From Phycisphaerae bacterium (GTDB taxonomy: Bacteria; Planctomycetota; Phycisphaerae; UBA1845): a stretch of 64,000 nt of DNA. Positions within the stretch are counted from its first letter, which is position 1. Each line of letters opens with the position of its first letter. The position numbers were made by a program, and so were the translations under genes. The stretch spans positions 992,001-1,056,000 of the forward strand of contig CAXXGO010000001.1 of NCBI GenBank assembly GCA_963666835.2. Reading direction: 5' to 3'. A model generated the notes under the pieces. That model was not told the DNA's origin. It worked only from the letters and a program-made list of their open reading frames with translations, and did no database searches. This document shows positions 1 through 64,000 of the stretch, in pieces.

Positions 1-435
1 TTGCAGCGTTTCCCCTTCTTGCTCCGCACGGGCTCTCGCCTGCGTCGCCTCGTGCAGACGTGCCAGGCAGGCCCGTTTCTCGAATCGAAGGATCTCCAAC
101 GGCCTGCCTCCCGGCATCCTCCGGGCTAGCATCAGCTTGATGAACGTTTCGTTACGGATGTCGAGATTGGGCGTGGATGGCGCGTCCAGCCAAGCTTGAA
201 GCTCTGTGCGGCCGCGGTTGGTCAGGGAATATGCCTTCTTGTCGGGCCGATCCTCCTGGCTGACCACTTCTTGCTGGACCAGTCCGTCCCGCCGCAGCCG
301 ATCAAGCGTCGGATAGACCTGCCCGAAGTTTAACTTGACCATAGGGGCAAACGTCTCGTCATACAGGGCCTTCAGCTCGTAACCGTGCCGCGGCTCGTCC
401 GTGAGCAAACCCAGAATGGCGTATCTCAGCGACAG
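1..435 (-). CDS. PadR family transcriptional regulator (3' end outside window; apparent CTG start)
   Basis: Not in the ORF track. Manual translation from CTG at 435 gives (M)SLRYAILGLLTDEPRHGYELKALYDETFAPMVKLNFGQVYPTLDRLRRDGLV...RPDKKAYSLTNRGRTELQAWL, the classic PadR wHTH motifs. GGGAGG Shine-Dalgarno lies 9 nt upstream; the frame is open to base 1. Confidence 0.92.
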   Translation of the reverse strand, partial: MSLRYAILGLLTDEPRHGYELKALYDETFAPMVKLNFGQVYPTLDRLRRDGLVQQEVVSQEDRPDKKAYSLTNRGRTELQAWLDAPSTPNLDIRNETFIKLMLARRMPGGRPLEILRFEKRACLARLHEATQARARAEQEGETLQ

Positions 436-463
436 TTCGTTACGCCTCCCAGCCCGAATCTGC

Positions 464-530
464 TTGACAGACCGGGCCTTGACGATTATATATCATGTAT
501 ATATATACGTCATATATATGCCCGTGTCAA
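464..530. promoter_or_regulatory. AT-rich symmetric divergent promoter/operator region between padR and the methyltransferase operon
   Basis: TTGACG(479-484)-N17-TATATA(502-507)-N17-TGTCAA(525-530); extra TTGACA at 464-469; palindromes GTATATATATAC (497-508) and CATATATATG (511-520). Confidence 0.6.
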
Positions 531-688
531 ACGCTGGTGATCCGGATTCTCCAGAAAAACGCGGGGCAGGAATCGCGTCGTCGAGGAGCCAGGGGTCGAC
601 TTAGCAGCGAAGACCGTGCCGGCCGGTCCGTGGACGGCAGAACGAGAATGAGGAGAACCGCGGATTCTACTCACGAGGAACTGCAACC

Positions 689-1564
689 ATGAGCGACGAG
701 AGCAACAGCAGCATACACGAGGCCAACCGACGTTCCTGGAACGCTGCCACACTGGCGCACAACAGCCACAAGAAGGATCAGGCCGGATACCTACGCCGCG
801 GCGGAACTACCCTGTTCCCCGAAGAGACCGAGCTGCTGGGCGATGTCGCCCGCAGCCGAGTAGTGCATCTGCAATGTAATTCGGGCCAGGACACGCTCAG
901 CCTGGCCCGGCTCGGCGCGGATGTGACGGGGGTGGACATCAGCGATGAGGCGATCGACTTTGCCCAGAGACTCTCGGTCGAATCGGGACTGCCGGGGACT
1001 TTTTGCAGGGCCGACGTCTACGATTGGCTGACGTCGGCGCACCGGCGCGGCGAGCGCTATGACGTGGCGTTCTCGTCTTACGGAAGCATTTGCTGGCTCT
1101 CTGACCTGGAACACTGGGCGGAGGGAATCGCAGCCCTGCTCGTGGAAGGCGGCCGGTTGATCGTTATCGACTTCCACCCGGTCGCGTTGATGTTCGATGA
1201 GCATTTCCGGTTGACTTACCCGTACTTCAGCCCCGACGAGCCCTACAAGTGGGATGACGGGGTGTCCGACTACGTGGGCCGGGCGGGCTCTGCCCTGGCG
1301 CCGTCGGGATTCGAGGAGGGCGTGCGCGACTTTCAGAATCCGCACGCCGCCTACGAGTTTCAATGGAGCCTCAGCGCGATTCTGAGCGCCGTAATCGGTG
1401 CGGGAATGAGGATTGACCAGTTTCATGAGTACCCGTTTTTCAATGCGGCGAAACTATACGAAGAGATGCAGGAGGCGCCCGGCCGGCGCATGTACTTGCC
1501 GGAGGGCGCACCGACTGCTCCGCTGATGTTCGGGTTGGTCGCGTCGCGGCTTTCCGGGAACTGA
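689..1564 (+). CDS. Class I SAM-dependent methyltransferase
   Basis: Motif-I variant VVHLQCNSGQDTLSL, VTGVDIS, YDVAFSSYG; N-terminal NRRSWN typical of this subfamily; GAGG RBS. Confidence 0.88.
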   Translation: MSDESNSSIHEANRRSWNAATLAHNSHKKDQAGYLRRGGTTLFPEETELLGDVARSRVVHLQCNSGQDTLSLARLGADVTGVDISDEAIDFAQRLSVESGLPGTFCRADVYDWLTSAHRRGERYDVAFSSYGSICWLSDLEHWAEGIAALLVEGGRLIVIDFHPVALMFDEHFRLTYPYFSPDEPYKWDDGVSDYVGRAGSALAPSGFEEGVRDFQNPHAAYEFQWSLSAILSAVIGAGMRIDQFHEYPFFNAAKLYEEMQEAPGRRMYLPEGAPTAPLMFGLVASRLSGN

Positions 1565-1733
1565 GATCATGAGCAACCTCGACCTGAGCCATGAGAAGAT
1601 CGTGGTCGCGGATGGCTGCGGTGCCGGAGGATCTACCTTCGATGCGGGGAGCCAGCGTCGATAGCGTAGGGTGCTAATGTGGAAGCCGTCATATATGCCG
1701 GCGGCAAAGGGTCCGCGAATATCGAGATACGTC

Positions 1734-2816
1734 ATGAAGATGAAGGCCACACTCGTGTTGACATTCTGTATTGTGCTCGTGGGCGCAGTGCCGCTCTCTT
1801 GTGGAGAAGCCGAAACGCCTGAGCAACGCGGCAGCCTGCGCGTTGTTCGCGGAAGTGTCGAGGCGACGTCACTCGCCACGGGGCGGATCGTGCCCGCGTA
1901 CGAGACCGCCGTACGCTCGCCGATTGCCGGCGTAGTGGCAGAACGCTTGGTTGGGCTGGGCGACGAAGTCGAGGCCGGTGACCCACTCGTGCGGATTGCG
2001 AATGAGCCGACGGATTGGGAACTCCTCCAAGCTCAGCGGGACATCGAAGCGGCGCAGCTCACCGAAGAGGCTGCTCGTGAGTATATGGACGGCGAGCATC
2101 TTGCCTCCTGGCTGACGCGTCTTGTCTATGGCACCGCACAGCTTGACCGGATATTCCGCAGCGCTGATCTGGCCCGCCGGAAAGCCGAGGAGCGGCTGCT
2201 GTACCTCCGCACGGGTCGTCTGCGAGCCGGTCAATTCGAAATCGACATGATGGTGCGTTCACCGGTCGCAGGCCGGGTCATCGATTTGACCGTAATGCCG
2301 GGGCAGCAAGTCATCCCCACCGGTGCTTATCAGCCCGCTACGGAGATCGCCGTTATCGCTGACATGGATCGGCTGGAGTTTCGCGGAACGGTTAACGAGA
2401 TTGACGTGGGCCGACTTCGTTCCGGATTGGGGGCACAGATCCGGATTGGTGCTTTGCCGGGTACGCGGTTGAAAGGCACGGTCCGCGAGGTTGGGCTCAA
2501 AGCCAAAGAACTCGATCATGCCGTAGTGTTTGATGTGAGCCTCGCCGTTGAAAGCCAGGCGGATGACATGATTCGTGCCGGCTACTCCGCCACCGCGCAT
2601 ATCCGCATTGAACATCGGACGGACGTACTGGTCTTGCCGGAGCGTGTTGTGGAGTTTCGACAAGGCGGGGCCTTTGTGCGGATGTTCGACTCTGATGGCA
2701 GCGTGGTCGAGAAGCCAATTGTAGTTGGACTCAGCGATGGCCTAGTTATCGAAGTTGTGTCCGGGCTTGCCGAAGGGGCGGTAGTACTGGAGCGTCAGTT
2801 CCCCGGGATCGAGTAG
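1734..2816 (+). CDS. Periplasmic adaptor (MacA-like membrane fusion protein), probable lipoprotein
   Basis: Signal peptide ending VPLSC; lipoyl halves VRSPIAGVV / VRSPVAGRV; VNEIDVGRL; C-terminal VGLSDGLVIEVVSGL. Start at ATG 1734 preferred over 1671. Confidence 0.88.
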   Translation: MKMKATLVLTFCIVLVGAVPLSCGEAETPEQRGSLRVVRGSVEATSLATGRIVPAYETAVRSPIAGVVAERLVGLGDEVEAGDPLVRIANEPTDWELLQAQRDIEAAQLTEEAAREYMDGEHLASWLTRLVYGTAQLDRIFRSADLARRKAEERLLYLRTGRLRAGQFEIDMMVRSPVAGRVIDLTVMPGQQVIPTGAYQPATEIAVIADMDRLEFRGTVNEIDVGRLRSGLGAQIRIGALPGTRLKGTVREVGLKAKELDHAVVFDVSLAVESQADDMIRAGYSATAHIRIEHRTDVLVLPERVVEFRQGGAFVRMFDSDGSVVEKPIVVGLSDGLVIEVVSGLAEGAVVLERQFPGIE

Positions 2817-2829
2817 AGACGGTTTGCGT

Positions 2830-4065
2830 ATGTTGCTGGAAGCAGCCATTACGAACTTGGTGCAGGATGTGAGAACCCACAAGCTCAGGGCGGCGCTGAC
2901 CGTTTGCGGGATTGCCTGGGGCACGGTGGGGGTCGTTTTGCTCCTGGCGTTGGGGCAAGGCGTCAAGCAGCGCACGATGGCACGGCAGCACGGAATGGGC
3001 GACGGAATCGTCGTTATGTGGCCCGGGCGGACCACGCGCGCGTATGGTGGCCACGGCACGTGGCGCCCGATTCGATTGCGAGCCGAGGACATTCTGCGAC
3101 TGCCGGAGGAGATCCCCGAGCTCGAGACGGCCACGCCGGAATACCAATGGCAGGCAACGGTGGCGAACGGCTCGATTGCACGCAGCCTGCACGTTGCGGG
3201 CGTCTATCCGGCCTACCGCGATCTGCGACACATGTTCCCTCAGCCGGGTGGGCGATTCATCAACGACAAGGACCTGGCAGATCGTCGGCGCGTGGTCTTC
3301 CTCGGTGATCTGGCTGCTCGGGAGTTGTTCGGCGTGCGCGACCCGCTGGGCCGGAGCGTGCGCGTCGATCGCGAGATCTTCACCGTCATCGGGACCCTGC
3401 GCGCCAAACGCCAGGCCGGCAACTATGGCGGAGCCGACGCCTGGAAGGTGCTCATTCCGGCCAGCACGTTTAGAGCCGTATTCAACCAAGAGCGGCCTGA
3501 TGTCTTTGTATACCGTTCGGTCTCCCCGGCCCTGCACGAGGAGGCCTCGCACAAGGTCCGTGCAACGCTTGGAAGATGGTATCACTTCGATCCTGCTGAC
3601 CATGGGGCCCTCATCTCTTGGGATACGACGGAGTCCAATCGCTTCTGGAGGTACTTCTTCCGCGCCTTCAATGTGTTAATGGGAGTGAGCGGCACCTGTA
3701 CTCTGATCGTGGGTGGGATTGGCGTAGCCAGTCTCATGTACATCACGGTGCATGAGCGTACGCCCGAGATAGGGATCATGTTGGCAGTCGGGGCTCGGCC
3801 GCGGGACGTACTGGCTCAGTTTCTGCTCGAGGCCCTGTTGCTCACCCTGACCGGCGGCGCGGCGGGCCTGGCGATGGCTTGGCTGATTAAGACTTGGGTA
3901 GCCGGAGCGCCGTTTGCCGAACAGCTCGGCGCGCCGATGATCACGCCTTGGATCGTCGTCACCTCGATCCTCCTGCTCGGGGTCATCGGCACGATGGCCG
4001 GGTGGTTTCCAGCTCGTCAGGCCGCCGCCATGGACCCCGTGCAGGCTTTGGAGTACGCGCCGTGA
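2830..4065 (+). CDS. ABC transporter permease, MacB/FtsX type
   Basis: RAALTVCGIAWG TM1, GRFINDKD periplasmic motif, ERTPEIGIMLAVGA, PARQAAAMDPVQAL. Confidence 0.92.
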   Translation: MLLEAAITNLVQDVRTHKLRAALTVCGIAWGTVGVVLLLALGQGVKQRTMARQHGMGDGIVVMWPGRTTRAYGGHGTWRPIRLRAEDILRLPEEIPELETATPEYQWQATVANGSIARSLHVAGVYPAYRDLRHMFPQPGGRFINDKDLADRRRVVFLGDLAARELFGVRDPLGRSVRVDREIFTVIGTLRAKRQAGNYGGADAWKVLIPASTFRAVFNQERPDVFVYRSVSPALHEEASHKVRATLGRWYHFDPADHGALISWDTTESNRFWRYFFRAFNVLMGVSGTCTLIVGGIGVASLMYITVHERTPEIGIMLAVGARPRDVLAQFLLEALLLTLTGGAAGLAMAWLIKTWVAGAPFAEQLGAPMITPWIVVTSILLLGVIGTMAGWFPARQAAAMDPVQALEYAP

Positions 4066-5303
4066 TGGCACTGCTCGGGCAACATCTGGCGGATCTACGA
4101 CAGGAGCGCGGTAAGATTGCGCTGACTGTTCTAGGTGTGGTGTGGGGTACGCTTGCCATCACGATTCTTCTGGCATTCACCGAGAGCATCTTGCATGCCG
4201 TGCGGCAGGCGGAACAAGGTGTGGGTCCGGGGCTTGTGGTTGTGCGCGAGGGGGCGACGAGCCTGCCATACGAGGGGCTTCCACCAGGTCAGCCTGTCCG
4301 GTTGTCCGCGGCGGACGTTGAAGCCGTGCGGGCCGAGGTTGGAACGGCCGCGGAGGTCAGCGGCGAGTACTTCCTCAACGCCGTCGACGTGACGTGCGGA
4401 GAGAGCGTGCATCGCGCGTTTCTATCCGCAATCGAGCCCTCCTACGGATCGATTCGAAACTGTCACCCTGCACCCGGTGGTCGCTTCATTGATGAGTTGG
4501 ATCTGCTCTACCGCAGGAGGGTGGTCTTCATCGGCGATGAAATCGCGCATGAGCTCTTCGGCAGCGCCGACGCTGTGGGCAAAGCGGTGGTTATCCGGAG
4601 TGTCCCGTTTACCGTCGTCGGCGCGATGCAACCGAAGACGCAATGGAATTACTACGAGGCACCCGACTGCCGGCGCTTGTTCATTCCGTTTACGACCTTC
4701 ACCGCCCTGTGGGGTGAGCGGCCGGTTACCGCCCTCGTCTATCGGGCCGACCCGGGGCATGAATCCGGACGTGTGCAAGCCCGCATCCAGCAGCTTCTGG
4801 CGCGGCGTCATCGCTTCGACCCCGCGGACCGCTTCGGCCTGAGTGTCTGGGACGCGGCTGAAGCAGTGCAGGTGGCAGCCGACACGAGACGCGGCGTGCG
4901 TCTGTTCGTAGGACTGATCGGTACCATCACATTGATCATCGCCGGTCTGGGCGTCGGTAACGTCATGTATTCGCTGGTCAAGAGACGAACGCGAGAGATC
5001 GGAATAAAGATCGCGGTTGGTGCCCGACCACGCCAGATCACCACGTACTACCTGCTGGAAGGGCTGACGGTTGTTGCCGTCGGTGGAGCCGGCGGCCTGT
5101 TGTTCTCCTGGCTGATCATCGTTGTGCTGAATCATGTTCCCTTGCCGGACGATGCGCTGGCGTATTTCTGTCGGCCGGTTCTGTCGCCGTTCACGCTGAT
5201 CATCGTCAGCTTGGTTCTCGGAACGATCGGGCTTGGGGCGGGTCTGTTTCCTGCCCGAGCGGCGGCTTCAGTGGATCCCGCCCAGGCGTTGCGGCATGAG
5301 TGA
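4065..5303 (+). CDS. ABC transporter permease, MacB/FtsX type (second subunit)
   Basis: ALTVLGVVWG, GRFIDELD, RRTREIGIKIAVGA, PARAAASVDPAQALRHE; ATG overlaps the previous stop (TGATG). Confidence 0.92.
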   Translation: MALLGQHLADLRQERGKIALTVLGVVWGTLAITILLAFTESILHAVRQAEQGVGPGLVVVREGATSLPYEGLPPGQPVRLSAADVEAVRAEVGTAAEVSGEYFLNAVDVTCGESVHRAFLSAIEPSYGSIRNCHPAPGGRFIDELDLLYRRRVVFIGDEIAHELFGSADAVGKAVVIRSVPFTVVGAMQPKTQWNYYEAPDCRRLFIPFTTFTALWGERPVTALVYRADPGHESGRVQARIQQLLARRHRFDPADRFGLSVWDAAEAVQVAADTRRGVRLFVGLIGTITLIIAGLGVGNVMYSLVKRRTREIGIKIAVGARPRQITTYYLLEGLTVVAVGGAGGLLFSWLIIVVLNHVPLPDDALAYFCRPVLSPFTLIIVSLVLGTIGLGAGLFPARAAASVDPAQALRHE

Positions 5304-5318
5304 TCGGACCACTTTACC

Positions 5319-6047
5319 ATGATCGACCTCATCAATGCCTCGAAGACTTACTCGTTGGGCACCGAGCCTTTGCATGCTTTGGCTGAGGTGAGCCTGCGCG
5401 TGGCAAGCGGCGAGTTCATCGCGATTCTTGGTCCGTCGGGCTCCGGCAAATCCACGCTTATGCATATTCTCGGCTGCCTCGACACGCTCACTTCCGGCGA
5501 CTATCGCTTCCGGGGACGCCCAGTGTCCGGGCTGAGCGCGAACGAACTGGCCGCCATCCGAAACCGGCACATCGGGTTTGTGTTTCAAGGATTCCACCTG
5601 CTGCCTCGGGCCACGGCGATCCAGAACGTTCAATTGCCGCTCGTCTTCGCGGGCGTCAAACCGGGAATCCGCCGTGAGACCGCAGCGGACCTCCTGCGGC
5701 GAATGGGACTGGCGGATCGATCTGATCACCTGCCCGGCGCGCTGTCCGGCGGTGAGCGACAACGTGTGGCCATCGCGCGGGCGTTGGCAAACGCACCCGA
5801 TCTGCTGCTGGCAGACGAGCCGACCGGCAACCTCGACAGTCGGACAGGGGAACAGATTATCGCGTTGTTGCGCAAACTGGTTGATGAGCGGCAGCAGACG
5901 GTGGTGATGGTGACTCACGATGCGAAACACGCGTCCATGGCGGACCGCGTGATCAGCATGCGTGACGGCCGATTCGAGGACGACCAAATACTGCCCCGCG
6001 GTCGCTTCGCGGGTGAAGTGCTCAGCGATCTGGGTCAGTTGCCGTGA
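5319..6047 (+). CDS. ABC transporter ATP-binding protein (MacB/LolD type)
   Basis: Walker [40 protein letters not shown]. Confidence 0.96.
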
Positions 6048-6196
6048 CAGAGCAGTCTGTATGTTCAAGGAGTTGCGTCTCGCCGCACGATTAGCCGCCA
6101 AGCAACTGGGGGCCGCTATAGAGGCGTGGATATAGAGAATCAGAAGGCACGCACGGTCACGGGGGACCCCGGCCGGTTAACGAAAGGAGCCTGAAG

Positions 6197-6748
6197 TTGC
6201 TAAGAGGAAAGCAGGTTACGCTTCGTATGTTCTCGGAATCCGACCTTGAGGAGCTGTCTGTCCTCGACGCCGACATCGCTGCCCGCGGGGAGCACTTCCC
6301 CCTCAGACTGCATCCACTGGAGGAAACGCGCACGCAGTTTCGGGGAACCGGCTGGTGGCAGGAAGACCAGGGGCGCATGGCCGTGACTGACCGGGAAGGC
6401 CGGCTGGTCGGTGCCATCGTGTTCTTCAAACCCTCGCCAATGTTGGCAGGCTATGAGATCGGCTACACGATCTTCCGTCCTACGGATCGCGGACGGGGCT
6501 ACGTGAGCGAGGCACTCTTGATCTTCTCGGCCTACCTATTCGAGCTCAAACCCATCCCCAGACTTCAACTGGGGATGTTTGCGGGGAACGCCGCCTCTCG
6601 CCGCGTGGCGGAGAAGTGTGGTTACCAGTATGAGGGCACGCAGCGCCAGGCGGGTTTTCTGCATGGGCATTACCAGGACCGCGAGACCTTCTCGCTACTA
6701 CGGAGCGATTGCCCTCCGTTGGCGGGCCTGGCGGCTGACGTGGAGTGA
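6197..6748 (+). CDS. GNAT N-acetyltransferase, RimJ/RimL type
   Basis: EIGY...RGRGYVSEAL, NAASRRVAEKCGYQYEG; AAAGGAG RBS before the TTG start. Confidence 0.88.
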   Translation: MLRGKQVTLRMFSESDLEELSVLDADIAARGEHFPLRLHPLEETRTQFRGTGWWQEDQGRMAVTDREGRLVGAIVFFKPSPMLAGYEIGYTIFRPTDRGRGYVSEALLIFSAYLFELKPIPRLQLGMFAGNAASRRVAEKCGYQYEGTQRQAGFLHGHYQDRETFSLLRSDCPPLAGLAADVE

Positions 6749-6770
6749 GAATAGCGAAAGGAGTTCTACC

Positions 6771-7784
6771 ATGATGCGGTTACGCATGTTGATTCCACTT
6801 ATGCTCGTCGGGTTCGCGCGCGCCGGCGAGTTGCCGAGTGAGCCCAGGCTGTTCGACACCGCTCCGCCCTTCAAGGAGGGCTATCTCAAGGTCGACGATG
6901 TGCATGAGATCTACTTTGCCTTGTTTGGTAACCCACAGGGGAAACCGGTGATGGTGCTGCACGGCGGGCCGGGGTCCGGAAGCTATCCGCGCCTGATGCA
7001 GTACTTCGATCCGCAGAAGTGGCTCATTGTGCTGCACGACCAGCGCGGCGCCGGCCGCAGCCGTCCCGCCGGCGAGCTCCGCGCCAACACGACGCAGCAC
7101 CTGGTCGCAGACATTGAGAAACTCCGCACCCACCTGGGGATCGAAGACAAGATGCTCATATTCGGCGGCTCCTGGGGCTCGGCACTGGCGCTGGCCTACG
7201 CCGAGGCGCACCCGGAGTTTGTTCGGGGCATGGTGTTGCGGGGAGTTTTCACGGCATCCGAAGCTGAGCCGCTCAACGGGTTTGTGGGACCGATGCCGCG
7301 GGCGTTCTTTCCCGACGCTGCCGCTGAGTTCGACGCGGCGCTGCCGGACAGTATGAAGCCGTTCACACCTCAGAAGTTGCTGGACCTCTTTGCCGGAGAC
7401 GACACTGCGGCGCAGCGTAGAGTTGCCGACGCCTGGATTCGCTGCGCGATCAAGACCGGCAAGATGCATACACCGGACGAGGAGGTGAACGCTGGTTGGG
7501 GCGATTTCGATCCTATTCCCGGAGCACGCATCGATTGCCACTACGCTGCCAACGGCTTCTTCGTGAAGGGCGATCAGCTTCTACGTGAAGCCCGGAGGTT
7601 GCAGAGTATTCCCACAATCATCATCAACGGGCGTTACGACGTGATCTGTCCGCCCATCACCGCGTGGCGCCTGCATCAGCAATTGCCGCAGTCAAAGGTG
7701 ATGATTATCGAAGAGGCGGGACACTTTGAAAGCGAACCCGGAACCACCCAGGCATTGCTTTCCGCGGTTAAGGAGTTTGAATAA
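6771..7784 (+). CDS. pip: Prolyl aminopeptidase (proline iminopeptidase, S33), with signal-peptide-like N-terminus
   Basis: LHGGPG, DQRGAGRS, nucleophile GGSWG, GRYDVICP (Asp), AGH (His); AAGGAG RBS before ATG 6771. Confidence 0.88.
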   Translation: MMRLRMLIPLMLVGFARAGELPSEPRLFDTAPPFKEGYLKVDDVHEIYFALFGNPQGKPVMVLHGGPGSGSYPRLMQYFDPQKWLIVLHDQRGAGRSRPAGELRANTTQHLVADIEKLRTHLGIEDKMLIFGGSWGSALALAYAEAHPEFVRGMVLRGVFTASEAEPLNGFVGPMPRAFFPDAAAEFDAALPDSMKPFTPQKLLDLFAGDDTAAQRRVADAWIRCAIKTGKMHTPDEEVNAGWGDFDPIPGARIDCHYAANGFFVKGDQLLREARRLQSIPTIIINGRYDVICPPITAWRLHQQLPQSKVMIIEEAGHFESEPGTTQALLSAVKEFE

Positions 7785-7859
7785 CGCACAACCGGGCATG
7801 TCGAGAGGTCCGGATAGGCTTCAGGACGGACGACCCGTAAGCAGGCGAGCAGCATCCGC

Positions 7860-8048
7860 TCACCGCGCCCTGTCACGGTGGGTGTCGCTACGTTTCTTAC
7901 TTGCGTTGGTCTCCGCCTCCCGTTGTCGTAACGCATTGACTGCCGATTCGAAACGGGGGCCGAGCCGCAGCGCCCGTTCATAATCCTTCATGGCCGGGCG
8001 GTACTTTCTGATAGCCGCTGACGCTTCTCCAAGGTTATTAAGCGCCCT
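7860..8048 (-). pseudogene. TPR-repeat gene remnant
   Basis: Minus-strand frame reads RALNNLGEASAAIRKYRPAMKDYERALRLGPRFESAVNAL, one degenerate TPR; an in-frame stop lies just upstream and no start codon precedes the TPR. Confidence 0.5.
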
Positions 8049-8154
8049 GGTTACCGCAGAGGCCTGCCGAGCCGGCGTCCTTCAAAAGCGTTCGTCGGCT
8101 ATCGATGTTGCTGTCGGTCTTCCGTGCTCAACGACTGTGCCCCCCCGGGCGGAA

Positions 8155-9363
8155 TTAGAATCTGATGTACGCGTACCCCTGAAGCTCGAGGTCAATGATT
8201 CGAGGGTAGGCGTTGGGCACGATCTTCACACCTGACAGGATGTCGTCCTCTGTCCAGCCGTGGCTCTTGATCGTTTGATCGCACACTTCCAAGACGATCC
8301 CCATTTCCAACAGTTGATTAACCAGCGCCCGATTGGGATTCTTCCCCTCGGTTTTGGCGTACGCTGTATATGCGCCGTCCTTCAACATCCAGTATGCGGC
8401 TTCCCCGTGGACAACGGCGACGATATGCAGATCGGCCGGCGAGGTCCCCATGGATCGGTATCCCTCGATGAGCTCCCGTACGCAGGCCAAGCCCGCGCCG
8501 ACGTTGTCCTTCCACTCATTCTGGTCGATTCGACATACGATCGCGATGTCCTTGCGCACGGTCAGAGTGGCGACGGTCTTCGGATCCGGAATCCAATACC
8601 ACGATTCGAAGATCTCTGCGCTTTTTGGCGAGCTTAGAAACTCGATGAACTGTGCCGCGGCGGGTTTGGTTTTGCCACGTTCGGTGAGGGCAGCGCTGCA
8701 GTAGCGATAGATTCTGTAGTCATCGCTCACTTCCACGATTCTCGCCCGATCCCTGAGCGGCATGTACCAGATGTTCCACGTGACATAGGCGTCAAGGTCC
8801 TGTCGTTCGTCCCATAGTCTCATTGCCGCGGTACTGTTTTGTGCGAAGACGGCGATGTTCTTGCGAAACGCACGGATCGTACGGATATCACCCTGTTTGC
8901 CGGCCATGTCTTCCCACAGCCCGGTTTGGCCCGAACCGCTCACCACCATCACCTTCACCCCCGGCTTCAACAGGTCGGGGAAGTCTGCAATGTGCTTGGG
9001 GTTGTCGGGGCGGACTAACACTGCTGACGGACGCATGTACAGGGTGGTTATCGAGGTTCTGTCAATGCCGAGGTCCTTGCGTTGCAGGAACTCGGTCATC
9101 ATGAACCCGGCGCTTGCAAAGACCACGTCCGCCTTCTCAGCCGCCTCCGCAAGCCATTCGTCCGGTGGCCCGGCCACCACGTTGACAGCAATGTTGTTGG
9201 CATCGGCGAACCACCCGGCCGCCTCTTGCATAGCCGGTTCCGGCCCTTCCGATCCGTAAACGTGCAACACCTCCTGAGCATGGACCTGGGCTCCCCCCAA
9301 GCTGCCTAGCGCCAGAAGCAAACCGAAGATCCGCCGCGATGGGCGGTTGATGTTTTTCCACAT
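8155..9363 (-). CDS. AcfC/PEB3-family substrate-binding protein fused to a C-terminal DsrE/DsrF-like domain
   Basis: Signal peptide (..VHA-QE); VYGSEGP, YMRPSAVLVRPDNPK, GQTGLWEDMAG, FRKNI (AcfC/PEB3-like); C-terminal VVHGEAA...LEVCDQT...IIDLELQGYAYI (DsrE-like). Confidence 0.75.
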   Translation of the reverse strand: MWKNINRPSRRIFGLLLALGSLGGAQVHAQEVLHVYGSEGPEPAMQEAAGWFADANNIAVNVVAGPPDEWLAEAAEKADVVFASAGFMMTEFLQRKDLGIDRTSITTLYMRPSAVLVRPDNPKHIADFPDLLKPGVKVMVVSGSGQTGLWEDMAGKQGDIRTIRAFRKNIAVFAQNSTAAMRLWDERQDLDAYVTWNIWYMPLRDRARIVEVSDDYRIYRYCSAALTERGKTKPAAAQFIEFLSSPKSAEIFESWYWIPDPKTVATLTVRKDIAIVCRIDQNEWKDNVGAGLACVRELIEGYRSMGTSPADLHIVAVVHGEAAYWMLKDGAYTAYAKTEGKNPNRALVNQLLEMGIVLEVCDQTIKSHGWTEDDILSGVKIVPNAYPRIIDLELQGYAYIRF

Positions 9364-9709
9364 GGCAAGTTTCCCTGTTCCTTTGTGGTGTATATGTGCG
9401 ACCTAGTTTCAAGCGATCGGGGAGAACCGGGGCTTCGGAATACAGCTCACCGGTGCTTCCCGTCGACCCATTCTGGGTCCGGGATGCGAACCGTGATCGT
9501 TGGCCGTGGGAGCACCTGGGTCGTGCGGTCTTCGAGGTCCTTCGAACGCATCAAAGAGCTGATCCATCTCCTGCCGAAAACTCCTGAATCTCGGCCATGT
9601 GTTCCATTGCGTTAACGTCTTACACTTCTCAACAGAACGTGTTTGCCAGTTACTTCAGCGGCCGGCCGCGACGCCGGCATCGCCATGGTTTGCTGCTTCG
9701 GTCATCTGG

Positions 9710-10225
9710 TTACGCAGTTGCCTGCTCTTCACCGTTGTTGCTTTCTTGCTGGTGAGACTGCTGCGATTCTCTTCGTGTAGCTTCGGCGTCTACCAGACTG
9801 CGGATAAGCGCATGAACCGCTAGAGCGGCCGTGGAGAACTGCATCAGCTCACCCTCTTGGAGTGCGAATTGCTCGTCGGGTTGGTCGGAGGATCTCCGGA
9901 GTTCGCCCACAAGCTGTGGGGGAGCAATGATCGTCAGTTTTCTGATCAGGTGCTTCGTGCACTCTGCTCGAAGCCGATTCACTGTATCACTTGCGAAACG
10001 CTGGAGATGTTTCCCCACGTAGTGGTGCGGGGAGGCATAGGCGGGTCCGGTCTTCCCGCCGAAAGCCATCGACTTGCTGATACTGTACCTTGGCCAGCAG
10101 TTCTCAAACGCCCTTATTTCTTGGACATGATGGGTACCCTGTCTGGTAAAATCGCATCGCAAGAGCCGGCAGCGTTCCGCGTCGACCAAAGCGAACCAAG
10201 TACTGTCTGCAGTTCCCTTACTCAT
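9710..10225 (-). CDS. Host attachment family protein (AtsE / baeRF12-like)
   Basis: N-terminal WFALVDAERCRLL, central RFASDTVNRL, LTIIAPPQLVGELR. Confidence 0.72.
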   Translation of the reverse strand: MSKGTADSTWFALVDAERCRLLRCDFTRQGTHHVQEIRAFENCWPRYSISKSMAFGGKTGPAYASPHHYVGKHLQRFASDTVNRLRAECTKHLIRKLTIIAPPQLVGELRRSSDQPDEQFALQEGELMQFSTAALAVHALIRSLVDAEATRRESQQSHQQESNNGEEQATA

Positions 10226-10399
10226 GATCTGTTCTTGCGTGCGTCGTGCGAAGCGCTTGAGCAGTAGACTGAGTCACAAGGCCGAAGGCCGCGTTACGGC
10301 TTGGCACGCACTGGATGAACGGACGAAACAATCGAGGCCCGCGCCCGGCGGCGCGTTGCCGGCCGCGGGCCGGTCAGTCCCCCGGGAGCCACCGGTTGC

Positions 10400-10984
10400 C
10401 TACGGCTCAATCTGCTCACAGTCTACGTCCTCGCAAGTTGACCCCGCGTAGAACGTGCCGTTCATGTCGTAGCACCCGTCCTCGTCGATGTCGACGCACC
10501 TGCCACTCGGCAGACAGCAAGCTCCGCCGTCGTCGTTACGCGGCTCGGACGTCCACGAGTCCTCAGCGTCCGGTTCAGATTCAGGCTCAGGTTCGGGCTT
10601 GGCTGCCTTGGCCGACGTCATGTCGATGTAGCGCACGCCGTGCTTCTCGTAGAGCTTGCCTTTCAACTCAGCAGTCTCAAGAGCCAGCGACATGATCGTC
10701 CGTGCCGCTCCTTTGTTACCCTCGCCGATTAGGACAAGTCCTTCCTGGGTTTCCAGTGCTGCCGGCACTCCCGCACGGATGCAGTCGCGCACGCATTTGG
10801 CTTTGTCACTGGATTCGTACTTCTCCGTCATGAAGCTGTGGAGATCCACAACCTTGCCTGTCAGGGTTACGTCCCGCGGTTGACGGTTCTTGTCTCGGTC
10901 CCCGGCAGCGCACAACACTGATACGAGCAATACACCCACGACAGCCGTGATGACTGTTCTCGCGACATTCCGTTGGTTTCTCAT
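10400..10984 (-). CDS. Secreted hypothetical protein with acidic linker and Cys-rich GACC module
   Basis: Signal peptide; TLTGKVVD...CVRDCIRAGVP domain; PE-rich linker; GACCLPSGRC...C...GTFYAGSTCEDVDC tail. Confidence 0.75.
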   Translation of the reverse strand: MRNQRNVARTVITAVVGVLLVSVLCAAGDRDKNRQPRDVTLTGKVVDLHSFMTEKYESSDKAKCVRDCIRAGVPAALETQEGLVLIGEGNKGAARTIMSLALETAELKGKLYEKHGVRYIDMTSAKAAKPEPEPESEPDAEDSWTSEPRNDDGGACCLPSGRCVDIDEDGCYDMNGTFYAGSTCEDVDCEQIEP

Positions 10985-11157
10985 GCCTGTTTTCTCCGTA
11001 TTACCGGGCCCATACGCCTCTGCACGTCACCTTTCCCCGTATGCGGCGCCGCGCCGCGACTACAATCCGTTTCGCCAAACGGCAAGGTCGCAGAGTCAGC
11101 CTCCACGCGGCTGGGGCCATCTGCCACGAGTATGATCCGAGCCGGACCGGGATGTAA

Positions 11158-11191
11158 TTGGATAAGAGGGCTACTTCGGTTGGACTTTGGG
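11158..11191 (-). promoter_or_regulatory. Tandem two-box motif copy 1 (CCCAAAGTCCAA-N10-CCTCTTATCCAAT)
   Basis: Same motif and 22-bp spacing recur at 13182-13216, 16273-16307 and weakly 16488-16522; this copy overlaps the regulator's last codons. Confidence 0.55.
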
Positions 11192-11803
11192 CTTACACAA
11201 GCCGGCCGCCTGGGCGAGCAGGACAAGGTCCGCGAGGGATTCTGCCTGCATTTTGTCCATGACGCGGGCACGATGCACCTTCACGGTCTTCTCGCTGGTC
11301 CCGAGTTGGAGTGCGATCTGTTTGTTGAGTTTGCCGGCGACGACAAGGGCGAAGACTTCTCGTTCACGAGGTGTGAGCCGCTCGATCCTGCGCAGGATCT
11401 CTGAGCGCTCGGCGTGCTCGTCACGGCTTCTCCGGTCCTTGGCGAGGGCGTGCTGAATCGCATCCAGAAGAGCTTGATCGTTGAACGGTTTGGAAATGAA
11501 ATCAACTGCGCCGGCTTTCATGGCCCGGACACTCATCGGAACGTCACCATGGCCGCTGATGAAGACAATCGGGATTGTAATCCCTCGCACGTTGAGCTCA
11601 TCTTGGAGGTCCAGACCGCTCAGGCCGGGCATGCGCACGTCCAGGACCAGGCACCCCGGCCGGGATGAATCGTAGCTGTCGAGGAACTCCTGTGCACTGC
11701 TGAACATCTCGACGTTAAGGCCGACCGAACGGGCCAGTCTTTGCAGAGCGCGCCGCACGGAGTCGTCATCGTCTACGATGAACGCTGTCGGCTGGACTTT
11801 CAT
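11171..11803 (-). CDS. Response regulator, FixJ/NodW/TodT family (REC + LuxR HTH)
   Basis: IVDDD, LVLDVRMPG, ISGHGD, AVDFISKPF, LTPREREV...LNKQIA...SEKTVKVHR; start at MKVQ (ATG 11803) with GGAGG RBS. Confidence 0.95.
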   Translation of the reverse strand: MKVQPTAFIVDDDDSVRRALQRLARSVGLNVEMFSSAQEFLDSYDSSRPGCLVLDVRMPGLSGLDLQDELNVRGITIPIVFISGHGDVPMSVRAMKAGAVDFISKPFNDQALLDAIQHALAKDRRSRDEHAERSEILRRIERLTPREREVFALVVAGKLNKQIALQLGTSEKTVKVHRARVMDKMQAESLADLVLLAQAAGLCKPKVQPK

Positions 11804-11808
11804 GGGTT

Positions 11809-13080
11809 TCAGTCCTCCTGGCTGCAGGGCAAAACGAAATGCAACGTGCATCCGCCATCTGCGTTGGGGCTCGCCCACAGGCGACCGTGGTGGGCCGTAA
11901 TGATCGAGCTGCAAATCGCCAAACCCATGCCCATTCCGTCGGCCTTTGTAGTGAAGAAGGGTTCGAACATGTGCTCGGCTACCTTGTCCGATAACCCTGA
12001 TCCGTGGTCGTGTATGGAGACCTTCACGCCGTCATCGCATATAGTCGTCTCGACGATCATCTGTCGCCGTTCGGGCTTTGTCTCCAGCATTGCCTCCAGT
12101 CCGTTCCGAACTAAGTTGAGCAGCACCTGTTGGAGTTGCACCCGATCGCCCATGATCGGCCGGACGTCTTTGCCGAGGCAGAAACACACCTTGGCGTTCT
12201 CGCACCGGCCGAGCGCTTCTGCGATGGGAGCGATTCCTTTGACCAGTTCATTGATATTCAAGATGGAATACTCAGGCTCGCATCTGCGGAGCTGATCCCT
12301 CAGCCCCTGTACGACCCTGCTGGCCCGCTCAACGTCTTCTAAGATGTCTCCTAAGGCGTCCTGCACTTCGCCGGCAGACACATCTGCGTCGAGCATCCTC
12401 TGCGCCGCGCGGGCGTTGGTGCCGATGGCACAAAGCGGCTGGTTCAGCTCGTGCGCCATTGCGGCCGCGAACTCGCCTACGGCGTGGACGCGGCTCATGT
12501 GAGCGATCTCGGCCTGCTGGATTCGAATCGTCTCCTCGGCCTGCTTTACCGGAGTGATGTCCCGCTCGGTGGTGGCGATCGCCTCGAGCTTACCTGACGC
12601 ATCAATCAGGGCCGTGACGGTCAGCCAGATGTTTATGGTCCTGGCATCCTTCGTCAGCCGGGTCGTCTCAAAGGACTTGACGGTCTCGCCTGAAGCGATC
12701 TGGTAAGCGAAGGCCTGAGCTTCGGGTCGCGAATCAGGCGGGACGAGCTTCAGGATGCTCATCCCCAAGGCCTCTGCCTCGGTGTAGCCGTACATCAGCT
12801 CGGCGCCCCGGTTCCAGGCGAGGATTTGCCCATCGAAAGTCTGGATAATGACCGCATCGTTGGAGTTCCTGACGATGGCCGTGAGGCGTCGCAGCTCCGC
12901 CTCCGCGTCTTTGCGGTCGCGCGGAGCTGCCTCTTTGGGCAGGTGTTTGACGAGAGCGGGCGCGGGCAGCTCTGTTTGAACCCCAGCGACGGCGGCCGGC
13001 GCGTGTGCCGGCGTGCCCGAGCCCGGCCCCTGCATGCTACCGGTCTTCGAGGATTGTCGCCTCTGCCTCCGGCTTTTCAT
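11809..13080 (-). CDS. Cytoplasmic PAS-domain sensor histidine kinase (FixL/NodV-like)
   Basis: PAS (AIVRNSNDAVI...WNRGAELMYGY), H-box AHELNQPL, QVLLNLVRNG, DHGSG, PFFTTK, GMGMGL; no TM segment; GGAGG RBS before ATG 13080. Confidence 0.93.
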   Translation of the reverse strand: MKSRRQRRQSSKTGSMQGPGSGTPAHAPAAVAGVQTELPAPALVKHLPKEAAPRDRKDAEAELRRLTAIVRNSNDAVIIQTFDGQILAWNRGAELMYGYTEAEALGMSILKLVPPDSRPEAQAFAYQIASGETVKSFETTRLTKDARTINIWLTVTALIDASGKLEAIATTERDITPVKQAEETIRIQQAEIAHMSRVHAVGEFAAAMAHELNQPLCAIGTNARAAQRMLDADVSAGEVQDALGDILEDVERASRVVQGLRDQLRRCEPEYSILNINELVKGIAPIAEALGRCENAKVCFCLGKDVRPIMGDRVQLQQVLLNLVRNGLEAMLETKPERRQMIVETTICDDGVKVSIHDHGSGLSDKVAEHMFEPFFTTKADGMGMGLAICSSIITAHHGRLWASPNADGGCTLHFVLPCSQED

Positions 13081-13181
13081 CTGGACCTCCCGGCAGCAAC
13101 GTTCGCGGAAAGATGGTCTCAAACCGCACCATTGTAACGATGGCAGGAACCGTTCCGCAACTTGCTGGGGGCCTACCTTGC

Positions 13182-13216
13182 CCTAAAGTCCAACGTGGCT
13201 AGGGCCAACGGCCAAT
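13182..13216 (+). promoter_or_regulatory. Tandem two-box motif copy 2 (CCTAAAGTCCAA-N10-GCCAACGGCCAAT)
   Basis: Intergenic, upstream of the DUF5698-mgtE genes; 22-bp period. Confidence 0.55.
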
Positions 13217-13452
13217 AGTACCGGACGGCTCCTCCGGGCATACTCCGAGAGCTGCTCGGCTGCGCTAGTTACGACGGCGCGGGTCCGGGTTCTATGGACG
13301 TTAGCGTCCCTGCCTCCGGCGACGGGACCGCGGTTGGGGCGTTCCGAGCAGGCTCGGTCTTGGGGTTTATCTCGATGCCGCGCGGGTTGGGTATTGCAAC
13401 GCGAAGCAGCAGGTGGCGAGAGGCTGTCAACGTGCTGGAGTAGTAACGACCG

Positions 13453-14130
13453 ATGATCGAACACCTTTCATTTGCTCCGATATGGCTGCCCGTGTTGATC
13501 TTCTGTGCGCGAGTCGCGGACGTTTCGATCGGGACTCTTCGCATGATCTGCATTGTGCGGGACCAAAGGCCGCTAGCGGTGGTTCTGAGCTTTGCCGAAG
13601 TGACCATCTGGCTGTTAGCGGTGACCAGTGTGCTGACTCATCTGGACCAGTGGGTCAACATCCTCGCATACGCTGGGGGTTACGCAACGGGCAGCGCCGT
13701 TGGCATGTGGATCGAGAGCCGGCTCGCGCTCGGTACCCAGTTGGTGACATTCGTCTCATGCGGGACGGCGCAGGCGGTTGCGGAGCGGCTGCGATTTGCC
13801 GATCACGTTGTCACGACGATTGCGGGCAGGAATCACGATGGCCCAGTGTCCATCTGCCACGCGATTCTTCCACGCAAGCAGACGGCGGCGGTTATTCGGA
13901 TGGCACGAGAGATTGACCCGGACGTCATGGCGACGATCGAGGATGTTCGCGCTACGACGATTCATCACGCGGCGGGTTGCGGGCCGGGAAAGGTGCCTTT
14001 GTCATGGCGAGGCTCGATCCTGAACCGCCTGTTTGGAGGGTCTCAGCGCGGGCGTATGGCCTTCGACGGACGCCGCCGCGCAGCTTCCGGCGGCTTCGAC
14101 CCCGACACCGCTGTTTCGGAAGCGGCGTAG
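13453..14130 (+). CDS. DUF5698/DUF2179 (UPF0316-like) membrane protein
   Basis: IFCARVADVSIGTLR, FAEVTIW, YAGGYATG, C-terminal IDPDVMATIEDVR. Confidence 0.85.
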   Translation: MIEHLSFAPIWLPVLIFCARVADVSIGTLRMICIVRDQRPLAVVLSFAEVTIWLLAVTSVLTHLDQWVNILAYAGGYATGSAVGMWIESRLALGTQLVTFVSCGTAQAVAERLRFADHVVTTIAGRNHDGPVSICHAILPRKQTAAVIRMAREIDPDVMATIEDVRATTIHHAAGCGPGKVPLSWRGSILNRLFGGSQRGRMAFDGRRRAASGGFDPDTAVSEAA

Positions 14131-14257
14131 TACTTCGCCGCACTGCAGAGGCGTCTTCGTTGCCTACACGCCGCTGTTCGCCTCGAACGCGGCATGCTCT
14201 ATGCCAGCAGCCGACCGGGGCTTGGTTTCAACATCGAGGGACTACCGGAGGTGACCC

Positions 14258-15619
14258 GTGCCTGACGCAGTCGACCGTCCGGCAGAAGAGCTTCAGAGCC
14301 TGATCGCCGAGGGCGATGGCGAGCGGCTTGACGAGTACGTGGGGTACCTCACTGCAGGCGAGACGGCGCGCGCGGTTTCCTGCCTGGAGGAGGGTGACCA
14401 GGCCCGCCTGCTGGATCTGATGTCTTCGGCGGATGCGGCGGCTCTTGTCGAGCAGATCCCCTGCGTCCAGGCGGCTCCGCTGATAGAGCATCTGGAGCCT
14501 GAGAAAGCGGCGGAGATTCTCCGCGAGCTCCCGAGTGACGAGCAAGCAGATTTGCTCACTGCGATCGAGCCGGAAAACGCGGAAGCCATCCTCGCAGAGA
14601 TGACCCCGCATGAGTCGCAGACCGTTCGGGAGCTTACCAACTACCCGGGCGATGTCGCGGGCGGACTCATGGTCGCCGAGTACGTCGACTTTCCGACCGA
14701 AGCCACTGTCGGCGACGTGATAGCCGGCCTTCAGCGCGGGGCCGACAAGTATCGTGATTATGCCGTGCAATACGTCTATGTCACTGCGGAAACGGGTGAG
14801 CTTGTTGGGGTCCTTCGGCTGCGTGATCTGCTGCTCGCCGGCAGGCATCAGGTCATTAGAAGCCTGATGATCCAAGAGCCGCGGTCTGTCCCGGTTCTTG
14901 CCGGCGTCGACGAGCTCTTCGATTTCTTCAGCCGGCATCATCTCTTAGGTGCGCCCGTCGTAGATGACGCCGGCAATCTTCTTGGGATTGTACACCGTGC
15001 CGCCGTCGAGGCGGCGCGAGGCGCCCATAGCGAAAGCAACTACCTCAAGTCCCAGGGCATTGTTGGCGGTGAGGAACTGCGCGCGATGCCGTTGCTGCTG
15101 CGCTCGCGTCGGCGGCTGGCATGGTTAAGCCTGAACATCGTCCTCAACATCGTCGCGGCCAGCGTGATTGCTTTCTATCAGGAAACGCTTGCTGCGGTGA
15201 TCGCCCTGGCCGTGTTCCTCCCGATCATCTCGGACATGAGCGGGTGCTCGGGCAGCCAAGCGGTTGCAGTGAGCATCAGGGAACTGACCATGGGGTTTGT
15301 GCGCCCGGTGGAGCTGGGTTATGTGCTTGCCAAGGAAGCCTGCGTTGGCTGCCTCAACGGACTTGTGCTGGGCATTCTCATCGCGTCGGTCGCTTGGCTG
15401 TGGAAAGGAAATCCCTTCCTCGGGCTCGTTGTCGGGGCGGCTATGGCTCTTAACACGCTCGTGTCCGTTTCCATTGGTGGGACCGTTCCGCTGATTCTGA
15501 AGCGGATGAATGTGGATCCTGCTCTGGCTTCCGGTCCAATCTTGACCACGATCACGGATATGTGTGGGTTCTTCTTGGTGCTCAGCCTTGCATCGGCTGC
15601 GCTGCCGCTCCTGTCGTAA
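14258..15619 (+). CDS. mgtE: Magnesium transporter MgtE
   Basis: MgtE_N helical region, AGGLM, CBS pair, RRLAWL, FLPIISDMSG, DPALASGPILTTITD; GGAGG RBS before GTG. Confidence 0.94.
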   Translation: MPDAVDRPAEELQSLIAEGDGERLDEYVGYLTAGETARAVSCLEEGDQARLLDLMSSADAAALVEQIPCVQAAPLIEHLEPEKAAEILRELPSDEQADLLTAIEPENAEAILAEMTPHESQTVRELTNYPGDVAGGLMVAEYVDFPTEATVGDVIAGLQRGADKYRDYAVQYVYVTAETGELVGVLRLRDLLLAGRHQVIRSLMIQEPRSVPVLAGVDELFDFFSRHHLLGAPVVDDAGNLLGIVHRAAVEAARGAHSESNYLKSQGIVGGEELRAMPLLLRSRRRLAWLSLNIVLNIVAASVIAFYQETLAAVIALAVFLPIISDMSGCSGSQAVAVSIRELTMGFVRPVELGYVLAKEACVGCLNGLVLGILIASVAWLWKGNPFLGLVVGAAMALNTLVSVSIGGTVPLILKRMNVDPALASGPILTTITDMCGFFLVLSLASAALPLLS

Positions 15620-15629
15620 CCGGGACCCG

Positions 15630-16244
15630 CTACGCGGCAGGTCGCAGTACATGCGCCTCGGACAGTTCCCCCGGCGGGAAATCGATTCGCACGGGCCTGC
15701 GGGGCGCACGTCCCATCAACCAGAATCGGATGCGCTCCCACCATGTAAGTGATGTCTTCCAGTGGTTGATTGCTCTTCTGATCCTCGTGACCGCTCGGTG
15801 GTTCTCGTCGTTGATCTCGTCCAGAACCCACAGGCATCCGGATACGTTATGGGCCAGGAGTAACGCTGTAGCGTAGTTGGCCTTGACGACCGTTGGAATG
15901 TCCGGCCTGAGCGAGATGCCGTCCGGCTCGAGAACCAGGTCGCGATAGAGCTCGATGGCATTGACGATGTGTCCCACACGCATCAGGCTGACACCGTACG
16001 CGTCCGTCAGGGCCGGCGACCTGTGGCGGTGCTTGTCGAGGGCCACAAGTGCCTTGTATGGCCTGCCCGCCTTCAAGAACTTCCGTGCCTCTTCAACGAT
16101 GGTGTTGTCATCTCTTACATTCGTAGCCATGGCTGGACATCCGACCCTCTGTCGAAACTGCGTTCTCACCGCGAGCTTGCTTATCAGATATCTGTCCTGC
16201 AGACTTCTCAGGCATTGTTCCTTGATTGTGGACCCGCCATACAT
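15630..16244 (-). CDS. TPR-like helical hypothetical protein (start may be ATG 16130)
   Basis: DAYGVSLMRVGHIVNAIELYRDL and NYATALLL TPR-like helices; two-box motif directly upstream. Confidence 0.65.
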   Translation of the reverse strand: MYGGSTIKEQCLRSLQDRYLISKLAVRTQFRQRVGCPAMATNVRDDNTIVEEARKFLKAGRPYKALVALDKHRHRSPALTDAYGVSLMRVGHIVNAIELYRDLVLEPDGISLRPDIPTVVKANYATALLLAHNVSGCLWVLDEINDENHRAVTRIRRAINHWKTSLTWWERIRFWLMGRAPRRPVRIDFPPGELSEAHVLRPAA

Positions 16245-16272
16245 ATTGTTAATCGTCGTTCGCCGTGAGGAA

Positions 16273-16307
16273 ATTGGACCTCAGTCCAGGTTTGATGGGA
16301 CTTTCGG
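16273..16307 (-). promoter_or_regulatory. Tandem two-box motif copy 3 (CCGAAAGTCCCA-N10-ACTGAGGTCCAAT)
   Basis: Intergenic, upstream of the TPR-like gene; 22-bp period. Confidence 0.55.
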
Positions 16308-16618
16308 GATATGGGAGGCGTGCCGCGCAGAGAGGGCAGCCAAGGCCGCGCGGTCATCGAAGCGATAGCAGGGGCGCTGTAAGAACGTATGGCGTTATCG
16401 ATTGCAGGCGGTTATATCGTCTGCCGTAGTCTGGATTCCCGCACCGGTCGAGTTCCTCTTCCATTCCCGCTAATCATGGCGGGTAGGGCGAAAGTCTCAT
16501 ACGAGTGGGCCTCAAAGCCTATAACATGTGGCCCTGCAGTCCTTTATACTGGCAGCGTAGGAAAAGCGCCACGCGCCGGCAAGGCGTGAGCCATGAGTGG
16601 TAAGCCGGGGCAGGAACG

Positions 16619-18325
16619 ATGATCTTCAAGGGTAGGTGTATCAGCCGCGGGGTTGCGCGAGGTCCTGCGATCCTGTGGGATTCGGGACCAGCCCTGGCTT
16701 CTGCGCTGAAGACCCGCCCAAGCGGTCCTCCGGCGTTCGAGCTGGAGCGGCTAAACGCGGCAATCGGACGTGCGTGTGTCCAGCTTAACAGGATCCGCCG
16801 ACAGGTCGCGTGGCGCGCCACGGATCATTGCGAAGTGATCTTCGACACGCACGCCAGCTTGCTTCGTGACGCAGCATTCGTCGACAGAATCGAACACGCC
16901 ATCGTCGCAGACGGCCAATCAGCCGAGTCCGCGGTTTCACAGGTGGTTGGGGAACTTCATTCCAAGTTCTCGCGAAGTCAGACTCCGCTGGTGCATGAGA
17001 AGGCGGCGGATATCCTCGACATCGGATGGCGCTTGATCCGATGTCTTTCCACGACGCCCGCGAAGGATGATGCCTACTTCGCGGGTAAGGTCATCTTAGC
17101 CATCCTGGTGACACCTTCTGAGTTCGTTTATTTCGTCCAGCAAGGTGCCGTTGCGGTAGTCACCGAGTCCTGTGGCGCGAAATCACACACTGCCATTCTT
17201 GCCCGTGGGCTGGGCATTCCCTTGGTCACCGGCGTTTCCGCGGCTTCTGACATCCTGGCCACCGAAGTAGAAGTCCTTGTCGATGCCGATAGCGGCACAG
17301 TTGTCGTAGAACCCGACCAGGCCGATCCTGTCGTCGTACGACCCATCACGGATCGCCTCCAACATCGTACTGTCGGACGACCGGATCCGGTGCCCCCGGT
17401 TACCGCGGATGGCGTTTCGATCGAGTTGTTGTTGAACATCAGCATTCCCGCCGAAGCGGCCGCCGTGCGTTTGCTGGGCGCCGCCGGCGTCGGCCTGTTT
17501 CGCACCGAGTTCCTGTACATGGACTGCCTGGCTTGGCCGTCCGAAGATCAGAGCTACGCGGCATATCGGCGAGTGGCATCCGAGATCCAAGACGCGGAGC
17601 TGAATATCCGGTTGGCCGACTTTGGTGCGGAGAAGTGCCCGCCGTACGCGGACATTCCGGTCAATCGCAATCCCAGCCTTGGCTTGCGTGGGTTGCGGCT
17701 TCTGCTTCAAAGAGAGGACATTCTCCGGCCGCAGCTCTGCGCGATTTCGCGGCTGGCCCGGGAACGTCCTCTGACGGTTCTGCTTCCCATGCTTGACACG
17801 GTTGACTGTCTTCATGGGGCAACAAACAAGGTGTGCCGAATCCTGGGCTGCAAGGACCGACACGGCCTGCCTTTCAAACTGGGAACGATGATCGAGGTCC
17901 CCTCGGCTGCGTTGCAGGTCGACGAGATCTTACCGTATGTGGAGTCGATCGCCCTCGGGTTGAACGATCTGACTCAGTACTTGTTGGCCGCCGATCGGGA
18001 CGACGAGCTGGTCGAAGGTTACCATGACGCCCTGCAGCCGACGGTGCTCAGGCTTACGCGCGCGGTGGTCGAATCGGCCGGCCGTGCCGGCAAGCCGGTT
18101 ACCGTTTGTGGCGAACTGGCCGGCGACCCGACCATGACGGCTCCGCTCCTGGCCTTGGGTGTCAGACGCCTCAGTGTTTCGCAGTCCATGTTCCAGGATG
18201 TTGTCGAGGCGATCCGCCGCGTTCCGCTGGGTTCATTAGATGATCTTGCTGACCGGATTCTGAGCCTCGAATCAGGCGAGGCGGTTCGCAAGGTTCTTGC
18301 TGAGGAGCTGAAGTTGTATAAGTAG
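16619..18325 (+). CDS. ptsI: Phosphoenolpyruvate-protein phosphotransferase (PTS enzyme I)
   Basis: SHTAILAR phospho-His, GVGLFRTEFL, NPSLGLRGLR, MIEVPSAA, NDLTQY, CGELAGDP. Confidence 0.88.
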   Translation: MIFKGRCISRGVARGPAILWDSGPALASALKTRPSGPPAFELERLNAAIGRACVQLNRIRRQVAWRATDHCEVIFDTHASLLRDAAFVDRIEHAIVADGQSAESAVSQVVGELHSKFSRSQTPLVHEKAADILDIGWRLIRCLSTTPAKDDAYFAGKVILAILVTPSEFVYFVQQGAVAVVTESCGAKSHTAILARGLGIPLVTGVSAASDILATEVEVLVDADSGTVVVEPDQADPVVVRPITDRLQHRTVGRPDPVPPVTADGVSIELLLNISIPAEAAAVRLLGAAGVGLFRTEFLYMDCLAWPSEDQSYAAYRRVASEIQDAELNIRLADFGAEKCPPYADIPVNRNPSLGLRGLRLLLQREDILRPQLCAISRLARERPLTVLLPMLDTVDCLHGATNKVCRILGCKDRHGLPFKLGTMIEVPSAALQVDEILPYVESIALGLNDLTQYLLAADRDDELVEGYHDALQPTVLRLTRAVVESAGRAGKPVTVCGELAGDPTMTAPLLALGVRRLSVSQSMFQDVVEAIRRVPLGSLDDLADRILSLESGEAVRKVLAEELKLYK

Positions 18326-18827
18326 CCTAACTGGGCTGGAGAACTGCCCAGCTCGAAACGCGCGGTGTTCGCGGAGAAGGGCAATGGTCCGAACAAGATC
18401 TGTGGGCAGCGCCTGCCGGAAGTGTGGATCTACTGCATCACAGCCTGGTCGGTGTCTGTGAATTGGGGTGGGCCATTGAGATCAACGATGGGGGACTTCT
18501 GCCTCTGACGTCCGTACATGGGGGCTTGGCTACGGAGCCCCGAGCACCGCGTCGTGGTCGCCACTCGTCGACGGATCCGGCAGGTCCATGGGCTTTCGGC
18601 GGACGCCGCCTAGCCTGGGCCGCTCAATTGGCTAAACAGTTTTCGCAAGCCTCCGCGTCGGGAGTTTCTCACGCACGGCGAGGAGGAATCAGTGAGCGAA
18701 CGTGCTGCTCGGGCACGCGCCCCAGGGGGTTGGAATGTCGGCGTGCCGCGCTATCGTATTACGCACGGTTCAGACTCGATATTAACGATGTTTCCTGTTG
18801 ACCCCCGTGGCCGGGTACGCGCCATCG

Positions 18828-19550
18828 TCACCTTGCTTTTGTTGTGCCCCCTTTCATCGCAGTGCGCACGGCCAAGATTGCCTCAACGGCCTGGTCGATG
18901 GCGAAGTGCTCCATGTTGAGCGTCAGATCACACCGCATTGGATCATTGATGTCAACACGGAAGTGCTGCCGAACAAACTCAGCACGCTCTCGGTCTATCC
19001 TGGTTACGAGATCTCCGGCCTGTTTTAAGGTGATGCCATGGCGATCGGCGAATCGCTGCAAACGCATCGCGATGGGTGCTACAATCCGAACCCGGAAGCC
19101 AAGGTTCAGCGGCAGCATGAGATCGGCGCCGCGGCCTACGAAAACGGCAGAACCTTGGCGAGCCAACGAGAGTGTCGTCTTTACAAGGCGTCGAAAGTAG
19201 TCGTTCCTGCTGAACTCTGGATCGGTGACCGAACGAAAGGCCTCCTCCCACCAGCCCAAGTCTTGCTCATCAAGGGACTCGTAGATTCTGTGGCGGGTCG
19301 CGTCGTCTCCGGCCATGGCTTGCAGGATTTCCTTATCCAGCCGCGGCCATTTGAGTCGCGCAGCCAAGGCGGCGGATATTTCCGATGCCCCAGCCCCCAC
19401 TTGCCGGGAGATGGTGATGAAATCCTCGACTTCCTGTCGGAGGGTCTCATCGCCAAGCGAGCGTTGAGTCCGTCTCATCTCCCAGTTCCGCAGCTGCCGA
19501 TCCACCATCTTTGCAATCTCAGGGCTATCGAATTTCCGCCGTTCCAACAT
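18828..19550 (-). CDS. Cytidylate kinase-like family protein
   Basis: ITISRQVGAG, VFVGRGA, RVRIVAP, DRER...F...DP..DLTLN. Confidence 0.85.
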   Translation of the reverse strand: MLERRKFDSPEIAKMVDRQLRNWEMRRTQRSLGDETLRQEVEDFITISRQVGAGASEISAALAARLKWPRLDKEILQAMAGDDATRHRIYESLDEQDLGWWEEAFRSVTDPEFSRNDYFRRLVKTTLSLARQGSAVFVGRGADLMLPLNLGFRVRIVAPIAMRLQRFADRHGITLKQAGDLVTRIDRERAEFVRQHFRVDINDPMRCDLTLNMEHFAIDQAVEAILAVRTAMKGGTTKAR

Positions 19551-19623
19551 GCTCCGAACTCCTTCTCACCTGTCGTAGCCAGTTACCCGCGCATGCAGGT
19601 TCTTCTGCCTGCGCGACGGATAC

Positions 19624-20508
19624 TTACTGTGTAGCGTCCTGCTTCTTCTTTGCCGTTAGCAAGACAAGCCCGCGCGCCGCCCGCATGACCGCCGTGGTCA
19701 CACTCCCGAGGACCATGTGGTAAAGCTTTGAACGGCCGTACGCACCCATGACCAGCAAGGTATGCTCAGCCGTGCGACAGACGATCGCGGAGGACGCGTC
19801 GCCGGCATCGTGCTCGAACGCCGCAGTTTGCAGTTCCGGGAACTGATTTCTTGCGTTCTCCCAAAGGGATGAGCAGCGCGCGGGATCCCGTTCAACCGTG
19901 ATCACCGTTATTGGGAGGTCAAGTGCCCGTGAGCAGTCTATACCCGTCCGCAGCACCGCGTCATCAAGTGATTTCCCGCCGTAGGCGACTATGACTCTGT
20001 GCGGCCAGACATAGTGCTCCGGGGTGAGCAGCACCGGCTTATGCGAACGTCGAATAATCAGCTCGGTGTTCGTCCCCAGAAGCCCACCGTGGTCGGACCG
20101 GTGCCCGAGCTTGCCTAACACAAGCAATGAGGCTCGGTTGCTTGCCTCAACCATGCAGTCCGTCACTCGCCCTTGAGCTCGTTCAATAGAGACGGGGTAT
20201 CCGATCTCTCGGGCAGTCTGCTCGATTTGCTGCGCCGTGCGGTTTCCCGCGAGCGTTGCCAGCCTCTCGGCCTCCTCCATGAAATGTCTGAGCGCGTCGC
20301 CGTGCCCTACGAGCATTCCGCAAGATACTATGAAGTCTTCGACGATCAGGCTTTCGACGTTGACAGACGTTCTTCGGGCGATTTCGAGAGCATAACGCAA
20401 CGCCTGAAGGGACCGGGCAGAACCGCCAACGCCAACAAGAAGATGCTGGAACAGGTCTTCGGGTTGGCGATCGCTGCTGCCCGACGCATGGGTTGAGTTC
20501 CTCTGCAT
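19624..20508 (-). CDS. Universal stress protein (tandem USP domains)
   Basis: LLVGVGGS...LLVLGKLG...LGTNTELIIRRSHKPVLL; second domain LLVMGAYGRS...LGSVT. Confidence 0.9.
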   Translation of the reverse strand: MQRNSTHASGSSDRQPEDLFQHLLVGVGGSARSLQALRYALEIARRTSVNVESLIVEDFIVSCGMLVGHGDALRHFMEEAERLATLAGNRTAQQIEQTAREIGYPVSIERAQGRVTDCMVEASNRASLLVLGKLGHRSDHGGLLGTNTELIIRRSHKPVLLTPEHYVWPHRVIVAYGGKSLDDAVLRTGIDCSRALDLPITVITVERDPARCSSLWENARNQFPELQTAAFEHDAGDASSAIVCRTAEHTLLVMGAYGRSKLYHMVLGSVTTAVMRAARGLVLLTAKKKQDATQ

Positions 20509-20759
20509 TGCCTATCGCCTCATAAAACGCCAGGCCTTGGGAACAACCGGCCATCGTAGAGCTCCGCCGGCACTCATTGTCGCGGGAGCCGCTCGCCGAA
20601 TCAATTGGCGTTCCCGATTCCCTGGTCTTCGGCACCGGCTCGCCGGTGCCGGTCGTAGCAGGCGGTGTTCTTGCACCTGCTCAGGTTGGTGGACATACTT
20701 CGCGGTACGGGTAGCCGGGCGGCAATCCACGGCCAGGCGATCTAACACGGGGCGTTCAG

Positions 20760-23258
20760 CTACTCTCCCGGCAACCCGGTCGGGCCGCTAGCCGGCGGCA
20801 TTGGCTCAGCGCTTTCCTCGGCCGCCAACTTACGAGTTGCGTGCTTGTCAGTGCCCGCGGCAGCTTTTCTCCAGTAGCTGCGGGCTCGATCTACCGCCAG
20901 CGCGAGCAAAGTGCTGTCCGGGTACCGGCCGTCGGCCCCCTGCACACCCGCCGGCATGCCGGTCAAGACCTCCAGAGCTTCGTGGATCGTTTTCACGGCG
21001 AAGATGTGGAACGATCCCTGACGACACGCCTCCACAACGTCTTCGCGGACCATCAGGTCACCGGCATTTGCCTCAGGTATGATTACCCCCTGCGTGCCGG
21101 TCATACTGCCATCGTGACAAGCGTCAAAGAAGCCCTCGATCTTCTCATTCACGCCCCCGATGGGCAGGATGTTGCCTACCTGGTCTATCGCTCCAGTCAT
21201 TGCAAGGTCCTGCCGGAGCGGGACGTTTGTCAGGGCACTGAGCAGGCAACATATTTCCGCCCCCGATGCTGAATCGCCGTCGATCCCGCCGTAGCTCTGC
21301 TCAAACGCGATTGACGCGTCGAAGGCCAACGGATGATCCGTTCGCAACAGCCAGCGCAGCAGCCCTCCGAGGATGTAGAAACCCTTGGTGTGAATGGCTC
21401 CGCTAAGCGCCGCTTCGCGCTCAATATTCAGTACACCTGCGCGACCAGGGCCGATGGTGGCGGTAATCCGCGCCGGGAATCCGTAGACTAACGGGCCGGC
21501 GTGCATGATCGCGAGCCCGTTGACCTGCCCGACGGCTTTGCCCTCCGTTTGGATCCGAATCGTACGTTTGGCCAGGAGCTCGCGGAACCGGCGGGCCGGG
21601 AGGTCGGCGCGCCGCTTGCTCCGGCGCACAGCATCGCGGACGTCGTCGGCGTTAACATTGGTGCGATGGGCCTTGCCCGCCAGGAACGACGCCTCGCGAG
21701 CGATGTCCGCCAGGCGACCGAACCTCGCGGTGAGCTTACCTTGTTCGGCGGCTATTCTCGCCCCATGTTCCACCAGCATCGCCACGGCCGTGCGGTCGAA
21801 TGGGTTCAGTTTTTCCTCGCCGGCGATGCGGGCCAGGACTCTGGCGTACTCGTGAATGCCCCGCTCATCTCTGGGAATAGTCGAGTCGAAATCCGCCAGG
21901 ACCTTGAACAGCTCTGAGAAGTCCGGGTCATAGGCATCCAGCAGGTAATACAGATTGAAGGCCCCGAGCAGAATGACCTTGACGTGCACATCGATGGGCT
22001 CAGGCTTCAGCGTGGGACTCGACCAGAACAGCATTCGTTCCTGAGGCGTGATCTCCAGACGTCCGGTTCGCAAGGTGCGTACCAGGACCCTCCAAGCACC
22101 CGGTTCGGTGAGCAGATCGCCTGCCTCTAAGATCAGGTACCCGCCGTCCGCACGAAGCAGGGAGCCGGCACGAATTCCCATGTGGGTCGAGTAAGCTTCT
22201 TCGTCACGCACGTATTCGTAGTCTATAGTGCCCAGGAGATTGCTGATTGAGGGGGTGTTCTGGACGATGATCGGGCACCCTGCGTTCTCCTGATGTGTAA
22301 GGACGACGTTCACCCGATAAAGCCTGGTGAACTCTACGGCCTTGTCCAGCATGACCAAGCGGTTGGTCACGACATCCTCGATGAGCTCGTTCAGAAACGT
22401 GCGAACCGGCGGTTGCTCGAAGTCCTTCTCGATACGATGTACCGATTGAATCAGTATTGACCGCGCTGATTTCTCCAGCAATTCCCGAACGGCCTCCTGG
22501 TACTTCTGTCGAATCTCGTTGGTCTTTTCCCCGATCTCGGATAGTTGTTTCTTAAACTGCTCGAAAGCTTCATGCACGGCCTGATGCTGGTCGTCAGGTA
22601 TCTTGCCCTGGGCATGTAACTGCTCGAATTCCTCAGGTGGAACGGGTTTGCCATCGACCAGCGGGAAGATCGCCGGCTGGGCTACGGGACCGGCCTGGAG
22701 CATCACTACGCTAAGGCCGGCGGCGCGCAAGGCTTCCTCAAAGGGCTTGGTAACACGCTCGAAATCACTTTGAGATGACCTCTCCAGAGCGGCTTGGCGC
22801 GCTTTGACGCCTTCCGAGGCCAGAGCAGCCGCAAGGTTGTCCCGAACAAACTCGATGACTTTGTCCACCCGCCGCCGAAACTCCTCCCCCTTGCCACGGG
22901 GCAGAGTGATGAGCCGTGGCCTATCGGGCTGGGCGAAGTCGTGCACATAACAGCGGTCCATCGCCAGTGGACATGTCGGTTTAATGTCCTCCATCATTCG
23001 CTTCAGTAAGGTCATTCGCCCCGTACCGGTAAGTCCTCGCACGAACACGTTCTGACCCGGAGCGTTCGTCTCAAGTCCAAACCGCAAGGCCTCGATGGCG
23101 TCGTCCTGACCCACGATGCCGACCATCGGCTCAACCTCCTTCGTTGAGCCGAATGGCAGGGCGGTGGGATCACAGCGCCATCGGACCGCTCCGGCCGGTA
23201 GTGGCCTCACGCGGTTCTGGTTCGATGCACCGATTGTCCCGTTCTCTGGTGTTGCCAT
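20760..23258 (-). CDS. Lon-like (LonC/AAA_32) S16 protease
   Basis: GQDDAIEAL, degenerate Walker A GLTGTGRMT, long coiled coil, GSLLRADGGYL, catalytic DGDSAS and GGVNEKIEG; AAGGAGG RBS before ATG 23258. Confidence 0.9.
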   Translation of the reverse strand: MATPENGTIGASNQNRVRPLPAGAVRWRCDPTALPFGSTKEVEPMVGIVGQDDAIEALRFGLETNAPGQNVFVRGLTGTGRMTLLKRMMEDIKPTCPLAMDRCYVHDFAQPDRPRLITLPRGKGEEFRRRVDKVIEFVRDNLAAALASEGVKARQAALERSSQSDFERVTKPFEEALRAAGLSVVMLQAGPVAQPAIFPLVDGKPVPPEEFEQLHAQGKIPDDQHQAVHEAFEQFKKQLSEIGEKTNEIRQKYQEAVRELLEKSARSILIQSVHRIEKDFEQPPVRTFLNELIEDVVTNRLVMLDKAVEFTRLYRVNVVLTHQENAGCPIIVQNTPSISNLLGTIDYEYVRDEEAYSTHMGIRAGSLLRADGGYLILEAGDLLTEPGAWRVLVRTLRTGRLEITPQERMLFWSSPTLKPEPIDVHVKVILLGAFNLYYLLDAYDPDFSELFKVLADFDSTIPRDERGIHEYARVLARIAGEEKLNPFDRTAVAMLVEHGARIAAEQGKLTARFGRLADIAREASFLAGKAHRTNVNADDVRDAVRRSKRRADLPARRFRELLAKRTIRIQTEGKAVGQVNGLAIMHAGPLVYGFPARITATIGPGRAGVLNIEREAALSGAIHTKGFYILGGLLRWLLRTDHPLAFDASIAFEQSYGGIDGDSASGAEICCLLSALTNVPLRQDLAMTGAIDQVGNILPIGGVNEKIEGFFDACHDGSMTGTQGVIIPEANAGDLMVREDVVEACRQGSFHIFAVKTIHEALEVLTGMPAGVQGADGRYPDSTLLALAVDRARSYWRKAAAGTDKHATRKLAAEESAEPMPPASGPTGLPGE

Positions 23259-23673
23259 GAGAGCATCCTCCTTAAGACGCCTGTCTTTGTGGGGCCACCA
23301 TGAGCCGCCTGGTATTCCCAATGTAACACCGCCGAGCAGATTAGCGAAGGCCTAGAGCGGGCTTTGCGGACTGTAAATGGCTCGGATTCCGGGAAGCGCG
23401 GCACGATTTTGCCGAAAGAGCTTCCGCGCCGCGCATTTAGGTCGCCCCGACGTGGCCGAATTCCTTGTGCCCTACGGTCTCGCTCACGCGGACCCGCCAG
23501 TTCGTGCCGGCGATGTCGTTCGCAGTCAGGTGTGCAGATGGCTTGATATCGTTGACCCATCGTGGCCCGAGAGCGTTTCCGCACCCCCTTGCCACCGATC
23601 GCGGATGACCTATGCTGCCACCTTGCTCGGATTGTCGTCTCCAGAATCAGTGACTCGTTGAAAGGAACCACCG

Positions 23674-24264
23674 ATGTCTTTCACCCTCCCCGATCTTCCG
23701 TACGAAAAGAGCGCCCTTGAGCCACACATCAGCGCGGAGACGCTCGAGTTTCATCATGGCAAGCACCACAATGCCTACGTCACGAACTTGAACAAGCTGA
23801 TCACCGGGACGCCGCACGAGCAGAAGCCGCTGGAGGACATTATCAGTGCCAGCGAGGGGGGCATATTCAACAACGCTGCGCAAGTGTGGAACCACACGTT
23901 CTACTGGAACAGCCTCAGGCCAGGTGGCGGCGGTAAACCAACGGGCCCACTGGGCGACGCGATCAAGCGCGACTTCGGCTCGTTCGCCAAGTTCAAGGAG
24001 GCGTTTGCGGAAGCTGCTGCCACGCAATTCGGATCCGGTTGGGCCTGGCTAGTCTTGGATGGTGGCAAACTGCAGGTGACGAAGACAGCCAACGCAGACC
24101 TGCCGATGAAGCACGGGCAGACCGCCTTGCTCACCATCGATGTGTGGGAACATGCCTACTACGTCGATTACCGAAACGCTCGGCCGCAGTATATCGATGC
24201 CGTGATCACAAACTTGCTTAACTGGAATTCCGCGGCCAGCAACTTCGAAAGAGCAAGCGCCTAA
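23674..24264 (+). CDS. sodB: Superoxide dismutase [Fe]
   Basis: LPDLPY..ALEPHIS, HHGKHH, Fe-type FNNAAQVWNH, FGSGWAWL, DVWEHAYY. Confidence 0.95.
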   Translation: MSFTLPDLPYEKSALEPHISAETLEFHHGKHHNAYVTNLNKLITGTPHEQKPLEDIISASEGGIFNNAAQVWNHTFYWNSLRPGGGGKPTGPLGDAIKRDFGSFAKFKEAFAEAAATQFGSGWAWLVLDGGKLQVTKTANADLPMKHGQTALLTIDVWEHAYYVDYRNARPQYIDAVITNLLNWNSAASNFERASA

Positions 24265-24424
24265 CGCCGTATCGAGACTGTTGATGACGGAGTAGTGTTG
24301 CTATCTCTTGCCATCAAAAGGGCATGCGGCGACTAAGTACACCGACATGATGGAGACCGGCACGTCGACATGCGCCCTCGGGCGCGATGAAAGGCGTGTG
24401 CCCGCTACTCTCACCCCTTTGGGG

Positions 24425-24760
24425 CTAGTCCAGGCTCATCCGCCGGCGGTCTACCTTCATCGTTCGAGTATCGAAACCGACGTAAGGGCCCTCGCTACCA
24501 CGTTTCGAGTAGTACCATTGCGTACTGACCTGCGTTACCTTGATGTCAACCGGTTCGTCCAAGATCGACAGGATCTCAGCCGGATCCATGCCGTTCTTGA
24601 TTTGCTGCCATCCGATCGTGTATCCAGGCTCCGGTCGTTCGCTTTCCGCCTGTGCCCCCTCGTCGTAGCGAGGTCCAGCCTGCTGGCACGCCCCGATCAG
24701 CATCGCACCGACGCATAACCCACAAATACGTTGCCCTGTGAGTTTGCACGCTGTCGACAT
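24425..24760 (-). CDS. Small lipoprotein with SmpA/BamE-like domain
   Basis: Lipobox LIGAC; WQQIKNGMDPAEILSILDEP...WYY pattern. Confidence 0.65.
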   Translation of the reverse strand: MSTACKLTGQRICGLCVGAMLIGACQQAGPRYDEGAQAESERPEPGYTIGWQQIKNGMDPAEILSILDEPVDIKVTQVSTQWYYSKRGSEGPYVGFDTRTMKVDRRRMSLD

Positions 24761-24818
24761 GACTAAGTGAAGTGCTCACAACCTCTGAAGGTGGATCGGC
24801 AGCCCTACCGCGGCGAAT

Positions 24819-26060
24819 TCAGACTCTGAAGATATTCTCAATTGCGCTACGTAGCTTCTGTTTGAAAGTTGTTCCTGTCTTTCTTGTCTTTCCGAGTAGC
24901 TCCCGGGCCCATAAGAACTCCGTGCCCAGTATAGCCAAGCCGGCCGGGATTATGATAATTGCCGGCCCCGGCAGAACTACCATCGCAATCCCGACAATCA
25001 GTACGCTTGCGCCAGTTAGAACAACTACGATACGACGAGCCTGCTTCCAGGAGTATTCAGCCAAGTTCTCCAGATCGTCTGCTATCGGTGACACAAGGGC
25101 GGCGCTGTCCCGATGACCCGCCAGGATTGACGCCAGGACTCCGACGCCGAGTATTCCGCCGATAATGCTCAGCGAGACTATCGTCGGTATTGGATAGTGG
25201 TGGGCCAGCAGCATCTTCACTCCGACGAAAGCGAGAAGGAACACGAGACTGGTCTTCAGGTACCGAAACCTGTCCATAACGCCGGCGAGCACGAAGTAGA
25301 GAGATCTTAGGCCCAGGATCGCGAACACGTTCGAGGTGAACACGAGGAACGGATCCCGCGTGACGGCGAAAATGGCGGGGATTGAGTCCACCGCGAACAG
25401 AACGTCGGTGCTTTCTACGACCAGCAGTACAAGCAGCAACGGTGTGACCGCACGCTGCCCGCCGATTCGCGTGAAGAATCTCTGTCCGTCCAGTCCAGTG
25501 CTAACCGGGTACATTCTCCGCGCCAGCCGGACCAGCGGGTTTCGGTCAGGCTCCAGGTTGTCGTGACGGACCACAAGAAGCTTGACCGCTGTGGCGATCA
25601 GCAAAGCACCAAAGACATAGGTGATCCACGCGAAGCGGTGAATAAGTACCGTGCCGGCCGCGATCATGCCCCCGCGCATGACCAGGGCCCCGAGGATGCC
25701 CCAGAAGAGCACGCGGTGCTGATAAGTGGCTGGAATGCGAAAATAGGAGAAGATCAAGGCGATGACGAAGATGTTGTCCAGGCTGAGCGACTTTTCCACC
25801 ACGTAACCGGTGAAGAACTGAAGCGCAGCTTGTCCGCCGGTGAGCTCGTAGCCGATCGCTTGGCCTACGCCCAGGACGTGATGCTCATACATCCAGTAGA
25901 CGCCGGCATTGAACAGCATGGCGAGGATCACCCATACCGTCGTCCACACCGCTGCCTCAGAAACGGTTAGGGCGTGGGTCTTGCGGTGAAAGACGCCGAG
26001 GTCCAGGGCCAGCAACGCCAGCACAAAGGCCACAAAGCCGACCCATAGCCAAATGGTCAC
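24819..26060 (-). CDS. TerC/Alx family membrane protein with C-terminal PGPGW-like domain
   Basis: LALDLG, EKSLSLDNIFV, QHRVLFWGILGA, DVLFAVDSIPA, FTSNVFAILGLR; extension VLPGPAIIIIPAGLAILGTEF; GGGAGG RBS. Confidence 0.92.
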   Translation of the reverse strand: MTIWLWVGFVAFVLALLALDLGVFHRKTHALTVSEAAVWTTVWVILAMLFNAGVYWMYEHHVLGVGQAIGYELTGGQAALQFFTGYVVEKSLSLDNIFVIALIFSYFRIPATYQHRVLFWGILGALVMRGGMIAAGTVLIHRFAWITYVFGALLIATAVKLLVVRHDNLEPDRNPLVRLARRMYPVSTGLDGQRFFTRIGGQRAVTPLLLVLLVVESTDVLFAVDSIPAIFAVTRDPFLVFTSNVFAILGLRSLYFVLAGVMDRFRYLKTSLVFLLAFVGVKMLLAHHYPIPTIVSLSIIGGILGVGVLASILAGHRDSAALVSPIADDLENLAEYSWKQARRIVVVLTGASVLIVGIAMVVLPGPAIIIIPAGLAILGTEFLWARELLGKTRKTGTTFKQKLRSAIENIFRV

Positions 26061-26411
26061 CTGTTGTGCCTCCCTGTCGCAACCTTCGATTACGCTCTGC
26101 TCGCTGGGGCGCCCAGTTTATTCCTACCGGTGTCCAATCGAGCGGCCCCACCTGAGCAACGCCGATCGAAAGCCGGTTGGGCCTTTTGTCGGTTGCGCCG
26201 CGCAGTGGGCTCGAACTGGTGCCGCGACCCGCGGCGGCCAGTGCAGACAATCGCTAGCCCGATTGAGAGATCTCCCCGCACGCCCGTTACGTCAGCCGCG
26301 CCCACATATCGCTGGCCGTCGTGACTCGACAAACCGGGTTCGGGCAGGCATTATATAGCGTCTCGGGTGGATCGACACAGGTACTCAAACGGCCGAGCAG
26401 GAGATTGAACG

Positions 26412-27536
26412 GTGTCTGACCAACTGAGCCGTGCCCAGTTTCCGGATGACGAAAGCAGCAGCGACCTTCAAATGCCCCTGCTTGATGGCGCCACTGCGCA
26501 GGCAGCACCCATTTCGGCCGATCTCGATACGCAGCGAGTCAGGGCGGCCGACCCAGGCCAGCCGCTTTCGGATCGCCTCGAGGCGTACGAAGACATCATA
26601 GACTCCGAGGTCGGCGATACTCGCCTGGCGCGCGCCCGCAACGTGGAACGGGAAGTGGGCCTGCGGCAGATCTACCTGAAGTTCGAAGGGGGCAATCCGT
26701 CCGGGACGCAAAAAGACCGCATTGCATTCGCTCAGACTATGGACGCCGTACGCCGCGGATTCGATGCCATCACGGTGGCGACTTGCGGAAACTACGGCGT
26801 AGCCATTGCCCTGGCTGCGTCGCTGGCGGGGGTCAGATGCGTTCTCTACATTCCTGACGGCTACCGGACGCGTCGCTTCAGGGAGCTTGAGGCCTTGGGG
26901 GCCGAGATCGTCCGGGCGCGAGGCGATTACGAGAGCGCCGTCCTGGAATCACGACAACGGGCCGAGCGTGAGGAGCTGTATGACGCCAACCCCGGCGGCG
27001 CTAACACCGATTTGCAGTTGCGTGCGTATGGTGAGATAGCCCACGAGATTTATGACGAGCTGCGCGACGCCCCGGCTGCGGTAGCCGTTCCCGTCTCCAA
27101 TGGTACGACGCTGGCCGGCATCTACCGGGGCTTCGTCAGCTTGTATCGACGCGGCAAGACGTCGCGCATACCGCGCATGGTAGCGGGCTCGTCGTTCGGC
27201 AAGAACCCCATTATTACCTCGTTTCTGAAGAACGCCGCCAAGTGTACGGACCTGGCGCCCGAACGCATCCGGGAAACCCGGGTCAACGAACCTCTGATCA
27301 ACTGGCACTCGATTGATGGGGACCTTGCGCTGGAGGCGGTTCGGGCCAGCAATGGCTGGGCCGCCAATGCCAGCGACAAGGTGATGCTCAGTTTCTCGAA
27401 GACCTTGCGTGAGCGGGAGGGGCTTAGCGTGTTGCCGGCTTCGACGGCCGGATTGAGCGTGCTGGTCGGGCGACATCAGAAAGAGCCTCTGCCCGGTGAC
27501 CGGTACGTCGTGGTCCTAACCGGAAAGAAATCATGA
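26412..27536 (+). CDS. PLP-dependent fold-type II enzyme (threonine synthase-like)
   Basis: YLKFEGGNPSGTQKDR (PLP Lys), ATCGNYG, VPVSNGTTL, VVVLTG. Confidence 0.85.
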   Translation: MSDQLSRAQFPDDESSSDLQMPLLDGATAQAAPISADLDTQRVRAADPGQPLSDRLEAYEDIIDSEVGDTRLARARNVEREVGLRQIYLKFEGGNPSGTQKDRIAFAQTMDAVRRGFDAITVATCGNYGVAIALAASLAGVRCVLYIPDGYRTRRFRELEALGAEIVRARGDYESAVLESRQRAEREELYDANPGGANTDLQLRAYGEIAHEIYDELRDAPAAVAVPVSNGTTLAGIYRGFVSLYRRGKTSRIPRMVAGSSFGKNPIITSFLKNAAKCTDLAPERIRETRVNEPLINWHSIDGDLALEAVRASNGWAANASDKVMLSFSKTLREREGLSVLPASTAGLSVLVGRHQKEPLPGDRYVVVLTGKKS

Positions 27537-28618
27537 CCCAGTTCCCGGAAGGCAATGCGATCGTCTATTGTGAGGGGGCGTTCGGAACCACAAATGGCAA
27601 GACAGCTCACGGGTTGGTTCGGCGCACTGAGCGCTACCGGTTGTTGAGCGTCGTGGACTCCAGACGCGCGGGCGCCGATGCCGGTGAGCTCCTGGACGGG
27701 CGGCACAACGGACTCCCGATCGCGCCCGACATATCGGGTGCCGTGGAGTCAGCCAAGAAGAACGGTCATCGGGCGACGCACTTGGTGATCGGTCTGGCAC
27801 CCGACGGGGGCCGGCTCTCGCTCGAAGCCCATAACGATGTCATGGCCGCGATAAGGCTCGGGCTGAACGTCGATTGCGGCCTGCACGACTTCCTGACGGA
27901 GGACCCCATCATGAGCGAGCTTGCCCGGGCCCATGGGGTGACCCTTCGGGACGTGCGCAAGACGCCGCCGCGAAGCGAACTTCACTTCTTCAGCGGCAGA
28001 ATCGAGCAGGTGCGATCGTTGAAGGTTGCTATGCTGGGGACGGATTCGGCTGTTGGTAAGCGTACGACGGCCTGGAGGATCATCGACGGTCTGCGCGAGG
28101 CGGGCTATACGGCCGAACTCGTGGGCACGGGCCAGACGGCTTGGATGCAGGGAGCGCGATACTCGATCATCATGGATTCGCTCATCAACGATTTCGTGGC
28201 CGGCGAGATCGAGCACGCCGTCTGGAGTGCGTGGGACGATGTGCATCCGGACGTGATCGTGATTGAAGGCCAGGGCAGCTTGATGAACCCGGCCTACCCC
28301 GGTGGCTACGAGATCCTCGCAGCGGGTCGACCGGACGTGGTGATCATGCAGCACGCCCCGGCACGGAAAGAGTACGACGGATTCCCCGGTTATCCCATGC
28401 ACCCGATCGAGAAGCAGATTCAAGCGATTGAGCTGATCTCCGAGAAACCGGTCGTGGCGATCACTGTCAACCATGAGAACTTGAATGACACGGAGTTGCG
28501 TAGGGCATGCGTGGAGCTGCATGACCGTACCGGCCTTCCGGCGTGCGACGTATTGAAGGAGGGGCCTTCTGCAATCGTGGAAGTGCTTAAGTCGCGGCTG
28601 AGGAAAGAGGCAACGTGA
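27533..28618 (+). CDS. DUF1611 family protein (DgcN-like)
   Basis: GKTAHGLVR, GLHDFL, GTDSAVGKRTT P-loop, GTGQT, DFVAGEIE, IEGQGSL; ATGA overlap with the upstream gene. Confidence 0.88.
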   Translation: MTQFPEGNAIVYCEGAFGTTNGKTAHGLVRRTERYRLLSVVDSRRAGADAGELLDGRHNGLPIAPDISGAVESAKKNGHRATHLVIGLAPDGGRLSLEAHNDVMAAIRLGLNVDCGLHDFLTEDPIMSELARAHGVTLRDVRKTPPRSELHFFSGRIEQVRSLKVAMLGTDSAVGKRTTAWRIIDGLREAGYTAELVGTGQTAWMQGARYSIIMDSLINDFVAGEIEHAVWSAWDDVHPDVIVIEGQGSLMNPAYPGGYEILAAGRPDVVIMQHAPARKEYDGFPGYPMHPIEKQIQAIELISEKPVVAITVNHENLNDTELRRACVELHDRTGLPACDVLKEGPSAIVEVLKSRLRKEAT

Positions 28619-31122
28619 TGGCACGATCTTCCGACAGAACCCGTAAGGATTCGAGTGGACGTGCCCCCGGGCAGCGGCCTGCATCATCCGATCCCGCTGA
28701 TCCTCTGGCCCCGCTGCGGGTATTGGAACGACTCGAGGTCGGTCCCGTGCGGGTGCAGGCCAACCGGCTCACCGCCCCGTACGTCGTTGTGCGCAACGGA
28801 ACCGAGGAACGCACCGAGTTGGCTTATCGCTGGCAGGAGAATGTGTTCGCGCCCAACGATGCGGCATCGAAGAACCTGGCGGCGATGGTGGCCGCGCAGG
28901 TCGCGTTGAACTACGGGCTCTTCTGCGACGAGATTGTATTTCACGGCGCGTATGACTCTGCGGACCGGCGGTTTCTGAAAGACATGGCAGAGAACACGGC
29001 CCGCGAGATCTACGTAAAGAAGTTTCTTGAACCGAATCCGTTCCTGGTGGGACCGGCAACCGAGCTTCCAACGGTGAAGCGCGAGCGATATTTGCACGCC
29101 AAGCTGGTCTTCCCGGACATCGAGGAAGATCCGAACACGGGCAATCCGGGCAGTCCGGGGTTGCTCTTCGCCCCCGGGGACCGCGCGCGGCACCTCATCC
29201 TGTCAAGCGGCGGTAAGGACAGCCTGCTCACTTTCGGCCTGCTGCGCGAGCTGGGCTTTGAGACGCATCCCGTCTTCATCAACGAGTCCGGCCGACATTG
29301 GTTTACCGCGCTGAATGCGTACCGACACTTCGATCCCCAGGTACCGAACACGGCACGCGTGTGGACAAACGCTGACCGAGTTTTCTCGTGGATGTTGCGG
29401 CATTTCCCGTTCATTCGGTCTGACTTCCAGAGTCTCCGCTCCGACGAGTACCCGATACGACTCTGGACGGTAGCCGTCTTCTTGTTTGGGGCGCTCCCTC
29501 TGGCACTTAAGCGCGGAGTCGGCCGAGTCATCATCGGGGATGAGTACGACGCCACCGAGCGGACCAGCTTCAAGGGGATAACGTACTACAATGGCGTGTA
29601 CGACCAGAGCCGGTACTTCGACAACGCGCTTTCGCGATACTACGCGCGCAAGCGTTGGGCCGTCTCCCAGTTCTCACTCCTGCGGCCGCTGTCGGAGCTG
29701 TTGATCGAGAAGATGCTTGTGGAACGCTATCCGGACCTGCTGCAGTTGCAGGTATCGTGCCACGCCGCCCACAAGGAGGAGGGCCGCGTTCGTCCATGCG
29801 GCAAGTGTGAGAAATGCCGTCGGATTGTCGGGATGATTATGGCTCTGGGAGGCGACCCGGCCGCATGCGGCTACCCCAAGGACCGTGTCACCGAATGCCT
29901 CACCGCCCTCGCCGCCAAAGGGGTACATCAGGAGAAGGACGGGGTAGAACACCTGATGTACATGTTGCGCGAGCGCGGTCTGCTTAGCGTCTCCAATCGT
30001 ATGACGCAATCGCCGAGGCCGCATCCGGAGATCATGCAATTGCGCTTCGATGCTGAACGCTCACCGGAGAATTGGATCCCCGGTGATCTGCGGGCCCATC
30101 TGCTGCCGATTTTCCTTGAGCACGCTCAGGGTAGCGTGCGGCGCAGCGGGAAGGTGTGGGTCGAGTTCGACGCCCGGACCGACCCGGCGATGGCCGCTGC
30201 ATACCCATTCGAGAAGACCTCGGCGGGCACGGCATCGGATGCTGAAACCCTGCAGCGCCCCGGCCGATCGAGAGCGCTGTCCCAAGCGGCCGGCGAATCG
30301 GTGAAGGGCCCATCCGCGGGACCGCTTGACGGGAAGCGGCGTTCCTTCATCTGGGGCGAGCTGACTTGGCCCGAGGCTCAGGCGCGCTTGAAGGAAGTGG
30401 ACGTGGCCATGCTCCCTGTGGGGGCTATTGAGCAACATGGTCCGCACCTTCCACTGGACACGGATGCGTTCGATGCGCTATACCTGGCTAAGCAGGTAGC
30501 CGCTGCCTGCCGGGATCCAAAGCCGTTTGTGCTACCCCTCATTCCGTACGGCGTGTCTTATCACCACGATGATTTTGCCGGTACGCTCAGCGTAAGCAAC
30601 GACGCCATTGCCACGATTGCGTACGATATAGGCATCAGCGCCGCCCGTAACGGTATTACCAAGCTCATCATCATTAACGGGCACGGAGGCAACGCTGCCA
30701 GTCTCCACTTCGCCGCTCAGATGATAAACCGCGACGCACGCATCTTCACGTGTGTGGACACCGGTGAGACCAGTGACGCGGACATCGAGGGAATGGCCAA
30801 TACTCGCAGTGATATTCATGCCGGTGAGATTGAAACCAGCACAACACTGGCTACCCGCCCGGAACTGGTGCAGATGGACAAGGCCCGTAAGTACGTGCCG
30901 CGTTTCTCGAGCAGCTATCTGGATTTCAGTTCCAAGCGAAGCATTGACTGGTATGCCCGGACCGCCAAGATCTCGCGCAGTGGCGTGATGGGTGATCCGT
31001 CCAGGGCCAGCAAGGAAAAGGGCGAGCGGATGTGGGCGGTCATGATCAAGAACCTCGTCGAGTTCGTCGAGCACCTCAAGAGCATGAGTCTCGACGAGAT
31101 CCACCAGCGCAACCGCTACTAG
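28615..31122 (+). CDS. Fusion: PP-loop ATPase/Zn-binding (QueC/MurL-like) domain + creatininase-family amidohydrolase
   Basis: LILSSGGKDSLL PP-loop; SCH-x11-CGKCEKC; low-complexity linker; C-terminal LTWPE...GAIEQHGPHLPLDTD, NGHGGN, HAGEIETS, GVMGDP. Confidence 0.85.
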   Translation: MMARSSDRTRKDSSGRAPGQRPASSDPADPLAPLRVLERLEVGPVRVQANRLTAPYVVVRNGTEERTELAYRWQENVFAPNDAASKNLAAMVAAQVALNYGLFCDEIVFHGAYDSADRRFLKDMAENTAREIYVKKFLEPNPFLVGPATELPTVKRERYLHAKLVFPDIEEDPNTGNPGSPGLLFAPGDRARHLILSSGGKDSLLTFGLLRELGFETHPVFINESGRHWFTALNAYRHFDPQVPNTARVWTNADRVFSWMLRHFPFIRSDFQSLRSDEYPIRLWTVAVFLFGALPLALKRGVGRVIIGDEYDATERTSFKGITYYNGVYDQSRYFDNALSRYYARKRWAVSQFSLLRPLSELLIEKMLVERYPDLLQLQVSCHAAHKEEGRVRPCGKCEKCRRIVGMIMALGGDPAACGYPKDRVTECLTALAAKGVHQEKDGVEHLMYMLRERGLLSVSNRMTQSPRPHPEIMQLRFDAERSPENWIPGDLRAHLLPIFLEHAQGSVRRSGKVWVEFDARTDPAMAAAYPFEKTSAGTASDAETLQRPGRSRALSQAAGESVKGPSAGPLDGKRRSFIWGELTWPEAQARLKEVDVAMLPVGAIEQHGPHLPLDTDAFDALYLAKQVAAACRDPKPFVLPLIPYGVSYHHDDFAGTLSVSNDAIATIAYDIGISAARNGITKLIIINGHGGNAASLHFAAQMINRDARIFTCVDTGETSDADIEGMANTRSDIHAGEIETSTTLATRPELVQMDKARKYVPRFSSSYLDFSSKRSIDWYARTAKISRSGVMGDPSRASKEKGERMWAVMIKNLVEFVEHLKSMSLDEIHQRNRY

Positions 31123-31132
31123 GGTTATCACC

Positions 31133-32200
31133 ATGCGCATAACCAGACTCGAAGTTTGGCCCGTAAGGATGAAACTGAAGGAACCCTATACGATTGCATA
31201 CGAGACGATCGATCACACCACGAACATCTTCCTGCGAATCGAGACCAGCAAGGGCGTAACTGGGTACGGCTGTGCGGCCCCGGACGAGGGCGTAACGGGA
31301 GAGACCGCAGAGGGGTGTTTGAAGAACCTACAGGAGATCGCGGCCGAGGTGCTTTCGGGAAAAGACCCCACCCGATACGCGTTGTTGCTGGAGCGTCTCA
31401 GCGAAGCCCTCCCGAATGCGCCCTCGGCGAGAGCAGCCGTCGACATGGCCCTGTTCGACATCCTCGGCAAACTGGCCCAGCTTCCCGTCTGGAAGTTGCT
31501 CGGGGGCTACCGCGACCGCATCAAGACCAGCGCTACCATCGGTGTCATGTCGGTGGAGGATACACTGCAGCGAGCCCGAGCACTTGTTGGCGACGGCTTC
31601 CAGTCGCTCAAACTAAAGGGTGGAGTCAATGTTGAGGAAGACATCGCCTGCGTGTTGGCTGTTCGCGATGCCGTCGGCTCAAAGATCGAGCTTCGATTTG
31701 ATGCCAATCAGGGGTGGACGGTCGACGGCTCGCGCCGGTTCGTGGAAGGTACACGACGCGCCAAGCTCGAGCTGATCGAACAGCCCACTCGTCGCGACCA
31801 ACCAGACCTCCTGGGGCGAGTCACTCAGTCTGTGCCCGTGCCCGTAATGGCGGATGAAAGTCTGATGTCGCTTCGTGACGCCTTTCGTCTGGCTCGCAAG
31901 GACTTGGCCGACATGGTGAACATAAAGCTGATGAAGGTCGGAGGGATCTTCGAGGCAATTCAGATTAACGGCGTCGCGCGCGCGGCGCGGCTGGAAGTGA
32001 TGGTGGGATGCATGGATGAGGCCGCCCTGGCGATCGCCGCCGGCCTGCATTTTGCGCTGTCTCGGCGAAACGTGGCTTACGCCGATCTGGACGGACATCT
32101 TGACCTAATAGACGACCCATCTGTAGGAGCAGTAAACCTGCGTCATGGCGTTCTCTATCCGAACAAGGCCCCGGGACTGGGCTTTGACTTGCATCCGTAG
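31133..32200 (+). CDS. Dipeptide epimerase (L-Ala-D/L-Glu epimerase / DgcA-like, enolase superfamily)
   Basis: KLK general base, DANQG, EQP, ADES, IKLMK, GCM, DLD. Confidence 0.9.
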   Translation: MRITRLEVWPVRMKLKEPYTIAYETIDHTTNIFLRIETSKGVTGYGCAAPDEGVTGETAEGCLKNLQEIAAEVLSGKDPTRYALLLERLSEALPNAPSARAAVDMALFDILGKLAQLPVWKLLGGYRDRIKTSATIGVMSVEDTLQRARALVGDGFQSLKLKGGVNVEEDIACVLAVRDAVGSKIELRFDANQGWTVDGSRRFVEGTRRAKLELIEQPTRRDQPDLLGRVTQSVPVPVMADESLMSLRDAFRLARKDLADMVNIKLMKVGGIFEAIQINGVARAARLEVMVGCMDEAALAIAAGLHFALSRRNVAYADLDGHLDLIDDPSVGAVNLRHGVLYPNKAPGLGFDLHP

Positions 32201-32323
32201 GACGTGCGGCGCCGTGATCACAGGCCACGATCGCGTCTTGCAGTACTCCGCGTGCTTGCCACTACCCGTCCAACAGACGATGCGTAGCTACCATAGGGAC
32301 TGCCTCGGTTTTCTGGGGTCACG

Positions 32324-33379
32324 GTGTCTGTCATGACGAGCCAAAGACGAAAACGTTCCGATCGCCTGCTGAGTGTTCTTAATGAGCATGACGAGACGAT
32401 GGTCATTATGCACAACAACCCGGATCCGGACGCCATCGCCACGGGCTGGGCCATCGTCTTGCTCGTGGAGCGTCGATTGCACAAACCCGTGCGGTTGCTG
32501 GGCCGCGGGCCGGTCCTGCGCGCCGAGAACGTTCAGCTCATCAAGTTGCTGCAACCGCCGATCGAGTTCGTCGACGAGATTAATCCGAACACGCGGACGG
32601 CCACGGTGTTGGTTGACTGTTCACCCGCCTCGGTGAATCACCTGCTGGGCGGCGACAAGGCGCCGGTTGCGGTTATCGATCATCACGAGTCAAAGGGCGA
32701 TGGCTTTCGGATTCCCTTCCGCGACCAGCGGCCGAAGGTCGCGGCTTCGGCGAGCATTGCCGCGCAGTACATGCGGGAACAGCGCCTCGAACCGACTTCC
32801 GCTGTCGCCACTGCCCTCCTTTATGCCATTCGTACCGAGATGATCGGAGCACGGAAAGCACTATCCCGCGTGGATCATGCGGCCCTGCGGTGGCTCTCCG
32901 GTTGCACAGCGTACGACGCCCTGTTCGAGATCGAAAACCCGCCGCTCCCGCGTTACTACTATGAGGAACTGCTGCTCGGCCTGGATAGCGTGCTTGTGTA
33001 TGCGGAGTCGGCGGTGTGTTTCCTGCCTCGAATCACCGCACCGGAGATTGTCGCGGAAATGGCGGACCTCCTCATCCGGTGTGATGGCCTCAGGTTCGTT
33101 CTTTGTGGGGCCAGGAATGGCGATGACTTCCTTATGTCTGCCAGATCCAAGGGCGAGGGAGACACCGCGCTGGCTTTGCTGAGCCATGTGCTGCAAGGGC
33201 TAGGCCATTTTGGGGGACACTTACATCGTGCCGGGGGGAAGATCTCCGTGCCGGGGTCCGGGATGGATTCTGACGCGCTGGAACAGGAGATTCGCACGCG
33301 ATGGCTGCATGCATGCGGCAGCACGACGCACCGAGGACAGCGGCTTGTGGGGCGCAAGGAGCTCATGAGGCGAGTCTAA
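32324..33379 (+). CDS. DHH family phosphoesterase (NrnA-like)
   Basis: HNNPDPDA, LVD, IDHH, GGHLHRAGG. Confidence 0.88.
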   Translation: MSVMTSQRRKRSDRLLSVLNEHDETMVIMHNNPDPDAIATGWAIVLLVERRLHKPVRLLGRGPVLRAENVQLIKLLQPPIEFVDEINPNTRTATVLVDCSPASVNHLLGGDKAPVAVIDHHESKGDGFRIPFRDQRPKVAASASIAAQYMREQRLEPTSAVATALLYAIRTEMIGARKALSRVDHAALRWLSGCTAYDALFEIENPPLPRYYYEELLLGLDSVLVYAESAVCFLPRITAPEIVAEMADLLIRCDGLRFVLCGARNGDDFLMSARSKGEGDTALALLSHVLQGLGHFGGHLHRAGGKISVPGSGMDSDALEQEIRTRWLHACGSTTHRGQRLVGRKELMRRV

Positions 33380-33510
33380 TCCAAACAGCAAGAACAAACC
33401 GTCAATCTCATTGTTGAGCAAAGTCGTTCGCGCCTCCCGGAACAGCAGAAGCACCGAGCACGAATGGCGGTGTCTTCAGCATTCTCGGAGTCCGCGGTTT
33501 CGAGCCATGC

Positions 33511-33864
33511 TCAATCTGCGGAATGCTGCCTTGCGACCACGAAGATGTAGCGCATCGGCGTGGTGCCCGTATTCCGCACATTGTGCCGCGTGTTCGGTGG
33601 GTTGTATGCCACGTGACCCGCAGCCAGCTGCGAAGTGCCAAGGCCTTCGGCGTCGATTTCACCATCCCCGTCCAAGCAGACGATCAACTCCTCGTGTGAT
33701 CCGGTCGTATGCTCGCCGCACTCATCACCGGGCGCCAGCGTTACCAGACCGGCGTGCATGGCCGGTGAGTTAGCGGGTGGAGCCAGAAGCGGCGCGTACG
33801 AACCGCCCTCGGGCAGCGGCAACACGAATGGCATCGCAGTATTTTCGCCGGTGCCGTCATTCAT
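33511..33864 (-). CDS. Cupin domain protein
   Basis: EHTTGSHEELIVCLDG and YNPPNTRHNVRN metal-binding cupin motifs. Confidence 0.88.
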   Translation of the reverse strand: MNDGTGENTAMPFVLPLPEGGSYAPLLAPPANSPAMHAGLVTLAPGDECGEHTTGSHEELIVCLDGDGEIDAEGLGTSQLAAGHVAYNPPNTRHNVRNTGTTPMRYIFVVARQHSAD

Positions 33865-34421
33865 ACGCTACGTCCCCCTGTCTTCGAACCGCGTTCGCGT
33901 GACACCCACCACCGTACGACAGGCGGAAGCAATGCGATCTGAGCGATGGCACAGGGCACACCCGGCCCGTAACTGGCAACGACGTGCGCCATAGAGCCCG
34001 CCATCACGCCACTGATTACAATGGCGACAATACGCCCGCAGACCAACGCCGCCGCCGTCGCGAGCCACACCGACCAGCCTGCCTTGCCGCGCAGCCAGCC
34101 GGCGGCGAGCCCGTAGATCCCGAGTTCAGCCATCATGATGAAGACGTAGGGCGCCGGTGGCATTCCGCTTGTCGCGAGGCTGATCGGTGGCGCGAGCAGA
34201 CCGACTACCAAACCCGCCGACGGGCCATAGGCGAGCCCCGCGAGAATGACCGGCCAGTGCATCGGGAGTAGCCAGTGGACGGGTGCACCAACGGCGTGGA
34301 AAACCGCCGGCAGGATAATGGTGGCCGCAATCAACGCTACCTGCAGCGAAACACCGCGAACGTTCAGCCACGACAGGGTCAACGCCGGCCGAGCCGGCTG
34401 CAGAATCGCTCCGCTTGTCAT
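33861..34421 (-). CDS. ECF transporter S component
   Basis: LPAVFH, LLPMHWPVILAGL, GMPP, ELGIYG, GR; about 6 hydrophobic segments; ATG 34421 has a GGAG RBS. Confidence 0.8.
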   Translation of the reverse strand: MTSGAILQPARPALTLSWLNVRGVSLQVALIAATIILPAVFHAVGAPVHWLLPMHWPVILAGLAYGPSAGLVVGLLAPPISLATSGMPPAPYVFIMMAELGIYGLAAGWLRGKAGWSVWLATAAALVCGRIVAIVISGVMAGSMAHVVASYGPGVPCAIAQIALLPPVVRWWVSRERGSKTGGRSV

Positions 34422-34645
34422 TTTACGCACTCCAGCTTTCTGATCCTACGCGCGCCGCGGCACGAGATCGCACCGCGCTTTGTTCTCGTCGTCTTCACTC
34501 GATCGACTCCGTTCATGCCGAATCGCTCCGGCCTCGCATCTTCGATACGCGATAGCGCCACCCGCCGCCGGCGCTGCGTTCGATGACACAGGCCCGCCCG
34601 GCGCGTACAATCCGGCAATCCGGAGTACCAGCCGCCGGTCGGCTG

Positions 34646-34672
34646 GTATCACGAATGTAAATATCGTAACAC
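34646..34672. promoter_or_regulatory. Candidate NikR operator GTATCAC-N13-GTAACAC
   Basis: Imperfect 7-bp palindrome with AT-rich 13-bp spacer between the divergent nikR and S-component genes; matches the long-spacer architecture of NikR operators. Confidence 0.7.
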
Positions 34673-34790
34673 CGCGAGCCCGGACCGGCAAGCCGGTGCC
34701 GTGCTGGTGCGGATTACCGGCGTTCGTTAGGCTGTGCGTGGTGAGGCGTCGGCCGAAACGGTGGACCGCCACGGAAAAGAGGGACGGACG

Positions 34791-35210
34791 ATGTCAGATC
34801 TGGTGCGTTTTAGCGTTTCGTTGGATGCGGGCCTGGCCAAGGAGCTGGAGCGCCTTGTTCGCGGCAGCCGCTACACGAATCGCTCCGAATTCGTGCGTGA
34901 CCTTATTCGGCAGCGGATCGTCCGGCAGGAGTGGGTCGATGCCCGCCGGCCGGTGGTCGCCACTATCACGCTCGTGTACGACCATCACCAGCGCGAACTG
35001 CTCGATCGCCTGGTCGAGATTCAGCATCACCACGCGGCCGAAGTTATGGCCACGACGCACGTGCATTTGTCGCACAAGATGTGTTCCGAGATGATTATGG
35101 TGCGGGGCAAGCCCGCTCGCGTTCAGCAACTTGCGGACGAACTGGGTAAACAGCGCGGTGTCTTACATGCGTCGCTGAGCATGGCGACGACGGGAGCGAA
35201 ATTGCGCTGA
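34791..35210 (+). CDS. nikR: Nickel-responsive regulator NikR
   Basis: RHH N-terminus RFSVSL...Y.NRSEFVRDLIR; YDHH; Ni ligands in QHHH, HVHL and C. Confidence 0.95.
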   Translation: MSDLVRFSVSLDAGLAKELERLVRGSRYTNRSEFVRDLIRQRIVRQEWVDARRPVVATITLVYDHHQRELLDRLVEIQHHHAAEVMATTHVHLSHKMCSEMIMVRGKPARVQQLADELGKQRGVLHASLSMATTGAKLR

Positions 35211-35225
35211 GTTGGGAGAAGTCAG

Positions 35226-36002
35226 ATGTCCGGCGGTAGACAGAACATGTATGGTGGCAGTGGTCGCATAAGCAGATTGTCCGGCCTGATTGTGGTTATC
35301 GTGGCTGCCAATTGCCTGACAGGTTGCCGGGCATCGGGGGCGAAACACCATACCCGTTGGCATGAGAGTCACTCAGATGTCACCAATGTGCCGGCTATTG
35401 TGTTCCATTGCGACCACGGCATGCTGGCCGGGAGCTACCCGGACGGCGTGGAGACGGTCGCGGTCGAGTTCGACGATGTCTGCGCCCAGTTGGGGCATGT
35501 GTGCCTGTGTGGCGCCGGAGGATTTCGCATCGCCCGCGAAGTCACGGAGACCCTGCGTTCCGACGGCCCGCTGCTCGAACGCGAGAGTTTCATCCTGATC
35601 AGCGGCCGCGATCACACGGTGAGCGACGTAATTGCGTTCGTTCTCGGCAGCACCCGCCGCGCGAATCCGGAGTACAACCAGTACTTCATTGACGATTCGA
35701 TAGTGGCGCCCCGGCGCGAGTATCATTACTACATCGGTTATCTGCCGGCCCGTACGGCGGTCCACGTTGTGTACCGTAAGCACCGGCTCATCGGCCACGA
35801 CGAAATGGACGAGCTGTGGAAGATCGAATTGGCGTTTGACCAAGACCCGGATTCGGTTCGCGCCGAGGACGTCGATCGCTACCGCAGGGCGATGCGCGGC
35901 ATGGTCAGGGATGTTCTCTTCGATCAGGTTCCCGGGTTGATCCTGGTTGAGCCCGTCAGTTACGATGACTTCCAGCGACGCCTGGATCGGCTGAAGCCAT
36001 AG
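35226..36002 (+). CDS. FmdE-like putative metal-binding lipoprotein
   Basis: Lipobox-like CLTGC, His-rich KHHTRWHESHS, LGHVCLCGAGGFR resembling the FmdE HGHxCxG motif. Confidence 0.65.
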   Translation: MSGGRQNMYGGSGRISRLSGLIVVIVAANCLTGCRASGAKHHTRWHESHSDVTNVPAIVFHCDHGMLAGSYPDGVETVAVEFDDVCAQLGHVCLCGAGGFRIAREVTETLRSDGPLLERESFILISGRDHTVSDVIAFVLGSTRRANPEYNQYFIDDSIVAPRREYHYYIGYLPARTAVHVVYRKHRLIGHDEMDELWKIELAFDQDPDSVRAEDVDRYRRAMRGMVRDVLFDQVPGLILVEPVSYDDFQRRLDRLKP

Positions 36003-36100
36003 ACCGCCCCGTGCAAATGGTGCCGGGTAATGCCGCCACCGGGTGTCCGCGTGCAGGAGTAACTTCCGTGACACGACGCCGTGCTAGCACCAACTGGTAT

Positions 36101-37078
36101 ATGCTGGCGCACGAGGTCGAAACCGCCCTGCGGACCTGCGGCGGTGGATTCCCCAAGTCTGTGCGGATTGATGGGAAGCTCAATCGGCTCGAGGCCGGCC
36201 TGAGCCATCAAAACTACTGGTTTCGAATCAAAGCCGACAGGCCTTTGCCTGATGCTGAGGACACCGTCTACGTCTTACGCAAGCTTGCAGCGCGGCCCCT
36301 CGTCGTATCCAACGAGAAAGCGATTGCCCGTCTTGAAAGGGAAGCGCTGACTTTGCAGGCGTTGGCCTCGCACACATTCGATTTTTCGGTGCCCAGATTC
36401 GTTTGTTTTGTGCGTGATGCTCAGGAGTCGGTCACGGGATTGATCGAAACGGGGCTTCCGGGGCCCTCGCTCGAGTACCTCAGGAAGAACCGGGACAAGC
36501 ACGCGTTCCTTGTTGAAACCGTGGCCCGGATCGCAAGCGCTGTTCATCGCGTGCCGCCGAACACCCTCGACTTCCTTCCGCGCCGGCATGACAGCCGCGC
36601 TCACGTGCAGGCCAGGCTCGACGGCTTTTCTGCCGAGTTCATTACGCGAGATTCGGACGCCGCCGTGGTTGCCGATTGGGTGTGAGATCACCTGCCCGAG
36701 GATCGGCCGTCCGTGCTGCTTCACGGCGATCTGCTTCCGCAGAACATTCTCTGGGATTGGGAGACGAACGAATTGAGCGTGGTTGACTGGGAATACGCCG
36801 GCGTTGGCGACCCGGCTTACGATCTCGCAATCGTGACGCGCGGCTACGCCAAACCTCTCGGATGCCCGAAGGGGCTTTCGCGACTGGTTAATGCCTACCG
36901 CCAAGCCGGCGGGATGGCGATCGGCGTCGCGGATGTTGTCTGCCATGAGCTGCTCATGGTGCTGGGCTGGCTGGAGGAGTCTGTGCGGGCCGAGCGAGAG
37001 AAACGCCGCGAAGGGCACCCACCTTCCCAACGGAGAAACCAGATTCGAGCGATTCTCCGCCGGGCCAAGTCGTTGTGA
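36101..37078 (+). pseudogene. Aminoglycoside phosphotransferase (APH/choline kinase-like) family gene with in-frame TGA at 36683-36685
   Basis: ORFs 36011-36685 and 36713-37078 share one frame: ...ADWV*DHLPEDRPSVLLHGDLLPQNIL...VVDWEYAGVGDPAYDLA. Confidence 0.8.
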
Positions 37079-37219
37079 GTGCGGTTGGGATTGCCCTGAG
37101 CAGGTTCTGCCCTTGTTTCCAGACTGCATACGCGGGCGTCGCGTTGAACCTGCGATTTCAAGGCTCAATCCATGGGAGTGCGGGTATATCCGCGGCTGCC
37201 TTGCGACAACTCGAAATTT

Positions 37220-37241
37220 GTGCATTTGTGTTGTAATGCAC
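37220..37241. promoter_or_regulatory. Palindrome GTGCATT-N8-AATGCAC upstream of the beta-helix gene
   Basis: Perfect 7-bp inverted arms in an AT-rich patch about 60 bp before the ATG. Confidence 0.35.
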
Positions 37242-37301
37242 TGCGAAATCAATTAATCTGGAGCTTGGGTCAGAACTTTGGTCTCTCGGAGGAGAACGAA
37301 G

Positions 37302-40300
37302 ATGTCGCGTCCTGGCACGTCCGCATTGATAATCTCGCTGGCTATCCTGTCTTCGGTAAGCGCCCAGACTGTGATCCATGTTGACATTGATGCTCCACCT
37401 GACGGAGATGGGACGTCCTGGACGACTGCCTACAACTCACTGTCCGCTGCTCTGGCGGCTGCGGAACCAGGCGATCAGATTTGGGTGGCGGCCGGGCGGT
37501 ATGTGGGGAGGATCAGGCTTGCGCTTGAGGTCCAGCTTTATGGCGGTTTCGCGGGCACGGAGACCGAGTTGGATCAGCGCGACTGGACGACCCACAAGAC
37601 CATCATCGATGGCGACAAACGCGGCAGCGTGGTCACCTCGCCCGTTGGCGCGGGCGAAACGACGCGGATCGACGGCTTCACGATCACGGGAGGTGGCGCC
37701 TTCTACGGGGGCGGGCTGCTCCTCGAAAGTTCCTCCCCGACTATCGCGAACAACACGATCACGGGAAACAGTGGCTGGCACGGCGGCGGGCTGTATCTGT
37801 CGAATTCCGATGCAACGATTGCGAACAACACGATCACGGAAAACACGGCTCTTAGAGACTGCTATGGTGGCGGCGGGTTGTACCTGTACGAGTCCTCGCC
37901 GGTGATCGCGAACAACACAATTACGGGCAACAGCGCAGCCGACTCCGGTGGCGGGCTGTTGCTCGAGAGTTCCTCCCCGACGATCGCGAACAACACGATC
38001 ACGGGCAACGGCGCCTGGAGCGGCGGCGGGCTGTATCTGCGGTCTTCCGCCCCGACGATCACGAACACTATCATCGCGTTGAACTCGTCCGGGGTCCACC
38101 TGGAAGACGACGAAAACACGCCGACTCTCCGGTACAACTGCGTCTACGGCAACGCCGCGTACGATTGGTATGGACTCCCGAACCCCACCGGGACCGATGG
38201 GAACATCTCGCAGGACCCGTTGCTTGCCGATGCACGGTATCGCAACGTACACATCCAGCCGGACTCGCCTTGCGTGGATGCCGGAAGCAACCCGGACGCC
38301 TACGGCAACCTCGATCTGGATGGAGAGCCCCGCATCCATCCGGTGGACGGAATCGTGGATATCGGAGCCGACGAGTCGGATGGTACGTTGTGGCCAACAG
38401 GGCCGTATGCCGTTGTGCGAGTGAGCTCCCTGGGGGACGACATCAACGACGGCTCGTCCTGGGCCCAGGCCAAATGCACGGTCCAGGCGGGAGTCGACGC
38501 GGCATCGGTGCTGGGTGGCGAGGTGTGGGTGCAGTCCGGTTCTTACGAGGAGAACATCACCCTACGCCCCTATGCCTACCTCTACGGAGGCTTCGCTGGT
38601 GACGAGGAGGTCCGGGACGAGCGGGATTGGGCTGCTAACGTCACAATACTAGACGGCCGGCAGCAGGATTCGGTCGTGGCCGCAAGAGCGGGCTACAATG
38701 TAAGTGCCATCGAGGGCTTCACGATCACGGGAGGTCGCGCCAATCACGGCGGCGGGCTGCACGTGTACGGTTCCTCCCCGACGATTGCGAACAATACCAT
38801 CGCGGGAAACACGGGCGGCGGGCTGTATCTGTGGTATTCCGATGCAACGATTGCGAACAACACGATCACGGGAAACAGGGGCTCCCATGGCGGCGGGCTG
38901 TATCTGTGGCATTCCGTTGCAACGATCGCGAACAACACGATTAGGGGCAACAGCGCAGCCGACTCCGGTGGCGGGCTGTTGCTCGAGAGTTCCTCCCCGA
39001 CGATCGCGAACAACACGATAACGGGCAACAACGCCTACAGCGGCGGCGGACTGCACCTCGAGGATTCGTTCCCGGCGATCGCGAACACGATCATAGCGTT
39101 CAACTCGTCCGGGGTTTACCTGGACGATACAAGCGCGCCGACCCTCTGGCACAACTGCGTCTACGGCAACCCCGGGTACGATTACGATGGTCTCTCGGAC
39201 CCCACCGGGACCGGCGGCAACATCTCCCAAGACCCGTTGCTTGCCGATGCCCGGTATGGCAACGTACACATCCAGCCGGGCTCGCCTTGCGTGGATGCCG
39301 GAAGCAACCCGGACGCCTACGGTGATTTCGATGTGGATGGCGAGCCCCGCATCCATCCGGTGGACGGAATCGTGGACATCGGGGCCGACGAGTCGGATGG
39401 TACGTTGTGGCCAACGGGGCCGTATACCGTTGTACGGGTGAGCCCCCTGGGAGACGACATCAACGACGGCTCGTCCTGGACCCTGGCCAAATGCACGGTC
39501 CAGGCGGCAGTCGACGCGGCATCGGTACTCGGTGGCGACGTGTGGGTGCAGTCCGGTTCCTACGAGGAGAACATCACCCTGCAACCCTATGCCTACCTCT
39601 ATGGAGGCTTCGCCGGGAACGAAGAGGTTAGGGACGAGCGGGACTGGGTTGCCAACGCTACGATTCTCGACGGCCGGCAGCAAGGTTGGGTCGTGACGGC
39701 AGAAGCGGGCCACCATGTAAGCGCCATCGACGGCTTCACGATTACGGGAGGTGGCGCCATGTACTCGTACGGCGGCGGGCTGCGGCTGGTGTCTTCCTCC
39801 CCGACAATCGCGAACAACACGATAACGGGAAACAGCGCCGTCTTCGGCGGCGGGCTGTACCTGTTGTCTTCCTCCCCAACGATCGCGAACAACACGATTA
39901 CGGGCAACAATTCATCCGACGAGGGCGGCGGGCTGTTCCTCGAGAGTTCCTCCCCGACCATCGCGAACAACACGATCACGGGAAACGCCTCTAGATATAG
40001 ATCTGGCGGCGGGCTGTACCTGTTGTCTTCCTCCCCGACGATCGCGAACAACACGATCACGGGAAACAGTGCCGAACGCGGCGGCGGGCTGTATCTCCGG
40101 GATTCCTTCCCGACGATCGCGAACAACACGATAACGGGAAACCGTTCATCCGGCTGCGGCGGCGGACTGTATCTGTGGTCTTCCTCCCCGACGACTGCGA
40201 ACAACACGATCACGAGCAACAGCGCGGTCAACGGCGGCGGGCTGTACCTTTACAACGGTTCCTCCCCGATGATCGCGAACACGATCATCGCGCTCAACTC

Positions 40301-42206
40301 GTCCGGGGTTTACGTGTACGACAGCGAGCCGACCCTCTGGTACAACTGCGTCTACGGCAACGCCGAGTACGATTACGATGGCCTCTCGGACCCCACTGGG
40401 ACCGATGGCAACATCTCCGAAGACCCGTTGCTTGCCGATGCACAGTATGGCAACGTACATATCCAGCCGGACTCGCCTTGCGTGGATGCCGGAAGCAACA
40501 CGGATGTCTACGGTGATTCCGATCTCGATGGAGAGCCCCGCATCCATCCGGCGGACGGAATCGTGGATATCGGAGCGGACGAGTCGGATGGTAGCTTGTG
40601 GCCAGCGGGGCCATACGCCGTTGTACGGGTGAGTCCCCTGGGGGACGACATCAACGACGGCTCGTCCTGGGCCCTGGCCAAGTATACGGTCCAGGCGGCA
40701 GTCGACGCGGCATCGGTCCTGGGTGGCGAGGTGTGGGTGCGGTCCGGTTCCTACGAAGAGAACATCACCCTACACCCCTATGCCTACCTCTATGGAGGCT
40801 TCGCCGGCGACGAAGACGTTCGGGGCGAGCGGGACTGGGTTGCCAACGTTACGATTCTCGACGGTCGGCAGCAAGGGGCGGTGGTGACTGCGAATGCGGG
40901 CCACCATGCAAGCGCCATCGACGGCTTCACGATCACGGGAGGGAGCGCCAAGTACGGCGGCGGGCTGTCGCTGTTGCATTCCTCCCCCACGATTGCGAAC
41001 AACACGATCACGGTCAACAGTTCATCCGAAGACGGCGGCGGATTGTATCTCCGGTATTCCTTCCCGACGATCGCGAACAACACGATAACGGGCAACAGTG
41101 CCAAACACGACGGCGGTGGACTGTATCTGCAATATTCCTCCCCAACGATAGCAAACAACACAATAACGGGCAACACGACTGACGGAAGCTGCAACGGCGG
41201 CGGCGGACTGTATCTGCATTATTCGTCCCCGACGATCGCGAACAACACGATAACGGGCAACAGTGCCAAATACGACGGCGGCGGGCTGCGTCTGCATTAT
41301 TCTTCCCCGACGATCGCGAACAACACGATAACGGGCAACACGGCCAGTGACGACGGCGGCGGGCTGTTCATGTCGAGATCCTCCCCGACGATCGCGAACA
41401 ACACGATAACGGGCAACAGCGCAGCCGACTTCGGCGGTGGGCTGTATCTGTGGTATTCCGATGCAACGATCGCGAACAACACGATAACGGGCAACAGCGC
41501 AGCCGACTCCGGCGGTGGGCTGTGTCTGTCGTATTCCTCAAACCCGACGATCGCAAACACGATCATCGCATTCAACTCATCCGGAGTTTACCTGGACGAC
41601 GACACAAACGCGCCGACCCTCTGGTACGACTGCGTCCACGGCAACGCCGAATACGACTACGATGGCCTCCCGGACCCCACCGGGACCGACGGCAACATCT
41701 CGCAAGACCCGCTGTTCGTGCGAGATCCCGACGATGGTGGCGACGGCTGGGGTGATGATCCCGACACGCCGGCCATCGACGAAGGCGCCAACGACGACTA
41801 CGGCAACCTCCGCCACTTGCCTGGCTCGCCGTGCATTGACGCCGCTGACAACGATGCCGTCCCCGACGACACGCTCGACCTGGACGGTGATGGCGACGTG
41901 ACCGAATCGATCCCGTTCGACCTCGATGGCTACACCCGCTTCGTGGATGACCCGCGGACGGCGGACGCAGGGAACCCCGGCGGGCACGGACCGCCCGTTG
42001 TCGATATGGGTGCCTACGAGTTCCGCCCGGGGGACTGCGGCCATGACGGTGACGTGGACATGTCCGACTACGCAGAGTGGGAGAGCTGTCTCTCGGGCCC
42101 CGAGTACCAGACCCCGGCCGAGTGCGAGTGCTTCGACGTAAACGGCAACGATCACGTTGACCTCGCTGACTTTGCCGTGCTTCAGGTGAATCTCACGGGG
42201 CCGTGA
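37302..42206 (+). CDS. Large secreted right-handed parallel beta-helix repeat protein (4 modules) with C-terminal dockerin-like EF-hand pair
   Basis: Signal peptide (..VSA-QT); 21 coils of SSPTIANNTITGN-x-GGGLYL; module caps DGxSW, LYGGFAG.E, SPCVDAG, VDIGADE; tail GDCGHDGDVDMSDY...DVNGNDHVDLADFAVLQ; GGAGGAG RBS. Confidence 0.92.
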   Translation: MSRPGTSALIISLAILSSVSAQTVIHVDIDAPPDGDGTSWTTAYNSLSAALAAAEPGDQIWVAAGRYVGRIRLALEVQLYGGFAGTETELDQRDWTTHKTIIDGDKRGSVVTSPVGAGETTRIDGFTITGGGAFYGGGLLLESSSPTIANNTITGNSGWHGGGLYLSNSDATIANNTITENTALRDCYGGGGLYLYESSPVIANNTITGNSAADSGGGLLLESSSPTIANNTITGNGAWSGGGLYLRSSAPTITNTIIALNSSGVHLEDDENTPTLRYNCVYGNAAYDWYGLPNPTGTDGNISQDPLLADARYRNVHIQPDSPCVDAGSNPDAYGNLDLDGEPRIHPVDGIVDIGADESDGTLWPTGPYAVVRVSSLGDDINDGSSWAQAKCTVQAGVDAASVLGGEVWVQSGSYEENITLRPYAYLYGGFAGDEEVRDERDWAANVTILDGRQQDSVVAARAGYNVSAIEGFTITGGRANHGGGLHVYGSSPTIANNTIAGNTGGGLYLWYSDATIANNTITGNRGSHGGGLYLWHSVATIANNTIRGNSAADSGGGLLLESSSPTIANNTITGNNAYSGGGLHLEDSFPAIANTIIAFNSSGVYLDDTSAPTLWHNCVYGNPGYDYDGLSDPTGTGGNISQDPLLADARYGNVHIQPGSPCVDAGSNPDAYGDFDVDGEPRIHPVDGIVDIGADESDGTLWPTGPYTVVRVSPLGDDINDGSSWTLAKCTVQAAVDAASVLGGDVWVQSGSYEENITLQPYAYLYGGFAGNEEVRDERDWVANATILDGRQQGWVVTAEAGHHVSAIDGFTITGGGAMYSYGGGLRLVSSSPTIANNTITGNSAVFGGGLYLLSSSPTIANNTITGNNSSDEGGGLFLESSSPTIANNTITGNASRYRSGGGLYLLSSSPTIANNTITGNSAERGGGLYLRDSFPTIANNTITGNRSSGCGGGLYLWSSSPTTANNTITSNSAVNGGGLYLYNGSSPMIANTIIALNSSGVYVYDSEPTLWYNCVYGNAEYDYDGLSDPTGTDGNISEDPLLADAQYGNVHIQPDSPCVDAGSNTDVYGDSDLDGEPRIHPADGIVDIGADESDGSLWPAGPYAVVRVSPLGDDINDGSSWALAKYTVQAAVDAASVLGGEVWVRSGSYEENITLHPYAYLYGGFAGDEDVRGERDWVANVTILDGRQQGAVVTANAGHHASAIDGFTITGGSAKYGGGLSLLHSSPTIANNTITVNSSSEDGGGLYLRYSFPTIANNTITGNSAKHDGGGLYLQYSSPTIANNTITGNTTDGSCNGGGGLYLHYSSPTIANNTITGNSAKYDGGGLRLHYSSPTIANNTITGNTASDDGGGLFMSRSSPTIANNTITGNSAADFGGGLYLWYSDATIANNTITGNSAADSGGGLCLSYSSNPTIANTIIAFNSSGVYLDDDTNAPTLWYDCVHGNAEYDYDGLPDPTGTDGNISQDPLFVRDPDDGGDGWGDDPDTPAIDEGANDDYGNLRHLPGSPCIDAADNDAVPDDTLDLDGDGDVTESIPFDLDGYTRFVDDPRTADAGNPGGHGPPVVDMGAYEFRPGDCGHDGDVDMSDYAEWESCLSGPEYQTPAECECFDVNGNDHVDLADFAVLQVNLTGP
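37370..41720 (+). repeat. Nested intragenic repeats: four modules of about 1.0-1.2 kb, each with 66-75 bp tandem units
   Basis: Module offsets 1020 bp (38221 vs 39241) and 1191 bp (39241 vs 40432); 75-bp identity between 37925-37999 and 38945-39019. Confidence 0.95.
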
Positions 42207-42514
42207 AACGTTTGCGGTGTAGGCCGACGTTGAAAACGTCTTAAGTCAACATGCAGCGTGTATGCTGCTTGGACCGAAACAGCAGAACGTAGGTCGGGCT
42301 TTGTCCAATGGTATTAACCTTGGCAGGCCGCCATGCGGGCAGCCGTCCCGAAGGAACGTAGGCATTCAGCCGCGGGTGGAGCGCCTCGTTGTTCTACACA
42401 TCTTTGCTGGGCGAGCGAAGCGTATCCGTCCGACTCCGCGGTGGCCCAATCCTCAGTCTGAGAGGCCGCAAGGCGCGGCTTCCTTTTCAGCGAAAGGCGT
42501 CAAGCCGGCTCGGT

Positions 42515-42818
42515 GTTCAGGCTGAAAGCCTACAAGACAATAGCCGGGGGCAAGGCCGCGCAGCGGCCGCCGCCCCCGGGTGGGGTCCCAGCAATCCCAA
42601 TCACCCTGACAGGGTGAAAGAGACGGCGGCGACGAACCGCGAGTTTGGTTCGGCTGCCCGGCTTCTTTGAGAATGCGTCAAAAGTCAATGGCGAAGCACA
42701 TTTACCGGGGCTGTTTGACCCCTACCAGGGTCAGGTGGGTTTGGGGGACCGGGTCCGGGGGCGGCGGCCGCTGCGCGGCCTTGCCCCCGGCTACTTCATC
42801 TGAGCCCTTCGGGCTGGA
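42515..42818. repeat. REPIN/MITE-like inverted pair of composite palindromes
   Basis: Perfect 39-bp inverted repeat at 42541-42579 / 42755-42793, flanked by small hairpins (AGGCTGAAAGCCT, CACCCTGACAGGGTG, AGCCCTTCGGGCT); no transposase inside. Confidence 0.8.
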
Positions 42819-43023
42819 GGACGCAGCGCCGTTGGCGTACTCGGACGGGACGCAGTCCCGCACATCAGAGAGAACTCTCTTGTGTCTTCTGCCAAGGTTA
42901 GTGCCATTGGGCTGAGCCCAACCTACTTGACTGCAAAGGCGGACGAACCCCGAAACGCGTTGGGCTTGGGTCTCATCTTCGCGCGAGGCGCAAGATGCCG
43001 CAAGGGAGCGGGCGGTTGCCAAG

Positions 43024-46000
43024 TCATGTCTGCACCGTGCCAATACCGTGGCCCGGGCGATTCGCATAGATCAGCCAGTAGGCAATCGGGATAACGAAGA
43101 GCGTAAACACCGTTGATGCGAACAGCCCGAAGATCAGCGACCAGGCCAGCCCGGAGAAAATAGGGTCTATTGCGATCGGCACCGCGGACAGCATCGCCGT
43201 TGCTGCGGTTAGGAGAATAGGGCGAAGCCGTACGACCCGGCTCTCCATGATGGCGTCGAAGAGCGATCTTCCGCGCCTTAGGGACAGATGGATGAAATCC
43301 ACCAGGATGATCGAGTCCCGCGTTACGATTCCGGATAGCGCAATCATGCCGATCATGCCTGTAGCAGTGAAGAAGATCGGATCGGCGTAGGAACCAACCG
43401 TGTCGCCGGCCAGGGCATTCAACAGCCAGAAGCCCGGCATGATCCCCAATATGTTCAACGGAATCGCGAGCATCACCACAATTGGGATCACGAACGACCG
43501 GGTCTGTCCGACCAGGAGAATATAGATTCCCACCAGAGCCGCCGCGAATGCCAAGCCCAGATCTCGAAAGACATCCAGCGTGATCTTCCACTCGCCCTCA
43601 CCGGCGAAGTCGATCTCAATCCCGTCGGGAACATGCCACGCTATGCCGCTCCCGTTACTGAAAAACGTACGGCCGGCCGTCGGCTTTGGGTTATTCGTGC
43701 TGACCCATCCGTTGCCCAGCGCCGACGCGCGAGCCGGCATGCCGGCCGCGTCGACTACGCGATCGGCTTGGACATCGACCACGGCGTCAGCCGGCGGGCG
43801 CCCGGCCGTCTCGGCGAACACGTACGCAACCCGGCGCAGGTTCTTATGGTAGATAGTCTTGTCCAACCGCGCCTCTTCCCATCGTCCGAGCTCTGCCAAA
43901 GGCACGAGGTTACCGCCGCGCCCCTTCACCCGGACCTGGCCGAGATCGGCGACACTGGAGCGAATCGCCCGGGGCAACCGCAACTCGATAAGCAGAGGGT
44001 TCCGCTCAGTCGGCACATGGATGGCTCCGGCTGGCATACCTTCCAAGCAGATCTGAAGCGTGCCGACGATCTCCGCGACGGTGACGCCATTGAGCGCCGC
44101 CTTTTCTTTGTCCGTGCGGAAGATCAGTTTGGTTTCCGCGGTTTCGACAGAGTCATCAACATCCACAACGCCGGGCTCGGCTTCGAGCCGGACGCGCAAC
44201 ACGTTGGCAGCTTCGACAAGCGTATCGTAGGAATGATCCGGCCGGCCGTAGATTTCGCCGACGACGGTCGCAATCACCGGCGGCCCGGGCGGGATCTCCA
44301 CGATTTTGAGGATCGCCCGGTGCCGTTGGGCGATCTGCGTCAGATCGTCGCGGACCCGGAGCCCGATGGCGTGGCTCTGGCTGCTGCGGCTTTTCTTCCC
44401 GACCAAGTTGGCTCGAATTTCCGCGACGTTTTCTCCGCGGCGCAGGTAGTAGTGCCGTACCATACCGTTGAAGTCCATCGGAGAGGAGAGGCCGACGTAA
44501 GACGTGAAGTCGGTGACCTCCAACACGCCGCGTAAGTACTCCTCCATCTCACGAACGCACGCGTCCGTTCGCTCAAGCGTCGTCCCTTCGTCGAGATCGA
44601 GCACGAACAGCAATTCGTTCTTGTTATCGAAAGGCAGCATTTTCAAAGGCACGTGGCGGGTGGCCGCAAGCCCCCCCGCCAGCACGGTCAGACCGCCCAT
44701 GATCCCCAGGAACACCCACGCCTTCACCCGAGAATGCAGGAGGGGGGCCATCAGCGGGTAGAAGAACCGATAGAGCATCGATTCCTTCACTTTGCTGATG
44801 TCATGGGCATCGGTGACCAGGTCGGGAAGGGCCTCGCCGGATGAGTACTTCCGCTTGAGTACGTGATACGTGAGCCAGGGAGAGATCGTAAAGGCCACCA
44901 CCATCGACATGAGCATGGCCACCGGAACATTCAGCGCCATTGGTCGCATATACGGCCCCATCATGCCCGTGATGAAGAACATCGGCAGAAACGACACGAT
45001 AACGGCCAACGTTGCGGTAATCAGTGGCGGGCGGATCTCCGCTACGGCCTCGAGGACGATGTTCCGCGATGCTCGACGGTGCAACCCGAAGTGGCGCGAG
45101 ATATTCTCGACGTCCACGATCGGGTCGTCCACGAGCAGGCCAAGAGACAGAATGAGCGCAAACAACGTCACCCGGTTGATTGTGAAGCCGAAAAGCAGGT
45201 TAACCGTCAGGGTCAAGCCGAATACAACCGGGATGGCCACAACGACAATCAGTGCTTCGCGCCACCCCAGCCCGAATGTGAGCAGGGCAATCACGATGAA
45301 GATGGCCACCCCCAAAGCCTCGACCAGCTCGTTTACCTTGTGGTCGGCCGTGAGCCCGTAGTTGCGGGTGATGACCATTTCGATGTCGTCCGGCACAACC
45401 TCCCGCTGGAGCAACTCCGCCTGCGAGAGAATCTCTTCGGCGACTTTGACGGCGTTTGTGCCCTTCTTCTTGGCGAGCGCGATTGTGACCGCGGGGGCGC
45501 TTGTATCATCGGTTTCAACGGCAGCGTTCTCGCCGTCTACGAGCGTGCCGGTGAAAGACTTGCGATCCTCGAAACCTCGCGCCGGTCCCCAACCGTGCCT
45601 AACGTAGTCCGCTACCTCCTGCGCGCCATCGACAAGGCGAGCTACGTCTTTGAGAAACACGGGTCTATCACCCCGAACGCCGACGACAAGGTCTCGTAGC
45701 TCGTCCGGATGGGCGAACGCCGTGCCACCCTCGACACGTAGCGAGGTGTCTTCGCGGGCAAAGCTACCGACAATGGCCGTTACATTGGCGGCTTCCAGCG
45801 CCTGCTTGACCTCCAGCGGTGAGACGCGATAGCCCTCCATTCGGTGGGGATCAAGGTAGACATGAACCACACGCGGCCGGCCGCCGACAACGTACGCCCG
45901 CGAGAGATTTTCAACAGCGGAAAGACGTTGCACCAGTTCCTCAGCTACCCGGCGCAGAACGTGTCCATTCGATGCGGCACTGCGGAGCGTGAGCGTGACG

Positions 46001-46461
46001 ATCGGTACATCGTCGATCTCCACCGGTTTAATCACCCAGCCGGCCACTCCGGGCGGCACGATGTCGACGTGTTCATCAATGCGCTTGTAGAGCTTCACCA
46101 GGCTGCGTTCGCGATCTTCCCCTACGAAGTAGCGAACCGTGATAATGGCCGACCCTTCGCGCGACATCGAATAGACGTATTCAACGCCGTCGATTTGGTA
46201 GAGCAGCTTCTCCAGCGGAGTGGTGACAAGTTGCTCGACCTGCTCGGCCGAGTGACCGGGGAAGTCCACGTACACGTCGGCCATGGGCACCACGATCTGG
46301 GGATCCTCCTCGCGCGGCGTAACCGCCAGCGCAGTCAATCCCAAGGCCGCACCCAGGAGAATGAGAATAAGCGAGAGGTTGGATTCCAGGAAAGCTCGGA
46401 CGATAGCGTTCGTGAATCCGTGCTTGGAGTCGACAACGGGCGGAGCCGGTTCAGAAGTCAT
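43024..46461 (-). CDS. RND efflux transporter permease (AcrB/CusA superfamily)
   Basis: PREEDPQIVVP, LGLLVDDPIVDVENI, GMMGPYMRPM, GIVTRDSIILVDF, RLRPILLTA. Confidence 0.95.
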   Translation of the reverse strand: MTSEPAPPVVDSKHGFTNAIVRAFLESNLSLILILLGAALGLTALAVTPREEDPQIVVPMADVYVDFPGHSAEQVEQLVTTPLEKLLYQIDGVEYVYSMSREGSAIITVRYFVGEDRERSLVKLYKRIDEHVDIVPPGVAGWVIKPVEIDDVPIVTLTLRSAASNGHVLRRVAEELVQRLSAVENLSRAYVVGGRPRVVHVYLDPHRMEGYRVSPLEVKQALEAANVTAIVGSFAREDTSLRVEGGTAFAHPDELRDLVVGVRGDRPVFLKDVARLVDGAQEVADYVRHGWGPARGFEDRKSFTGTLVDGENAAVETDDTSAPAVTIALAKKKGTNAVKVAEEILSQAELLQREVVPDDIEMVITRNYGLTADHKVNELVEALGVAIFIVIALLTFGLGWREALIVVVAIPVVFGLTLTVNLLFGFTINRVTLFALILSLGLLVDDPIVDVENISRHFGLHRRASRNIVLEAVAEIRPPLITATLAVIVSFLPMFFITGMMGPYMRPMALNVPVAMLMSMVVAFTISPWLTYHVLKRKYSSGEALPDLVTDAHDISKVKESMLYRFFYPLMAPLLHSRVKAWVFLGIMGGLTVLAGGLAATRHVPLKMLPFDNKNELLFVLDLDEGTTLERTDACVREMEEYLRGVLEVTDFTSYVGLSSPMDFNGMVRHYYLRRGENVAEIRANLVGKKSRSSQSHAIGLRVRDDLTQIAQRHRAILKIVEIPPGPPVIATVVGEIYGRPDHSYDTLVEAANVLRVRLEAEPGVVDVDDSVETAETKLIFRTDKEKAALNGVTVAEIVGTLQICLEGMPAGAIHVPTERNPLLIELRLPRAIRSSVADLGQVRVKGRGGNLVPLAELGRWEEARLDKTIYHKNLRRVAYVFAETAGRPPADAVVDVQADRVVDAAGMPARASALGNGWVSTNNPKPTAGRTFFSNGSGIAWHVPDGIEIDFAGEGEWKITLDVFRDLGLAFAAALVGIYILLVGQTRSFVIPIVVMLAIPLNILGIMPGFWLLNALAGDTVGSYADPIFFTATGMIGMIALSGIVTRDSIILVDFIHLSLRRGRSLFDAIMESRVVRLRPILLTAATAMLSAVPIAIDPIFSGLAWSLIFGLFASTVFTLFVIPIAYWLIYANRPGHGIGTVQT

Positions 46462-47582
46462 TACTTGGGTCCCTCCTCCGTCTGCCGCAAGACGACCTGC
46501 TCGCCCTCACGCAGGCCTGACAGGACCTCCACGTCTTCGCCAAAGGACCGACCGAGCTTGACCGCACGGCGCCGCAGCCGATCGGCTTCCACGACCTTAA
46601 CGAGCTCGAGCTGCCCGACCTGCTCTACGGCCGACCCTGGGATCACGAGAACGGACTCGTCATCGAGGGGTATCAGCAATCTTCCAAACATGCCCGTATA
46701 AACGCCCGGAGGGCACGGGCCGGTTACCTTTACGAGGAAGGTCCTGCTGGCCGCTTCGGCTTCAGGAACGATCTCGCTTACGAGCCCCTCGCACGTGTGT
46801 TCGATCGTTTCGATCCTGGCGCCGATCATCTGCCCGACCTGCAACCTTCGTGTGAGCGACTCGCGAACGCTTGCGACGAGCTGCATGCGTGTCGGGTCGT
46901 ATAGCGTCAACAGGATCTGACCGGGGGTCGCGGTATCGCCGACCTCAACGCGTTTGTCTATAACCACACCATCGATGGGAGCCTTAATCGTCGCGTAGCC
47001 CAGTACGGTCTCGGCCTCCTTGACCGCTTGCTCGGCACGTTGCAGTTCAGCCTCGGCGGTCTTGAGCGCACTTTGCACCCGATCCCATTCGATCTTCGAG
47101 GCCGCCGACTGCTCCATGAGTTGCTTGATACGGTCGTGCTCGATCTTGGCCTGATCGCGGGCGGAGCGGGCGGCGCCGGCGCTGGATTCGGCCTGCCGGA
47201 CCCGAGCGCCGAGATCTTCGTCGTCCAACCGGATTAGGACGTCCCCCTTGTGGACTTGCTGGCCTGCCGTGATGTTGACCTCCACGATCTTCGCGAGCAA
47301 CTTCGCCGCGACCGCAGCCTCATGGACGGCCCGGACGGTCCCTACCGCCTGTTCGACCCGGGGAACCCGGATCAAACGGGCCTGAGTCGTCTCCACCCCG
47401 GCAGCCGAATCAGGCGGAGGGCCAGACGTTGCCTGGTAGTCAGAAGGCGATCGGTCGATCTTGCGGTGGAAGCCGCCGGCCAGCCAGACCATCAGCAGCA
47501 CGACCACCACCAAGAAGGCCAGTGCCGTGAGTACGCTGCGAACCGCCTTGATCGATACGAATGCACGTGTTCTGCGCGCCAT
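46461..47582 (-). CDS. RND periplasmic adaptor subunit
   Basis: N-terminal TM, GQQVHKGDVLIRLD, IKAPIDGVV, ASRTFLVK, EVLSGLREGE; GGAGGAG RBS. Confidence 0.93.
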   Translation of the reverse strand: MARRTRAFVSIKAVRSVLTALAFLVVVVLLMVWLAGGFHRKIDRSPSDYQATSGPPPDSAAGVETTQARLIRVPRVEQAVGTVRAVHEAAVAAKLLAKIVEVNITAGQQVHKGDVLIRLDDEDLGARVRQAESSAGAARSARDQAKIEHDRIKQLMEQSAASKIEWDRVQSALKTAEAELQRAEQAVKEAETVLGYATIKAPIDGVVIDKRVEVGDTATPGQILLTLYDPTRMQLVASVRESLTRRLQVGQMIGARIETIEHTCEGLVSEIVPEAEAASRTFLVKVTGPCPPGVYTGMFGRLLIPLDDESVLVIPGSAVEQVGQLELVKVVEADRLRRRAVKLGRSFGEDVEVLSGLREGEQVVLRQTEEGPK

Positions 47583-47923
47583 CAGATCTACTCCTCCAGA
47601 GCACCAGGACAGAGAATCGACTTCGGAGGCGGATCCTCCCCGGCAAGACCTCGCCTGCGTCCTGGCCCATTATCCGCCTGTAGGTCGTTGCGCCGACCCC
47701 TTGGCAGTTTTTGCCTCGATGCGGCGGATTAATCCGAGATTCCGCCGGATTCGCGAGAGGGTTGCCAAGAAGATGCGATCCCGGTTCCGCAAACGGCGGG
47801 CGTTTGGACTCTCGTTGCAGGGCCGCGAGCGTCTCCGGCGAAGGGCGAGATTGTCCAAGGTGGGCTCCGTTCGGTTTCGAACAAGCGTGCGGACAAGCTG
47901 TGCCGGAACGCGAGACTGGTGCA

Positions 47924-47941
47924 TCTTACATCACTGTAAGA
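47924..47941. promoter_or_regulatory. Palindrome TCTTACA-N4-TGTAAGA, candidate operator
   Basis: Perfect 7-bp arms between the divergent RND and rim operons. Confidence 0.4.
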
Positions 47942-48211
47942 ATGACGATGGTAGCCATGAGATTCGCCGGAGCTTAGAATGCGTCAAGTTGTAAGTTCTT
48001 TGTTGATAAAGAGTACGGAAGTGGGTTCGTGCGTTTGAGGCGCTCGACCGCCTCGGGCCGCACCGAGTCGGAGGGAGGCGTAATCTGCCTCCGCCGCGAG
48101 CAGCTTCCTTCGGATATCGTCGCCGCGATTCCGGTGGGGCTGTTGCGAGATGGGGCCGTCGAAGCACGTGTTCTTCTGCGGGCGGGCTGGGCGGTTTCGG
48201 AGTTATCTGTC

Positions 48212-48661
48212 TTGAATTCAAAACCGATCGTCGGTCGGCGCGAGTATGTGGCGTTCCCGGAGTGGGGTATTAAGGGTGTCGAGGCGAAGATCGACACGGG
48301 AGCTCGCACGAGCGCAATTCACGTGGACAACGTCAAGCGACTTCCGAAGGATCGCGTTCAGTTTGATGTAGTCCTGAGCCGCCGGAAGCCGGACAGGCGC
48401 GTTCACGTAGAGGCTGACTTAGTCCGTTTCACGCGCGTGCGATCCAGTACGGGGCACCGGCAGGAGCGATTCGTGGTGGCGACAAAGATACGAATCGGAG
48501 ATATCAAACGCAGAATCGAGCTGAGCCTCGTATCCAGGAAGCAGATGCTCTGCAGGATGTTGCTGGGCAGGACGGCCGTAACCGGCCTTCTGATCGATGT
48601 CGACGTAAAACACCTCCATGGTGTGCCGAAGCGTCAGGGCCCGAAAGGACGTGCCAAATGA
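48212..48661 (+). CDS. RimK-associated retropepsin-like protease (RimB / Zn_protease DUF785-like)
   Basis: IVGRRE, AKIDTGARTSAIH, VRSSTG, R..M..RMLLGR; TTG start with GGAG RBS; ATGA overlap with rimK. Confidence 0.85.
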   Translation: MNSKPIVGRREYVAFPEWGIKGVEAKIDTGARTSAIHVDNVKRLPKDRVQFDVVLSRRKPDRRVHVEADLVRFTRVRSSTGHRQERFVVATKIRIGDIKRRIELSLVSRKQMLCRMLLGRTAVTGLLIDVDVKHLHGVPKRQGPKGRAK

Positions 48662-49866
48662 AGATCGCCATTCTGTCAAGAGCTCCCAACTGCTACAGCA
48701 CGAAGCGCCTTTGGCAGGCCGCGGAACTGCGCGGCCATCAGGTTTCCGTTCTCAACACCGGGCATTTTGCCATCTCGCTCGAGGAGCAATACCCCGACCT
48801 TTACTACGATGGCAAGCCCGTTGCGCCCTTCGATGCCGTTATTCCGCGGATTGGTTCGCCAATGACGTATTTCGGTACGGCAGTGGTCAGGCAATTCGAG
48901 GAAATGGGCGTCTTCTCGGCGAACTCGGCGATTGGGATCATTCACTCGCGTGACAAGCTCCGTTGCCTGCAAATCCTGAGCAGGCATGACGTCGGCATCC
49001 CTCAGACCGCATTCGTCCGCGACCGCAAGGACGTACTCCCGGCGATCAAACGCGTCGGGGGCGCGCCCATCATTATCAAGCTCCTGGAAGGCACTCAAGG
49101 TGTCGGGGTGATATTGGCTGACACGATCAAAGTGGCGGAAGCGATTGTCGAAACCCTGCAGAGTGCCAAGCAGAACGTACTTATACAGAAGTTTGTCTCT
49201 GAGAGTAAGGGCAAGGATGTGCGCGCCTTCGTCGTTGGAGAGCGCGTGGTCGCCGCGATGCGACGGGTCGCTCAGGGACAGGAGTTCCGGAGTAATGTGC
49301 ATCGCGGCGGCATGGCCGAAGCGATCACGCTCGATCCTGAATACGAGCAGACCGCCATTCGGGCAGCGCAGTTGGTGGGGCTGCGTGTGGCCGGCGTCGA
49401 CATGCTCGAGGGCACGGACGGCCCCCAGATCATGGAAGTCAACTCGTCGCCGGGGCTCGAGGGTATTGAAAGCGCAACACAAATCGACGTTGCCGGGGCA
49501 ATCGTTGAATACCTGGAAGATCGAGTGAATCTGCCGGATATGGACCTGCGCCAGCGACTTACCGTAACACGAGGGTACGGCGTTGGAGAAATCCCCGTTC
49601 CGAAGAGTTCGGCCCTGGTCGGCACGTCGATCGTAGACACGAATCTGCGGGCACTCGACATCGTGGTGTTGACGCTTCACCGCGGGAAGAAAGTCATTGC
49701 CAACCCGAAGGAGACCCGCAAGCTTCGTGCGGGCGATCGCCTGCTGTGTTTCGGAAAACTCGACGAGATGAAGGCGCTCATTCCACGACGCAAGAAACGC
49801 CGGGTCAAGAAGCTGGCGAAGAAGGTCGTGGAAGAGGCGATGGCATCCGCACCAGAGCAAGGATAG
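48658..49866 (+). CDS. rimK: RimK alpha-L-glutamate ligase (ATP-grasp) fused to a TrkA-C/RCK_C domain
   Basis: MKIAILSR, DAVIPRIG, RDKLRCLQIL, KLLEGTQG, FRSNVHRGG, EVNSSPGLEGIE; tail SALVGTSI...VLTLHRG...NP...LRAGDRLLCFG. Confidence 0.93.
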   Translation: MKIAILSRAPNCYSTKRLWQAAELRGHQVSVLNTGHFAISLEEQYPDLYYDGKPVAPFDAVIPRIGSPMTYFGTAVVRQFEEMGVFSANSAIGIIHSRDKLRCLQILSRHDVGIPQTAFVRDRKDVLPAIKRVGGAPIIIKLLEGTQGVGVILADTIKVAEAIVETLQSAKQNVLIQKFVSESKGKDVRAFVVGERVVAAMRRVAQGQEFRSNVHRGGMAEAITLDPEYEQTAIRAAQLVGLRVAGVDMLEGTDGPQIMEVNSSPGLEGIESATQIDVAGAIVEYLEDRVNLPDMDLRQRLTVTRGYGVGEIPVPKSSALVGTSIVDTNLRALDIVVLTLHRGKKVIANPKETRKLRAGDRLLCFGKLDEMKALIPRRKKRRVKKLAKKVVEEAMASAPEQG

Positions 49867-49870
49867 GCCC

Positions 49871-50944
49871 ATGCCTCGAAAGGACCTTCTTACGTTCGGC
49901 GACGAGAGTGTAGCGCTTGGCCAACGGAGGAATCTCGCCCTCACGGTTTCCCAAAGCTACAGCGGCGCGCCCGTTACCCTTCCGATCACAGTTTGGCGCG
50001 CCGTGAAGCCGGGTCCTGCGGTCTTTGTCACCGCTGCGGTTCACGGCGACGAGCTAAACGGCACGGGAATCGTCCGGGAGATCATCCTCCATGCGCCGTT
50101 TGAACTCATCGCCGGGTCGCTAGTGCTTGTGCCGGTCGTGAATCTGCTCGGTTTTGAACGCCACACCCGCTATCTGCCGGACCGGCGGGACATGAATCGT
50201 TGCTTTCCCGGATCCGCGGACGGCAGCCTGGCGAGCCGCATGGCCCACGTTATCTTCTCCAGCGTTATCAGCCAATGTGACTACGGAATCGATCTTCACA
50301 CGGCCGCGGTACGCCGTACGAATTTCCCGAGCGTGCGAGCGGACCGCAAGAACCCGGAGGCCGCCCGGATTGCCCGAGCATTCGGCTGCGAAGTGATCGT
50401 CAACCGAAAGGGGCCCAAGGCGTCCCTGCGGCGCGAGGCGTGCGACGCCGGGTGCGCAACGGTCATCCTTGAGGCTGGGGAAGTGTGGAAGATCGAGCCC
50501 AACGTGGTGCAGTACGGCATTCGAGGTATTCGAAACGTGCTGATCGAGCTGGGAATGGTAGAAGGGACTCGGGAGGAGCCAGTGTATCAAGTCTGGACTC
50601 GGAAGACCATTTGGGTCCGGGCAAGCTTCGGAGGTATGCTGGCCTTTCACGTGGCTCCAGGCGATATCGTCGAAAAGGACGAGCCCCTGGCGACAAGCAC
50701 GAATCTTCTGGGGGAGGAGCAGGATCTCCTTCGTTCACCCAGTGACGGGATTATACTTGGTATCACAACGCTACCCACCGTTACCCCGGGCAGTCCCGTG
50801 TGCCACATCGCGGTCCCGCGTGGTGGACTCGGGCCGATTCGCCGGGCACTCGAGAAGGAGTCCACCGAGAGTCTGCATGAGCGCCTCAGGGATGACCTTG
50901 CCGCTAGTGTGACTATCTCAGAGCGGGCGGATCCGGCGGGCTGA
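49871..50944 (+). CDS. Succinylglutamate desuccinylase/aspartoacylase family (M14-like) protein
   Basis: AAVHGDELNG, DMNRCFPG, IDLHT, LEAGE, C-terminal barrel-sandwich-like region. Confidence 0.9.
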   Translation: MPRKDLLTFGDESVALGQRRNLALTVSQSYSGAPVTLPITVWRAVKPGPAVFVTAAVHGDELNGTGIVREIILHAPFELIAGSLVLVPVVNLLGFERHTRYLPDRRDMNRCFPGSADGSLASRMAHVIFSSVISQCDYGIDLHTAAVRRTNFPSVRADRKNPEAARIARAFGCEVIVNRKGPKASLRREACDAGCATVILEAGEVWKIEPNVVQYGIRGIRNVLIELGMVEGTREEPVYQVWTRKTIWVRASFGGMLAFHVAPGDIVEKDEPLATSTNLLGEEQDLLRSPSDGIILGITTLPTVTPGSPVCHIAVPRGGLGPIRRALEKESTESLHERLRDDLAASVTISERADPAG

Positions 50945-51020
50945 TTCACTAATGAGGGGACGGCATCTTAGGGCAAAGCAGGGATCATTCTGGAGCCGAC
51001 GTTCCGGATTGGCTCAATTG

Positions 51021-53501
51021 CTACGGATTTCTCTGGTGGTTTGCCCAATCTCGGTATTTCTGCGCCTCTTCGGGTCTCTGGGTGTTCTCGTACAACGCAG
51101 CCAGACAGTTCGCGATTGCCTGAACTCTGCCGTCTTTCGCCCCTACCGAGTCGGTAAGCTCGGTGATCGCTTCCACGAGAGGGGTTTCCGCATCCTCGTA
51201 ACGCTGCAATGCCGAAAAGCAGTAACCGGTCAACGCCTTATGCATGGCCCGGTGCGGATGCCCGGGTGAAAGCGCGTCGCGACTGATTGCTACGGCGCGC
51301 TGCGCCAGTGGCAGAGCCCGTTCCGGGTCACCGCCCATAAGAAAGAAGTCGGCAACGGTGGCGAGCAGGTCGGCCTTAGAACTGCTGTTATCGTCAAGTT
51401 GCCGATCGGCAATGGCAACCGCCTGAAGATATAGCTCTTCAGCCTCCCGCCTCTTGCCCTGATCCGCAAGTATGTTTGCGAGGTTCTGCGTCTTGTAGGC
51501 ATGCTCGGCAGTTTCGTATGAGTATGTTTGATTCAGGATGAGAATCGCTTCGCGCATTGCCTTCTCGGCTTCGTCGTATTCCTCCAGCTTCCGGAGGAGA
51601 ATCCCGAGGTTCTCCAGGTCGCGGCTAACTCGTGCGTGCCTGGCTCCGAAACGTTCCCGATCACGCTCCAAGGCCCGCCTGAGGAATGGCTCGGCTTCGG
51701 CGAGGCGTCCCTGCGCCTGGAGCATGGTGGACACCAAGTTGGCAGCCGTTGCGATGTCGCCATCGAGGTCATCGGGGATGTCCTCTGCGATTTCGAGATA
51801 CTCCCGCGCCGCCTCCTCCCCCTCCTGCAGGTGTTGCTGGAACATCAACACAACAGAGAGTCGGCCTAAGCTGCGACCTAATTCGCTGCGGTGTTCCTTC
51901 CCGTACTTTCTCAAGATCGGAATAGCTGCGCGCAGCCCTTCTTCGGCGCCGGTCAGATCGCCGGTGGTGTACTGCCACACGGCATACCGCGACCGGCTCT
52001 CCGCGGTCTCGGCATGGTCCTCGCCGAAGAGCGCACGGTGCGTTTCCAGGGCGGCGCGCATGTATCTTCCGCCTTCCTCGTACCGCCCCAAATTCATGTA
52101 AGCCACGCCGATCGTTCGCTGCACGATGGCGCGCGCTGTTTCGTCTTGCACGAATCCTTCATTCAGTTGAGCCGCGGTCTTATCCAGCAGCGCGAGAAGG
52201 GCGTCGCCACTCTCGCCCGCGGCGGGATCGGCTTGTACTAACACGCGGTTCAACACGCTGAGTACTTGTTGAGACGTTTCGAACTGCGTCTGTGAGCGGC
52301 GGTAGAGCACAAACACCGACAGGGCGAACACGGTCACCAACACGGTGAATGTGGCGATGGCCCCGACTGCGATGCGATGACGCCGTAAGGTCTTGCAGAA
52401 TACATACCAACGGCGGTCGCGCTTGGCTTCAATAGGCTCGCGGTCCAGGTAATGCTGAATGTCGCTGGTTAACTCGGACACTGACTGATAACGCCGATCG
52501 CGGTCTTTTTCGAGCGTTTTCAGCACGATGGTCTCGATGTCTCCGCGCAGCACTCGGTTAACCGCCGACATGCGACGCGGCTCCTGCTCGCGAATGACGC
52601 GCGGGACGTCGAAGGGGGAGGCGGTGCTGAAGTCGTATGGCAGCTCACCGGTGAGCAACTCGAAGAGCACCACGCCCAGAGCATACACATCCGAGCGCGT
52701 ATCCAACTCGGTCGCATCTCCCTCGCATTGTTCCGGGCTCATATAGCGCAGCGTTCCGACGAGCTTGCCCACGTCCGTCTGCAGGGTGGCGATCGTCAGA
52801 TCGGCATCCGTCGCGCGGGCTACGCCGAAGTCGATTAGCTTGGGCCGACCTCGCTCGTCAACGAGAATGTTGGCTGGCTTCAGGTCGCGATGAATGACCC
52901 CGCGCTGATGCCCGGCCTGCACAGCGTCACAAACCTTCATGAACAGCTTGAGACGATCTCGCGTCGACAGCCGGTTCTCTTCGGCATAGTGCGTGATGGG
53001 CCGTGCCCCGGGGATGAACTCCATCGCAAAAAACGGCGCGCCGTGGTCGCCGCCGTGAGTACCGGCTTCGTAGATCTGGGCGATACCCGGATGTCGCAAT
53101 CGGCCCAGGATCTCGGATTCGTGTTTGAAGCGATGCAGTGCGGAGCGCGAAGCCAAACCGGGCCGGATGACCTTCAAGGCAACGGTCCGGTGCGGCTCCT
53201 CTTGCAGGGCCTCGTATACCGTGCCCATCCCCCCGGCGGCGATCACACGCTGAATATGGTAGCGCCCGATCTTCGTACCAACCAGCGGATCATATTCCGG
53301 AGATGATGGCTTCATCACCTGTTTTGGCGGCTCCAGAAACCCGCGAGCTTGCTCGTCTGCCTTCAGAAGCGATTCGACCTCCGCACGCAGTTCCGGGTCT
53401 CCACGGCAGGCTTCATCGAGGTACGCGATTCGATCCGGCGGCGCACGCTCCAAGACGGCCTCGAACACTTCGATAGTACGTTGACTGTCCGATGTGATCA
53501 T
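51021..53501 (-). CDS. Ser/Thr protein kinase with TM helix and TPR sensor region
   Basis: GGMGTVY, VALK, HRDLKPANIL, DFG, YMSPEQ, SDVYALG; TM IAVGAIATFTVLVTVFAL; TPR repeats. Confidence 0.96.
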   Translation of the reverse strand: MITSDSQRTIEVFEAVLERAPPDRIAYLDEACRGDPELRAEVESLLKADEQARGFLEPPKQVMKPSSPEYDPLVGTKIGRYHIQRVIAAGGMGTVYEALQEEPHRTVALKVIRPGLASRSALHRFKHESEILGRLRHPGIAQIYEAGTHGGDHGAPFFAMEFIPGARPITHYAEENRLSTRDRLKLFMKVCDAVQAGHQRGVIHRDLKPANILVDERGRPKLIDFGVARATDADLTIATLQTDVGKLVGTLRYMSPEQCEGDATELDTRSDVYALGVVLFELLTGELPYDFSTASPFDVPRVIREQEPRRMSAVNRVLRGDIETIVLKTLEKDRDRRYQSVSELTSDIQHYLDREPIEAKRDRRWYVFCKTLRRHRIAVGAIATFTVLVTVFALSVFVLYRRSQTQFETSQQVLSVLNRVLVQADPAAGESGDALLALLDKTAAQLNEGFVQDETARAIVQRTIGVAYMNLGRYEEGGRYMRAALETHRALFGEDHAETAESRSRYAVWQYTTGDLTGAEEGLRAAIPILRKYGKEHRSELGRSLGRLSVVLMFQQHLQEGEEAAREYLEIAEDIPDDLDGDIATAANLVSTMLQAQGRLAEAEPFLRRALERDRERFGARHARVSRDLENLGILLRKLEEYDEAEKAMREAILILNQTYSYETAEHAYKTQNLANILADQGKRREAEELYLQAVAIADRQLDDNSSSKADLLATVADFFLMGGDPERALPLAQRAVAISRDALSPGHPHRAMHKALTGYCFSALQRYEDAETPLVEAITELTDSVGAKDGRVQAIANCLAALYENTQRPEEAQKYRDWANHQRNP

Positions 53502-53521
53502 AACACCGCCACGATGGCAAG

Positions 53522-54097
53522 CTAAGGACGGCTATCAGCCAGTTCGCGATAGAGCCACGCGCGGGCATATTGCCATTGCCGCTCCACAGTACGTGTCGAG
53601 ACTTCCAATACGGCGGCCACTTCGTCGATCGTCAGCCCGCCGAAGAAACGCAGTTCGACAACGCGGGCTCGCTGCGCGTCCTGCTCGGCCAAACGGCAAA
53701 GCGCGTCGTCAAGCGAGAGCAGATCGATCGTCTTTTCGTACTCCGCAATCAAGCCCTCGTCGAGCTGGACCTTGTGCCACTTCCCGCTACGTTTGACCCG
53801 GGCATGACTGCGGGCATGATCGACCAGGATGCGGCGCAGGGCTTGAGCGGCGACGGAGAAGAAATGAGCTCGGTCTTCCCATCGCGCCCGCCTCTGATCG
53901 ACGAGTTTGAGGTAGGCCTCGTGGACGACGGCCGTGGGCTGCAATGTGTGGTCGACGCGTTCCGACCGCATGAGGTCCCCCGCAAGGGCTCGCAGACGGT
54001 CGTAAACCAAGGGGAGGAGTTCATCCGCGGCCCGCGAGTCACCCTCACTTGCCCGGACCAGCAATGCGGTCATATCCTCCAGCTCGGTCATCTCCAC
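53522..54097 (-). CDS. ECF sigma factor, TIGR02999 (ECF43-like) type
   Basis: LLPLVYDRLR, HTLQPTAVVHEAYLKL, RRILVDHAR, VVELRFFGGL, TVERQWQYARAWL; adjacent to the kinase. Confidence 0.94.
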   Translation of the reverse strand: MEMTELEDMTALLVRASEGDSRAADELLPLVYDRLRALAGDLMRSERVDHTLQPTAVVHEAYLKLVDQRRARWEDRAHFFSVAAQALRRILVDHARSHARVKRSGKWHKVQLDEGLIAEYEKTIDLLSLDDALCRLAEQDAQRARVVELRFFGGLTIDEVAAVLEVSTRTVERQWQYARAWLYRELADSRP

Positions 54098-54225
54098 AAA
54101 CCCCAGCGAGCATTAAGGTTAGCGAGACCCTGTCGGGATTCTCCTCTGATTATCGCGAATAGGAGTATGGGAAGCAACCACAAGTTTGTGCCCACGTTCC
54201 GCGCGACAGTATCGGAGACCTAATC

Positions 54226-56484
54226 ATGACACGTATTGTAGCAATTGTGACATTTGCTCTTGCCTTCATGGCGGCAGGAACGGCATTGGCTCTGGAGCCG
54301 GTCGGCACCGCGTTTACCTACCAGGGGCAGCTCAAGCAGAACGGCGCGCCCGTAACCGGTGACGCCGAGTTCATCTTCAAGCTCTGGGACGCCCCAACCG
54401 GGGGAAACCAAGTTGGCGAGACCGTGCAGACTACCGCTACGCATCCGGTTGTTGACGGCCTGTTCACGATCCAACTGGACTTCAACCCTCTTACCGGGTG
54501 GATCTTCGACGGCACGGCCTTCTGGTTGGAGGTGCAAGTGGAGTATCCCGCCGGTTCGGGATCGTGGGAGACGCTGACGCCGCGACAGCGATTAACGGCT
54601 GCGCCTTTCGCCTCGTTCTCCACGCTGGCCACAGCCGTGCCTTGGGCGGGGATTCTCGACCTGCCGGCGAGGTTTGCGGACGGGGTGGATGACGTCGGCG
54701 AAGAACTATTCTGGTCGCTTGTCGGTAACGCGGGCACCACGTCCGGCACCGATTTCATTGGCACGACCGACGACACGCCACTCGAGCTGCGCGTCAACGG
54801 CATGCGTGCTCTTCGGCTCGAGCCGACTGTGAGCTATCCGAACGTCATTGCAGGCCACTCCACGAACCACGCCGATCCTGGCGTTATCGCCGCGGCGATT
54901 TCCGGGGGCGCGTTCAATTCGGTGCACGCATGGCACGCTACCGTCGGCGGTGGGATCGGCAATGAAGCTCACGGCGTCAACTCGACCATAGCCGGCGGCG
55001 ACTACAACATGATTGGCGACGTTGCCGGCTGGGCAACCATTGCCGGTGGGCGAGACAACGAGGCTACTCAGGAATACGCCATGATTCCGGGTGGCCTGGA
55101 GAACTTCGCCGGCGGCGAGTACAGCTTCGCCGCCGGCCGTCGGGCCAAGGTCCGCGGGCCCGGCGAAGTCGGCGGCGAAGACACTAACGGCGACGAGGGC
55201 ACCTTCGTCTGGGCCGACTCGAAGGAAAGCGAGTTCTGGTCCACCGGGCCCAACCAGTTTCTGATTCGCGCCAATGGTGGCGTAGGGATCAACACCAACG
55301 CCCCCGAGGCGACTCTCCATCTTGTTTCGCCCCGCGTTGGCGAACAGATCGACTTGTATTCGCCATTCGGCGGTACGGGCATCGCCGTTGAGGCTACATA
55401 CCCGACCGAATTCGGTTTTCCTATCTACGGAGGCGATTTCCGTGTCACCGGCGCCACTTCCTACGGAGTCTATGCTCAGGCCACCAATTCGCTGCCCGGT
55501 ATTCTCGGCAGCAGCACGTACGGCGTGTACGGTAAGGCCACGAGCGTCGCAGGCGCCGGGGCGAGTGCCTACGGCGGCTATTTCGTGGCCGCGGGCGCTA
55601 CCCCCGGTGCGGGTGTCTACGGACAAGGTGCCACTGGGGTATACGGCACGACCAGTGTTACTGGCGCAGGTGGCGGATACGGCGTACGGGGCGTAGTCGC
55701 GTGTTCCAAGGGAAAAGCCGTGTCCGGCCAGGCAACTGACACCGGATATGGCCCCTCCTACGGCGGATACTTTTCCTCCGGCGGAACCGACGGCATCGGC
55801 GTCTACGGCTATGCTACGGGCAGCGCCGGACGCGGCGTCATCGGCGACGCAACCGGGACGTACGGTATCGGCGTCTACGGCGCGGGCGATACGGGTGTCA
55901 AAGCCGAGGGCACGGGCGAAGCGGGCTATGCCCTCTGGGCCGAGGTGACGGCCGGTAACGGCACCGCCGTCTACGCGAGAAGCGGCGCGTCCGGAGGCTA
56001 TGCCGGTCATTTCGTCGGCAACGTGAAGATCTGCAGCCGCGAGAGCGGGGCCACGGTGATCGAGTTGGGCACCGGTCTGGACTACGCGGAAGGTTTCGAT
56101 GTCACCGACGCGCCCGCCGTTGCGCCCGGTATGGTGCTCGTGATCGACCCGCGGCATCCTGGGCAGCTCGCTTTGAGCACGACGGCCTACGATCGCAAGG
56201 TTGCCGGAATCGTGGCCGGTGCCAACGGGCTGGGCTCCGCGGTCAAGTTGGGTTGCGGACAATTCGACCATGACGTTGCCCTGGCCGGGCGCGTGTACTG
56301 CTTCGCCGTAGCCGGAGACGAGCCCATTGAGCCGGGTGATCTGCTCACGTCCTCCGATGTACCGGGGCACGCGATGAAGGTCCAGGATCATAGTCGAGCA
56401 CAGGGGGCGATTCTCGGCAAAGCAATGGAGCGGCTCGAAGCAGGTAAGCATGGGCAGATCCTCGTGTTGGTAACGCTGCAGTAG
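54226..56484 (+). CDS. Secreted fibre-like protein: FTYQG N-domain, Gly-rich repeats, C-terminal chaperone-like domain
   Basis: Signal peptide; AFTYQGQL; ATIAGG and GVYG/YGGYF repeats; tail DYAEGF...PGMVLVID...VALAGRV...PGDLLTSS..PGHAMK...ILGKA. Confidence 0.8.
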   Translation: MTRIVAIVTFALAFMAAGTALALEPVGTAFTYQGQLKQNGAPVTGDAEFIFKLWDAPTGGNQVGETVQTTATHPVVDGLFTIQLDFNPLTGWIFDGTAFWLEVQVEYPAGSGSWETLTPRQRLTAAPFASFSTLATAVPWAGILDLPARFADGVDDVGEELFWSLVGNAGTTSGTDFIGTTDDTPLELRVNGMRALRLEPTVSYPNVIAGHSTNHADPGVIAAAISGGAFNSVHAWHATVGGGIGNEAHGVNSTIAGGDYNMIGDVAGWATIAGGRDNEATQEYAMIPGGLENFAGGEYSFAAGRRAKVRGPGEVGGEDTNGDEGTFVWADSKESEFWSTGPNQFLIRANGGVGINTNAPEATLHLVSPRVGEQIDLYSPFGGTGIAVEATYPTEFGFPIYGGDFRVTGATSYGVYAQATNSLPGILGSSTYGVYGKATSVAGAGASAYGGYFVAAGATPGAGVYGQGATGVYGTTSVTGAGGGYGVRGVVACSKGKAVSGQATDTGYGPSYGGYFSSGGTDGIGVYGYATGSAGRGVIGDATGTYGIGVYGAGDTGVKAEGTGEAGYALWAEVTAGNGTAVYARSGASGGYAGHFVGNVKICSRESGATVIELGTGLDYAEGFDVTDAPAVAPGMVLVIDPRHPGQLALSTTAYDRKVAGIVAGANGLGSAVKLGCGQFDHDVALAGRVYCFAVAGDEPIEPGDLLTSSDVPGHAMKVQDHSRAQGAILGKAMERLEAGKHGQILVLVTLQ

Positions 56485-56501
56485 AAGGGAGACGCGGATC
56501 A

Positions 56502-58079
56502 ATGAGAGGCATAACGTTCATAACATCGCTCGCGTTGACGTTGCCCTGGCTGTCGCCGGTTCTCGCGCCCGCGCAAACGGTGACCGAGCAGGAGGCACAC
56601 ATCGTCGCGCAGAACTGGATGGCGTTCATCTGTCAGCGGGACGGTGCATGGTTCGAAGAGAATAATCCGGAGATCGTGAAACTCGAACCGTTGCGGATTG
56701 ACGGCCAACTTGCCGGTTACGTCGCCCACGTTCAACCGCAAGGCTACGTTGTGGTTTCGGCGCACACGGATTTTCCGCCAATCAAGATGTACTCAACAAG
56801 CAGTTCTCTTGACATAACAAGCTCTCACGGGTTTGCGGCGGTGGCGAAGCGCACGCTCGGCCAACGCGTCCGATTCCTCGTAGCGGAGTTCGGCGGGCTC
56901 GATGACGCTCAACTGTCCGGCCTGCGCCACCATACGCCCGACGAGAATCGGGAACTGTGGACTCTGCTGAAAGGAAGGGGACAGGATTGGGTTACGACGT
57001 TGGGTTCGGTGCAAACGGATGGTCGAGGGATTGTCGGTCCGCTGCTGGAAACGAGCTGGCACCAGAGGGTCCCGTACAACGACCTATGCCCGAGTATGGG
57101 TTGTACCACCGGGTGCGGCGGGTTTAACGATCGGGCGGTTGTAGGCTGTTGCCCGTTGGCGATGGCGCAGGTGATGCGTTACTTCGCCTGGCCGCCGTAC
57201 ATCTACGACGACTGGGATGCCCCCTATGACTGGACAGTGATGCACAAACGGTACGAGTGCGACGGAAACGGCTGGTTCAACGACGAAAGCGGCGAGTCCG
57301 TGACCTCATTCTCAATATACGAGACTGCACGCATTTGCGCGGACGCAGGCTGGACGCTGGAGGACTCGTGGCCGTGTAATGGCATCGTCTATGGCTGCGG
57401 TTCGACCAGTGCCTCGGGCTGTCATTGGGCATGCAACGATGCGCGCGACGGGCTTGAGGACTATCTCAAATACGACCAGTCCGGAAAAGAACCCGATTGC
57501 GAGGATCGCACCGAGCACTCTGCTGCGGGTTGGTTCGATGTGATAGCTGACGAGCTCGACGTCAATCGGCCCATGATCTACCGTATTAGCGACGGGGACG
57601 ACTATGGCCACTATGTCGTGGTGGACGGATACGACGATACCGGCGGGCAGGACTTCGTTCACGCTAACTACGGGCACGACCAAGGAAACACTACCTGGTA
57701 CGCGATTGACAATTTCGACTGCGGCGGCGGTGACTGCAACTACGAGGAGGAGTATCTCATCCGCCGGATCATCCCACGTTATGGTTTCTGTGGCAGCATC
57801 TCCGGCACACTGCCGGCCCGAGATGATCCGTCCCACGTGCATCGCTACGTTTACTGCGACTGTGCCTCGACCAATCTGACCGTGCTGGGCGGAGCGTGGT
57901 TGCAGTTCCTTCCCGGCACCAGCTTGAAGTGCGCCGCCAACTCGATCGACGTGCCGGGCCGCAACGCGGTCGAAGGAGCGACGAAGTTCTTCACCCTTAC
58001 GGGGGAAGAGGGAGCGATGGTGGTCGAGGAGTACGGTCATGTTCGGCTACTACCCGGCGGCGGTCTGCGTCTTCATTAG
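56502..58079 (+). CDS. Secreted C10 (streptopain-like) cysteine protease with I69/Spi-type prodomain
   Basis: VTEQEAHIVAQNW, GYVVVSA prodomain; PLLETSWHQ..PYN; VGCCPLAMAQVMRY (Cys); GHYVVVDGY (His). Confidence 0.88.
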   Translation: MRGITFITSLALTLPWLSPVLAPAQTVTEQEAHIVAQNWMAFICQRDGAWFEENNPEIVKLEPLRIDGQLAGYVAHVQPQGYVVVSAHTDFPPIKMYSTSSSLDITSSHGFAAVAKRTLGQRVRFLVAEFGGLDDAQLSGLRHHTPDENRELWTLLKGRGQDWVTTLGSVQTDGRGIVGPLLETSWHQRVPYNDLCPSMGCTTGCGGFNDRAVVGCCPLAMAQVMRYFAWPPYIYDDWDAPYDWTVMHKRYECDGNGWFNDESGESVTSFSIYETARICADAGWTLEDSWPCNGIVYGCGSTSASGCHWACNDARDGLEDYLKYDQSGKEPDCEDRTEHSAAGWFDVIADELDVNRPMIYRISDGDDYGHYVVVDGYDDTGGQDFVHANYGHDQGNTTWYAIDNFDCGGGDCNYEEEYLIRRIIPRYGFCGSISGTLPARDDPSHVHRYVYCDCASTNLTVLGGAWLQFLPGTSLKCAANSIDVPGRNAVEGATKFFTLTGEEGAMVVEEYGHVRLLPGGGLRLH

Positions 58080-58164
58080 ACGCGAGAGGCGTCTGTGGCC
58101 GGATACGACTGGCGTTGCCCGACTGTCAGGAAACTAGCCTGCGATACTCGCAGAGGATTCAATC

Positions 58165-58671
58165 ATGAAGCACGATAACACGCTCAAACACGTGTCCCTG
58201 ATCCTGCTCAGTTTGTCCGTAGTCCTTGCTGCCGGTTTCGAGCAGTTCCGGAGTATTGCCCTGGACTGGTACACCGTCGACGGTGGCGGGGACATGCGGT
58301 TGACCGGCGGTAGTCTTGAACTCTCCGGCACTATCGGCCAACCCGATACGGACAGTTCGCTGACCATGAATGGCCCGACACTGTCACTCACCGGGGGGTT
58401 CTGGGCCGGCGTACCGGAAACCGTCTCCGTCCCGGGCGACTGTACCGGCGATCGGGTGGTTGACTTGGACGATTTCGAGCTCATCGCGCCGTGCCTGACC
58501 GGTCCTGGGATCATTATCACAGTTGATTGCGATTGTGCCGATCTGGACGGTGATGATGATAGCGACTTGGCGGACTTCGCCGTGTTTCAACGGACGCTTG
58601 ACTCACAGGAGGACCGCCGCGGTGTTTACAGGGCTGACGTCCCGTTACCGACCGAATTTATCGCCACTTGA
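58165..58671 (+). CDS. Small secreted protein with WxTVDGGG domain and dockerin-like EF-hand tail
   Basis: WYTVDGGG...LSGTIGQPD...LTGGFW; GDCTGDRVVDLDDF...DLDGDDDSDLADFAVFQ. Confidence 0.8.
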   Translation: MKHDNTLKHVSLILLSLSVVLAAGFEQFRSIALDWYTVDGGGDMRLTGGSLELSGTIGQPDTDSSLTMNGPTLSLTGGFWAGVPETVSVPGDCTGDRVVDLDDFELIAPCLTGPGIIITVDCDCADLDGDDDSDLADFAVFQRTLDSQEDRRGVYRADVPLPTEFIAT

Positions 58672-58816
58672 TGTAACCTCTTATCCAAACGTAAGATAAT
58701 CTATGTTCGGGGTTGGCGTTGATTGAAACGGATCGGACGCCGAGTACTCCATTCTTGTACGTCAACTGGGCAACGAGCCGCGCGAGGTCTCGGGTGCCCT
58801 TCGGGGGAAGAACATA

Positions 58817-59461
58817 ATGGCAATGCGCAAACTCTCTGTCTGGGTGGGGCTGCTTCTCATCGCTGGTGCCGGGATAGCTGAGGCGTCTCCGGTCGAGTTG
58901 TCAATCGCACCCGTTTTCGGGTCGACCGAAAACACCGGGTCGACCGCTACGATCACGCTTGCCTTCAGTGAGCAAGGGCTCGATGACCTCATGGAAGTCA
59001 CGCTGGCGAACACGACCGACCCGGTTCTCGGCTCGAAGCTCACGGCCGCCGGCATCGAGCTGCCCGACGTGCTTTCGTCGAGCATTACACTGGCGACGGC
59101 CAGTTCGTATTTCGACCAGCTTACCTTTGACGTTAACGTCTCGCCGGGTTGGATCGACGCTCCCGGCGGCTATGACCTGATTCTCTCGAGCGACGGCAAT
59201 TTCCAGGGCGGTAATCCAAACGGCAGTCCGGAGGCCGGGCAGTCACAGTCCGTGCTACTGAACCTCGGGGATACCGGACTCAGCCCCGCCGAGCTGGAAA
59301 CCGCGTTTGAGAGCTTCTACGCCGACTTCGACGGCAATCACGCCATATGCCGCTTTCAGTCCGTAGGTCCAAACGGCCAACTGTCCGATATGGTGGTCCC
59401 GGAACCGGCCACGCTCGTCTTGCTGGCTCTCGGTGGTTGGGCGGTTCGGCGCAGATTCTAA
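58817..59461 (+). CDS. PEP-CTERM sorting domain protein
   Basis: Signal peptide (..AEA-SP); C-terminal VPEPATLVLLALGGWAVRRRF. Confidence 0.92.
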   Translation: MAMRKLSVWVGLLLIAGAGIAEASPVELSIAPVFGSTENTGSTATITLAFSEQGLDDLMEVTLANTTDPVLGSKLTAAGIELPDVLSSSITLATASSYFDQLTFDVNVSPGWIDAPGGYDLILSSDGNFQGGNPNGSPEAGQSQSVLLNLGDTGLSPAELETAFESFYADFDGNHAICRFQSVGPNGQLSDMVVPEPATLVLLALGGWAVRRRF

Positions 59462-59486
59462 CTCAAGCTGCGGTTACGGGTGACGC

Positions 59487-59690
59487 TTACCTGTCACCGT
59501 CGTGCGTGTCGATGTCCAGCGGGGCGTGGTGATGCTCTTGGGCTTGCGGATCGCGCATGATACGGTGCATGCAGAAGCCCAGCAGGGCGAGCACCATTCC
59601 GACGCTCAGGGCCATGATGACCGCACCCCCGACGGTGAGGGTTACCGGAGGCTCCGCCACTTGAGCAATCAAAGGCTGTATCCCGATCAT
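59487..59690 (-). CDS. Small single-TM protein coupled to the NSS transporter (MetS-like)
   Basis: ATGA overlap with the NSS stop; TM GGAVIMALSVGMVLALLGFCM; His/Asp-rich tail. Confidence 0.65.
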   Translation of the reverse strand: MIGIQPLIAQVAEPPVTLTVGGAVIMALSVGMVLALLGFCMHRIMRDPQAQEHHHAPLDIDTHDGDR

Positions 59691-61522
59691 GAGCCGGACT
59701 CCATTGCGCGCCCGCCCGCCTTATACTGTTCAATAACCCGGCCGATGCGTCCGCGGCAGGCGATGTCACCCAACACTATCAAAAGGACCAGGAGCACCAG
59801 GATCCCGATAAGGACCCCGCGGGCCACATTGGCGTCTCTGGGTCCTGCAGCCTTGGCCAGCTCGGCCTCTTCCCGCGATGCCAGAAGCCAGTCGGGTAGC
59901 GCTTCGATGTCGATAGCTTGCCCCTGCGCCCCGAGAATGTCAGCCACCTGCGCCGCGACCACATCTTCGGAAAGGCCTTCTTCTAACAAGTGAGCTTTCG
60001 CGGCGGATTCGTACACCGCACGTTCGTACGACAGGGCGCGAACACGGGGGTTCATTCCGTCCAGGTATCCGCCGGCGTTCGACGCCGTCCACGCCAGCAG
60101 GATGATGATCAGGAAAGCGGGCGTTACGTAGCGGATCATGATCGCCATCCAGTCGGGCACCCGGAAGTCGGCCCCGCGGTTCATCTCCTTCACCCCGCGC
60201 TCTGCTCCGATGATCCACCCGAACATCAACACCATGCACGTCGCCGCGATAATCATGCACAGGTTGCACCAGAAGTCCGTGTAGTCGAGTGCCAGATACC
60301 CCTTGGTAAAGTACATGATCGGAGCAGCGCCGACGGCCGTTACCACTCCCAAGATGGTCACGCTTGCCCGACGCCGGAGTCCGAATCCGTCTTCCAGGAA
60401 GGCGATCGCCGGCTGAAGCATGCTGAGCGAGCTGGTCACGGCCGCTACGAACAACAGCCCGAACCACATCGCCCCGAAGAAGCTGCCCCAGAACTGCCCA
60501 CCCGGCATGAAATTCATAATCGCGGGGATTGTGATGAACCCCAGCCCGAACGTGCCGCCCTTGGCATTCTCCGCCCCGAGGAACAGAAACGCCGTGGGGA
60601 CCACGATCAGACCACCGAGGATCACTTCGCAGAACTCGTTGGTGCTCGAAGCGCTCAAGCCGGTCAACACCACGTCGTCTTCGCTGCGCAGATAGCTGGA
60701 GTAGCAGAGAATGAGTCCGAACCCGACGCTCAGGCTGAAGAAAATCTGTCCCGAGGCGGCCAGCCACACTTGCGGGTCCCACAACGCATCCCATTGGGGG
60801 TTCCACATGAACCCAAGCCCGCTGGAGATACCTCTGAGCGTGAGGACCCGCGCCAGGATGATCAACGCGCAGATGATCAACGCCGGCATGGCGTATTTGC
60901 AGAACTTCTCGATCCCACGGGTGACGCCCTGATAGATGATGACGAAGTTCACGAAGAAACAGATCAGCACCAGCCACAGCATCCGGTTGCCTTCGAACAC
61001 TGCGCCGTGGGCGCCCAAGCCGCAAGCGGTCTGGTGATAGCCTTCCGCAACCCCAACAACCGCCGGGACGGCCGCGCCTTGCTCCGTCACTCCGGTCGTG
61101 GCCTTAGCAAATGCCGCCGCGAACCCCCCCGAGGCAAACTCGATGCAATAGTCCAGGCACCACGCCTCGAGCAGTACGTAGTACATGTAGATGACCACCG
61201 GGATGAGCAGGGCCATCGCGCCCATGGCTTTCGCCGGGGCTTTCGGCCACAACGCGTACATAATCCCCGGGGCGCTGTTTTGCCCGTAACGCCCGCCGAA
61301 ACGGCCCATCGTCCACTCGCACCAGGCGATTGGAACGCCCAGGACGAGGAAGCTGATGATGTACGGGATCATAAAGGCCCCGCCGCCGTTGTTGACGGCT
61401 TGGCCGGGGAACCGCAGGAAGTTGCCCAGGCCCACCGCCGAACCGGCCACCGCCAGAACGACCCCGAGCCTGGAGCCCCAGTTTTCTTTCTTGGGCAGGA
61501 GCTGTTTGGGTGCTGTGCTCAT
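59687..61522 (-). CDS. Sodium-dependent transporter, NSS/SNF (LeuT-like) family
   Basis: WGSRLG...GSAVGLGNFLRFP, GGGAFMIPY, QIFFSLSVGFG, NEFCEVILGG, AAVTSSLSM. Confidence 0.95.
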   Translation of the reverse strand: MSTAPKQLLPKKENWGSRLGVVLAVAGSAVGLGNFLRFPGQAVNNGGGAFMIPYIISFLVLGVPIAWCEWTMGRFGGRYGQNSAPGIMYALWPKAPAKAMGAMALLIPVVIYMYYVLLEAWCLDYCIEFASGGFAAAFAKATTGVTEQGAAVPAVVGVAEGYHQTACGLGAHGAVFEGNRMLWLVLICFFVNFVIIYQGVTRGIEKFCKYAMPALIICALIILARVLTLRGISSGLGFMWNPQWDALWDPQVWLAASGQIFFSLSVGFGLILCYSSYLRSEDDVVLTGLSASSTNEFCEVILGGLIVVPTAFLFLGAENAKGGTFGLGFITIPAIMNFMPGGQFWGSFFGAMWFGLLFVAAVTSSLSMLQPAIAFLEDGFGLRRRASVTILGVVTAVGAAPIMYFTKGYLALDYTDFWCNLCMIIAATCMVLMFGWIIGAERGVKEMNRGADFRVPDWMAIMIRYVTPAFLIIILLAWTASNAGGYLDGMNPRVRALSYERAVYESAAKAHLLEEGLSEDVVAAQVADILGAQGQAIDIEALPDWLLASREEAELAKAAGPRDANVARGVLIGILVLLVLLIVLGDIACRGRIGRVIEQYKAGGRAMESGS

Positions 61523-61684
61523 CGATGTCCGACGCGGGGGCTTTACGGGCCTGCAGAATCGAGTGATCGCCGCGCCGACCTCCTCGCCGGAGATTCTACA
61601 CTAACGAACGTCGCGTCGCCAACGGTTGCCTGATCTGCATCGATCCGCTATTTTCGACCGGGCATCTTACAAACGGAGCTACAC

Positions 61685-63496
61685 ATGTTCGACCTGGGGC
61701 AATTCGCGGCGGATATGGTTGACTGGGTGTGGTCTGTTTACCTCTTTCTGTTGTTGCTGGGCTGCGGCCTGGCGTTCTCGATTATCAGCAAGTTCGTGCA
61801 GTGGCGGATTATGACGCACGGCTACTCGTGCATACGGGGCCACTACGACAGGCCGGGAGATACCGGGCACATCAATCACTTTCAGGCCCTGTGCGCGGCG
61901 CTTTCCGCCACGATCGGGCTCGGAAACATCGCAGGGGTGGCCGTCGCGGTTTCGTTGGGCGGTCCCGGCGCGGTGTTCTGGATGTGGGTGGTCGGCGTCT
62001 TCGGCATGGCCTTGAAGTTCATGGAATGCACCTTGGCCGTGATGTTCAGAGACGTTCGTGATATTCCCGATCCCAGCGCTCCGGCACTGACCGCGGCGGA
62101 TGCCGAGCAGCGGACTTTGGAATACGACGGTGAAGAACCGCCGGCTCCCGGAGCCGAGACCCGCGCCCGCGGTGAGGTCCGCGGGGGACCGATGTGGTAC
62201 ATGCAGAAGGCCCTGGTAGAGCCGCTGCGCGAGCGGGGAAACGGGCTTTGGGTGGTCTTCAAGGTCCTGGCCGTGCTTTTTGCCGTCTCGACGGTGCTGA
62301 ACTCGTTCGGCGGCGGCAACATGTTCCAGGGCTGGAATGTGTCTGACCAGCTGGAAAGGCATTTCGCTATCCGTAGGGAACTCGGGGCGGTTCTGTTTTC
62401 ATGCCTCGTGGCGATTGTGATCATCGGAGGGATCAGGCGTATTGGCGAGGTGGCGTCTAAGCTAGTTCCGTTCATGTGCGTGGTGTACGTGCTGGGGGCT
62501 TTATATGTCATCGTCGCTCACGCGGGCGAGGTTCCGAAGTACATCTCGATGATCGTCACGTCGGCCTTCACCCCAACCGCTGAGACGGGGGCATGCGGCG
62601 GAGTGATTGTGTGGATTGCCTTCAAGCAAGGTCTTCGACGAGCCTGCTTCTCCAACGAGGCGGGCGAGGGGTCGGCCGCCATGGCCCACGCCGCGGCCAA
62701 GACCGATGAGCCTGTCCGGGAAGGTGTTGTCGCGGGGATCGGCCCGTTTGTCGACACGATTCTTATCTGCACGATGACCGCGCTGGTGCTGCTTACGAGC
62801 GGGGCGTGGGATCGCCCGGCCGTCGGGCTAATCGCGAGCATTGACGGGGACACCGCTCTGGTCCAACGCGGCGCGGCGATTCCGGAGAACATGGAGGCCC
62901 TGTACCTGGAGCGCGTACGAGTCGACGCCGGCAAGAGCCTCGGCGTTCAGGTCGTCCGCGAGATGGGCAAGCAGCTCGAGACCGTGGCCGCACCTATCTC
63001 CGAGATAGAACGGGGGGAAGGCGAGGGTTGGGCTGCGCTGCAAACGGTCTCTCTCGATCTGTCTAAGCTCAAAGAGGGAGATCGTGAAAAGGTGGCCGTG
63101 GGGCAGCACGTTCATCTGGACATGGACGGTGCCGAGATGACCGGTTTTGCCTTCGACATCACCCTTCGTGGATTCGGGAAGTACATGGTGACCATTGCCG
63201 TGTGCCTCTTCGGCTTCAGCACGATGATCAGTTGGAGCTATTACGGTGAGAAGGGGGCCGAGTATCTGATGGGGCCTCGGGCCATCTTGCCGTACAAGTT
63301 CCTGTTTGTGATCTTCGTTTTCCTGGGCATGGTCTTGCCCAAGTTCCAGACGGTATACGACTTCTCCGACGCGACCACCGGGTTGATGGTGCTATGGAAC
63401 CTGCCGGCGGTGTTGATCCTCTCTCCGGTTGTGATCCGCGCCGCCAAGAGCTATTTCAACCGCCTCGACCGCGGCGAAATGCCTCGCTACAAGTAG
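61685..63496 (+). CDS. Alanine/glycine:cation symporter (AGCS) family
   Basis: ATIGLGNIAGVA, GGPGAVFWMW, GGPMWY, FSNEAGEGS, DTILICTMTA, FSTMISWSYYGE. Confidence 0.95.
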   Translation: MFDLGQFAADMVDWVWSVYLFLLLLGCGLAFSIISKFVQWRIMTHGYSCIRGHYDRPGDTGHINHFQALCAALSATIGLGNIAGVAVAVSLGGPGAVFWMWVVGVFGMALKFMECTLAVMFRDVRDIPDPSAPALTAADAEQRTLEYDGEEPPAPGAETRARGEVRGGPMWYMQKALVEPLRERGNGLWVVFKVLAVLFAVSTVLNSFGGGNMFQGWNVSDQLERHFAIRRELGAVLFSCLVAIVIIGGIRRIGEVASKLVPFMCVVYVLGALYVIVAHAGEVPKYISMIVTSAFTPTAETGACGGVIVWIAFKQGLRRACFSNEAGEGSAAMAHAAAKTDEPVREGVVAGIGPFVDTILICTMTALVLLTSGAWDRPAVGLIASIDGDTALVQRGAAIPENMEALYLERVRVDAGKSLGVQVVREMGKQLETVAAPISEIERGEGEGWAALQTVSLDLSKLKEGDREKVAVGQHVHLDMDGAEMTGFAFDITLRGFGKYMVTIAVCLFGFSTMISWSYYGEKGAEYLMGPRAILPYKFLFVIFVFLGMVLPKFQTVYDFSDATTGLMVLWNLPAVLILSPVVIRAAKSYFNRLDRGEMPRYK

Positions 63497-63668
63497 TCTG
63501 CCGGCCTTTCGGTTCTATCCACGTGTGTGCCACTGTTCTTGAGCAGTGCATTGACGGGACGCGGTCCGGCTGGTGACCATGGTACCCTGCGTCCGGCAGG
63601 CCGATGGTTCCGGAACGGGGTGTCGAAGGATGAGCCGCGTCCGGCCGGTTACTTGCGTTGCCAGAATG

Positions 63669-64000
63669 CTACGGCAGAAGCGTAACTACCTCGATCTCGT
63701 GCTCCCGGGCTTCGGTTGAGCCGGCCGGGATGGTGCGGATGCGAACCGAGTCACCCTTGAGGATTCGCTCCCAAGCCTGAAACCCGTAGACCTCTTCGGT
63801 CGGTCGCCCGTCGATTGACACGACGGTGTCGCCGATGGTCAGTCCGGCTTGCTGAGCCGGTGATCCGTCCCGTACGCGCGAGATCGTGAATCCCGTTTCA
63901 CCCTTGGTCAGTCCGAACCCGGCGGCGCGGTAGGGGGGTAGGGTGATAGGGGATTTGTCCGCGCGCTCCAACCGAACTCGCTGGTTCACCTGGTCGAGGG
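63669..64000 (-). CDS. C-terminal part of a PDZ-domain protein (5' end outside window)
   Basis: Frame open to the window edge (..LDQVNQRVRL..); GFG...ISRVRDGSPAQQAGLTIGDTVVSIDG PDZ signature. Confidence 0.8.
   Translation of the reverse strand, partial: LDQVNQRVRLERADKSPITLPPYRAAGFGLTKGETGFTISRVRDGSPAQQAGLTIGDTVVSIDGRPTEEVYGFQAWERILKGDSVRIRTIPAGSTEAREHEIEVVTLLP

Follow-up and report, generated by a model that had tools for sequence, protein, structure and literature searches.

A conserved four-gene cassette with a QueC-fold PP-loop/creatininase fusion and a possible role in dipeptide assembly

The 64,000-nucleotide stretch of DNA from a Phycisphaerae bacterium analysed here (the window) contains a cassette of four enzyme genes that is real, conserved and, as the original prediction had it, undescribed in the searchable literature. 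From its gene content and order, its conservation, its gene fusions, the fold of its central domain and its intact catalytic residues, we infer substrates, an order of steps and a physiological role. Our best explanation, held tentatively and at somewhat less than even chances, is that the cassette builds a small modified dipeptide. The literature searched, to the extent that its text is accessible, holds no description of this four-gene set and no paper joining DUF1611 to an epimerase; its mentions of DUF1611 concern Dickeya topics only, and the terms creatin-, DUF1611, epimerase and threonine synthase are all absent from the main text of a survey of the QueC family (PMC13329287).

Results

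Organisation of the locus

The features of the cassette are set out in Table 1. Genes 1 and 2 overlap in the sequence ATGA (27533-27536), genes 2 and 3 in GTGA (28615-28618), and genes 3 and 4 are separated by 10 bp (31123-31132). The open reading frame coordinates confirm the predicted arrangement of four same-strand genes with two 4-bp overlaps and a short gap, with the caveat that gene 3 has an alternative start at ATG 28618, 7 nt downstream of a GAGG, from which the second overlap would be 1 bp. The catalytic motifs were likewise correctly called intact in all four genes, and they are near-invariant across 104 related loci.

Table 1. Coordinates of the cassette genes and of the two parts of gene 3 in the window
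Feature	Position	Strand	Length	Assignment
Gene 1	26412-27536	+	374 aa	PLP fold-type II enzyme, PRK06381 family (PALP)
Gene 2	27533-28618	+	361 aa	DUF1611 + DUF1611_N (PF07755/PF17396); DgcN-like, predicted N-acyltransferase
Gene 3	28615-31122	+	835 aa	PP-loop/creatininase-family fusion
Gene 3, N-terminal part	28615-30240	+		~160-aa alpha/beta domain + QueC-fold PP-loop ATP pyrophosphatase
Gene 3, C-terminal part	30325-31122	+		Creatininase/MftE-family metal-dependent amidohydrolase domain (PF02633)
Gene 4	31133-32200	+	355 aa	Enolase-superfamily dipeptide-epimerase-like (MR_MLE_N/C)

The fusion in gene 3 is not an assembly error, since a contig from a second study (X3 record 9) runs unbroken through positions 28270-32300 and differs there by 5 substitutions and no gaps. 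A low-depth contig from the same sample as X3 (X4, depth 2.9) carries a 1-base insertion at 28774 that is absent from X3 and X1. Contig X1 may be the source of the window itself.

Conservation and neighbourhood of the cassette

The four genes are syntenic in other genomes, as the original prediction asked to be checked: of 74 judgeable loci, drawn from many phyla, 69 keep the gene order, 65 of them with strict adjacency and 4 with inserts or wider spacing. Presence of the cassette is patchy. Of 41 relatives, the 4 that have the PLP enzyme are exactly those with the PP-loop domain, and the same holds for 7 of 251 genomes of a second phylum. As the tightest pair, these two look like the core of the gene set rather than extras. 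The creatininase domain is absent and the epimerase retained at 4 of 101 judgeable loci; one of the creatininase-less genomes, G045, an incomplete assembly, has no PF02633 match anywhere. The epimerase is missing next to the cassette at 2 of 18 further loci (L209 and L211), and in genome G1033 a close copy of it is located elsewhere.

A GNAT gene lies directly upstream of the fusion in a split cassette (L023). Two kinds of insert were seen among the 104 loci: an AlaDh/PNT-family gene (2 loci), which we take to resemble lysine-ketoglutarate reductase, and a gene without a Pfam match (4 loci), which we call ATP-grasp-like from its motif. Both are confined to few loci, probably related ones. The flanks hold no conserved transporter or regulator gene, the most frequent family there occurring at 19 of 104 loci; mur genes and sulfur-carrier genes are likewise missing from the conserved neighbours of the cassette.

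A 26-row tree of PP-loop domains, from which L001 was left out for its broken gene, has 12 of 23 inner branches open. The labelled groups cluster by lineage, and we therefore make no claim of recent horizontal transfer. Distance correlations between the five domains, at 0.67-0.80, are the mark of shared ancestry and not independent evidence. A tblastn search of a plasmid collection with the PP-loop domain gave no match.

The PLP enzyme

The product of gene 1 passes the model NF004996 (PRK06381, labelled threonine synthase) with 424.6 bits against a cut-off of 266, and falls short of the ThrC model TIGR00260 (85.2 bits, cut-off 167.1). It is probably not the housekeeping ThrC, a possibility that the original prediction had singled out for checking; a separate ThrC, encoded at C5:196986, scores 222.8 bits against the same cut-off. 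Its closest solved relatives are threonine synthases (E ~1e-24), it is ~30-32% identical to other PLP enzymes, and its PLP lysine, Lys101, is kept at 76 of 77 loci. We take T88, N154, S155, R160 and N188 of the Thermus threonine synthase to be the ligands of the O-phosphohomoserine phosphate. In gene 1 T88 is replaced by Tyr or Phe and S155 by Pro, and there is no Arg in the R160 region, near which the alignment is gapped; both Asn residues aligned to N154 and N188 are kept. On these sequence comparisons the enzyme is likely no threonine synthase despite its PRK06381 label. A search for fusions of the PLP enzyme gave just one candidate, a 1,762-aa eukaryotic gene call with all five domains, which was taken as an artefact.

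The DUF1611 protein and the epimerase

Gene 2 encodes a Rossmann-like DUF1611_N domain and a P-loop DUF1611 domain with the motif GKRTT, which is the domain content of DgcN. Its score with the DgcN model NF041892 is 158.8 bits, below the cut-off of 480. The DUF1611 proteins of the cassette form a distinct subfamily, 56-71% identical to each other and 28-31% identical to others, and ordinary DUF1611 proteins are also present in two cassette-bearing relatives.

In gene 4 the KxK motif, metal ligands and second Lys (K160, K162, D190, E216, D241 and K265) are invariant where covered (81-85 loci), as are D318 and D320 (79/79), and the protein carries the motifs GCMDE and DLD. Position 51 is Asp at 80 of 90 loci; position 24 is Glu at 87 and Gln at 3 of 90, and the window protein has E24. 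The closest solved relatives are 3JVA, 2P88, 1JPM and 3RIT, and the scores lie below the cut-offs of NF042940 (DgcA; 174 against 400), NF041118 (228 against 500) and NF011708 (100 against 343). We take Arg24 of the Bacillus subtilis L-Ala-D/L-Glu epimerase to contact the Glu side chain, and we likewise assume roles for E24, D51 and the DxD motif and substrates for 3RIT and 2P88. Position 24 alone does not set specificity, since Arg is present there in 3RIT too. Enolase-type epimerases require a carboxylate.

The original prediction saw a DgcN/DgcA core with two extra enzymes. This is not supported: both proteins lie far under the respective cut-offs, the DUF1611 subfamily is distinct, and Glu stands at the Arg24 position. 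Because of the low DgcN and DgcA scores and the acidic residues in place of Arg24, the cassette is probably not an extended D-glutamate route.

The PP-loop/creatininase fusion

The Pfam creatininase match on gene 3 covers residues 582-818 only, and residues 1-570 have no Pfam match, PF06508 included. Folded alone, the N-terminal ~160-aa domain (pLDDT 90) gave RNase HI matches only, with TM ~0.3 and rmsd 6-16. The AlphaFold model of the PP-loop part (pLDDT 85.5) resembles QueC (Z 12.5, rmsd 3.1, 186 aligned) and Cap9 (Z 12.2), and its top Foldseek match is QatC (E 2.7e-5, TM 0.34) over ~400 columns; a sequence search of solved structures with this domain found nothing significant. Lys201 and Asp202 of the SGGKDS loop are kept at 103/103 loci and all four cysteines of the zinc motif C382-x12-C395-x2-C398-x2-C401 at 104/104. 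The QueC motifs YxQxHxxE, VPxRN and YPDC are all absent from the window protein.

MurL is the nearest named family in language-model features (Atlas; 0.96, 27/30 matches), and HHalign aligns the domain with a MurL-like protein at 96.2% (E 2.2e-9) over 91 columns only, around the zinc site. Gene 3 scores 29.6 bits (E 2.4e-7) with the MurL model NF041275, the cut-off of which is 700, and the MurL profile run over 301 genomes of the phylum of G041 gave one weak match, itself a cassette. Overall, the PP-loop half is a QueC-fold family related to QatC and, distantly, to MurL. The family is thousands strong (3,083 clusters at 90% identity among 8,000 scored), and none of the Pfam and NCBIfam models tested gives it a name; its members extend to Thermoplasmatota archaea and Methylomirabilales. 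In 111 of the best 120 matches the domain is fused to creatininase, and 29 of 32 long DUF1611 matches are fused to the PP-loop domain; it is therefore placed between the two. A sister enzyme, 32% identical, lies in an operon of a KamA-family aminomutase, an ATP-grasp protein, the PP-loop protein and a GNAT protein (L171); no second KamA-type locus occurs in 21 genomes of the class of G441.

The C-terminal part of gene 3 matches PF02633 with 235.8 bits (cut-off 31.3) and stays below the cut-offs for MftE (TIGR03964; 149 against 172) and creatininase (TIGR04448; 103 against 235). The residues E606, H608 and D617 (97/97 loci), H690 (96/97) and E740 (95/95), which we take to be creatininase-type metal ligands, are near-invariant, and NGHGGN stands at the position of NGHYEN in creatininase. 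The earlier suggestion that the fusion could both activate a carboxylate with ATP and hydrolyse an amide fits the modelled fold and the motifs.

Discussion

A possible route to a dipeptide

In our tentative scheme gene order is pathway order: an amino acid is made, N-acetylated, ligated, deacetylated and epimerised. By beta- or gamma-replacement the PLP enzyme would produce a non-standard amino acid that probably bears an amine, and the DUF1611 protein would N-acetylate it, the acetyl serving as a protecting group. The QueC-fold domain would then adenylate the carboxylate, converting ATP to AMP and PPi, and couple it with an amine, most likely that of a basic amino acid; the fused creatininase-family domain would strip the acyl group or act in turnover of the product, and the epimerase would give the basic residue at the C-terminus the D configuration. 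The dipeptide would be built inside the cell and may act as a peptidase-resistant stress solute, much like NAGGN.

We count in favour of dipeptide assembly the synteny, the co-occurrence of the PLP enzyme with the PP-loop domain, both fusion types, the GNAT gene at L023, the AlaDh/PNT and ATP-grasp-like inserts, and the lack of a conserved transporter or regulator. The solved folds closest to the modelled PP-loop domain, those of QueC, Cap9 and QatC, are described in PMC13329287 as amide-bond-forming enzymes. The L171 operon appears to follow the same logic with other parts, near the plan of NAGGN synthesis, and the epimerase keeps the DxD motif and has acidic position 51 and GCMDE in common with 3RIT. 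Against the scheme, the characterised protein closest to the PP-loop domain in sequence is MurL, an epimerase and no ligase. The loci that lack the creatininase and keep the epimerase fit poorly with deacetylation before epimerisation, and L209 and L211 have no adjacent epimerase. Moreover, the KamA-type context is known from one locus and the inserts from a few, probably related ones; neither a glutaminase domain nor a partner substrate was identified.

Alternative explanations

The main rival, which we consider rather unlikely, is salvage or detoxification of D-amino acids: the DUF1611 protein would acetylate a D-amino acid, likely a basic one, the PP-loop domain would invert it in one direction with ATP, as MurL does, the amidohydrolase would deacetylate it, the enolase-type enzyme would handle dipeptides, and the PLP enzyme would eliminate or convert a related amino acid. 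The language-model and HHalign results point this way, and both fusion types suit an acetylate-invert-deacetylate sequence. MurL spends one ATP, yielding AMP, and works in one direction (PMC8788868), and dgcN is described in PMC12363236 as the key gene for a racemisation route that is irreversible and costly. However, two stereo-inverting enzymes look redundant in so short a route, no transporter or regulator is conserved, the MurL match is limited to the columns around the zinc site, and the context of the sister enzyme looks biosynthetic; the strictest co-occurrence, that of the PLP enzyme, is left unexplained. Another reading, which we think improbable, casts the PP-loop domain in the role of QueC or AsnO: as an ammonia-dependent synthase of amides (or nitriles) it would make an N-acetyl amino-acid amide osmolyte, with the PLP enzyme as a feeding ammonia-lyase and the hydrolase and epimerase turning the solute over. 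An amidated C-terminus would not suit an epimerase of the enolase type, which needs a carboxylate, and the substrate motifs of QueC are absent. QueC is the best structural match and amidates a carboxylate using ammonia (PMC13329287), and NAGGN synthesis employs acetylation, ligation, amidation and a peptidase (PMC5563000). The flanking MscS-type channels (4/104 loci) and glycosyltransferases with weak mannosyl/glucosylglycerate-synthase matches (8/104), which would agree with an osmolyte, are sporadic.

The QatC and Cap9 matches raise the idea that the PP-loop domain modifies the N-terminus of a protein or peptide and that the other enzymes make and remove the tag; this is very improbable, as no small partner gene is conserved in the 104 loci, the cassette proteins vary at their N-termini, and the neighbours are all small-molecule enzymes. 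There is equally little probability in an ordinary assembly of a housekeeping threonine synthase, the DgcN/DgcA route and a MurL that replaces glutamate racemase for peptidoglycan. Gene 1 does pass the model labelled threonine synthase, and the source genome (92%-complete) has no MurI match, but this reading is largely refuted by the separate ThrC, by scores under the DgcN, DgcA and MurL cut-offs, by the patchy presence (4/41 relatives), by MurI, which passes its cut-off in 6 of the 10 cassette genomes examined, and by PP-loop relatives in Thermoplasmatota archaea. The archaeal reach of the family argues against a cell-wall role and, together with the MurI matches, makes a supply of D-Glu to peptidoglycan unlikely.

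Returning to dipeptide assembly, a broader claim, to be made more tentatively still, is that the QueC-fold family, new and widespread, is a small-molecule peptide ligase in a protect-ligate-deprotect-invert line that yields a D-residue dipeptide from a novel PLP-made amino acid in bacteria of many phyla. The ligase would have relatives in archaea and in the second type of operon, where an aminomutase, an ATP-grasp ligase and a GNAT take the place of other parts. If true, the QueC/MurL/QatC superfamily would gain a new reaction, and the metabolite would belong to a new class. A function would also be gained for the cassette DUF1611 subfamily and for the PRK06381 family, whose label 'threonine synthase' is probably wrong. 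As the operon is 5.8 kb and encodes four soluble enzymes, the question is open to direct test by expression and LC-MS.

Comparison with known systems

The cassette resembles the DgcN/DgcA system (NF041892, NF042940; Yu et al. 2023, as described in PMC12363236) in that one operon encodes both a DUF1611 protein and an epimerase of the enolase superfamily, and its amidohydrolase could deacetylate; it differs in its near-obligate PLP and PP-loop partners, its distinct DUF1611 subfamily and its acidic E24 and D51. Gene 4 shares the KxK motif, the D/E/D ligands, the second Lys and DxD with the dipeptide epimerases 3JVA, 1JPM and 3RIT, acidic residue 51 with 3RIT and the N-succinylamino-acid racemase 2P88, and GCMDE with 3RIT, whereas its Glu24 matches none of them (Gly in 3JVA and 2P88, Arg in 1JPM and 3RIT). 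Gene 1 is closest to threonine synthases among solved structures, yet it fails TIGR00260, has changed equivalents of T88, S155 and R160, and has no sulfur-carrier genes among the conserved neighbours of the cassette; threonine synthase homologues such as MetM are often misannotated (GapMind 2026, 10.1101/2024.10.14.618325).

The NAGGN system follows a plan of acetylation, ligation, amidation and peptidase action (PMC5563000), and the N-acetylation, ATP-dependent amide formation and linked hydrolase proposed for the cassette are alike. The analogy is one of plan only: the four proteins have no Pfam or NCBIfam match to Ngg (GNAT + ATP-grasp) or AsnO, and the cassette lacks a glutamine amidotransferase domain and adds a PLP enzyme and an epimerase. 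With QueC, Cap9 and QatC the PP-loop half shares the fold (Z ~12), the SGGxDS loop and a four-cysteine zinc motif. It differs in its C-x12 spacing, its extra N- and C-terminal domains (~500 aa for the PP-loop-containing domain, against ~220 aa for QueC in PMC13329287), its lack of a PF06508 match, and its context of amino-acid enzymes rather than que or defence genes. With MurL it shares a homologous PP-loop/zinc-site core, a length of ~450-500 aa and, by expectation, adenylation chemistry; it stands apart in its low MurL score, its fusion to DUF1611 or an amidohydrolase, its occurrence in archaea and its coexistence with MurI, MurL being a companion of MurD2 in genomes without a glutamate racemase. 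The family thus lies between QueC, the defence ligases QatC and Cap9, and the ATP-driven epimerase MurL, and its reaction would show how ligation and epimerisation shift from one to the other.

Organisation of the cassette

All four predicted open reading frames are present in the window, with both of the claimed overlaps and the claimed gap of 10 bp, and 28270–32300 is covered gap-free by a single contig of a second study. Each gene is single-copy in the host genome, G000 (6.0 Mb, 92% complete), in which the window occupies C1:992001–1056000. The Pfam families are listed in the table; in gene 3, no Pfam model matches anywhere within residues 1–570. PRK06381, matched by gene 1, is the sole NCBIfam model passed among the cassette proteins, which miss the cut-offs for DgcN, DgcA, MurL, MftE and creatininase. 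The reading of genes 2 and 4 as a DgcN/DgcA core was therefore not borne out.

Features of the cassette, the window and related loci
Feature	Location	Remarks
Gene 1		PALP (Pfam)
Gene 2		DUF1611 + DUF1611_N (Pfam)
Gene 3	start GTG 28615 or ATG 28618	creatininase, residues 582–818 of 835 (Pfam)
Gene 4		MR_MLE (Pfam)
TerC gene, flanking cassette	24819–26060	87% identical copy at C1:579196–580422, cassette absent there
DHH gene, flanking cassette	32324–33379	84% identical copy at C1:554430–555470, cassette absent there
APH-like phosphotransferase gene	36011–37078	two same-frame ORFs, stop between at 36683–36685
Beta-helix repeat protein	37278–42206	1,642 aa, three long internal repeats
RimK + AstE/AspA amide-chemistry genes	48658–50944	in window
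Amide-chemistry KamA gene with two Ddl-like genes	G000:C1:956571–959243	~60 kb upstream
DUF5698/DUF2179 gene	G000:C1:1005393–1005950	~13 kb upstream of cassette
Amide-chemistry gene matching AlaDh/PNT-family insert of L062	G000:C6:65834–67132	47%
KamA-family, D-Ala-D-Ala-ligase-like, PP-loop, GNAT run	L171:2–3720 (G441:C89)	PP-loop 32% identical
AlaDh/PNT and ATP-grasp-like genes	L062:5621–6946, 9362–10273; L120:5578–6918, 9355–10287	in or beside operon
Further insert genes	L074:2387–3298; L131:10340–11260	in or beside operon
Stand-alone PP-loop/zinc proteins	L172:3082–4443; L173:7672–9039; L185:5544–6911; L186:5819–7153	~450 aa
MurL-like proteins	L187:6206–7561; L189:5622–7058	476 and 218 bits, cut-off 700; window's phylum

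Conservation

The PP-loop domain matched 24 loci in the species-genome collection, with titles naming Chitinivibrionia, Aminicenantes, Deltaproteobacteria, Gemmatimonadota, Eubacteriales, Calditrichaceae, Bacteroidota and Krumholzibacteria; with the best 80 of 541 metagenome matches these make 104 loci, picked by similarity and including kin, so that counts are not independent. Of these, 74 are long enough to be judged for all four genes, which are strictly adjacent in 65 and complete with inserts or wider spacing in four. The creatininase domain is absent from three, DUF1611 from one, and DUF1611 and the PLP gene from another, where both lie on a different contig of the same genome. The predicted synteny thus holds in 69 of the 74 judgeable loci, and gene order is kept in 18 additional loci; in two of these (L209 and L211) no epimerase gene adjoins the cassette, two (L205 and L206) stop at a contig edge and one (L212) is frameshifted. 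No flanking gene is conserved among the 104 loci, the commonest flanking family occurring in 19; a DUF5698/DUF2179 membrane protein lies within a few kilobases in 13, from several lineages.

In a set of 41 relatives, G000 among them, the four genomes matched by the PP-loop profile are also the four matched by PRK06381; DUF1611 matches 15, and two cassette genomes carry extra copies, ~30% identical. In the phylum of genome G042, the seven of 251 genomes with a close PP-loop match are the same seven with the PLP enzyme. A broader PP-loop profile matched 11 of 301 genomes in the phylum of G909 and 10 of 301, three strongly, in the window's phylum. One genome carries a diverged second copy of the entire cassette (L153, G041:C281), neighboured by GshB-like ATP-grasp, MATCAP and N-formylglutamate amidohydrolase genes; L024 and L212 have comparable surroundings.

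The individual enzymes

The nearest solved relatives of gene 1 are threonine synthases. However, G000 carries a separate ThrC, and three of the five residues aligned to what we take to be the threonine-synthase phosphate ligands are altered across the family. We infer that gene 1 probably catalyses a reaction other than threonine synthesis, a beta/gamma-elimination or replacement. MetM is another threonine-synthase homologue that, according to GapMind 2026 (10.1101/2024.10.14.618325), is frequently misannotated.

The AlphaFold model of gene 3 (pLDDT 85.5) matches QueC best (Z 12.5, rmsd 3.1, 186 residues), followed by Cap9 (Z 12.2, rmsd 3.0, 177 residues), with argininosuccinate synthetase trailing (Z 10.0); QatC ranks top in Foldseek. 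Ranked by language-model features (Atlas), the protein lies closest to its own family (0.98), next to a cluster of mainly archaeal members (0.97) and then to MurL (0.96), and a MurL-like protein (476 bits on NF041275) aligns to the PP-loop domain over 91 columns with 96.2% probability. Grouped at 50% identity, the family numbers 649 representatives with E values up to 0.001, many being fragments; among ten divergent clusters looked up, two bear Thermoplasmatota names and one Methylomirabilales. The stand-alone PP-loop/zinc proteins of the table are distant kin of both this family and MurL, and pass no tested model. Of the 120 best PP-loop matches, 111 carry the domain joined to creatininase, and 29 of 32 long DUF1611 matches are fusions of DUF1611 with the PP-loop domain; a third fusion type, of the PP-loop domain to a methyltransferase domain, occurs in P0155 (825 aa). 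The creatininase-type domain retains its metal ligands, with NGHGGN replacing NGHYEN of creatininase, and is therefore a family member, probably with a different substrate.

The cassette DUF1611 proteins form a separate subfamily. The epimerase has the complete catalytic set plus DxD. Where its solved relative 1JPM has Arg24, presumably the contact to the Glu side chain of the substrate, it has Glu; its Asp at 51 matches acidic residues in 2P88 and 3RIT, whose substrates we take to contain Lys/Arg, and it shares GCMDE with 3RIT. These residues suggest, with moderate confidence because 3RIT also carries Arg24, that a basic rather than an acidic residue is inverted.

Proposed pathway

The best single reading, held tentatively, is an intracellular assembly line following gene order: an unusual amino acid would be made, N-acetylated, adenylated and ligated, deacylated and finally epimerised. 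This accounts for both fusion types, the pairing of PLP and PP-loop genes, the missing transporter and also the sister operon at L171. The latter is itself a second undescribed, predicted pathway with the same enzyme family; G441 yielded no close PLP enzyme or epimerase, and the 21 genomes of its class no second KamA-type locus. A GNAT gene lies upstream of the PP-loop fusion in the split locus L023, and AlaDh/PNT-family genes for putative dehydrogenases and putative ATP-grasp-like genes are inserted in two and four of the 104 loci, respectively; the latter insert, 303–310 aa, has no Pfam, NCBIfam or PDB match. Few as these loci are, they suggest that amino acids bearing an amine, acetylation and the formation of peptide bonds are involved.

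Against an assembly line, the characterised protein closest in sequence to the PP-loop domain is MurL, an epimerase, and the cassette epimerase is retained without the hydrolase in four loci. Salvage of D-amino acids with a MurL-like step is the main rival, judged somewhat less likely than the assembly line, and an osmolyte route with a PP-loop amide synthase is less likely still. A cell-wall role is unlikely because MurI is present in six of ten cassette genomes; none was found in the 92%-complete G000.

Relation to known systems

As originally predicted, this gene set is undescribed in the literature searched, which lay largely outside subscription journals; the papers drawn on are PMC8788868, PMC13329287, PMC12363236, PMC5563000, 10.1101/2024.10.14.618325, PMC5368075 and 10.1101/2022.03.03.481873. 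The SGGKDS loop and C-x12-CxxCxxC are invariant in the cassette PP-loop family, whereas the QueC substrate motifs given in PMC13329287 are missing. We conclude that the cassette is a real, conserved and undescribed predicted pathway, assembled from parts of known superfamilies around an unmodelled family with the QueC fold.
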